From Candidatus Iainarchaeum sp. (GTDB lineage Archaea > Iainarchaeota > Iainarchaeia > Iainarchaeales > DTGL01), in the NCBI GenBank assembly GCA_038736825.1, contig JAVYME010000004.1, positions 1 to 32,000 on the forward strand: a stretch of 32,000 bases of DNA. Reading direction: 5' to 3'. The translations under genes were made by a program, and so were the position numbers. The notes beneath the pieces were generated by a model, which saw nothing but the letters and a program-made list of their open reading frames with translations, was not told the origin of the DNA and did no database searches. Of this stretch, positions 1-32,000 are shown in pieces. The first letter of the stretch is position 1, and each line of letters starts with the position of its first letter.

Positions 1-124
1 TTATAACAATACCAATAATAATACCTACTTTTGTAATAATAACACCTTTAGCATTCTTTTTGGTTTCTCCATTTTCTCCATTTAAAATATCATTTGAATT
101 GTTATTAAGTCCAACTCTTAACAT
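1..124 (-). CDS. possible 5' end of a hypothetical membrane/secreted protein running off the window (MLRVGLNNNSNDILNGENGETKKNAKGVIITKVGIIIGIVI...)
   Basis: ATG at 124-122 on the minus strand, open to position 1. Hydrophilic leader, then KG followed by a hydrophobic stretch, loosely like an archaeal class III (pilin-type) signal peptide. Partial, so not in the ORF track. Confidence 0.25.
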   Translation of the reverse strand, partial: MLRVGLNNNSNDILNGENGETKKNAKGVIITKVGIIIGIVI

Positions 125-1736
125 ATCCCTTGAAAAAGAGGTTCCAATAAGGGCACACCCTATTGCAGAAATAGGGAAGGGCACTGGACTGGTGATGATG
201 TGCTCTGCAGGCGATTTATCGGATATACGTTTTTTCAGGGAAATGAACTTGGAACCAGTTATTGCAATTGGCGCTGACGGCAGAATGAATGAAAAAGCCG
301 GTTTTTTGAATGGATTGAAAGTAAAGGAGGCAAGGGAAAAAATTTTGGAAGAATTGCAGGCAAAAGGGCTTTTGGTGGGGCAAAAACAGGTAATGCACCG
401 CACTCCTGTTTGCGAGCGCTCCAAGCACGAAATAGAATTCATTGCAATGCCTGAATATTATTGCAAGCAATTGGATTACAAGGAAAAAATGAAAGAATTG
501 GCTGAAAAAATAAATTTTTTCTCGCCAAAGTCAAGGCAAATACTGCTTGACTGGATTGAATCTGTTAACACGGACTGGCCGATTTCAAGGAGAAGGTTTT
601 ATGCCACAGAGATTCCGCTCTGGTATTGCAAAAAGTGCAATGCTGCAATGGTTCCGCCAAAAGGCAAATATTATCGTCCATGGAAGGAAAAACCGCCAGT
701 GCAAAAATGCCCAAAGTGCGGGCACACTGAATTCAAGGGCGAGGAAAGGGTTTTTGACACTTGGTTTGATTCAAGTTCTTCGCCTTTGTTCATTTTGGGT
801 TACGGGCGCAACAATGATTTTTTTAACACCCATTATCCTTGCACTTTGAGGCCGCAAGGCAAAGAAATCGTGCGCACTTGGCTTTACTACACTGTTTTCA
901 AGTCTTACCTGTTATTCAAAAAGCCTGTTTTTGAGGATGTCTGGATAAACTATCACATTTTGGACGAAAAAGGAAACAAAATGAGCAAGAGCAAGGGCAA
1001 CGTGATAGACCCGCAAAAAATCCTGAAACAGTATGGGGCTGAGCCTTTCAGGCTTTGGTGCGCCACAGAGGGCAATCTTGCAAACACTGATTTTAAGTGT
1101 TCTGAGGAAAGAATTCGAGGTGCAGGCAAAACCCTTACAAAGCTCTGGAATGTGGCAAGGTTCATTTCAGGCTTTAAGAACAAGGGAAAAAAGCCAAAAC
1201 TCCTTCCAGAAGACGAATGGATTTTGTGCGAACTCAATGAACTGGTAGAGTTTTCTGAAAAGCGCTTTAATGAATATGATTTTTTCAATCCAGCCTCTGC
1301 TGCAAGAAATTTTTTATGGGAAGCCTTTGCCTCTCACTACATTGAGCTCGTGAAATCACGCGCTTATAATTCTGAAAAAAGCTTTTCCGAGGAAGAGCAA
1401 GAGGCAGCCATTTTCACCCTCAACTTGTGCCTTGACACTTTGCTGAAACTGTTTGCGCCAATAACTCCCTTCATTTGCTACAAGTTATACAAGGAATTGC
1501 GCGGAAAAGACATTCATGCAGAAGCATTCCCTGAACCAGTAAAAGGCATAAAAAAGCCTGCCTTTTCCACTCAAGAGCTCATGGCATTGAATTCTGAAAT
1601 CTGGAACTTTAAAAAAGAACAAGGAAAAAGATTAAACGAAGAAATTGAATCCTTTGAAGTGCCAGAAAAATTCAAATCCATTGAGCCAGCATTAAAGGCA
1701 GCCCACAACATTAAAAAAATAGAATGGAAAAAGTGA
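60..1736 (+). CDS. valS: valyl-tRNA synthetase, C-terminal ~530 aa only (class Ia aaRS). Homology begins inside the CP1/editing domain at about nt 138; there is no HIGH-motif half in the window.
   Basis: GTGLVMMCSAGD, DWPISRRRFYATEIPLWYC, KCPKCGH knuckle, FDTWFDSSSSP, KMSKSKGN (KMSKS loop), helical C-terminal anticodon-binding region. TTG at 60 is the only in-frame start upstream of the conserved block. The first ~26 residues are non-homologous and hydrophobic. Confidence 0.7.
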   Translation: MVSPFSPFKISFELLLSPTLNISLEKEVPIRAHPIAEIGKGTGLVMMCSAGDLSDIRFFREMNLEPVIAIGADGRMNEKAGFLNGLKVKEAREKILEELQAKGLLVGQKQVMHRTPVCERSKHEIEFIAMPEYYCKQLDYKEKMKELAEKINFFSPKSRQILLDWIESVNTDWPISRRRFYATEIPLWYCKKCNAAMVPPKGKYYRPWKEKPPVQKCPKCGHTEFKGEERVFDTWFDSSSSPLFILGYGRNNDFFNTHYPCTLRPQGKEIVRTWLYYTVFKSYLLFKKPVFEDVWINYHILDEKGNKMSKSKGNVIDPQKILKQYGAEPFRLWCATEGNLANTDFKCSEERIRGAGKTLTKLWNVARFISGFKNKGKKPKLLPEDEWILCELNELVEFSEKRFNEYDFFNPASAARNFLWEAFASHYIELVKSRAYNSEKSFSEEEQEAAIFTLNLCLDTLLKLFAPITPFICYKLYKELRGKDIHAEAFPEPVKGIKKPAFSTQELMALNSEIWNFKKEQGKRLNEEIESFEVPEKFKSIEPALKAAHNIKKIEWKK

Positions 1737-1754
1737 AAAGGAAAAAGCGAGAAA

Positions 1755-1961
1755 ATGGATGAAATAGTGCTTTCCCTAGCCCAAGAACATTTTTCAAACA
1801 TGACATTGAAAGAAAAAAAAGAAGTTTTGCTGGAATTCCTGGGCATTCTCTCACAAGAGGAAAAAGAAGAAGTTTTGGAAATATTGCTGGATGTTTTCTC
1901 TCAAGACAAAAAAATGCTGGCAAAAATCAAGGCGTTTGCTGAAAAAAAAAAAGTGAAATAA
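1755..1961 (+). CDS. small acidic/Lys-rich hypothetical protein with an internal 16-aa helical duplication
   Basis: 68-aa ORF with ATG start. KEKKEVLLEFLGILSQ and EEKEEVLEILLDVFSQ are two copies of one motif. Its stop abuts the ATG of the downstream kinase-like gene (taaATG). Confidence 0.4.
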   Translation: MDEIVLSLAQEHFSNMTLKEKKEVLLEFLGILSQEEKEEVLEILLDVFSQDKKMLAKIKAFAEKKKVK

Positions 1962-2543
1962 ATGAGAGTGGACTTCACCGAAAAGGAAATAAAAAGACTT
2001 GAAGCCTTTTGCAAAAGACGCAACCTTACAATAAAAAAATTCCTTGCAAAAGGACACTCATCGCGAATTTTTTTAGTGCAAAAAGGAAGGCAAAAATTTG
2101 TTGCAAAAGTGGAAAGGGATGATTCCACTAGAAAGCGCATGCTGGAAAAAGAAGCATTCAACCTGGGACTTGCCAATTCCCTGGGCATAGGCCCAAAACT
2201 TGAAGCTCACGATTTGCACTTGCGCGTTCTCTTGATGGAATTCATTGATGGCAAAACCTTTGGGGAATGGATTCAGGAAAAGAGGACAAAGGCTGAAATT
2301 GAAAGGTTTGTGAAAGCCTTGCTTGCCCAAGCAAAAAAAATGGACGAATTCGGCTTGGATCACGGCCAGCTTGCCGGAAGGGGAGCAAACATTCTTGTAA
2401 GAAAGGGAAAACCGGTAATAATAGATTTTGAAAAGGCAAGCATTGCAAGAAAATGCCATAACTTGAATGTGGTTGAAGCTTTTCTGTTCAAAAACAAGCA
2501 TTCAAAAATTGTGAAAAAAATAGGGCGTTTTTTGGAAAAATAA
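1962..2543 (+). CDS. small atypical protein kinase (RIO/Bud32-like fold, ~190 aa)
   Basis: Gly-loop-like LAKGHSSRIFLV, beta3 Lys in FVAKVER, catalytic-loop-like LDHGQLAGRGANILV, metal-binding IIDFEKAS. The size fits minimal archaeal kinases. Confidence 0.55.
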   Translation: MRVDFTEKEIKRLEAFCKRRNLTIKKFLAKGHSSRIFLVQKGRQKFVAKVERDDSTRKRMLEKEAFNLGLANSLGIGPKLEAHDLHLRVLLMEFIDGKTFGEWIQEKRTKAEIERFVKALLAQAKKMDEFGLDHGQLAGRGANILVRKGKPVIIDFEKASIARKCHNLNVVEAFLFKNKHSKIVKKIGRFLEK

Positions 2544-2564
2544 AAAAAAGGGGTTTTTTGCCCC

Positions 2565-3044
2565 CTAGTTTTTTTGCTCTTCTTTTGCCTTCGCTCGCTC
2601 CACTAAATCGCCTTCCTCTAGCTCGAACTTCTTTTTAACTTCAAGCTCTAGGAATTCACAGTCACTCTTTATTTTAGCCAAATATTTCAGTATACGGTCT
2701 CTTTCGTCAGCGATTTCTTCAAGCTTTGTGTATTTTGCTATGGCATCCTGGAACATGGCGTAATCCACATAAGTGTAAGGATAAGAGCCCATTTCTTTTG
2801 AAATTTTTTCCACCATGTGCCCAAGCCATTTGTTCATTTCCACTTTCACTCTGCCCTTTATTTGCTTGCCCGGACCAACATGCTTTCTGATCATGTTGGT
2901 TACAGTTGCCCTGGGAAACGGCAGTTTTTCCTCCACTTCACTGCACTCAGGCTTTTTAGTGCTTGCTTTTTCTGCTTTTTTTGCTGTTTCAGGCTTTTCA
3001 GCAGGTTTTAAAGCAATTTTTTCAGTTTTTTTCTCCTTTGCCAT
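2565..3044 (-). CDS. histone-fold-like protein with a ~40-aa Lys-rich N-terminal tail and a C-terminal coiled-coil extension
   Basis: LPFPRATVTNMIRKHVG (alpha1) - PGKQIKG (L1) - RVKVEMNKWLGHMVEKISKEMGS (alpha2) - YPYTYVD (L2) - YAMFQDAIAKY (alpha3). Tail: MAKEKKTEKIALKPAEKPETAKKAEKASTKKPE. SD-like AGGGGTGA lies 5 nt upstream of the ATG. Confidence 0.45.
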   Translation of the reverse strand: MAKEKKTEKIALKPAEKPETAKKAEKASTKKPECSEVEEKLPFPRATVTNMIRKHVGPGKQIKGRVKVEMNKWLGHMVEKISKEMGSYPYTYVDYAMFQDAIAKYTKLEEIADERDRILKYLAKIKSDCEFLELEVKKKFELEEGDLVERAKAKEEQKN

Positions 3045-3139
3045 ACGCTCACCCCTAAAAAATCGTGCGTTTAAGCATTAAAATAATGCATAATAATTGG
3101 GCAAGAATCAGAATTTAAAGGCATTGGTTGAAGAAAAAA

Positions 3140-3883
3140 TCACTCCAGTAAAATTTTCAGTCCAGCCATAAACAATATTCCGAAAAGGAACAAAGCAAAA
3201 GAAAAAAGAGACTTTGAAAGGTTTTTTTCCTTGTGGAGTTCTGGAATGAGATCGCTTGCAGAAATATAAATGAAACCTCCAGCAGCAAATGGCAGCAAAA
3301 ACGAAACAGAGCCAGCGTTAAGGCTGAAAAAATAGCCAGCAAGCCCGCCAATCACTGCAGTGGCTTGTGCAATGAAATTGTAAAGCAATGCCTTTTTTTT
3401 CTCAATTCCGCCGTGCACCATAATTCCAAAATTTCCCAGTTCCTGTGGCAGTTCGTGCCCGATTATCAAAACAGTTGTGAGAATGCCAAAAGGGATTCCT
3501 GCAACAAAACTGGCTGCAATTATCAATCCATCAATAAAGTTGTGCACTGAATCCCCGATTATTATCAAGTAAGACATTGGGTGCACCTCGCAATGGCCTT
3601 CATGGCAGTGATGCCAGTGCAAAAATCGCTCTATAAGGAAAAAAAGAATGAATCCAGTGAAAAGCAAGAAAAATGCTTCCTGTGACTGCATTTCTTCAAG
3701 GGATTCTGCCAGCAAGTGAAAGAAAGCGCCTGCTAAAAGAGCGCCAGCTGAAAAAGCAATCAAGCCCTTTATTATCTGCCTTACCTCTTTCTCCTTCATT
3801 TTGAGGGTGAAAATGCCGGCAAAAGCCAGAAGGCCGTCCAAAACAGTTGCGCCCAAAACCCAAAACAAAACTGGAACCTGCAT
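3140..3883 (-). CDS. zupT: ZIP family divalent metal transporter (ZupT-like)
   Basis: Multi-TM protein with signature IGHELPQELGNFGIMVHGG and HNFIDGL, plus a His-rich loop HWHHCHEGHCEVH. Start moved to the internal ATG 3883 (MQVPVLFW...) because the longer ORF (to 4000) overlaps the divergent HAD gene start. Confidence 0.85.
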   Translation of the reverse strand: MQVPVLFWVLGATVLDGLLAFAGIFTLKMKEKEVRQIIKGLIAFSAGALLAGAFFHLLAESLEEMQSQEAFFLLFTGFILFFLIERFLHWHHCHEGHCEVHPMSYLIIIGDSVHNFIDGLIIAASFVAGIPFGILTTVLIIGHELPQELGNFGIMVHGGIEKKKALLYNFIAQATAVIGGLAGYFFSLNAGSVSFLLPFAAGGFIYISASDLIPELHKEKNLSKSLFSFALFLFGILFMAGLKILLE

Positions 3884-3937
3884 AAGTAAACCCCATTCCC
3901 AAAACCTTATTAAACCATTCCAAGCCATTTCAATTCC

Positions 3938-4600
3938 ATGGCACTCAAACTGTTGATTTTTGATTTTGATGGCGTTCTCGCAGACACCGCACAATTGCAC
4001 TTGAAATCAGAGCAAGAAATTTTTGCCACAGTTGGGCTTAAAATCTCCAAGGGAGAACTGGCAGGCTTTTTTGGAATGAAGGTAAGCGAATTCATAAAAG
4101 AGGTTTTGAAAAAATACAAAATAAAAGCTGACTGGAAAAAACTAATGCAAAAAAAATACAAAGTATTGAAGGAATTGGTTAAAGAAAAAGGCATTCAGCC
4201 CCTGCCTGGAGCAAAAGATCTTGCATTAAAAGCAAAAAAATCCGGCATCAAAATCGCAGTGGCTTCAGGTTCAAGGAAAAAATTTGTTTTGCCCTTATTA
4301 AAAAAAATGGGCTTGCAGAAAACATTTGATTTGGTTTTGTGCGCTGACGATGTGAAAAAGGGAAAGCCAAACCCTGAAATTTTTTTAAAATGCGCAAAAC
4401 GCTTAAAAGTGAAACCAAGCGAGTGCCTTGTTTTGGAGGATGCAGAAAACGGAGTGGTTGCCGCCAAGCGTGCCGGCATGAAAGCAATCGCGCTTAAAAC
4501 CAGTTATTCTGGAAAACAGGATTTCTCGAACGCAGACAAAATTGTTAAATCTTTGCAAGAAATAGATATTGTTGCGGTGGAAAAATGGTTCGCTTTCTGA
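3938..4600 (+). CDS. HAD-superfamily hydrolase, beta-phosphoglucomutase/phosphatase-like (subfamily IA)
   Basis: Motif I DFDGVLADT, motif II VASGS, motif III K...KGKPNPEIF, motif IV LEDAENGVVAAKRAGM. Confidence 0.85.
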   Translation: MALKLLIFDFDGVLADTAQLHLKSEQEIFATVGLKISKGELAGFFGMKVSEFIKEVLKKYKIKADWKKLMQKKYKVLKELVKEKGIQPLPGAKDLALKAKKSGIKIAVASGSRKKFVLPLLKKMGLQKTFDLVLCADDVKKGKPNPEIFLKCAKRLKVKPSECLVLEDAENGVVAAKRAGMKAIALKTSYSGKQDFSNADKIVKSLQEIDIVAVEKWFAF

Positions 4601-4768
4601 AAAGAAAAAAAAACAATTCAACAAACCACAACCACAAGCCAGTTGTTCCGCCTGAATCCCAACCGCATAACGCAAACAGAAGGCGCACGCTATGGTTTCG
4701 TTCAACGCACAGTGAAAGGGATAAAATAATAGGAAGAGACAAGAAATGGTGAGGGTTTCCGCCAAAAA

Positions 4769-5557
4769 CTATAAAGCTTCTTTTTTGCCTGTTTTCTCGT
4801 AGTGCACTTTCCCGAACTCTTTTGATTTGTTCAATTGCTCTTTTGTGAAAACAGGACCATCAGTACAGCACAAGTGTTCGTCCAAAGAACAGTTTCCACA
4901 AATTCCGTGAGCGCACTTCATGTAGCGCTCCACTGCAAATTGTGCTGGCACCTTGAATTTGTTGCACAAGGCAAGCACTGAAACCATCATTTGTTCTGGA
5001 CCGCAACAGTAAACGCAGTCAAACTTTTTTTCTTTTAAAAGCTTTTCCAGCATAATGCAGGCACTGCCCTTGGCTCCACAAGAGCCATCCTCTGTTGCAA
5101 CATGCAATTCCGCTATTTTTGAAATTCTTTTTTTGAACAAAACTTCTTCCTCACACTTGCTGCCTTGAACAAAATCTATTTTTGTTTTCTTTTTAGACAG
5201 TTCTTCTGCGAGCAAAATTACAGCAGCAACGCCGATTCCACCACCAACAATGCAAACCCTCTTGGATTTGCAAAAATCAAAGCCTTTACCGTAAGGACCC
5301 CTTATTCCAAGCAAATCGCCTTCCTTTAGAGAAAAAAGTTTTTCGGTGAATGGACCGCGCTTTTTTGCAGTAATCGCAATCCCTTTGCCTGCTTTTGTGA
5401 GCGCAAACGGTTTTTCATCAAATGCAGGAATCCAAACCATTACAAATTGGCCTGGAAGTGAATCAATTGAAGCACTAAGGTAAAAGGTTTTTATTGAAGG
5501 GGTTTCTTGCACTATTTTTTTTATTTTATAACAGGTTGGATAGTCACTTGTGTGCAA
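4769..5557 (-). CDS. pyrK: dihydroorotate dehydrogenase (class 1B) electron-transfer subunit
   Basis: FNR-like FAD/NAD fold (GQFVMVW, IVGGGIGVAAV) and C-terminal 2Fe-2S cysteine cluster CAHGICGNCS...CCTDGPVF. Overlaps pyrD by 14 nt. Confidence 0.85.
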   Translation of the reverse strand: MHTSDYPTCYKIKKIVQETPSIKTFYLSASIDSLPGQFVMVWIPAFDEKPFALTKAGKGIAITAKKRGPFTEKLFSLKEGDLLGIRGPYGKGFDFCKSKRVCIVGGGIGVAAVILLAEELSKKKTKIDFVQGSKCEEEVLFKKRISKIAELHVATEDGSCGAKGSACIMLEKLLKEKKFDCVYCCGPEQMMVSVLALCNKFKVPAQFAVERYMKCAHGICGNCSLDEHLCCTDGPVFTKEQLNKSKEFGKVHYEKTGKKEAL

Positions 5558-6458
5558 TTCCCACCAGCTCCTGTAAAGAATTGTAATTGTGCAATTTCAT
5601 CCATGAATACATTTCTTTTGAAATCTTGGAAAAAACTTGTGGACCACTATAATGGACTGCTGTTCCAATGCCGACAGCTGATGCTCCCGCTTGGAGCATT
5701 TCAATTGCATCCCTTCCATTCATTACTCCACCCAAGCCAATTATTGGAATTTTGACTGCTTTGTACAAATCAAAAACACATCTTACCACAATGGGCCTTA
5801 TTGCTGGTCCTGAAACTCCGCCAACCTTGAAATGCAATACTGGTTTTGCAGAGTTAATGTCTATTATCATTCCCGGACCTAAAGTGTTGCCGCAATTTAT
5901 TGCATTTGCTCCGGCTTTTTCTGCTGCAATTGCGATTTCAGCAATGTTTGGAATTGAAGGGGAAATCTTTACAATCAATGGCTTTTTTGTTTGTTTTCTG
6001 ACTGCTTCGGTTATTGCTTTTGTGGCTTCTGGAGTGCCTTGCCCTGCGAGAAGGCCAAAGCCTGGAGTGTGCGGACAGGAAAGAGGCAATTCTAGGGCAC
6101 TAAATGAAAGTTTTTCGAATTCTCTTGCCAGAATTGCAAATTCCTCAGCATTTCCGGCTGTAATGCTGCCAATAACCGGCACTTTGAAACCAGAAAGATC
6201 TGAAAATTCTTTTATTGCTTCTTTTAAGCCTGGATTGGAATAGCCAACAGCATTCAGCATTCCGCACTCAAATACTGCGGTTATCGGGTTTTTGTGGCCT
6301 TCCCTTGGCTCCAAAGAAATGCTTTTGATTGTGAGCGCTCCAGCACCGCCCTTTTGTGCGCGCAATAAATTGTTTTTGTTCACTCCAAGAATGCCTGAAG
6401 CAAGGATTAAGGGGTTTTTCAATTTCAAGCCACAAAAAGAGGTTTCAAGCGAGACCAA
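5544..6458 (-). CDS. pyrD: dihydroorotate dehydrogenase catalytic subunit (class 1B)
   Basis: TIM-barrel DHOD motifs: LKNPLILASG, NAVGYSNPG, ELPLSCPHT, VKISP, NTLGPGM, GGVSGPAIRPI, IIGLGGV. Confidence 0.9.
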   Translation of the reverse strand: MVSLETSFCGLKLKNPLILASGILGVNKNNLLRAQKGGAGALTIKSISLEPREGHKNPITAVFECGMLNAVGYSNPGLKEAIKEFSDLSGFKVPVIGSITAGNAEEFAILAREFEKLSFSALELPLSCPHTPGFGLLAGQGTPEATKAITEAVRKQTKKPLIVKISPSIPNIAEIAIAAEKAGANAINCGNTLGPGMIIDINSAKPVLHFKVGGVSGPAIRPIVVRCVFDLYKAVKIPIIGLGGVMNGRDAIEMLQAGASAVGIGTAVHYSGPQVFSKISKEMYSWMKLHNYNSLQELVGIAHK

Positions 6459-6514
6459 AAAAACACCAAAGAATAGAGAAAGAAAAGGAATTTAAAGGAA
6501 ATTCAGCCCTTCGT

Positions 6515-6784
6515 TCAAGAAACCCCGCTTGGATGCTTTCTTTCAGCAGCCTTTTTTGAAATGCTTTCCATTATGCTTTCCAAATCCTCTGGATTTGGAC
6601 CGGAAAAAAGTGTTTTTACAGAAAGGCTTTTGGCTATCCGCTCTCTTTTCCGCTCTTCAATTGCCTTGCGGAGCGCATACTTGATGAACTCAGTGCGGCT
6701 GTCAAAAGCATCGCTTTCCACAATAGCGTCTATTTCTTTGAGCAAGTTTGCGCCTAAGCGCAAATTAACCATTTTGCCAGCCAT
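6515..6784 (-). CDS. ribbon-helix-helix (CopG/Arc/MetJ-type) transcriptional regulator
   Basis: N-terminal beta-strand plus two helices: KMVNLRLGANLLKEIDAIVESDAFDSRTEFIKYALRKAI. 89 aa, with no NikR-type C-terminal metal-binding domain. Confidence 0.75.
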   Translation of the reverse strand: MAGKMVNLRLGANLLKEIDAIVESDAFDSRTEFIKYALRKAIEERKRERIAKSLSVKTLFSGPNPEDLESIMESISKKAAERKHPSGVS

Positions 6785-6812
6785 ACATCAATTGTATATA
6801 CATTTGATGTAT
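6783..6812. promoter_or_regulatory. 30-nt near-perfect palindrome (28/30) overlapping the start codon and promoter of the RHH regulator gene; candidate auto-operator
   Basis: ATACATCAA-T-TGTATATACA-T-TTGATGTAT. There is one symmetric T/T mismatch pair and the centre is between 6797 and 6798. A TATA-like ATTATATA (minus strand, 6817-6810) lies about 30 nt upstream of the ATG at 6784, implying a leaderless or very short leader mRNA. Confidence 0.45.
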
Positions 6813-6829
6813 ATAATCCTTTTGCAGGA

Positions 6830-7009
6830 CTATTTCAGCCTTTCAGCTTCCTCTAAAAGCATTACTGGAATGCCTTTTTCTATCCTGTACGCCAGCTTGC
6901 ATTTTTTGCAAAACAGTTTTTGCTCTTTTTTGCTGTAATCCAAGTCACCCTTGCATTGAGTGCAAGCAAGCACTTCCAGCAATTCTTTGGACAACTCGCG
7001 CTTTGGCAT
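6830..7009 (-). CDS. Trm112/UPF0434-family small zinc-ribbon protein
   Basis: LLEVLACTQCKGDL...LFCKKCKLAYRIEKGIPVMLLEEA is the typical Trm112p-like signature. Start placed at the internal ATG 7009 (MPKRELSKE...), 4 nt after the upstream gene stop. Confidence 0.7.
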   Translation of the reverse strand: MPKRELSKELLEVLACTQCKGDLDYSKKEQKLFCKKCKLAYRIEKGIPVMLLEEAERLK

Positions 7010-7013
7010 TCTT

Positions 7014-7298
7014 TCACTTGTCACATTTTTCCCTTGATTTCTTGAAAAAGCCGTTGAATGTGCAAGCAAACCAGTTAAGGTGAAGGATTATGTGAAATGC
7101 CATCAACGCAATGAAAACCAGCCCTAGCAGCACATGCCATTGAGTCCAATCCAGTTTCGGGATTCCCATGAATTCAAGCCGTCCAGAACGCGGCCCAGGA
7201 GGCATGAAAACAAAAATTATGAGCGCTGTCACTGTCGAAAAAATGAAAAAAACCAGCATGAGTGCATCTATTGCAAAATTCAATTTTAACCTGTCCAT
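7014..7298 (-). CDS. small integral membrane protein (DUF4405-like, His-containing helices)
   Basis: Three predicted TM helices. The pattern WTQWHVLLGLVFIALMAFHIILHLNW resembles DUF4405. Confidence 0.5.
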   Translation of the reverse strand: MDRLKLNFAIDALMLVFFIFSTVTALIIFVFMPPGPRSGRLEFMGIPKLDWTQWHVLLGLVFIALMAFHIILHLNWFACTFNGFFKKSREKCDK

Positions 7299-7339
7299 TA
7301 GAAAAAGAAAGAACGAAAGGATTAAATTGTTTGCATATT

Positions 7340-8938
7340 TTAAGGGATTTTGCTAATTTCCATTACTGGATTTCCAGCAGGCGAGATTATTGTTTTAAGG
7401 ATTGGGCCTTTTGCTTGTCCCGGTCTTGCAATATACAATGAGTTCGACTCGAGTTGCTGTTGTGCATCTTGCAAAAAAACGTATTTTGAGCCGACGCCAT
7501 GCTGCTTTAGCAGGGCAGGATCAGTTTTTGTGAAGAAGGCTGCAAGGATGTATGGTTGGTCGTACCATTGGCTTAGATCCTGCGAAAAATAAACCTTGCC
7601 ATATTGGCCTTTCACGCTTTCCGAAAAAGAAAAAGCCTCTCCGTAGCCGTACTGGAACCAAGGCCAAGCTTCTTCAGGGTAAGAGAAAAAATAGTGGGAT
7701 TCAAATGAGATGAATTCGAACATTGAAGCAAGCAAAACTAGGCTGAGGGCGGTGAAGGCTGCCTTTTTTGAAATGGTGTCATTTTTAGTTTCAAGTTTTT
7801 CCCAAAGGAATGCCAATGCAATGGCACAGACTAGTTCAAACACTGGGATTGCTGTGATTGCACGGAGAGCGTGAGGCTGTTCTATGCTGCTGGCTGCTGC
7901 AATCGGGAAAACCGCAAGCCAGAAGAGCAAGAGAAAATGTTGCTCTTTATGTTCCCTAATGCATAAAATGATTCCAATTAAAATCAGTGGCAACTGGAAC
8001 CAGTGCAAAACCCCCTCGTGCGGCACTGCATGGCGAAGGTTCCTGTCACCCTCGACGAAAAGGAATTCCGGCTGATAATATGAAAGGTAGTTTTTCGGGT
8101 AAAGGGACTGAAAAACCGCGCTTTTGTCAATCGAATGCTCTTTCGCGTATCGTTCGACAAAGCCCTCGTTGAAAAGCGATGAAGCGATTGCCCTACCCTT
8201 GACCGCGCTTATGTGCTCGCTTGACGAAAGATATTCCAAAAAAAGCGGGGAAACAAGCAAAAGGAAAAGTATAAGGAAAATGGCATAACCTTTAAGGCTT
8301 TCCTTTATTGTTTTGCGATAAATTACTGCAAAGCCAAGAAGGAACACTGGCACAAAAATGTACGCTATGCCATAGGAATAAACAGCAAGTGCAAAGCACG
8401 CAGCTGAAATGAACGCGAAATTAAAATGCTCTTTTGTCTTGATAAGGAAAAAAAAACCTGAAACAAAAAAGAAAGGCATAGTGATCGCCTCGAAGGCAAT
8501 CCTGCTGAAAACCAAGTGCCAAGGCGAAATTGCAAGCAAGGCTGCCGCCGCAAAACCAGCCTTTTCACCGAACATTTTCCTTGCAAGGAAAAAAACAGCG
8601 AGAACAGTAAGCGTAGCATAAAAAGCAGAAACAAGTCTTATCGAAAAAACGCTTAGACCAAAAGCCGCAACAAAAGGTACAGCACTGTAAATGAACACTG
8701 GGTTCTTGAACTCCCCGAACGCCTCGAAATAGAGAGGCAGGAAAGCGCCGTGCTCATCATGACCAGATATGAGGATCGAATAAGCATTGAAGCCATTACT
8801 CGCCTCATCACAGTAAAGACCAGGGGGGACTGAACCCAACGAAAAGGTGCGGAGGGCAAAAGAAAAAAGCACTATTGCTGCAAGCGAGAATTTCCATGAA
8901 AAATGCAAGTGTCGCCCAAAGCACCACAAGTGCCTCAC
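7340..8938 (-). CDS. membrane glycosyltransferase, family 39 / PMT_2 (ArnT/dolichyl-phosphate-mannose-type)
   Basis: About 12 TM helices. First-loop acidic motif GLYCDEASNGFNAYS, then FLARKMFGEKAGFAAAALLAISPWHLVFSR. Soluble C-terminal domain. 4-nt overlap with the upstream paralogous gene. Confidence 0.75.
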   Translation of the reverse strand: MRHLWCFGRHLHFSWKFSLAAIVLFSFALRTFSLGSVPPGLYCDEASNGFNAYSILISGHDEHGAFLPLYFEAFGEFKNPVFIYSAVPFVAAFGLSVFSIRLVSAFYATLTVLAVFFLARKMFGEKAGFAAAALLAISPWHLVFSRIAFEAITMPFFFVSGFFFLIKTKEHFNFAFISAACFALAVYSYGIAYIFVPVFLLGFAVIYRKTIKESLKGYAIFLILFLLLVSPLFLEYLSSSEHISAVKGRAIASSLFNEGFVERYAKEHSIDKSAVFQSLYPKNYLSYYQPEFLFVEGDRNLRHAVPHEGVLHWFQLPLILIGIILCIREHKEQHFLLLFWLAVFPIAAASSIEQPHALRAITAIPVFELVCAIALAFLWEKLETKNDTISKKAAFTALSLVLLASMFEFISFESHYFFSYPEEAWPWFQYGYGEAFSFSESVKGQYGKVYFSQDLSQWYDQPYILAAFFTKTDPALLKQHGVGSKYVFLQDAQQQLESNSLYIARPGQAKGPILKTIISPAGNPVMEISKIP

Positions 8939-10566
8939 CCTAGCTCATAATGATAAATAGTGTTTGCTATTTTTGCTTTTGGTGTTTGCCTTCTCAGCCA
9001 TTCATAGCACTTGTGCTCTGCTGAATCCCTGCCTGTAAGGATTGTTGTGCTGATTGCAATTTTTCCCTTGATTGGCTCACAAGATGGACTGTAAAATGCC
9101 TCTGGAAAATTGCTTGAATTATAGTATGGCCAGCCAAAATAAATAAAGTTCACTTTTTCGATTTTGCTTTCGCGAACAAAATCCATGAAATAATACAAGT
9201 CTTGCCCCCAATCCAAATTTGAGTCTGAAAGTGCAATAGTGGCATTGTTGGAGCCAATGAATTCATTGAAATATGCGAGGTAATGAGGGTAGGCAAGAAG
9301 CGAGGAAAGAGCATGGACTGCTAGGATGATTATTAATGCATGGGAAAAAATTTTGTTTTTGGAAAAATTTTTGCACCTTTTTTCGTCCAAAATTATTCCA
9401 CAAAAAACGAAAAGAAAGGGAAACACTGGAAGCACATAACGGAGACCCAAATAGAATTTGCCGAAAAAGGACACTATTATGAAGAAGGCAATTGCTGGAA
9501 AGAGAACTGCAATTGGTTTCAGTTCCGGTTTCCTTATAAAAAAATAAAATGATGCTGTCAGGAGCACGAGGAAGGGAATTGTTGTTTTCATAAGGAAAGC
9601 CATAAGGAAATATTCGGGAATGTAATTGCGGAATTCTCCAAACAAATAGCCTTCTCTTCCGCTGCTCACCCAGGATTGCATGAAGGAATAACCTTCAAAA
9701 GCCCTAGCTGGAATTAAACCAAAAACATTTGGTTTTTTGTAATTGTCAAAAAAATAAACCGCGTTGAAGAACAGGACTGGAAAAACAAAGAGAAGGAAAA
9801 CAATTGAAAACAAATAGGGAACAGCGCGTTTTCCCTTAAAAGGTTCAATTATTTTTTTTGAAAGTTCTCTGCATTGAAGCAAAATGAAAACCAAAAGCAG
9901 TGGAAAAAAAACCAGTGCTGTGTATTTTGTGAGGATTGCAAGGGAAATGAAAAAAACAGATAGTGAGAGAAATCCCAGTTTTCCGGAGCGCGTGAAAACA
10001 AAAGCAAAATAAAAAGAAGCGAAAACGAAAACCGAGAAAAGCATGTCAAGGGTTGCAATCTGCGAATGAGCTATAATATTGGGCTCGAAAACAAAAAGGA
10101 AAAGTGAAAGCAATCCCGCCTTCCAGCCAAACAATTCCTTGGACCACAAAAAAACCAGTAATGCCAGAAAAACAGTGAGCGCAATAACTACAAGGCGTGC
10201 GCTGAAAACAATTTGGAAAAAATCTTTTGAATTGGTTTCAAAAAAGTCTGCTGCAAAACCATAATAAGCGCCAACATTGCCGTTTTGCCCTGAAAGAAAC
10301 CAGTTTTCTTTCTCCAATGGCAATTGTGGGTTAAGGAAAAGCAATGGCAGCGCTAAAATCGTTTTTCCAAGCACTGGGTGCTCCACATTCACCCTGAAAT
10401 CGCCTGTTTTCAAGTAAGAATAGCCCGCTGGAATGTAAACAGACTCGTCAACCGTAAGGTATTTGTGCAAAACGCTGGAGACAGAAATACACACAAAAAA
10501 GGAAAGAAGCACTGCAACAGAAAAAACAACCAAATGCTTTTTTATAAAGCCAATTTGTTTCTGCAT
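8935..10566 (-). CDS. membrane glycosyltransferase, family 39 / PMT_2-like (second tandem copy)
   Basis: Polytopic membrane protein. First-loop motif LTVDESVYIPAGYSYLKTGDFRVNVEHPVLGK and LWSKELFGWKAGLLSLFLFVFEPNIIAHS, typical of undecaprenyl/dolichyl-phosphate sugar-dependent GT-C enzymes. Confidence 0.75.
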   Translation of the reverse strand: MQKQIGFIKKHLVVFSVAVLLSFFVCISVSSVLHKYLTVDESVYIPAGYSYLKTGDFRVNVEHPVLGKTILALPLLFLNPQLPLEKENWFLSGQNGNVGAYYGFAADFFETNSKDFFQIVFSARLVVIALTVFLALLVFLWSKELFGWKAGLLSLFLFVFEPNIIAHSQIATLDMLFSVFVFASFYFAFVFTRSGKLGFLSLSVFFISLAILTKYTALVFFPLLLVFILLQCRELSKKIIEPFKGKRAVPYLFSIVFLLFVFPVLFFNAVYFFDNYKKPNVFGLIPARAFEGYSFMQSWVSSGREGYLFGEFRNYIPEYFLMAFLMKTTIPFLVLLTASFYFFIRKPELKPIAVLFPAIAFFIIVSFFGKFYLGLRYVLPVFPFLFVFCGIILDEKRCKNFSKNKIFSHALIIILAVHALSSLLAYPHYLAYFNEFIGSNNATIALSDSNLDWGQDLYYFMDFVRESKIEKVNFIYFGWPYYNSSNFPEAFYSPSCEPIKGKIAISTTILTGRDSAEHKCYEWLRRQTPKAKIANTIYHYELG

Positions 10567-10628
10567 TGGATTAGTTTAAAATCAAAGAAATTTTAAAGAA
10601 ATGCAGGCATAGTTTTTTCAGTGAAAGC

Positions 10629-10850
10629 ATGTGTCTTGCAATGCCTGGCAAAATAGTGGAATTAAGGGATAATGGGAAAATTGCAGTGATAGACTATGGT
10701 TTTGAAAAGCGAGAGGCAAACAACGAATTCTTAAAGGCAAAAAAAGGCGAATGGGTTTTAGTGCAGTTCAGGATGACAGTGCAAAAGGTTTCAGAAAAAG
10801 AAGCTCTTGAAGCACTAAAAGAATGGAAAGAAGTCAGCGGACAGAGTTAA
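10629..10850 (+). CDS. hypC: [NiFe]-hydrogenase maturation chaperone HypC/HupF
   Basis: Starts MCLAMPGKIVEL (invariant Cys2 in the MCL(A/G)xPG motif). 73 aa OB-fold size, with GEWVLVQF near the C-terminus. Confidence 0.9.
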   Translation: MCLAMPGKIVELRDNGKIAVIDYGFEKREANNEFLKAKKGEWVLVQFRMTVQKVSEKEALEALKEWKEVSGQS

Positions 10851-11553
10851 CCAACTCCAAATTTTTCATTGTGTATTTTTTAAGGCACTTCAATTGCTTT
10901 TCAGTGATTTCCTCTATTGCATTGTTCCAGTGCACTGAAACAAGAGAACCCTTTTTCAAGCACAAATTGAAAGGGTTTTCAATTGTTTTTGTTTTTTCCC
11001 CCAATTTTAACTCGCCAGCTTCCTTGAACAATCGAATTCCCTTTACTTCAAATCTTCCATTCTTTTCTGCTGTCACTTTTCCCCACCCAACAAGGCACTT
11101 GTCAAGGTTTGAAACAATAGCTGGAAGTTTTGTTGTAATGAATTCAATGTAGAGCACATGAAAAGAATGTTGCGGGAAAGCCTCTCCTGGCAAGCCCGAG
11201 ATTTTTTTCAAGCGAACTGATTCCGGGAGAGAGCGAAATTTTTCATTTATTAGGATTTCAATTTCTTTCCCGGAAATGCCTTCCAGCAATTCAGAGCCAA
11301 GCCAGTAAGCAGTAATCGGCCTTTCGTCAAAAACTGGAAGAGAATGGTGTTTTGCAATCAATTCAATGTATGCGTGCTCGCTTGTGAAAGTTTGAAGAGC
11401 ATTCTTTATTTCCATGGCTTTCTCTGCTTGGGGTTCGGTAATGAAAGAAGTGAAAATTTCCGAAAAAGGTTTTGCCCCGCAATAGCCTAACTCGTTTGGA
11501 ATAAAAGAATACTTGCAGGCTTTTGCAAGCGCAAGCAATTCACTTCCTTGCAA
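10834..11553 (-). CDS. conserved hypothetical protein: N-terminal domain with a PNELGYCG motif fused to a HypC-like C-terminal domain
   Basis: N-terminus: YSFIPNELGYCGAKPF. C-terminal ~85 aa (KCLVGWGKVTAE...KKGSLVSVHWNNAIEEITEKQ) mirrors the neighbouring HypC (MCLAMPGKIVEL...KKGEWVLVQFRMTVQKVSEKE). Overlaps eamA by 14 nt (same operon) and hypC convergently by 17 nt. Confidence 0.5.
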   Translation of the reverse strand: MQGSELLALAKACKYSFIPNELGYCGAKPFSEIFTSFITEPQAEKAMEIKNALQTFTSEHAYIELIAKHHSLPVFDERPITAYWLGSELLEGISGKEIEILINEKFRSLPESVRLKKISGLPGEAFPQHSFHVLYIEFITTKLPAIVSNLDKCLVGWGKVTAEKNGRFEVKGIRLFKEAGELKLGEKTKTIENPFNLCLKKGSLVSVHWNNAIEEITEKQLKCLKKYTMKNLELVNSVR

Positions 11554-12457
11554 CCATAACGCCCCTGAATTTCAAGAAGCGTGAAACAAACGAAAAACCG
11601 GTTATAGAAAAAACCCCTAGTGAAACCAAAAGCAGTCCAAAGCCATCCAGCAAGCCAATCTTGGTTCCAAGAAATACGAAAGAAAGAATTGCAGTGATTG
11701 GTTGCGCTAGCAACAAAATCGAGGAAGCCTTGTGCACTGGCAGAAGCTTTAAGCCGTTATAATAGGTGAAAACATAACCGAAAAGCAAAACAGAGGTTAA
11801 AACAATCCAGCCAATCTGCTCAATTGATAGTGTTCCAGCCAAAAATATTTGCCCGTTAAATGAGAGAAAAGCAAACAAAAACAGTGCTCCAAAAAACATT
11901 CTTCCAAAAGCAACCGTGGAGCCTTCAAGTTCAAATTTTTGCATAACCCTTTTTGCAATTACGTTTTCCAAACCCCACAAAATTGTTGCAGCCAAAACCA
12001 TTATTGCAGAAAAAGAAAAAACCAGCGGAGCTGAAAAAAGGAACAAATTGCCTGCAAGCAGCAAGAATGCGCCGGCAACAAATTTCCAGTCAATTTTTTC
12101 CTTTAAAAAAACTAGTGCAAAAATGGTTGCAAAAACAAAAAGGGTTTTGTGAATGAAACCAGCAAGTGCTGCACCGGTTTGCTGGAGTGCAATAAAAAAC
12201 AATGCAAACGGAATGCTGCCGCCAATTAAACCAATCAATAAAAGGAAGCCAAAAACCCTTTTGTCCAAGATTTTGTGCAAATCCTTGCTTTTGAGCAAAA
12301 CCAAAAGCGAAAAGAGCATTACCGCCACAAGAGAATTCTTTAATGCAGTGAAAAGCACTGGCTCCAAGCCTTTTACTGCAAAGGCATTCAGGAAAATGCT
12401 AAAGCCACTGATTAGGGCAGTAAGCAAAACCAGTGAAATGCCTTTAGAGTTTTCCAT
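11540..12457 (-). CDS. EamA/DMT-superfamily transporter (10 TM)
   Basis: Two EamA-like 5-TM halves with Gly-rich helix ends (LIGLIGGSIPFALFFIALQ, FLLLAGNLFLF). Confidence 0.8.
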   Translation of the reverse strand: MENSKGISLVLLTALISGFSIFLNAFAVKGLEPVLFTALKNSLVAVMLFSLLVLLKSKDLHKILDKRVFGFLLLIGLIGGSIPFALFFIALQQTGAALAGFIHKTLFVFATIFALVFLKEKIDWKFVAGAFLLLAGNLFLFSAPLVFSFSAIMVLAATILWGLENVIAKRVMQKFELEGSTVAFGRMFFGALFLFAFLSFNGQIFLAGTLSIEQIGWIVLTSVLLFGYVFTYYNGLKLLPVHKASSILLLAQPITAILSFVFLGTKIGLLDGFGLLLVSLGVFSITGFSFVSRFLKFRGVMVARK

Positions 12458-12610
12458 ATTCTATGAATGGCGTGAGAAACAAATAAAAAGATTGTCTTGG
12501 CTTGCAGTGAAAAAAAATTTCACGAAGCAAAGTGATGTGTTTTAAACCTTTTGCAGCCTATTTTTTTCTCCTAAATTTGTAAAAAAAAGAATGCATTGGG
12601 GGCAAATTTA

Positions 12611-13123
12611 ATGCTTTTCTTTGTTTGTGCTTTTTTTGCCTTTTTCCTTTACCTAGCCCTAACCGCTGGCTCAGGCAGCATCGGCCTTTGGGCAATAGAA
12701 GAGATCTTGCTTGCTTTAATTTTTTCTCTAGCAGCAGGACTTATTGCTTCAAGGGTTTTTTCAGCTTTGGGCTTTAAGGGCGGAACTGCCTTTCTTAACC
12801 CAAAAAGGTGGGGTTTGTTTTTATTTTATGTTTTTGCAGTATTTTTTCCAGCACTAATAAAAGCAAACCTTGATGTTGCATGGCGTGTTATAACCGGCAA
12901 AATCAATCCAGGCATTGTAAGGATTTCGCCAAAACTTAAAACCGATTTTGGAATGACAATGCTCGCTGACTCCATTACTCTCACGCCTGGCACTTTAAGC
13001 GTTTCCATTGATGACAAGAAAAAAGAACTGTATGTTCACAGCATTTGTCTTTCTGGAAAGGATCCAAAGATTGGGGAAATTTGCGGTTCTTTCCATGAAT
13101 GGGTTCGAAAGGTGGCTGAATGA
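12611..13123 (+). CDS. mbhA: membrane-bound hydrogenase subunit MbhA (MrpE/MnhE-like)
   Basis: MnhE-like pattern (NLDVAWRVITGKINPGIVRI...LADSITLTPGTLSV). First gene of the operon. ATG 12611 is preceded by GGGGG; an alternative TTG lies at 12596. Confidence 0.8.
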   Translation: MLFFVCAFFAFFLYLALTAGSGSIGLWAIEEILLALIFSLAAGLIASRVFSALGFKGGTAFLNPKRWGLFLFYVFAVFFPALIKANLDVAWRVITGKINPGIVRISPKLKTDFGMTMLADSITLTPGTLSVSIDDKKKELYVHSICLSGKDPKIGEICGSFHEWVRKVAE

Positions 13124-13383
13124 TTTTCCTTCCACTGGCAGTCACGGTTTTGGTTTTCTTGATTTTTGTCTGCATTTTAAGGATTTTAAAGGGTCCGACT
13201 GTGCCTGACAGAATGGTTGGAATTGATGCTGCAAGCGGGCTTACAATTAGCGCTCTCATAGTCCTTGGCGCCTTTTACAAGCAGTCTGTTTTTGTGGATG
13301 TTGCAATAGTTTACGCAATTCTTTCGTTTGTTGGAACACTCTTTTTTGCAAGATACCTTGAAGCAAGGGAGGCAAAAAAATGA
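13120..13383 (+). CDS. mbhB: MbhB (MrpF/MnhF-like)
   Basis: 87 aa, 3 TM, with LKGPTVPDRMVGIDA typical of MnhF. ATGA overlap with mbhA. Confidence 0.8.
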   Translation: MIFLPLAVTVLVFLIFVCILRILKGPTVPDRMVGIDAASGLTISALIVLGAFYKQSVFVDVAIVYAILSFVGTLFFARYLEAREAKK

Positions 13384-13718
13384 GCCTTTTATTGTTTTCT
13401 TCTTATGTCTTGATTTTATTCGGGATTTTGTTTCATGCTTTGGGGGCAATCGCTCTTTTCAGGTTTCCTGATGTTTACACTAGAATGCATGGCACTACAA
13501 TGATTACAACGTTTGGCTCAATTTTTGTTGTTTTTGGGGTTTCCCTTTATGGATTCCAGGCTGGCGATTTTGCCCTCATAGTTCATCCCTTGATAGCGCT
13601 TGTTTTCCTCTTGCTTTCAGCGCCAGCGAGCTCGCATGCAATTGCAAGGGCAGCCCACAACAGCGGGGTTTTTCCCAAGCCGGCGATTGTGGACAGACTG
13701 AAGGAGGCAAAAAAGTGA
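13380..13718 (+). CDS. mbhC: MbhC (MrpG/MnhG-like)
   Basis: ALGAIALFRFPDVYTRMHGTT and SAPASSHAIARAA are MnhG signatures. ATGA overlap with the upstream gene. Confidence 0.85.
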   Translation: MSLLLFSSYVLILFGILFHALGAIALFRFPDVYTRMHGTTMITTFGSIFVVFGVSLYGFQAGDFALIVHPLIALVFLLLSAPASSHAIARAAHNSGVFPKPAIVDRLKEAKK

Positions 13719-13960
13719 TTGCTGATATTTTCCATGCACTGGTTTTGCTGGGAGCGCTTTTTTGTGCAATAATGGCTGTCAGGGCAAAAGACCTTTTGAT
13801 TGCTGTTGTCTTGCTTGGAGCAATGAGTCTTTTGGTTGCAACAGAATTTTATATTTTGCAGGCACCGGATGTGGCAATAACTGAAGCTGCAGTTGGAGCC
13901 GGCCTTTCCACTGCAATTTATCTGGTGGCAGTTGAAAAAACCAAGAGGATGGAAGAATGA
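13715..13960 (+). CDS. mbhD: MbhD (DUF4040 / MrpA C-terminal-like)
   Basis: 81 aa, 3 TM, with FYILQAPDVAITEAAVGAGLST typical of DUF4040. GTG start overlaps the mbhC stop (GTGA), with AAGGAGG 8 nt upstream. Confidence 0.75.
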   Translation: MIADIFHALVLLGALFCAIMAVRAKDLLIAVVLLGAMSLLVATEFYILQAPDVAITEAAVGAGLSTAIYLVAVEKTKRMEE

Positions 13961-14223
13961 AGCAATCCGCAAAAGTGGTTGTATTGAGTGTTCTCGCCCT
14001 CTTCCTGTTTTTTACTGCAATCGCAATGAGGTCTTTTGGGGCTCCTAAAAAAACTGCAATGGATGACTATATGATATTGAATGGTCAAAGGGAGACTGCT
14101 GCAAACAATATTGTGGCCGCAATTGTTTTTGATTACAGGGGTTATGATACTCTTGGCGAGGCAACAATTCTTTTCACTGCGGTCAGCGGTGTTTTTTTGC
14201 TGTTCAGGGCGGTGAAAAAATGA
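13957..14223 (+). CDS. mbhE: MbhE (MrpB N-terminal-like)
   Basis: NNIVAAIVFDYRGYDTLGEATILF is the MnhB-type motif. ATGA overlap with the upstream gene. Confidence 0.8.
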   Translation: MKQSAKVVVLSVLALFLFFTAIAMRSFGAPKKTAMDDYMILNGQRETAANNIVAAIVFDYRGYDTLGEATILFTAVSGVFLLFRAVKK

Positions 14224-14699
14224 ACGGTCTTTCCACTATTGTTAGAACGGTTGCTTTAATTTTGTTTGTTCCCGTGCTTGTTTTAGGGTTTTATGTAATA
14301 GCGCATGGGCATCTCACGCCCGGCGGTGGCTTTCAGGGCGGCACAATTATTGCAACATCGCTGGCGCTTGTTTTGGTTGCTTTTGGGGGAGAGCATTTCA
14401 AAAAGGCTGTTTCAAAGGAAACACTGAAAAACCTTGAAAGCATTGGGCTCACGGTTTTCATTGGTGCTGCTTTGTTGGGGCTCGGGGCTACGTTTTTTGC
14501 AAACTTTTTGGCAAACTCTGGGCTTTTGTTTGGGAAAAGCATTGGGTTTGGAGTGAATCCAGGCTATATTAACACTTCTGGCACTATTGCTGTAATGAAT
14601 TTTGCTGTTGGCACTGAAGTTGCTGTTGGTTTATCGCTTGTTTTAATGCTCATGTTTTTTTCCAGTGACAGTGGAATGGAGGGGGGTGAAAAGAAATGA
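14220..14699 (+). CDS. mbhF: MbhF (MrpB/MnhB-like)
   Basis: HGHLTPGGGFQGGTI motif, 4 TM. ATGA overlap with the upstream gene. Confidence 0.8.
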   Translation: MNGLSTIVRTVALILFVPVLVLGFYVIAHGHLTPGGGFQGGTIIATSLALVLVAFGGEHFKKAVSKETLKNLESIGLTVFIGAALLGLGATFFANFLANSGLLFGKSIGFGVNPGYINTSGTIAVMNFAVGTEVAVGLSLVLMLMFFSSDSGMEGGEKK

Positions 14700-15064
14700 T
14701 TTTTGGAAACCTTCCCTTTATTGTTTCTCTTTTAATGATTGTTGTGGGTCTTTCAGCCTTGTTGTTTAAAAAGAATCTCATAAAAATGGCCATAGGGCTT
14801 TCAATAATGGGTTCTGGCATTAATGTTTTCCTTGTTGCCTTGTGTTATCGTGACAACAGCATTGCCCCCATATTCACTAATGCGCCTTTAAGCGATGCTT
14901 CCAAGGCGGCTGCTGAAATGGCTTTGCCTGTCCCGCAAGCCTTAACTCTTACAAGCATTGTGATTAGCCTTGCAGTTACCGCTCTAATGCTTTCTCTCGC
15001 GGTTCTTTCTTACAGGCATTCTGGGACTCTTGATTCAGAGAAATCAAGGAGGCTGAAGGGTTGA
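14696..15064 (+). CDS. mbhG: MbhG (MrpC/MnhC, NuoK-like)
   Basis: 122 aa, 3 TM, with LPVPQALTLTSIVISLAVTA typical of NuoK/MnhC. ATGA overlap with the upstream gene. Confidence 0.8.
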   Translation: MIFGNLPFIVSLLMIVVGLSALLFKKNLIKMAIGLSIMGSGINVFLVALCYRDNSIAPIFTNAPLSDASKAAAEMALPVPQALTLTSIVISLAVTALMLSLAVLSYRHSGTLDSEKSRRLKG

Positions 15065-16632
15065 TGGATTTTATTGCGTTTGTTTTGAATCATGCGCCTG
15101 CGCTTTCAGTGGCTGTGCCATTGTTGAGTGCCTTTCTAATTCCTCTTTTTAAAAAGGAGTGGTTGAAGGCATCCATGGCTTTCACTTTATTATCTTTGCT
15201 TTTCACTGAAATCCTTGTGCTTTCCGTGTTCTTTAGCGTTCTTTCTGGGGGTACAAGGGTTTACACGATGGGTGCTGACATTCCAGGGCGGACTCTGCCT
15301 TCAGGCATGTCTGTGCCTGTAAGGATTATCCTGCAAATAGATGCTCCTTCAGCATTAATGGGCTTGATTGGTGCAACTATTGCGTTGATTGCTGCGTTTT
15401 ATGCCTTGCAGGGCGTGAAGGACAAGGCTGAGGGCAAGTTTTATTGCCTTATGCTTTTAATGCTCTCTGGTTTTATTGGCTTTGTTTTCACTGGGGATTT
15501 CTTTAACTTGTTTGTTTTCTTTGAGATTCTTTCCATTTCTTCTGTTGGCTTGATTGCATTCTGGTTGCACAAGCAAGAGGCAATCGAGGCTGGCTTCAAA
15601 TATCTTTCAATTAGCGCGGTTGCATCTCTTTTTGTTTTGCTGGCAATTGCTTTAATGTATGCACAGCACGGTGTTCTCAACATAGCCGCAATATCTCTTG
15701 AAACTGCAATCTCGGGTTTTGCAATAATTGATGTGATTGCTCTTGGCTTGCTGGTTGCAGGCTTTTTAATGAAGTGCGGCGCGGTTCCAATGCATTACTG
15801 GGTTCCAGATGCTTACGGTGAAGCCCCAGAGGCAATAACTGCAATTCTTGCAGTTGCAACCCAAGCAAGCCTTTATGCACTTTTAAGGGTTTGCTTTACA
15901 ATGTTTGGATCCTTTGAACTGATTGGAATAATTGCTTGGGCAATGATTTTGTTCGGCGTGCTTTCGCTTTTTGTTGGTTCTACAATGTGCTTGCTTCAAA
16001 AAGACTTGAAAAGGCTTATTGCATATGGTGGAATTTCTCAAACCGGTTTTATTCTTGTTGCAATGGGCGCTGGCCTTGCAGCAATAGGCAACCCGGTTTT
16101 TTCAGATTTTGGCTTTAAGGCAATGCAGGGCGGAATCTTTCACATGATAAACCATGCTTTTTATGAAGCTCTTTTGTTCCTTTCAGCAGGCGCAGTAATC
16201 TATGCTGCTGGCACCAAGGATTTGGATGAATTGGGCGGTCTTGCAAGAAAAATGCCTTTCACTGCAATTCTTTTCCTTGTAGGCGCAATTGCAATGGCTG
16301 GCTTGCCTCCATCGAACGGTTTTGCTTCAAAAATCCTGATTTATGAATCAATTTATTATTTCAACCCTTTTTTGGCTGTGATAGCGCTTGTTTCAAGCGT
16401 GATTGTGACTGTTCCGCTTGTTAAGGCTTTTTGCGCAGTTTTTCTCGGACCAGAGGTTAAAACGCTTTCAGGTGCAAGGGAGGCGCCAAAGGCAATGCTG
16501 TTCGCTATGGCGGTTCTTGCATTGATTGTTATATTGCTCGGATTTTTTCCAAGCATTGTAATAGACTTTGTTGCCAAGCCTGCAGCAAAAGCCTTGCTGG
16601 ACTGGGGTTCTTACTGGGGGGCTGTAGTGTGA
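15064..16632 (+). CDS. mbhH: MbhH (MrpD/NuoL-M-N-like antiporter subunit)
   Basis: About 14 TM. KCGAVPMHYWVPDAYGEAP and IAYGGISQTGFIL are signatures of proton-pumping antiporter-like subunits. The ATG overlaps the mbhG stop by 1 nt. Confidence 0.9.
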   Translation: MDFIAFVLNHAPALSVAVPLLSAFLIPLFKKEWLKASMAFTLLSLLFTEILVLSVFFSVLSGGTRVYTMGADIPGRTLPSGMSVPVRIILQIDAPSALMGLIGATIALIAAFYALQGVKDKAEGKFYCLMLLMLSGFIGFVFTGDFFNLFVFFEILSISSVGLIAFWLHKQEAIEAGFKYLSISAVASLFVLLAIALMYAQHGVLNIAAISLETAISGFAIIDVIALGLLVAGFLMKCGAVPMHYWVPDAYGEAPEAITAILAVATQASLYALLRVCFTMFGSFELIGIIAWAMILFGVLSLFVGSTMCLLQKDLKRLIAYGGISQTGFILVAMGAGLAAIGNPVFSDFGFKAMQGGIFHMINHAFYEALLFLSAGAVIYAAGTKDLDELGGLARKMPFTAILFLVGAIAMAGLPPSNGFASKILIYESIYYFNPFLAVIALVSSVIVTVPLVKAFCAVFLGPEVKTLSGAREAPKAMLFAMAVLALIVILLGFFPSIVIDFVAKPAAKALLDWGSYWGAVV

Positions 16633-16985
16633 TGAACCAGGAAATTTTTGGCGGCACAATGCCTGTTGAATGGAGCCCGCTTGTTTTTATAGTGTCAATT
16701 GTTCTTGTCTCACTGGTAGTGGTTGTTGTCAGGTTTTTTGGAAAAAAAGACTTTGTTGACGGAAAGTTTAGGGCTGATGCATTTCTTTCAGGCAACAAAC
16801 CGGAAGAAAAACATGAAGTGAAGGCAAGCAATTTCTTTTGGGGCTTTTTTGAGGCATTAAAGGGATACTATGAAAAAATGCTTGCAATTCACACTGGCTT
16901 GCTCAACGATTACATTTTTTGGTTTGTTTTCTGTGTTTCACTCATATTGATAGCGCTTTACATGGGGGTGGCCTTGTGGGGATAG
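16632..16985 (+). CDS. mbhI: MbhI (small membrane subunit)
   Basis: 118 aa, 2 TM. Position and size match MbhI between the antiporter and hydrogenase modules. The start overlaps the mbhH stop. Confidence 0.65.
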   Translation: MNQEIFGGTMPVEWSPLVFIVSIVLVSLVVVVVRFFGKKDFVDGKFRADAFLSGNKPEEKHEVKASNFFWGFFEALKGYYEKMLAIHTGLLNDYIFWFVFCVSLILIALYMGVALWG

Positions 16986-17404
16986 ATTCCTTGAAAAGGT
17001 CGCTTTGGGTTTTTCATGTCAACAGTGGTTCCTGCAATGGTTGTGATATAGAGATAATTGCAGCTCTCACTCCAAGATATGATGCTGAAAGGTTTGGCAT
17101 AAAGCTTGTGGGAACCCCAAGGCATGCAGATGTATTGCTTGTCACAGGCCCTGTCACCAAGCAAATGAAGGAAGAAGTGTTGCGGGTTTACGCTCAAACC
17201 CCTCAACCGAAAGTGGTAATGGTTGTGGGCAATTGTGGAAGCACTGGCGGTGTTTTCTATGAATCCTACAACATTGACGGTCCAGTGAACAAATTGCTGC
17301 CAGTTGATGTTTATGTAACCGGCTGCCCTCCAAGGCCTGAGGCAATCATAGAGGGTGTTGTAAAGGCTTGGAAAAAACTAGAGTCTTTGGAGGCAAAAAA
17401 ATGA
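16976..17404 (+). CDS. mbhJ: MbhJ, [NiFe]-hydrogenase small subunit (NuoB-like, one 4Fe-4S)
   Basis: SLWVFHVNSGSCNGCDIE, GNCGSTGG and VTGCPPRPE supply the four cluster cysteines. GTG 16976 was chosen (GGGGGT upstream); the TTG at 16919 would add a non-homologous extension inside mbhI. Confidence 0.85.
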   Translation: MGIDSLKRSLWVFHVNSGSCNGCDIEIIAALTPRYDAERFGIKLVGTPRHADVLLVTGPVTKQMKEEVLRVYAQTPQPKVVMVVGNCGSTGGVFYESYNIDGPVNKLLPVDVYVTGCPPRPEAIIEGVVKAWKKLESLEAKK

Positions 17405-17910
17405 ATCCCGAACAGGTTTTGGAATCATTCAAAAAAGAATTTCCTGGAATTGAGATAAGGTTGGTTGAACAAGGCTCTGGCAAGCATAAAAAAGCCCAGG
17501 TTTGGGCTTTAGTCCAGCCAAAGGATTTCAAGAGAGCGGTGAAGCACTTGTTTGAATTGCAGGAATTTCCACATTTTTCTGTTTCTTCTGGAAGCGATAT
17601 TGGAAATGAAATTGAAATAATAAACCATTTTGTGCTCAATTATGGAGAAAAAGAACCACAAATTCCATTCAATCTTAAAGTGAGGCTGCCAAAGGAAAAC
17701 CCTGAAATGGAAACAATAACTGATCTTTTTCCAAGCGCAATCATTTCAGAACAGGAAAAAATGGAAATGCTGGGAATAAAAATTTCCGGAATTCCAAAGA
17801 AAAGGGTTTTCACTGATGACAGCATGCCTTCAGGCGTGTTCCCCTGGAGAAAGGATGGAAAAGGCGCTGAAAAAATAGCAAGGAATGTCCATGAAGGTGG
17901 CAAGAAATGA
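17401..17910 (+). CDS. mbhK: MbhK (NuoC-like subunit)
   Basis: About 170 aa soluble subunit in the expected position. ATGA overlap with the mbhJ stop. Confidence 0.75.
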   Translation: MNPEQVLESFKKEFPGIEIRLVEQGSGKHKKAQVWALVQPKDFKRAVKHLFELQEFPHFSVSSGSDIGNEIEIINHFVLNYGEKEPQIPFNLKVRLPKENPEMETITDLFPSAIISEQEKMEMLGIKISGIPKKRVFTDDSMPSGVFPWRKDGKGAEKIARNVHEGGKK

Positions 17911-19130
17911 ACAAACAGTTTGAATTGTGCGTTGGACCAATACATCCAGCCCTAAAAGAACCAATAAAACTGGATTTTCAAGTTGAAGGCGAGCGCGTTA
18001 AAGGGGTTTCTTTCAGTTTAGGGCAAGTGCACCGTGCAATAGAGTGGGCTGCAACAAAAAGAAACCCGATACAGGTTCTTTACATGGCGGAAAGAATTTG
18101 CGGGATTTGCAATATGTGCCATCCGATGGCTTTCAGCATGGCAATTGAAAGCGCTGCAGGCATTGAAGTGCCAGAGAGAGCTGAATTCATTCGCACAATA
18201 AACGCTGAACTTGAAAGAATCCACTCGCACATTTTGTGGGCTGGAGTTGCAGCGCACGAGCTGGGCTTTGACTCCCTAATGCATTATACTTGGCGCGTCA
18301 GAGAAAAAGTCTTAGACATAATAGAATACTTGAATGGAAACAGAATCACAAAAGGGGTTCTCATGATTGGCGGCGTGAGAAGGGACATTCCAGAAAAAGA
18401 CTTTGCAAAAGTCAGGGAAGCACTAAACTATTACAAGGAATTGTACGCAAAACTTGAAAGCATTCTGTTAAAGGACCGCTCAATAATGGCAAGAACAAGG
18501 GAAATCGGCATTCTCACAAAAAAGGACGCTCTTGAATTGTGCGCTGTGGGCCCAACAGCAAGAGCCTCAGGAGTAAAAAAAGACATTAGAGTGGACTGGC
18601 CTTATGCAGCCTATCCCGAGCTTGAAATTGAACCCATAACCCCTGAAAGCGCTGGATTCAAGGCAACCGGTGACACTTATGACAGGATTGTGGTGAGATT
18701 GCTTGAAATAAAACAATCAATTGAATTGATAGAGCAATGCTTGGACAAAATGAAGCCAGGACCGATTCTTGCAGAACCTGTTCTCCAAAAACTGTTAGTG
18801 CAATTAAAGACAGTTCAAGGCGAGGGCGTTGCATTCCAGGAAGCCCCGAGGGGAGAACTAATACACTACATTAAAATGACAGGACAGGAAGCACCTTATG
18901 CTTGGAAAGTCAGAGCGCCCACTTATGCAAACCTGCCTCCCTTAGTGCCAATGCTTTCTGAATGCGAAATAGCCGACATTCCAATAATTGTGGCATCAAT
19001 AGATCCCTGCATGTCGTGCACAAACCGCGCCATAATAACTGACAAAAACAATTCAATGCTTTCAATGGAAGAACTCAGAGAGTTAAGCATTAAAAAAACC
19101 CTGAAAATGCAAAAGGAGGCATTGAAATGA
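17907..19130 (+). CDS. mbhL: MbhL, [NiFe]-hydrogenase catalytic large subunit (NuoD-like)
   Basis: N-terminal Ni-Fe ligand motif ERICGICNMCH and C-terminal IDPCMSCTNR, so all four cysteines are present. These are followed by a 33-aa C-terminal extension (AIITDKNN...KEALK). Confidence 0.92.
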   Translation: MNKQFELCVGPIHPALKEPIKLDFQVEGERVKGVSFSLGQVHRAIEWAATKRNPIQVLYMAERICGICNMCHPMAFSMAIESAAGIEVPERAEFIRTINAELERIHSHILWAGVAAHELGFDSLMHYTWRVREKVLDIIEYLNGNRITKGVLMIGGVRRDIPEKDFAKVREALNYYKELYAKLESILLKDRSIMARTREIGILTKKDALELCAVGPTARASGVKKDIRVDWPYAAYPELEIEPITPESAGFKATGDTYDRIVVRLLEIKQSIELIEQCLDKMKPGPILAEPVLQKLLVQLKTVQGEGVAFQEAPRGELIHYIKMTGQEAPYAWKVRAPTYANLPPLVPMLSECEIADIPIIVASIDPCMSCTNRAIITDKNNSMLSMEELRELSIKKTLKMQKEALK

Positions 19131-20137
19131 ATGCTTTGCCATTATTGCTCGCACAGTTTTTGCTTATACCAGTGCTTGCCATAACAGGCATTTTTCTAGG
19201 ATTGCTTTTTAGGGGAATTGACAGAAAGCTTGGGGCAAAAATGCAGGCACGCGTTGGCCCGCCAATAATACAGCCCTTTTTGGACTTGAAAAAGCTTTTA
19301 ATAAAGGAAAACATTGTGCCAAAGCACGCCATAAGCTGGATTTTCAATTCAATGCCGGTGATAGCACTTGTTTCAGCGCTTTTGCTTTTACTTTACATTC
19401 CCTTGTTTGGCTTTGCACCACTTCTCAAAGGCTATGGAGACCTAATCCTTGTAATGTACCTGTTAATGGTTCCAGCCCTTGCACTCGCCATAGGCGGTTT
19501 TTCCTCGGGTTCAACCTATGCCTCTGTTGGAGCGCAAAGAGAGCTTGTTTTAATGATGAGTTACGAGTTTGCGCTTGCCATAGTGATTGTCACAATTGCA
19601 TTCATTTCTTCCATTGCCAACCCGCTTTCAAATGCATTTTCTCTTGAAACAGTCTCTGAAACACCAATATGGGAGCTTGTAGGGCCAGTTGGCTCAATTG
19701 GTGTTTTCCTATTGCTTTTAGCCCTAATGCTTGTAATGCCAGTAGAGCTTGGAAGAATCCCTGGAGACATTGCAGAAGCCAAAACCGAAATAGCGGACGG
19801 CGTGCTCGTGGAATACAGCGGCCGCAATCTAGCACTTTTCAACCTGGCACAGGATGTGAGAACAATTGCTTTTGCAGCACTAGTGGTGGCGCTTTTCTTT
19901 CCTTACAATTTTTCACCCAGCATTGCAATTCTTGGTTTTCCAATAGAAGTGATTGCCAATGCTGCCTTTTTCCTTGTAAAGCTTTTCATTGTGGTTTTTG
20001 CTGGCTCAATTTTTGTGCATGTTGCAGTGGCAAGGTTTAAGGTTGACCAAGCAGCAAAAGCCTATTGGGGGCCAGTGCTCACTGTAGCACTTGCTGGAAT
20101 GGCAATTGCAATTTATGGAACAACAATGGTGGTTTGA
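19127..20137 (+). CDS. mbhM: MbhM (NuoH-like membrane subunit)
   Basis: 8 TM with DRKLGAKMQARVGPP and EAKTEIADGVLVEYSG, the NuoH/HycD signatures. ATGA overlap with the upstream gene. Confidence 0.88.
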   Translation: MNALPLLLAQFLLIPVLAITGIFLGLLFRGIDRKLGAKMQARVGPPIIQPFLDLKKLLIKENIVPKHAISWIFNSMPVIALVSALLLLLYIPLFGFAPLLKGYGDLILVMYLLMVPALALAIGGFSSGSTYASVGAQRELVLMMSYEFALAIVIVTIAFISSIANPLSNAFSLETVSETPIWELVGPVGSIGVFLLLLALMLVMPVELGRIPGDIAEAKTEIADGVLVEYSGRNLALFNLAQDVRTIAFAALVVALFFPYNFSPSIAILGFPIEVIANAAFFLVKLFIVVFAGSIFVHVAVARFKVDQAAKAYWGPVLTVALAGMAIAIYGTTMVV

Positions 20138-20138
20138 A

Positions 20139-20633
20139 ATGGGAATGGCATTTGAACTTTTAAAGCAAATGTTCAAAAAAAGCGCTACAAACAAGTTTCC
20201 GGTAAAGTATGCTCCAAAATCCACAACAAAGCTCTTGGAAAAAGTTGAAAAGGGAGAAATGAAAATTAACCCGCCAATAGCAACACCCCCCAATTTTAGG
20301 GGAAGGCTTTCCTATCAAAGAGAAAAATGCATTTTGTGCAGGCAATGCATTAGAGTGTGCCCTGCAGCTGCACTTGAATTCGACCAGCCATCAAATTCAA
20401 TCAAGCATTATGCCGCAAGATGCACTTTTTGCGCTCAATGCGTTGACATCTGTCCCACAAAATGCCTTGCAATGACAGACGAATTCTTGCTTTCAGCTTA
20501 CGATACAAGCTTGGGCTTTGCTTTGCCAAAAAAAGAGCCATTGAAAACAGAACAAACAGAGGAAAAAGAAGAAAAGCCAGAGCAAAAAAAAGCAAAACCA
20601 AAAGCCAAAAAAAATGCAAAAAAGAAAAAATGA
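20139..20633 (+). CDS. mbhN: MbhN (NuoI-like 2x[4Fe-4S] ferredoxin subunit) with a Lys/Glu-rich C-terminal tail
   Basis: CILCRQCIRVCP and CTFCAQCVDICP. ATG 20139 lies 1 nt after the mbhM stop. The last ~45 aa are low complexity (KKEPLKTEQTEEKEEKPEQKKAKPKAKKNAKKKK). Confidence 0.88.
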   Translation: MGMAFELLKQMFKKSATNKFPVKYAPKSTTKLLEKVEKGEMKINPPIATPPNFRGRLSYQREKCILCRQCIRVCPAAALEFDQPSNSIKHYAARCTFCAQCVDICPTKCLAMTDEFLLSAYDTSLGFALPKKEPLKTEQTEEKEEKPEQKKAKPKAKKNAKKKK

Positions 20634-20634
20634 C

Positions 20635-21105
20635 TCACAACAGTTCTATTTCTTTCAGTCTGCCCTCTTTCAACAAGCAAATAAGCCTTCTTGCAGCATC
20701 TGTTGCTTGCGGGCTAAGCTTGTTTAAATGCCAACCATTATTGGGCTGAATTCCGACAATAACAATCTCTTCAACATAAGGCTCTATTTGCGAAACAGTC
20801 TGTGAAACCGGAAGCGAATGCGTTGAATAAAACAAAGAATTCGCTTTAGCCTTGTCTATGCGCCGGATTTCGCCTGGAGAAAGCCCCATTTCCGCAGCAT
20901 CCACTAAAACCAGCAAAGAAGGCCTTTCCCTTTTAATCAAGCCAATAAAGTTTTCAAGAGCAGCTCCAGCATTAACTGAAAGCCAGTCCCGTTCACTGAA
21001 ATTGTCAGCAATCACGCAGCCGACTGCATCATCGCCGTTCAATTCTTGACCCATGCCCACAAGCATGCACATTTTTCTGGTTTCATTATAAGACTCAAAT
21101 TTCAT
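20635..21105 (-). CDS. hycI: hydrogenase maturation endopeptidase (HycI/HybD family)
   Basis: MLVGMGQELNGDDAVG (GxGNxxxGDDxxG-type motif) and downstream VLVDAAEMG. ATGA overlap with hypA. Confidence 0.85.
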   Translation of the reverse strand: MKFESYNETRKMCMLVGMGQELNGDDAVGCVIADNFSERDWLSVNAGAALENFIGLIKRERPSLLVLVDAAEMGLSPGEIRRIDKAKANSLFYSTHSLPVSQTVSQIEPYVEEIVIVGIQPNNGWHLNKLSPQATDAARRLICLLKEGRLKEIELL

Positions 21106-21458
21106 TCAAAAACCACTCTTTTCACTTTTCGCCCTGTTCCACCGGAAAGCATTGCTTTTTCACCGCAAACAGGGCAATCCAAAAAAAGAGCTTCAGAAAA
21201 CTCGGCTTCCTTTCTCCATTCGCTTTCATGGCCGTTCAAGCACTTTATTTTCGGTTTTTCAATTTCAATTTTTATCCTGGCTTTTTCGGCAATAGTGCCC
21301 TCTGAAACCACTTTAAAAGCCTCTGTTAGTTCCTCTGCAGTAACATCCGCTATTTCGCCCAGTTCAATCACAATCTCTTTTATTTTTCCAGCTCTGGCTT
21401 TTTTGGCTTCTGCCAGCGCGTCACCCAAAAGCTTTCTTGCAATCCCAAACTCGTGCAT
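21102..21458 (-). CDS. hypA: hydrogenase nickel-incorporation protein HypA
   Basis: N-terminal MHEFGIA (Ni-binding MHE motif), 118 aa, zinc site KCLNGHE...CPVCGE. The first CxxC appears as C-x3-H. Confidence 0.9.
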   Translation of the reverse strand: MHEFGIARKLLGDALAEAKKARAGKIKEIVIELGEIADVTAEELTEAFKVVSEGTIAEKARIKIEIEKPKIKCLNGHESEWRKEAEFSEALFLDCPVCGEKAMLSGGTGRKVKRVVFE

Positions 21459-21569
21459 TTCAAAATAGTGTTATTGAATGTTTTTTATTCTTTTTCAAGT
21501 CAAAAAAAGCCAACAAAGAAAATTTAAATATTGTTCGGTTCAAATAATTGCATTCGCTGGTGGTTGGGA

Positions 21570-22274
21570 ATGGAAGACCTGCTAATGCCTTTTCGAAGAA
21601 ACAGCAAAGTTAAAGAAGAGGCAAAAGAAGAAATAAAGGACCATGTTGGCACCGACCTTGCAATGGAACACAGGGCAAAGGCAAGGATAAGGGAAGCCGA
21701 CCTAGAATTTGAAAAAGCTTTCGCAGAAGTGATGGGTATTCCCTTCAAGCCAAAAAAACTCCCAGAGGAAGAGGAACCCCCAGCCGCTGAAGAAATGCCA
21801 TGCCCAGAAAAAAAGCAAAGCGACCAAAAACAGTCAGACCTGAAAGCAATAGTTGAAATGGCAAAAAAGGAAAAAGAACCAATAATTCAAGAAAGCCAAA
21901 AAGAAGAAGAAAAAAAAGAAATAGTCCAAAAAGTAATTGCTGAAATGAAGGCAAACGCAGTTGCAAGAGATGGCAGTGAAACCAAAGAAGAATTGGAAGA
22001 AAAGGAGGTTGACCCGGAATTGAAAAAAAAGCAGCAGGCTAAATGGGCGACTTTTAATTTCTGGTATTCTGACAGAAACGCATCCTCCTACGCAGAATTC
22101 AAAGATGCAATAAAAGCCATAGGCAACCAATCACTGGAACACCACGCCCGCAACAACGATTTCTCAAAGTATTTGCGCGAATTCTATGACAAAAAAACAG
22201 CCGACAAAATAGAATACCTGGAAAACTCGTTCAGGGGCGAAGAACTGCGATCAAGAATCCTCAAAACGCTCTAA
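21570..22274 (+). CDS. Lys/Glu-rich hypothetical protein with a conserved-looking C-terminal ~75-aa domain (DUF5752-like?)
   Basis: Long low-complexity K/E/P/Q region, then WATFNFWYSDRNASSYAEFKDAIKAIGNQSLEHHARNNDFSKYLREFY. A TATA-like TTTAAATA at about 21524 favours ATG 21570 over TTG 21531. Confidence 0.5.
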   Translation: MEDLLMPFRRNSKVKEEAKEEIKDHVGTDLAMEHRAKARIREADLEFEKAFAEVMGIPFKPKKLPEEEEPPAAEEMPCPEKKQSDQKQSDLKAIVEMAKKEKEPIIQESQKEEEKKEIVQKVIAEMKANAVARDGSETKEELEEKEVDPELKKKQQAKWATFNFWYSDRNASSYAEFKDAIKAIGNQSLEHHARNNDFSKYLREFYDKKTADKIEYLENSFRGEELRSRILKTL

Positions 22275-22332
22275 AAAGAAAGCCAAAAACAGCGATTGCA
22301 AGTTTTTTATTACTTTTCCCGCAAAATTTTTT

Positions 22333-22824
22333 ATGGCTGAATTTTGCAAAAAAAACAGGGAAAAAAAGATTTTCATTTCATGGAAAAAGTTTGACTCATT
22401 ATGCAGGCAACTCGCAAAACAGGTTGAAAAAGAATTCAAGCCAGAACTGATTGTTGCAATTTCAAGGGGCGGCCTTGTGCCTGCACAAATAATATCGCAT
22501 TGCATAAAGAACAGCGAATTATATGTCATAAAAGCAGACTATTACAAGGATGACACTGCAAAAAAAGACATGAAATGGAACACAGAGCCGCTCATAACCC
22601 AAAAACTCGACAGGCAAGTGGAAGGCAAGAAAATCCTTGTAGTGGACGAAGTGACAGATTCGGGTGCAACAGCACTAATGGTGAAAAAATACATAGATTC
22701 GCTTAAGCCGGGGGAAGCACGCTACCTCACAGTCCATTGGAAGCCATGGAGCAAGTTCAAGCCACACTATTTCGCTGAAGAGGCTGATGGCTGGATAGTG
22801 TATCCTTGGGCAAAAAAAGACTGA
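22333..22824 (+). CDS. purine phosphoribosyltransferase (Hpt/Gpt-like type I PRTase)
   Basis: PRPP-binding motif KILVVDEVTDSGAT. N-terminal ISW..F...C..LA and AISRGGLVPA are typical of xanthine-guanine/hypoxanthine PRTases. Confidence 0.8.
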   Translation: MAEFCKKNREKKIFISWKKFDSLCRQLAKQVEKEFKPELIVAISRGGLVPAQIISHCIKNSELYVIKADYYKDDTAKKDMKWNTEPLITQKLDRQVEGKKILVVDEVTDSGATALMVKKYIDSLKPGEARYLTVHWKPWSKFKPHYFAEEADGWIVYPWAKKD

Positions 22825-22898
22825 ATTGAATTAAACAGCAAATCCAAAAAAAATTGAATTCTGTTGTTTAATGCAATAAAAACATTTTTAGCAGTCTT

Positions 22899-23852
22899 TC
22901 ACTTTGCCAGTTCTTCAAAGCCAACATGTTTTAGTGCTGCTTTGTGACTATAACCCATGCTGCGCCGATGCAAATAACGCCATCTCTTCTTTTTTGGCAG
23001 GTTCAAGAAAACCCACTGGCCTATCTGGTCTCCCACAGCCCTAGTCCAGCCTGCCTCTGAAAAGGTTTTTTCTTTTTTATCCCAAACCGCCTTTCTGTCA
23101 AAATCCCGCAATGCCGGGCTTTTTATTTTTTTGTTTGGTTTCAAAAACTTGCGCTCCAAGCAATAAAGCCTGTCTGCAGCCTGCGCAAAAGGCACATCCA
23201 CCTTTATTACGCCAAGCTTTTGCAAAACATGCACTGTTTCATGGATTGGACTGCTCTTTGAATACTTGTCATTACGCCAGCCTTTCGTGAAATAAATTTT
23301 GCCAGTGTTATCCTGCATTAGTGCGGGATAGATTTCCCCCTTCCTTTTAATGTAGCGATACAATTCCATTGCCTCTTCCCACATTTCGGTAAGGTCATGA
23401 CTGTTCTCTTCAAGCACAGCGCTAACCGAAAGAGTTTTGCCAGTAATCAGGTTTTTCACGCGCCAGCGCACAACATCCTTTTTTTTCTTTGGCAAGCCGT
23501 TAGTGAAGACGTCAATTGCAAAATCCATTTGCCTTTCTATTTCCCTCAAGTCGGCTTTGGAAAGCTTGCCACCGTAAAGCCTTTCCCTAAGGCTTGGCAC
23601 AGGCAGTTTTGTCCTGCCATTTCTTGCCTTTGCCTCTTCCTTCCAAGCCCTGCTCAAAAAACCAGCCAGCAATTCTTTTACGGTTTCAGACCTAGAATCA
23701 GGGGGAATGTCTGAAGAACCAAAAGAGTCATCCAGAGAATGCTCTTTTTGAGAAACAGGTATGCTAGCCCTTTTTTTCCTGATTGCCATAAAAGAAAACC
23801 GGTAAATCAAACCCCTAAAAAAAACTGCAATTCCAATAATAAAATATAACAA
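22899..23852 (-). CDS. hypothetical membrane-anchored protein with an HExxH motif (possible zinc metallopeptidase)
   Basis: N-terminal TM helix (MLYFIIGIAVFFRGLIY) and SPIHETVHVLQKLG (HETVH = HExxH). Lies 3 nt downstream of the DedA-like gene. Confidence 0.4.
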   Translation of the reverse strand: MLYFIIGIAVFFRGLIYRFSFMAIRKKRASIPVSQKEHSLDDSFGSSDIPPDSRSETVKELLAGFLSRAWKEEAKARNGRTKLPVPSLRERLYGGKLSKADLREIERQMDFAIDVFTNGLPKKKKDVVRWRVKNLITGKTLSVSAVLEENSHDLTEMWEEAMELYRYIKRKGEIYPALMQDNTGKIYFTKGWRNDKYSKSSPIHETVHVLQKLGVIKVDVPFAQAADRLYCLERKFLKPNKKIKSPALRDFDRKAVWDKKEKTFSEAGWTRAVGDQIGQWVFLNLPKKKRWRYLHRRSMGYSHKAALKHVGFEELAK

Positions 23853-23855
23853 TGT

Positions 23856-24551
23856 TTAAATAGTTTTACTTGCCTTTCCCCTTCCGCGTTTTCTTCCCTG
23901 CTTTACAACAGACTGCGAATTTTCCAATTGTTGACCTGCAAATGTGGACTCCGCAAGTCTTTTAGCCTGCTTGCCCACCTGCTTCCAGTCCACAAAAATC
24001 AAAAGAGCTGCTGCAACAATCCCCAAAACATCAAAAAAAAGCTTCAAAGAATCAGTGCTGCCAGGCCCTGCAGACTGCTCTACTGCTGCAAAAAGCCCGT
24101 GGGATAATACTACAAGGGCAAAATAGGACAAAAGCCTGCCGCAAAAAAAACCAACCAAAAGCAGTCTCACCTTTATTTTTGTAAGCCCGCTTGCCACGAA
24201 AAGCAGGTTGCTTGGAATCGGGCTGAGGGCAAAAAGGAAAGAGCCTATGAAAATAGCGCCCTCTCTTTGGTCGAAAAAGGCTTTTATTTCCGCAGCGTTT
24301 TTTGCTAACTCCTTGTTAAAAAAGCGCCTGAAAAAACCGCTGTAAAAAGTCAGAACTGCTCTCCCGCAAGTAGAGCAAACTGCGCCCACAAATGCTAAAA
24401 GGAATGGATTGAAGGAAGGATCATTGATTTTTGCAAGCGACAAAACAACCCACGTTGGAGGCATCAATGCCGGCATAATGTTTAGAAAAAAAACCAGGAT
24501 GCCCAAGGAAACATAATCAGCCATAAAAGAAACCCAAATCAAGCAATCCAA
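23856..24551 (-). CDS. DedA/VTT (SNARE-associated, YqaA-like) family membrane protein with a basic C-terminal tail
   Basis: 5-6 TM. LNIMPALMPPTWVVLSLA, GRAVLTFYSG and ALSPIPSNLLFVASGLTKI resemble the VTT domain. Tail: KQGRKRGRGKASKTI. Confidence 0.65.
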   Translation of the reverse strand: MDCLIWVSFMADYVSLGILVFFLNIMPALMPPTWVVLSLAKINDPSFNPFLLAFVGAVCSTCGRAVLTFYSGFFRRFFNKELAKNAAEIKAFFDQREGAIFIGSFLFALSPIPSNLLFVASGLTKIKVRLLLVGFFCGRLLSYFALVVLSHGLFAAVEQSAGPGSTDSLKLFFDVLGIVAAALLIFVDWKQVGKQAKRLAESTFAGQQLENSQSVVKQGRKRGRGKASKTI

Positions 24552-24625
24552 TATAATACCATCATTAGACTATTTAAAACCTGTCAAGAGAAAGATTTAA
24601 AACCATCAAGCACGTATAATTTATC

Positions 24626-24763
24626 ATGGCGAGGCGGGCTAGAAGTGTTGGAATGCGCAAGCCAACAAAAACAAGCTTAATCCAAAGGGCTTTGGGAAGA
24701 GCCTTGGGCGGAGTCTATCCACTGGACAAGGTTGCACGCAGCAAAATAGCACGCAAAAAATGA
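24626..24763 (+). CDS. 45-aa very basic hypothetical protein (MARRARSVGMRKPTKTSLIQRALGRALGGVYPLDKVARSKIARKK)
   Basis: ATG-to-TGA ORF below the track cutoff. A TATA-like ATTTAAAA is centred about 27 nt upstream, so the transcript is probably leaderless. The composition resembles small ribosomal or nucleic-acid-binding proteins, but I do not recognise the family. Confidence 0.35.
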   Translation: MARRARSVGMRKPTKTSLIQRALGRALGGVYPLDKVARSKIARKK

Positions 24764-24821
24764 TTTTTTCCAGTCAACTCAAAAAAAGCCCATTAAAAAA
24801 GATTCCAGTGCTAATTTTTAT

Positions 24822-24884
24822 TGCCTCAATGATGAACTGACGATGAATCTGACCCTTGATGATTGATGGGCGGTCTGAGGGGCA
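24822..24884 (+). ncRNA. C/D box sRNA (2'-O-methylation guide)
   Basis: C box ATGATGA 24829-24835; 13-nt guide; D' CTGA 24849-24852; 4-nt spacer; C' TGATGA 24857-24862; 12-nt guide TTGATGGGCGGT 24863-24874; D box CTGA 24875-24878. Terminal stem TGCCTC (24822-24827) / GGGGCA (24879-24884). TATA-like ATTAAAAAA lies about 27 nt upstream. Confidence 0.7.
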
Positions 24885-25016
24885 CTTTTTGGGATAACAC
24901 GGTTTTTTGCCTTTAAAACTGCATTCTAGGGGCTTTTGCAGGCATTTGTTTAAATACCTTATCATGCAAATTTTAACATTTAAAGCATGTTTAAACGGCT
25001 TTAAGGAGGTTTTTAA

Positions 25017-25190
25017 ATGGAAGACTTGGTTGTAAAATCAAAGGTCAAGGAATACGCAAAAAAGAAAGACATCAGGATGAGCGCTGAAGTTTTCGACGAA
25101 CTCAACAAAGTCATTGCAGGCAAAATAGACAAAGCCATCATGAGAGCCAAAGAAAACAAAAGGCAAACAATAAAAGCCTGCGACATATAA
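25017..25190 (+). CDS. 57-aa DUF1931-like (histone-fold-related) small protein
   Basis: MEDLVVKSKVKEYAKKKDIRMSAEVFDELNKVIAGKIDKAIMRAKENKRQTIKACDI. Strong SD AAGGAGG at 25003-25009, 7 nt before the ATG. The pattern (V.KSKV.E..K....R.S.E....LN..V...I..A..RAK.N.R.T.K..D) matches my memory of the DUF1931 family. Confidence 0.6.
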   Translation: MEDLVVKSKVKEYAKKKDIRMSAEVFDELNKVIAGKIDKAIMRAKENKRQTIKACDI

Positions 25191-25210
25191 AGAAACTGTT
25201 TTTTTTAATT

Positions 25211-25231
25211 GGGCTTTTCTTGGAAAAGCCC
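25211..25231. terminator. perfect 9-bp hairpin followed by a T-rich tract, between convergent genes
   Basis: GGGCTTTTC-TTG-GAAAAGCCC, followed by GCTTGTTTTATTTTG. T tracts lie on both sides. Confidence 0.45.
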
Positions 25232-25263
25232 GCTTGTTTTATTTTGCAATTTTTTTGCTTGCT

Positions 25264-25770
25264 TTAAGGCAACAGCCTAGTTATCGGGTAATAGTTTATG
25301 TCGTTTTCTGAATCAACCACTGCTTGCACAAAAACAGTGTTCAAATTAGCGCTCAGCCTAACCATTCTGCTTATTTCCGGCATGGAAAAAATTTCATCTT
25401 GCGTGCAAACATTTATTACATACTGTGAATGCTCTTCACCTGGCTTTTTGCCTCTAGGGTACACTCTCAAGTCAAAACCAAACTTGTACCCTGTTTTAAC
25501 CACATAACCTTTTTCCCTCAAATCCCTGAAAACAAGGTATTTTGAATAAAACTTTGGATCGGTTTTTTCCCCTATTTCAAGCAATTTTTTTTCAGATACA
25601 ACAGTCTTGCCTTTGACTATTTCCAGTTTTTCCCTTTCAACAAGATACAATGCCTCTTTCAAGTCCAATACAAGGTTTTTGCCCTCTGTTTCCCCAAACC
25701 CCTTTGAAATAAGCTGGTCTCGCTTTCTTTTCTCTGAAACCACCACTTTGTTTTCAATAAGTTCAGCCAT
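25264..25770 (-). CDS. endA: tRNA-splicing endonuclease EndA (short ~168-aa form)
   Basis: LYLVEREKLEI, KYLVFRDLREKGYVVKTGYKFGFDLRVYPRG.....EEHSQYVINV (catalytic Tyr and His 10 residues apart), C-terminal AVVDSENDINYY. Start placed at ATG 25770 (MAELIENK...); the longer ORF would run through the divergent promoter. Confidence 0.85.
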   Translation of the reverse strand: MAELIENKVVVSEKRKRDQLISKGFGETEGKNLVLDLKEALYLVEREKLEIVKGKTVVSEKKLLEIGEKTDPKFYSKYLVFRDLREKGYVVKTGYKFGFDLRVYPRGKKPGEEHSQYVINVCTQDEIFSMPEISRMVRLSANLNTVFVQAVVDSENDINYYPITRLLP

Positions 25771-25842
25771 TTGCATTACACCGAAAAAGGTATTAAATAT
25801 AAAGAAATTCATCATAAAAGAATATAAAAACAAGGTGTTTGA

Positions 25843-26922
25843 ATGGAATTAAATCCTTGGTCGAGCAAGGGCATTTCAGACTACGAGCACGTGTTCAAAG
25901 AATTTGGATTGAACGAGTTTCCAGAAGAATGGAAAAAATCCCTGAAACACTATTTTTTTGAAAGAAACATAGTAATAGCCCACCGAGGCTTTGAACTTGT
26001 AATGAAACGCATAGAGGAAAAAAAACCATTCATTAACATGACTGGAATTGCCTCCTCTGGGCCGCTGCATTTTGGGCACAAGGCAGACATAGACTTGTTT
26101 GTTTTTTTCAAATCGCTTGGAGCGCACAACCATTTTTGCATTGCAGACATAGACGGTTATGCGAGCAGGGAAAAAATTGCAACAATGGATGAAGCAAAAA
26201 AAATCGCTGTCGAAAACCTTGCACACGCTCTTGCCCTGGGCTTGGATGAAAAAGATGTTTATGTGCAATCACAAATGAACCCTCGCTATTACGAGTTTGT
26301 CTTTGAAATAAGCAAGAAAATCACAAACAACATGTTTGAGGCGGTTTACGGGCACGTGGATTTGGGCAAAGTGAGTGCAGCAATACTTCAGTATGCGGAC
26401 ATTTTGCATCCCCAGTTAAAGGAATGGAATGGAAGAATGCCTTCTGTTACAGGAATAGGCTTAGACCAAGATCCACACGCACGCCTTACCCGTGATATAG
26501 CGAAAAGACTTCCATATCCCTTGGAAATGCCTTCCTTTATTTATTTCAAGCACCAGTCCGGCTTAACAGAAGAAAGCAAAATGAGCTCTTCAGCTCCAGA
26601 AACCGCGATTTTTTTAAGCGATTCAGAAAAAGAAGTCAAAAAAAAGATTTCAAATGCTTTTACAGGCGGCCGCGAGACAGTGGAATTGCAGAAAAAACTG
26701 GGCGGAAACCCGGAAATCTGCAAGGTTTGCGAAATCCTTCGCTTTCATTACCCCAATACAAGGGAAGTGGAGCGCATAATGGCTGAATGTAAGTCTGGAA
26801 AGCGCTTGTGCGGGGAAACAAAACAGTTCACGATTGAATTTCTCAACAAATTTTTGAAAGAACACCAAGCAAGAACTGAAAAAAACAGAAAAAAAGCAGA
26901 AAAAATAGTGTATGGGAAATAA
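25843..26922 (+). CDS. trpS: tryptophanyl-tRNA synthetase (archaeal/eukaryotic type)
   Basis: Class Ic aaRS: GIASSGPLHFGH (HIGH-type), ADIDGY, GLDQDPH, KMSSSAPETAIFLSD (KMSKS variant typical of TrpRS). Confidence 0.85.
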   Translation: MELNPWSSKGISDYEHVFKEFGLNEFPEEWKKSLKHYFFERNIVIAHRGFELVMKRIEEKKPFINMTGIASSGPLHFGHKADIDLFVFFKSLGAHNHFCIADIDGYASREKIATMDEAKKIAVENLAHALALGLDEKDVYVQSQMNPRYYEFVFEISKKITNNMFEAVYGHVDLGKVSAAILQYADILHPQLKEWNGRMPSVTGIGLDQDPHARLTRDIAKRLPYPLEMPSFIYFKHQSGLTEESKMSSSAPETAIFLSDSEKEVKKKISNAFTGGRETVELQKKLGGNPEICKVCEILRFHYPNTREVERIMAECKSGKRLCGETKQFTIEFLNKFLKEHQARTEKNRKKAEKIVYGK

Positions 26923-27564
26923 ATGCCTTTCAAGTTCAAATGCAAGAGTGTGAAAGGGGTTCCTGTTAAGAGAATGACTGGTTCAAGCCGGATAAAGCTT
27001 GAAAAAAAAGCCGAACAGCGAAACCTAAGGCAGTGCAAGGACTGGCGTGGAATGATTGAAAGGTATTCCACTGAAGGCACAATGCATGGCACTGCAATTA
27101 TTATTTCACAGGCAAAATTTGAAAAAGAGGGACCTCTTGTTTTCAGGCCTTGGACTGACGGAAAACTCAAAAGGCGGCTTTCCAATCCAGTGCTTGCATT
27201 CATGCAAAAAAGCGATCTCTTGCTTATTTCAAAAAAATACAGGATTCCTTTAAGGATTGTGGAAAGGCTTCAAAGAAGGGAAATGGAGGCTATTGCAAGA
27301 GAGATTGAAGTGCTTGTTGAAGACCCCAAACCCCGCTTTTTGGTGAGAACTAAGGGGGAAATTTTTGAGGCTGAAATAGAACCATTGCTTTTGCCGAATG
27401 GCAAGCCAAAGCCTTTTGAATATTATTCTGACAAGGACCTTGCAAGCATTTACCGGCAGATCGGCATTCCAATGCCTTTGCTTAAACACTTGCGGGAAAG
27501 GGAAAGGAACAGGATTCGCAGGGCAAAAGGGCTCATTGGAAAAATAAAAAAAGAAGGGAATTGA
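26923..27564 (+). CDS. basic hypothetical protein, start abutting the trpS stop (taaATG)
   Basis: 213 aa with an internal duplicated motif (SDLLLISKKYRIPLRIVERLQRRE / KDLASIYRQIGIPMPLLKHLRERE), suggesting two helix-hairpin-type nucleic-acid-binding units. Confidence 0.5.
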   Translation: MPFKFKCKSVKGVPVKRMTGSSRIKLEKKAEQRNLRQCKDWRGMIERYSTEGTMHGTAIIISQAKFEKEGPLVFRPWTDGKLKRRLSNPVLAFMQKSDLLLISKKYRIPLRIVERLQRREMEAIAREIEVLVEDPKPRFLVRTKGEIFEAEIEPLLLPNGKPKPFEYYSDKDLASIYRQIGIPMPLLKHLRERERNRIRRAKGLIGKIKKEGN

Positions 27565-27582
27565 AAGGTTGAAGCCTTTCAA
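27561..27582. terminator. perfect 8-bp hairpin between convergent genes
   Basis: TTGAAAGG-TTGAAG-CCTTTCAA. It overlaps the stop codon of the 26923..27564 CDS and ends immediately before the stop of the dehydrogenase gene (27584-27586). Confidence 0.4.
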
Positions 27583-27583
27583 T

Positions 27584-28693
27584 TCAATCTGGAACGCACC
27601 ACTTGCATTTTTTTATGACGCGTTCTTTTGCGAGAGCCATTGCAGCGCGCCTTGTGTATTTTTTGTCGCCTGCGCGTTCCAGCACGGTTTTTGTGTTCTT
27701 GGTGATTTTTTGTTCAACCATTTTGAACATTTTCTCTTTAGAGCCGCCAATGTATTCAACATAGCTGGAAATGACTCCCCCGGCATTGGCTACAAAGTCT
27801 GGCACAATCCATTTGCCTGAATCAGCCAGCAATTCTTCAACTTGTTGTGTCATTGGAATATTGGATCCTTGCACTATTAGTTTTGCTTTCACTTGGCTGA
27901 CTTCACTGGCTTTCACTAGGTCTGGCACTGCTGCTGTAACCAGAATGTCCACATCCAAGCCGATTATTGCGTGCCTGTCCAGTCTTTCGCATTCTCCTTT
28001 ATAGCCAACAACAGAGCCTGTTTTTTGTATTGCGTCCATTAACCCCTTGTATTCCAGTCCTTTGTTGTTTACAACCAATCCTTTAATGTCTGATATTCCG
28101 ACAAGTTTTGCTCCGGCTTCGCTTAAAAACTTGCCTGCAAAGCTGCCAACATTGCCAAAGCCTTCTATTGCAACAGTTGCACCGTTAAGTTTGATTCCTG
28201 CAAATTCTGCTCCAACCTTTGCAGCATGGAACACGCCAAAGCCTGTTGAGCCGAGCTCGTGGGGCAAGCCGCCCATGCTTTTTGGTTTTCCAGTACAGGC
28301 TTTCCTTGAACCAATGGTTTTTGCAAAAATTGCCATTTCTTCTTCGCCAATGTTCATGTCTGGAGCTGAAACATATTTTGAAGGGCAAACCTCTTTCAAG
28401 CCTTCTGCAAAGGCTTTCATTAGTTCTGCTTTTCTTTGCTTTGTTGGAAAATCGCTGTCGGCAATTATGCCGGATTTTGCTCCGCCAAACGGCAAATCTG
28501 CAAGTGAACACTTCCAAGTCATTGCCCTTGCAAGCTTTGCCACTTCGTCCACAGAAACTGTTGTGGTTAACCTGCAGCCTCCCTTTCCCGGCCCTAAGGC
28601 AGTGTTGTCTATGACTAAAAACCCTTTTAGTCCGACTTTTGGATTGTAAACATGCACTATTTTTTCTGGACCATACCCGTCGAATTCAACCAT
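27584..28693 (-). CDS. Glu/Leu/Phe/Val dehydrogenase family enzyme (short, ~369-aa form)
   Basis: LGPGKGGCRLTT, catalytic-Lys motif LPFGGAKSGI, Rossmann motif VAIEGFGNVGS, and NAGGVISSYVEY near the C-terminus. Confidence 0.85.
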   Translation of the reverse strand: MVEFDGYGPEKIVHVYNPKVGLKGFLVIDNTALGPGKGGCRLTTTVSVDEVAKLARAMTWKCSLADLPFGGAKSGIIADSDFPTKQRKAELMKAFAEGLKEVCPSKYVSAPDMNIGEEEMAIFAKTIGSRKACTGKPKSMGGLPHELGSTGFGVFHAAKVGAEFAGIKLNGATVAIEGFGNVGSFAGKFLSEAGAKLVGISDIKGLVVNNKGLEYKGLMDAIQKTGSVVGYKGECERLDRHAIIGLDVDILVTAAVPDLVKASEVSQVKAKLIVQGSNIPMTQQVEELLADSGKWIVPDFVANAGGVISSYVEYIGGSKEKMFKMVEQKITKNTKTVLERAGDKKYTRRAAMALAKERVIKKCKWCVPD

Positions 28694-28744
28694 GTAATCC
28701 CCCCTAAAAATTTGAAGAATTAATTGAACTACAAATCTTTTTAA

Positions 28745-29155
28745 TTATTTTTGGTTGGCTTTTTCTTGTGCAATTTCTATTATTTTTAGACTGTATTCCT
28801 TGCTTTTTCGCAGGTTTCCTGCAAGCCTTTTAAAGAACTCGTTGTCTTGTTTCAAAAGCACGATTGTTTCCACTCCCTTTAATCTTGCCACGTGGTCAAT
28901 GTTTTTGGCTGTATCCCCCCATTGAACAACTGTTTCGCATTTTTTTTTCTTTTTTCCAACAAAGGCTTGTATTTCGCTCATTAGGTTTTCTCCTTGTCCG
29001 ACTTCAGCCATAGTGAATCCTGAAGTGGCGTTTGCTGGAGTGTCCACTGGCAGTAATAGGATTACTTCTCTGGCTTTTTCCAAGGCTTGTTCGAGAAAAT
29101 CTTGGCTGTTTTCTTTTTTTGAAATGAGCGGGATGAGGATTTTCATTTTTTTCAC
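28745..29155 (-). CDS. universal stress protein (USP)-like adenine-nucleotide alpha-hydrolase fold protein
   Basis: KILIPL...EQALEKAREVILLLPVD...WGDTAKNIDHVARLKGVETIVL follows the USP topology. No clear G-2x-G-9x-G(S/T) ATP motif. Confidence 0.45.
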   Translation of the reverse strand: MKKMKILIPLISKKENSQDFLEQALEKAREVILLLPVDTPANATSGFTMAEVGQGENLMSEIQAFVGKKKKKCETVVQWGDTAKNIDHVARLKGVETIVLLKQDNEFFKRLAGNLRKSKEYSLKIIEIAQEKANQK

Positions 29156-29214
29156 TTCTTGGAGTCCTTTATCCTTAATTGCATAGGGTAAAAGCGTTTT
29201 CTGGAATTGAAAGC

Positions 29215-30228
29215 CTATGGTACGAATTCAAACAATTCCTTTCTTTTCTCGGTTATTTCGCCTTCCTCTTTTAGAAACTCGCAAATCACTTTTACGAGTT
29301 GTTTGTTGAGGTGCAATGCTGTAGATATTTCGTCAGCAGTTGCAATCGATTTTTTCTTTATGAAGGCAAGCACTTCTGGTGCCTGTTTTTCATACATTTC
29401 GGTTTTTATTACAAGGTAATCGCCGTCAAAGGACTTTATGCCAAGCAATTCTCTTCTCCTTATTTCTTCGTTTTTTTCCTCACATAACTGTTTTGCCTCG
29501 TCTTCTGTTGAAATCACTGTGAAGTTGTCTCTTTCAAGGGAATACGCTGGCTTTGCTTCTTGTGGTTCGACTGCAAGTTTGCTTGCTTGGCTTGATGGTT
29601 TATTGAAAGGCTCTTGAATTGTTTTTGCGTTGGTTGAAGGGAATTCCTGTCTTGTTTTTTCTTTTAGTGATGGCAGAATCATTGGTTTTATCGGGATTTT
29701 TTCTTCGCTGTCCCAGTCTTTTTCAATTCTTTTTTCGGTTTGTGCTTGCATTGCCTGGCTTTTCAGTGATTCTTTTGCTTCTGTTTCTGTTTTTTGTGGC
29801 TCTGCTTTCTTTGAAGGCATTGCAGTGCCAACAGCGCTTTTCACTTTTTCAGCTTCAAATGGTTCCGGTCTTGCCAGTTCCACTTCTTCTTTTGTTTTGT
29901 AAACAGCTTTTCTGTACTGGTCGCTCAAGCGGAATGGAATGATTTTTCCTTCTTTTATTAGTTCTTTCAATCTTTCCCTTTCCTCGCTGGATAAAAACTC
30001 TTCAAATTTGCCTTCAACCCTTTCAGAAAGCTTTTTTTCCGCTAAAAGGGCAAAAATTGCTTTGTCCAATTCAGCTGGGCTTTTTTGCCTTGTTGTTTCA
30101 ACAAGCACGAAAATGCCGTCTCTTGCTTTTAAAACCTCGTACTTTTTTCCCTTGGAAAAGCCGAGGGCTTCCGCCTGCTCGTCTGGAATCATAAAGGCTG
30201 GAACGCCGGTTTTTTCAATCAAAACCAT
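29215..30228 (-). CDS. hypothetical protein with two [beta-hairpin + winged-helix-like] modules separated by a low-complexity P/E/K/Q linker
   Basis: Module 1: KKYEVLKARDGIFVLVE + ELDKAIFALLAEKKLSERVEG...LKELIKEGKIIPFR. Module 2: GIKSFDGDYLVIKTE + EVLAFIKKKSIATADEISTALHLNKQLVKVICEFLKEEGEITEKR. Confidence 0.5.
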   Translation of the reverse strand: MVLIEKTGVPAFMIPDEQAEALGFSKGKKYEVLKARDGIFVLVETTRQKSPAELDKAIFALLAEKKLSERVEGKFEEFLSSEERERLKELIKEGKIIPFRLSDQYRKAVYKTKEEVELARPEPFEAEKVKSAVGTAMPSKKAEPQKTETEAKESLKSQAMQAQTEKRIEKDWDSEEKIPIKPMILPSLKEKTRQEFPSTNAKTIQEPFNKPSSQASKLAVEPQEAKPAYSLERDNFTVISTEDEAKQLCEEKNEEIRRRELLGIKSFDGDYLVIKTEMYEKQAPEVLAFIKKKSIATADEISTALHLNKQLVKVICEFLKEEGEITEKRKELFEFVP

Positions 30229-30342
30229 TCAAACCACAGATTATAGAAAGGGGAAAGGGTTAATATTGTTTTTGGGGGCAAGCTCAATCCAAGGCACTGG
30301 CAAAAAAGTTTTTTTTCTTTTGACAGAAGACTTTTTTGAAAT

Positions 30343-30352
30343 AAAAAAAAAA
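30343..30352 (-). terminator. oligo-T (T10 on the minus strand) 8 nt downstream of the tRNA 3' end
   Basis: A10 on the plus strand. Archaeal RNA polymerase terminates at oligo-T tracts. Confidence 0.5.
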
Positions 30353-30359
30353 GCAGGAT

Positions 30360-30488
30360 TGGACCCAGCGGGAGTCGAACCCGCGGCCTCAGCCTGTTTC
30401 GAGCCCTTTCGAGTTTGTTTTTGCGAGCTCTTTCTTTTTTAAAGAAAGGCTCTGCGAAGGCTGCGTCATACCACTAGACTATGGGCCC
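30360..30488 (-). tRNA. tRNA-Ala (anticodon CGC at 30456-30454) with a 57-nt intron at the canonical 37/38 position (intron = 30452..30396). CCA is not encoded.
   Basis: Acceptor stem GGGCCCA/TGGGTCC with the G3:U70 alanine identity pair and discriminator A. D arm GTCT-AGTGGTA-TGAC. Anticodon stem CAGCC/GGCTG. T arm GCGGG-TTCGACT-CCCGC. The intron boundaries fold into a canonical bulge-helix-bulge. Confidence 0.92.
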
Positions 30489-30585
30489 TTCTATAGTATG
30501 GGTTTGTGGAAAGGTTTAATTGGCTTTTCTAAAGGCTTTTGTTTTAAGGTGTTCAGGCAATTAGTTGAATGTTTTTTGACTTTTT

Positions 30586-31038
30586 TTAAACCTGTTTTTG
30601 GAATATTTTTTTGATTTCCGAGCCAAGGCTTAGCGCTTTAACATAGTTTTCTTGTTCTATTGCTGTTTTGAGTTCGCTTATTTTTTGCACAACTTCAGGC
30701 ATTTCTTTTGAGGCGCACAGCGAGCTTAGTTCTGTCAGTTTTGAAAGAGCGGTTTGCTTGTTTCCGCTTGCAATGGCTTTTTCTGCTTCGTCCATGAGGT
30801 TGAGCATTTCTTGGGTTGGCGTGTAATGCACCAAGGGCTGGGGGTTGCCGGTTATTGCACTCAAATCGCCGGCAAGCAGGGTGTTGACAAGGCTTGCACA
30901 GGAAAGATTTTTTGGGTTGATTGAATTGAAAAAGTTTATCAGGGTTAAGGCAGCCAGTATTAGCACTATCAAGAAGATTATTATTAGCGCGTCCCTTATT
31001 ATTGCAAAAACGCTTTTTATTTTTTCAAGTCTTTCCAT
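30586..31038 (-). CDS. hypothetical single-pass membrane-anchored protein
   Basis: TM helix ALIIIFLIVLILAALTLINFF, then a helical soluble domain. Start placed at ATG 31038 (MERLEKIKS...), 4 nt after the ppa stop; the longer ORF would overlap ppa by 83 nt. Confidence 0.45.
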   Translation of the reverse strand: MERLEKIKSVFAIIRDALIIIFLIVLILAALTLINFFNSINPKNLSCASLVNTLLAGDLSAITGNPQPLVHYTPTQEMLNLMDEAEKAIASGNKQTALSKLTELSSLCASKEMPEVVQKISELKTAIEQENYVKALSLGSEIKKIFQKQV

Positions 31039-31042
31039 AATT

Positions 31043-31576
31043 TCACTTTTTTTGTTTTTTTTGCTTGTAGCGTTTTGCACAGGTTTTAATGCAGGCAAGG
31101 GCTTTTTCTCTGCCTCCAAAGCCAAGCACTTTTACCCATTTTTTTGGCTCTAATTCCTTGTATGTGCCAAAAAAGTGCGCTATTCTTTTCAGCACGGCAC
31201 TGTCAAGGTCTGAAAGGTCTTTTATTTTGCTGAAGGCAGCATCAATTCTTTCAACCGGCACTGCCAAGATTTTGTTATCTGTGCCGTTTTCGTCTTTTGT
31301 TCTTAGAATTCCAATTGGTTGCACTTCTACAAGGCATCCCGGCACCACTGGTTCATCGTTTATTACAAGCACATCCAGTGGATCCTTGTCGTTTTCAAGT
31401 GTTTCTGGAATGAAGCCATAATTGTATGGGTATCTTGTTGCTGTGAACAAAAACCTGTTTACCTTGATCATGCCTGTTTTCTTGTGCACTTCATATTTTA
31501 CCCCGCTGTTCTTTGGAATTTCTATTACTGCATTTACTTGAAAGGGGGCTTTTTTTCCTATATTGAGTTCTTTCAT
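31043..31576 (-). CDS. ppa: inorganic pyrophosphatase (family I)
   Basis: VIEIPKNSGVKYEV, YPYNYGFIPETL..DKDPLDVLV, DNKILAVP. Confidence 0.9.
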   Translation of the reverse strand: MKELNIGKKAPFQVNAVIEIPKNSGVKYEVHKKTGMIKVNRFLFTATRYPYNYGFIPETLENDKDPLDVLVINDEPVVPGCLVEVQPIGILRTKDENGTDNKILAVPVERIDAAFSKIKDLSDLDSAVLKRIAHFFGTYKELEPKKWVKVLGFGGREKALACIKTCAKRYKQKKQKK

Positions 31577-31825
31577 GCAATCACTTTTTGTTTTTCAAGA
31601 GAATAATATTGTTTTCACTGCTTAATATAGTTTTGCCCAAAAGCATTTAGGCTTCAAGCAACTTTAAGAGAGCCTCTAAAGAAAAAAACAAAGCAATAAA
31701 TGCAAGCAGGCTTTATTTGGAAAAAACAACTGTTATTTAAAAAGCAAGCGTTTTTTTGGGAACCAAAAACAACAACAATTTTATATAGTGAAAGGCTAAG
31801 TATTATACTGCTGTTTTGTTTTAAG

Positions 31826-32000
31826 GTGAAGTTTTTGGCAAAGGAAAAGGTTGTGGAAAGCCGCCTGGAAAAAGAAATGGGCGACGAGTTTGATGAAATA
31901 TTTGGCCTTGAAGAGGACAAAAAAAAGGCTCGCGAGCGCATAAAAAAGCTTGTGGAAGAGGAAAAGGAAAAGGCAGCCAAAAAGGAATCCCTGCCAGAGG
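31826..32000 (+). CDS. 5' part of a Lys/Glu-rich hypothetical protein running off the window
   Basis: Open frame from GTG 31826 (in-frame ATG at 31877) to the window end: ...MGDEFDEIFGLEEDKKKARERIKKLVEEEKEKAAKKESLPE. TATA-like TTTTATATA at about 31779-31787. Confidence 0.4.
   Translation, partial: MKFLAKEKVVESRLEKEMGDEFDEIFGLEEDKKKARERIKKLVEEEKEKAAKKESLPE

What the first reader, a model, noticed from the sequence alone, without database searches (positions are those of the whole stretch)
12458..21458. Complete 14-gene Mrp-linked membrane-bound [NiFe] hydrogenase (mbhA-N) with hypC and hypA-hycI in a reduced-looking AT-rich archaeal genome
Fourteen consecutive same-strand ORFs match Pyrococcus furiosus mbhA-N in order and size. 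They comprise an MrpE/F/G, DUF4040, MrpB, MrpC, MrpD antiporter module followed by NuoB/C/D/H/I-like subunits. Nearly every junction is an ATGA/GTGA-type overlap, indicating translational coupling. MbhL keeps all four Ni-Fe cysteines (RICGICNMCH; DPCMSCTNR), so this is a true hydrogenase rather than an Mbx/Mbs sulfane reductase. MbhJ and MbhN carry complete Fe-S motifs. MbhL has a 33-aa C-terminal extension, which fits the adjacent HycI-type protease. The genomic context (Lys-rich tails, truncated aaRS, short overlapping genes) looks like a small, possibly DPANN-type genome. In such a genome, an ion-pumping, ferredoxin-dependent H2-evolving respiratory complex would be an unexpected route to autonomous energy conservation.
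Basis: partly seen in the sequence, partly recalled or inferred. Interest (0 to 1): 0.7.

Follow-up and report, generated by a model that had tools for sequence, protein, structure and literature searches.

The report
Membrane-bound hydrogenase operon in DPANN archaeon
This is an intact 14-gene, ion-pumping, hydrogen-producing enzyme complex (Mbh) with three of its maturation genes in a small-genome DPANN archaeon (Diapherotrites/Iainarchaeota); the call is correct, but many relatives carry the same operon and the same kind of complex has been described in other DPANN lineages, so it is a solid but fairly ordinary find.

Summary
Window 12611..20633 (+) holds 14 tightly coupled genes in the exact order of Pyrococcus furiosus mbhA-N. 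hycI and hypA converge on its 3' end, and hypC lies 1.7 kb upstream, outside the stated coordinates.

- **Identity.** All five subunits searched against solved structures (H, I, J, L, M) hit P. furiosus MBH (PDB 6CFW) best, far above MBS, formate hydrogenlyase and, where they appeared, Mrp or complex I. MbhL keeps all four Ni-Fe cysteines and a 33-residue C-terminal extension. MbhJ and MbhN keep their Fe-S cysteines.
- **Host.** The window is an NCBI MAG contig labelled Candidatus Diapherotrites archaeon, so the DPANN guess was right.
- **Not an artefact.** The locus is collinear at 71-79% nucleotide identity with a separately named and deposited Lake Pavin Iainarchaeum MAG. The core gene order recurs in a distant Diapherotrites MAG (MbhL 64% identical). 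dN/dS is 0.02-0.16 for the 12 genes where dS could be estimated. The neighbouring TrpRS is Diapherotrites-type.
- **Phylogeny.** MbhL sits in a 99%-supported clade whose labelled members are all Diapherotrites. That clade lies inside a broad clade of uncultured archaea that is sister to Thermococcales Mbh.
- **Novelty.** Modest. Group 4/Mbh-like hydrogenases are already published for Aenigmarchaeota, Micrarchaeota, Caliditerrarchaeota and phylum EX4484-52. I found no paper describing Mbh in Iainarchaeota specifically.

Verdict: new member of a known kind; interest about 0.3.

The parts
10629..10850 (+). hypC: HypC/HupF-family chaperone for the Fe(CN)2CO moiety, 73 aa, N-terminal MCLAMPGK with the essential Cys2
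   Evidence: Motif scan. TIGR00074 E 2.4e-11, 43.3 bits, just under the curated cut-off of 48. A HypC gene also lies upstream of the mbh locus in the distant Diapherotrites MAG L015.
12458..12610 (.). Divergent intergenic region between eamA (-) and mbhA (+). It probably holds both promoters. It contains a conserved AAATAAAAAGATT element and a TTTTAAA(C/T)CTTTTGC TATA-like element.
   Evidence: Sequence. The first element is conserved in the window, L002 and L015; the second in the window and L002. Promoter function is inferred only.
12611..13123 (+). mbhA (MrpE-like), 170 aa
   Evidence: PF01899 MNHE, E 8.6e-33. The ATG 12611 start equals NCBI MEM0359996.1.
13120..13383 (+). mbhB (MrpF-like), 87 aa
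   Evidence: PF04066, E 2.4e-18. ATGA overlap with mbhA.
13380..13718 (+). mbhC (MrpG-like), 112 aa
   Evidence: PF03334, E 5.8e-22. ATGA overlap.
13715..13960 (+). mbhD, 81 aa
   Evidence: PF13244 MbhD, E 4.9e-22. GTGA overlap.
13957..14223 (+). mbhE, 88 aa
   Evidence: PF20501 MbhE, E 1e-9. ATGA overlap.
14220..14699 (+). mbhF (MrpB-like), 159 aa
   Evidence: PF04039 MnhB, E 1.3e-23. ATGA overlap.
14696..15064 (+). mbhG (MrpC/NuoK-like), 122 aa
   Evidence: PF00420, E 1e-22. ATGA overlap.
15064..16632 (+). mbhH: the single antiporter-like (MrpD/NuoN-type) proton-path subunit, 522 aa
   Evidence: PF00361, E 2.4e-60. 6cfw_H 353 bits against 6u8y_H 172 bits. 100% identical to a 522-aa NCBI protein. 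E154, K237, H360 and K423 of the charged axis are conserved; the TM8 Lys position is Gln.
16632..16985 (+). mbhI: Mbh-specific small membrane subunit, 117 aa
   Evidence: No Pfam family. The only significant solved-structure hit is 6cfw_I 'MBH subunit', E 9.2e-7.
16976..17404 (+). mbhJ (NuoB-like small subunit, proximal [4Fe-4S]), 142 aa
   Evidence: PF01058, E 9.6e-33. 6cfw_J 205 bits against 6u8y_J 109 bits. Four non-adjacent Cys: SCNGC, GNCGSTGG, GCPP. The start equals NCBI MEM0360005.1.
17401..17910 (+). mbhK (NuoC-like), about 169 aa. The start is uncertain: ATG 17401 gives an ATGA overlap, and the longest ORF starts at TTG 17368.
   Evidence: PF00329, E 9.2e-17. Start candidates listed. 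The 17401 start is not the sequence on record.
17907..19130 (+). mbhL: [NiFe] catalytic large subunit, 407 aa. Cys ligands lie in RICGICNMCH and DPCMSCTNR. The C-terminal 33 residues (375-407) are the presumed HycI-cleaved extension.
   Evidence: PF00346 plus PF00374. 6cfw_L 378 bits, HycE 239, MBS 171. Identical to NCBI MEM0360007.1. Tree placement.
19127..20137 (+). mbhM (NuoH-like membrane anchor), 336 aa
   Evidence: PF00146, E 1.1e-60. 6cfw_M 172 bits against 6u8y_M 117 bits.
20145..20633 (+). mbhN (NuoI-like, 2x[4Fe-4S], ferredoxin-facing), 162 aa, with a K/E-rich C-terminal tail of about 40 residues
   Evidence: Fer4 families. Two CxxCxxCxxxCP motifs. The ATG 20145 start equals NCBI MEM0360009.1.
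20635..21105 (-). hycI: hydrogenase maturation endopeptidase, 156 aa, convergent with mbhN (the two stop codons are 1 nt apart)
   Evidence: PF01750, E 1.6e-13. TIGR00142 hycI, E 1.3e-29, below its curated cut-off; TIGR00072, 71.2 bits, above its cut-off of 47.45. NCBI MEM0360010.1. HycI holds the same position in L015.
21102..21458 (-). hypA: nickel metallochaperone, 118 aa, with an N-terminal MHE motif. It overlaps hycI by 4 nt.
   Evidence: PF01155, E 1.9e-20. TIGR00100, E 5.8e-20. NCBI MEM0360011.1. Orthologue in L002.

Best explanation
The locus encodes a functional Mbh-type (Mrp-linked, group 4 [NiFe]) membrane-bound hydrogenase of an Iainarchaeota (Diapherotrites, DPANN) archaeon.

**Mechanism, by homology with P. 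furiosus MBH (PDB 6CFW).**
1. Reduced ferredoxin donates electrons to MbhN (two [4Fe-4S] clusters).
2. Electrons pass to the proximal [4Fe-4S] cluster of MbhJ and then to the [NiFe] site of MbhL, where protons are reduced to H2.
3. The small free energy released is transmitted through the MbhM/MbhI interface to the membrane arm.
4. MbhH moves protons, and the Mrp-like MbhA-G module exchanges them for Na+. The resulting ion gradient could feed an ATP synthase.

**Maturation.** MbhL is matured by HypC (Fe(CN)2CO delivery) and HypA (Ni insertion). HycI then removes the 33-residue C-terminal extension after Arg374.

**Shown here.**
- Gene content and order, cofactor ligands and closest structural relatives.
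- Lineage assignment and conserved synteny.
- Purifying selection.

**Inferred, not shown.**
- The electron donor, the direction of catalysis and the ion specificity.
- Coupling to an ATP synthase.
- Presence of hypB/D/E/F elsewhere in the genome.
For: - **Architecture.** The Pfam order is identical to mbhA-N. Translational coupling and Shine-Dalgarno motifs occur at every junction.
- **Closest solved structures.** For all five subunits searched, the best hit is 6CFW: L 378, H 353, J 205, M 172 and I 32.5 bits. MBS scores 171, 172, 109 and 117 bits for L, H, J and M; no MBS chain was found for I. The 6CFW score also exceeds FHL and complex I for L, H, J and M, and Mrp for H.
- **Cofactor ligands.** All [NiFe] and Fe-S cysteine ligands are present. 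MbhH keeps the conserved charged residues E154, K237, H360 and K423.
- **Maturation genes.** HycI, HypA and HypC are present.
- **Host.** The contig's proteins are labelled Candidatus Diapherotrites archaeon. Most labelled relatives of the adjacent TrpRS are Diapherotrites or Iainarchaeum.
- **Conserved locus.** Window 8942..28273 is collinear with a Lake Pavin Iainarchaeum MAG at 71-79% nucleotide identity. The order hypC...DUF6390-EamA-mbhA-N-hycI recurs in GCA_026413945.1 at 64% MbhL identity.
- **Selection.** dN/dS is 0.02-0.16 for the 12 genes where dS was estimable.
- **Phylogeny.** MbhL sits in a 99%-bootstrap clade whose labelled members are all Diapherotrites. That clade lies within an archaeal clade sister to P. 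furiosus MbhL at 96% support.
Against: - No biochemical or expression data exist for this enzyme.
- Only 32 kb of the genome is visible. Ferredoxin, ferredoxin-reducing oxidoreductases, hypB/D/E/F and the ATP synthase are unverified; the window holds no ferredoxin-like Fe-S motif outside MbhN.
- MbhL is only about 47% identical to P. furiosus MbhL.
- The TM8 lysine of the antiporter-like subunit is Gln here and in 88 of 118 aligned sequences (116 homologues plus the P. furiosus MbhH and MbsH references). Ion-coupling details may therefore differ from the structural model.
- The HydDB subgroup (4d or a neighbouring subgroup) could not be computed.
- The tree is neighbour-joining on database hits with only a few reference sequences.
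Confidence: 0.85

Rival explanations
1. Same complex, opposite physiological direction. It would take up H2 and use the Na+/H+ gradient to reduce ferredoxin for anabolism, as Eha/Ehb and Ech do in methanogens, rather than serve as an energy-conserving H2 evolver.
For: Established knowledge: group 4 enzymes are reversible in principle. The sequence evidence does not determine direction. Relatives come from lake-sediment and other environmental MAGs, habitats where I would expect H2 to be available (my inference).
Against: The closest characterised enzyme, P. furiosus MBH, is an H2 evolver (PMC8165549). The related Thermoprofundales MBH large subunit produced H2 in vitro (PMC9585477). DPANN, including Iainarchaeota, are generally described as fermenters that need a sink for reduced ferredoxin (PMC6349945, PMC11216029). 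No carbon-fixation genes are in the window.
Confidence: 0.08
2. It belongs to a formate- or CO-coupled Mrp-linked hydrogenase (group 4a-c type; FHL, Mfh or Mch) rather than a ferredoxin-coupled Mbh.
For: E. coli HycE is the second-best solved-structure hit for MbhL at 239 bits. The subgroup was not formally assigned.
Against: - No formate dehydrogenase or CODH gene lies in the 32-kb window or in the syntenic loci L002 and L015.
- The gene order is that of mbhA-N, with a single antiporter-like subunit.
- MbhL lacks the N-terminal NuoC-like fusion of HycE; the match begins at HycE residue 194.
- HycE is the outgroup in the tree, and P. furiosus MbhL is the sister at 96% support.
Confidence: 0.03
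3. The operon does not belong to a DPANN genome. The contig would be mis-binned or chimeric and really derive from Thermoplasmata or another lineage where Mbh is common.
For: MbhL homologues at about 60% identity are abundant in Thermoplasmata-labelled MAGs. The organism label rests on the submitter's binning. Read coverage could not be checked.
Against: - GC content is even across the window.
- The operon sits mid-contig between housekeeping genes.
- The TrpRS 5 kb downstream has mostly Diapherotrites, Iainarchaeum or AR10 among its labelled relatives.
- At least six contig lengths (67668, 100201, 137415, 28262, 48711, 187089) recur between the Mbh hit lists and the TrpRS hit list. This suggests, though it does not prove, that the same contigs carry both.
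- Synteny including the flanks holds in two other MAGs with separate names and accessions.
Confidence: 0.03
4. It is an Mbx/Mbs-type sulfane-sulfur reductase, or another complex-I-like oxidoreductase that no longer makes H2.
For: It shares modular architecture with MBS; homologous subunits give significant hits to 6U8Y.
Against: - All four [NiFe] cysteines are retained.
- The hydrogenase-specific maturation genes hycI, hypA and hypC are nearby.
- There is one antiporter-like subunit, not two.
- MBS scores about half of MBH or less for L, H and J, and about two-thirds for M.
Confidence: 0.01

Closest known systems
Pyrococcus furiosus membrane-bound hydrogenase MBH (mbhA-N; PDB 6CFW)
   Same: - The same 14 subunits in the same gene order.
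- It is the best solved-structure hit for all five subunits searched, including the Mbh-specific MbhI.
- The [NiFe] and Fe-S ligands are identical in type.
- There is one antiporter-like subunit.
- MbhL has a C-terminal extension; the mature 6CFW chain ends at ...DPCLSCTDR.
   Different: - MbhL is only about 47% identical.
- The TM8 Lys of MbhH is Gln.
- MbhN carries a K/E-rich tail of about 40 residues.
- The host is a DPANN archaeon known only from metagenomes, with about 41% GC, not a hyperthermophilic euryarchaeon.
- hycI and hypA are adjacent here.
Second of two tandem mbh clusters in Palaeococcus pacificus DY20341 (CP006019.1, locus L014)
   Same: The same 14-gene order. It is slightly closer than canonical Mbh: MbhL is 50% identical and MbhH 49% identical at 497 bits. 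It also lacks the TM8 Lys.
   Different: It has no adjacent hycI or hypA in the 21-kb locus.
Group 4d MBH of Thermoprofundales (Thermoplasmatota), PMC9585477
   Same: A 14-subunit MBH in uncultured sedimentary archaea. Thermoplasmata-labelled MbhL sequences are 59-62% identical and fall in the sister part of the same 100%-supported clade. [quoted passage not shown]
   Different: A different phylum. The Iainarchaeota sequences form their own 99%-supported clade.
Group 4/MBH-Mrp-like hydrogenases reported in other DPANN: non-thermal Aenigmarchaeota (PMC8407114), EX4484-52 'Ca. Lutivulcanarchaeum fermentans' (PMC13503563), Caliditerrarchaeota (bioRxiv 10.1101/2025.08.05.668663), and group 4e in Micrarchaeota (cited in PMC8561730)
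   Same: The same idea: a membrane-bound, ferredoxin-reoxidising, ion-translocating [NiFe] hydrogenase in a small DPANN genome. PMC13503563 proposes that it feeds an A/V-type ATP synthase. Aenigmarchaeota-labelled MbhL sequences form the nearest sister clade at 75% support.
   Different: These are other DPANN phyla. None of the papers I could search describes the operon in Iainarchaeota/Diapherotrites, for which the papers I read report group 3b [NiFe] and [FeFe] hydrogenases (PMC8561730, PMC11216029).
MBS (PDB 6U8Y), E. coli formate hydrogenlyase (7Z0S), Mrp antiporter (7QRU/6Z16), respiratory complex I
   Same: Homologous modules: the Mrp-like membrane arm and the NuoB/C/D/H/I-like peripheral module.
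   Different: They score much lower. MBS has lost the [NiFe] site and has two antiporter-like subunits (PMC8165549). FHL has a HycE fusion and a formate dehydrogenase partner. Mrp has no redox module.

Membership tests
Mbh-type Mrp-linked membrane-bound [NiFe] hydrogenase (HydDB group 4d) | Fourteen-gene cluster in the order MrpE/F/G-like A-C, D, E, MrpB-like F, MrpC-like G, MrpD-like H, I, then NuoB/C/D/H/I-like J-N | tested here: met
   Pfam assignments in order. Consecutive coupled ORFs. The same order occurs in both P. pacificus clusters.
Mbh-type Mrp-linked membrane-bound [NiFe] hydrogenase (HydDB group 4d) | Four cysteine ligands of the [NiFe] centre in the large subunit (N-terminal CxxC and C-terminal DPCxxC) | tested here: met
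   RICGICNMCH and DPCMSCTNR align with the 6cfw_L motifs.
Mbh-type Mrp-linked membrane-bound [NiFe] hydrogenase (HydDB group 4d) | Hydrogenase-type proximal [4Fe-4S] in MbhJ (four non-adjacent Cys, not the CC pair of complex I) and two [4Fe-4S] clusters in MbhN | tested here: met
   SCNGC / GNCGSTGG / GCPP aligned to 6cfw_J. Two CxxCxxCxxxCP motifs in MbhN. The criterion comes from PMC8165549.
Mbh-type Mrp-linked membrane-bound [NiFe] hydrogenase (HydDB group 4d) | A single antiporter-like subunit (MbhH) plus the Mbh-specific subunit MbhI | tested here: met
   Only one Proton_antipo_M protein in the cluster. The MbhI candidate's only significant hit is 6cfw_I, E 9.2e-7.
Mbh-type Mrp-linked membrane-bound [NiFe] hydrogenase (HydDB group 4d) | Large subunit groups phylogenetically with Mbh rather than Mbs/Mbx, FHL, Ech or complex I | tested here: met
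   Solved-structure scores are 378 bits (MBH), 239 (HycE), 184 (Nqo4) and 171 (MBS). In the NJ tree P. furiosus MbhL is sister at 96% support and HycE is the outgroup. No Ech, Eha or Coo reference sequences were available, so exclusion of those subgroups rests on subunit composition.
Mbh-type Mrp-linked membrane-bound [NiFe] hydrogenase (HydDB group 4d) | Formal HydDB subgroup assignment | not testable with these tools
Mbh-type Mrp-linked membrane-bound [NiFe] hydrogenase (HydDB group 4d) | Ferredoxin-dependent H2 evolution coupled to Na+/H+ translocation | not testable with these tools
   Requires biochemistry. Inferred from P. furiosus MBH (PMC8165549).
Mbh-type Mrp-linked membrane-bound [NiFe] hydrogenase (HydDB group 4d) | Full charged axis in the antiporter-like subunit (TM5 Glu, TM7 Lys, TM8 Lys, His, TM12 Lys) | tested here: inconclusive
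   E154, K237, H360 and K423 are conserved. The TM8 Lys position is T266-Q267. The same substitution appears in 88 of 118 aligned sequences (116 homologues plus two P. furiosus references) and in P. pacificus copy 2, so it is a clade trait of unknown consequence.
HycI-dependent C-terminal processing of the large subunit | C-terminal extension after DPCxxCxxR plus a HycI-family endopeptidase | tested here: met
   A 33-residue extension. The mature 6cfw_L chain ends at the equivalent Arg. HycI matches PF01750 and TIGR00072 above their cut-offs. The cleavage itself was not tested.
Complete Hyp maturation set (HypA-F) | Presence of hypA, B, C, D, E and F in the genome | tested here: inconclusive
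   hypA and hypC are in the window. hypB, D, E and F are not in the 32-kb window.
Iainarchaeota / Diapherotrites (DPANN) origin of the contig | Housekeeping genes on the same contig affiliate with the lineage, and the locus is conserved in other members | tested here: met
   NCBI labels. TrpRS relatives. Synteny with two Iainarchaeum MAGs and one distant Diapherotrites MAG. A concatenated marker phylogeny was not possible.

The most novel reading that the evidence does not exclude
Mbh is an old, vertically inherited core trait of a whole Iainarchaeota subclade, and possibly of a wider DPANN group shared with Aenigmarchaeota. It would not be a recent acquisition.

Its locus (hypC...DUF6390-EamA-mbhA-N-hycI) would then have been stable across deep divergence.

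Its MbhH carries a clade-wide TM8 Lys-to-Gln change, shared with Thermoplasmata relatives and a second Palaeococcus paralogue. That change would mark a distinct Mbh lineage of uncultured archaea with altered ion coupling.

If so, these DPANN archaea would be chemiosmotic H2 producers rather than pure substrate-level fermenters. That would support a free-living or syntrophic lifestyle.
Probability: 0.35. Interest if true: 0.45.

Novelty: new member of a known kind. Interest (0 to 1): 0.3.

Why it matters
DPANN archaea are usually described as fermenters without ion-pumping electron-transfer complexes (PMC6349945). An intact, selected Mbh that is conserved in synteny argues that a subclade of Iainarchaeota can turn reduced ferredoxin into an ion gradient plus H2.

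That fits the view that this lineage is less host-dependent than other DPANN (PMC10936187, PMC12892359). It also makes these archaea candidate H2 sources in anoxic sediments.

The effect is incremental. The enzyme family, its structure and its occurrence in other DPANN phyla are already known, and the proteins are already deposited and annotated in NCBI.

Tried and rejected
- **Exact contig look-up for MbhL.** It returned nothing, so the rest of the 45-kb contig and the MAG could not be read.
- **Genome-contig scan.** It did not contain the window itself, only 89%-identical relatives. A genome-wide inventory of hypB/D/E/F, ferredoxin, POR and ATP synthase was therefore impossible.
- **The 2018 Cell paper on the MBH structure.** It is not held. 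I took the residue criteria from the 2021 JBC review instead.
- **Apparent loss of the TM8 lysine in MbhH.** I considered it as a sign of a defective pump. I rejected that because the same substitution is the majority state among homologues and the gene is under purifying selection.
- **SurR-like GTTn3AAC site and a GTGAAA-N5-TTTCAC palindrome upstream of mbhA.** Neither is conserved in L002 or L015, so I make no claim.
- **'Lys-rich tails' as a proteome trait.** I considered this reading. For the operon genes the better explanation is embedded Shine-Dalgarno motifs and A-rich spacers.
- **ARAGORN.** It found no tRNA; Rfam found one with an insertion.
- **Literature searches.** Searches pairing Diapherotrites or Iainarchaeota with Mbh, membrane-bound hydrogenase or group 4 found no paper describing this operon in the lineage. 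The one paper that looked relevant (PMC12946211) was not.

Full report
**1. What is in the sequence**

The + strand between 12596/12611 and 20633 carries 14 consecutive ORFs. Their Pfam families, in order, are:

| Gene | Pfam family |
|---|---|
| A | MNHE |
| B | MrpF_PhaF |
| C | PhaG_MnhG_YufB |
| D | MbhD |
| E | MbhE |
| F | MnhB |
| G | Oxidored_q2 |
| H | Proton_antipo_M |
| I | none |
| J | Oxidored_q6 |
| K | Complex1_30kDa |
| L | Complex1_49kDa + NiFeSe_Hases |
| M | NADHdh |
| N | 2x[4Fe-4S] ferredoxin-type domains |

Junctions:
- Nine of 13 are ATGA/GTGA 4-nt overlaps.
- Two are TGATG 1-nt overlaps.
- One is a 10-nt overlap.
- One is a 7-nt gap.
- GGAGG/GGTGG motifs lie 6-9 nt upstream of almost every start.

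NCBI's own annotation confirms the starts I chose for mbhA (12611), mbhH (15064), mbhJ (16976) and mbhN (20145). The mbhK start remains uncertain.

On the minus strand, hycI (20635..21105) and hypA (21102..21458) converge on mbhN, and the hycI and mbhN stop codons are 1 nt apart. hypC (73 aa, MCLAMPGK...) lies at 10629..10850 (+). That is outside the finding's interval, separated from mbhA by the minus-strand DUF6390 and EamA genes.

**2. Which enzyme it is**

I searched five subunits against the sequences of solved structures. Each hit P. furiosus MBH (6CFW) best:

| Subunit | MBH (6CFW) | MBS (6U8Y) | Other |
|---|---|---|---|
| MbhL | 378 bits | 171 | HycE 239; Nqo4 184 |
| MbhH | 353 | 172 | MrpA 182 |
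| MbhM | 172 | 117 | HycD 85 |
| MbhJ | 205 | 109 | HycG 150 |
| MbhI | 32.5 (E 9e-7) | none | only significant hit is the Mbh-specific chain 6cfw_I |

Cofactor ligands:
- MbhL has both Ni-Fe cysteine pairs (RICGICNMCH; DPCMSCTNR). Thirty-three residues follow the Arg at which the mature 6CFW chain ends.
- MbhJ has four non-adjacent cysteines. This is the hydrogenase type rather than the complex I type, by the criterion in PMC8165549.
- MbhN has two CxxCxxCxxxCP motifs.

In MbhH, the charged-axis residues E154, K237, H360 and K423 are conserved. The TM8 lysine of P. furiosus MbhH and MbsH is Thr-Gln here. The same Gln occurs in 88 of 118 aligned sequences (116 homologues plus the two P. furiosus references). 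It is replaced by Tyr in a second Palaeococcus paralogue. It is therefore a clade-wide trait, not a lesion.

There is only one antiporter-like subunit, and the window has no fdh or codh gene. Mbs/Mbx, FHL-type and CO-type enzymes are therefore rejected. Ech is excluded by subunit composition only, because I had no Ech reference sequence for the tree.

**3. Whose genome it is**

- MbhL is 100% identical to NCBI MEM0360007.1, 'MAG... [Candidatus Diapherotrites archaeon]', on a 45,236-bp contig. Flanking proteins carry the same label and consecutive accession numbers.
- The only close loci among GTDB species representatives are two 'Candidatus Iainarchaeum archaeon' MAGs with MbhL at 89% identity. 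The next hits are bacterial at 40-42%.
- For the TrpRS 5 kb downstream, most labelled relatives are Diapherotrites, Iainarchaeum or AR10. A few are labelled Woesearchaeota, Nanoarchaeota or simply 'archaeon'.
- Six contig lengths recur between the Mbh and TrpRS hit lists. This suggests that the same contigs carry both genes.

**4. Not a chimera, not decaying**

- Window 8942..28273 is collinear at 71-79% nucleotide identity with the Lake Pavin sediment MAG contig JAPLVS010000077.1. The shared block includes the GT39 glycosyltransferase, DUF6390, EamA, mbhA-N, hycI, hypA, EndA, TrpRS and GDH.
- A much more distant Diapherotrites MAG (GCA_026413945.1, 187-kb contig; MbhL 64% identical) has hypC...PPase-DUF6390-EamA-mbhA-N-hycI in the same order.
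- dN/dS between the window and the Lake Pavin orthologues is 0.02-0.16 for 12 of the 14 genes. dS was saturated for mbhC and mbhG.
- GC content is even across the window.

**5. Phylogenetic position**

I built a neighbour-joining tree of 57 MbhL sequences with 100 bootstraps.
- The window lies in a 99%-supported clade of 21 sequences whose labelled members are all Diapherotrites.
- Its sister clade (75% support) contains the Aenigmarchaeota-labelled sequences.
- Together they join Thermoplasmata-, Altiarchaeales- and Methanomicrobia-labelled sequences at 100% support.
- P. furiosus MbhL is sister to all of these at 96% support.
- The Bacteroidales-type bacterial homologues fall just outside the Mbh clade, the Caenispirillum homologue lies further out, and E. 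coli HycE was the outgroup.

Palaeococcus pacificus has two tandem 14-gene mbh clusters. The window's MbhL is 47% identical to the canonical copy and to P. furiosus MbhL, and 50% identical to the second copy.

**6. How it most likely works**

By homology with MBH (PMC8165549):
1. Reduced ferredoxin passes electrons to the MbhN clusters.
2. They move to the MbhJ cluster and then to the [NiFe] site in MbhL, where 2H+ become H2.
3. The energy is transmitted through the loops at the MbhM/MbhI interface to the membrane arm.
4. MbhH moves protons, and the Mrp-like MbhA-G module exchanges them for Na+.

HypC and HypA load the metals, and HycI removes the 33-residue extension.

The donor, the direction, the ion specificity and the link to an ATP synthase are inferred.

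**7. Comparison with the literature**

- Reviews state that most DPANN lack ion-translocating electron-transfer complexes, with Altiarchaeota as an exception (PMC6349945).
- Group 4 membrane-bound hydrogenases are nevertheless reported for non-thermal Aenigmarchaeota (PMC8407114).
- Group 4e is reported for a Micrarchaeota genome (cited in PMC8561730).
- Putative group 4 enzymes are reported for Caliditerrarchaeota (bioRxiv 10.1101/2025.08.05.668663).
- An 'MBH/Mrp-like hydrogenase module' feeding an A/V-type ATP synthase is explicitly described as key to the energy metabolism of a DPANN archaeon of phylum EX4484-52 (PMC13503563).
- Fourteen-subunit group 4d MBH is widespread in Thermoprofundales, with activity shown in vitro (PMC9585477).
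- For Iainarchaeota/Diapherotrites, the papers I could search report group 3b [NiFe] and [FeFe] hydrogenases (PMC8561730, PMC11216029). No held paper pairs 'Iainarchae*' with 'membrane-bound hydrogenase'.
- I recall, but could not verify here, that DPANN reviews by Castelle and colleagues mention membrane-bound [NiFe] hydrogenases in some DPANN.

**8. Verdict**

The observation and the core interpretation are right. The enzyme is a new member of a well-known kind, in a lineage where the databases show it to be common even though the literature has not highlighted it. The surprise is modest.

The most interesting residue has two parts. One is the evidence for long-term vertical retention of the whole locus in a DPANN clade. 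The other is the clade-wide TM8 substitution in MbhH. Interest is 0.3.

Noticed in passing
window 99..1736 (+), with 1..124 (-): The ValRS-like gene lacks its N-terminal catalytic third. It matches ValRS profile positions 250-789 of 801, and NCBI annotates it as a 545-aa 'class I tRNA ligase family protein' starting at TTG 99 (MEM0359979.1). The 130 nt upstream are not ValRS-like in any frame. They may instead start a minus-strand ORF, MLRVGLNNNSNDILNGENGETKK.... This could be a split ValRS or a pseudogene; the N-terminal half was not located.
   Followed up: partly
window 30360..30488 (-): Rfam finds a tRNA (54.3 bits, model positions 1-71) spread over 129 nt, which implies an insertion or intron of about 58 nt. 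ARAGORN missed it. A tRNA-splicing endonuclease gene (EndA) lies at 25264..25833 (-).
   Followed up: no
window 15064..16632 (MbhH residues 266-267): The TM8 lysine of antiporter-like subunits (K in P. furiosus MbhH, MbsH K250 and MrpA) is Thr-Gln here. It is Gln in 88 of 118 aligned sequences and Thr-Tyr in the Palaeococcus copy-2 proteins. This may mark a distinct Mbh subfamily with modified proton-path chemistry.
   Followed up: partly
L014 (Palaeococcus pacificus CP006019.1, 205787-227340): Two complete 14-gene mbh clusters sit in tandem. The second, less canonical copy is the closer Thermococcales relative of the DPANN/Thermoplasmata Mbh clade.
   Followed up: partly
window 21102..21458 (-), HypA residues about 73-100: The first Zn-site CxxC of HypA is replaced by C-L-N-G-H (Cys-x3-His), while the second CPVC pair is kept. 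The same variant is conserved in the L002 orthologue. The N-terminal MHE nickel motif is intact.
   Followed up: partly
window 20520..20633 (MbhN C-terminus): MbhN ends in a K/E-rich low-complexity tail of about 40 residues (...EEKEEKPEQKKAKPKAKKNAKKKK). The L002 orthologue has the same length (165 aa) and aligns end to end. The tail is absent from the 141-aa MbhN of L015 and the 152-aa Palaeococcus copy.
   Followed up: partly
window 12458..12610; L002 4635..4790; L015 7482..7565: The element AAATAAAAAGATT is conserved in the eamA/mbhA divergent intergenic region of all three MAGs. A TTTTAAA(C/T)CTTTTGC element is shared by the window and L002. They are likely TATA/BRE-type promoter elements. 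A GTGAAA-N5-TTTCAC palindrome and a GTTn3AAC site in the window are not conserved.
   Followed up: partly
window 20633/20635: The convergent genes mbhN and hycI end 1 nt apart, which leaves no intergenic space for terminators. hypA and hycI overlap by 4 nt.
   Followed up: no
window 4769..6458 (-), 7340..10566 (-), 27584..28693 (-), 31043..31576 (-): The neighbourhood includes a class 1B-type dihydroorotate dehydrogenase pair (PyrD plus a PyrK-like Fe-S/NAD subunit), two tandem GT39/PMT-family glycosyltransferases, a Glu/Leu/Phe/Val dehydrogenase and an inorganic pyrophosphatase. The genome therefore keeps some de novo biosynthesis and amino-acid catabolism, and is less 'reduced' than typical DPANN symbionts.
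   Followed up: no
window 21531..22274 (+), 22899..23852 (-), 26923..27564 (+), 29215..30228 (-): Several sizeable ORFs have no Pfam or NCBIfam family. One is a 247-aa K/E-rich protein with only a sub-threshold DUF5752 hit next to hypA. Another is a 317-aa ORF that is conserved in L002 by blastn.
   Followed up: no
one search hit P0276 (archaeon GW2011_AR10, 1.24-Mb contig): The complete AR10 Diapherotrites genome has a TrpRS 65% identical to the window's, yet it does not appear among the 120 best MbhL or MbhH hits listed. Mbh therefore seems to be present in only part of the phylum.
   Followed up: no
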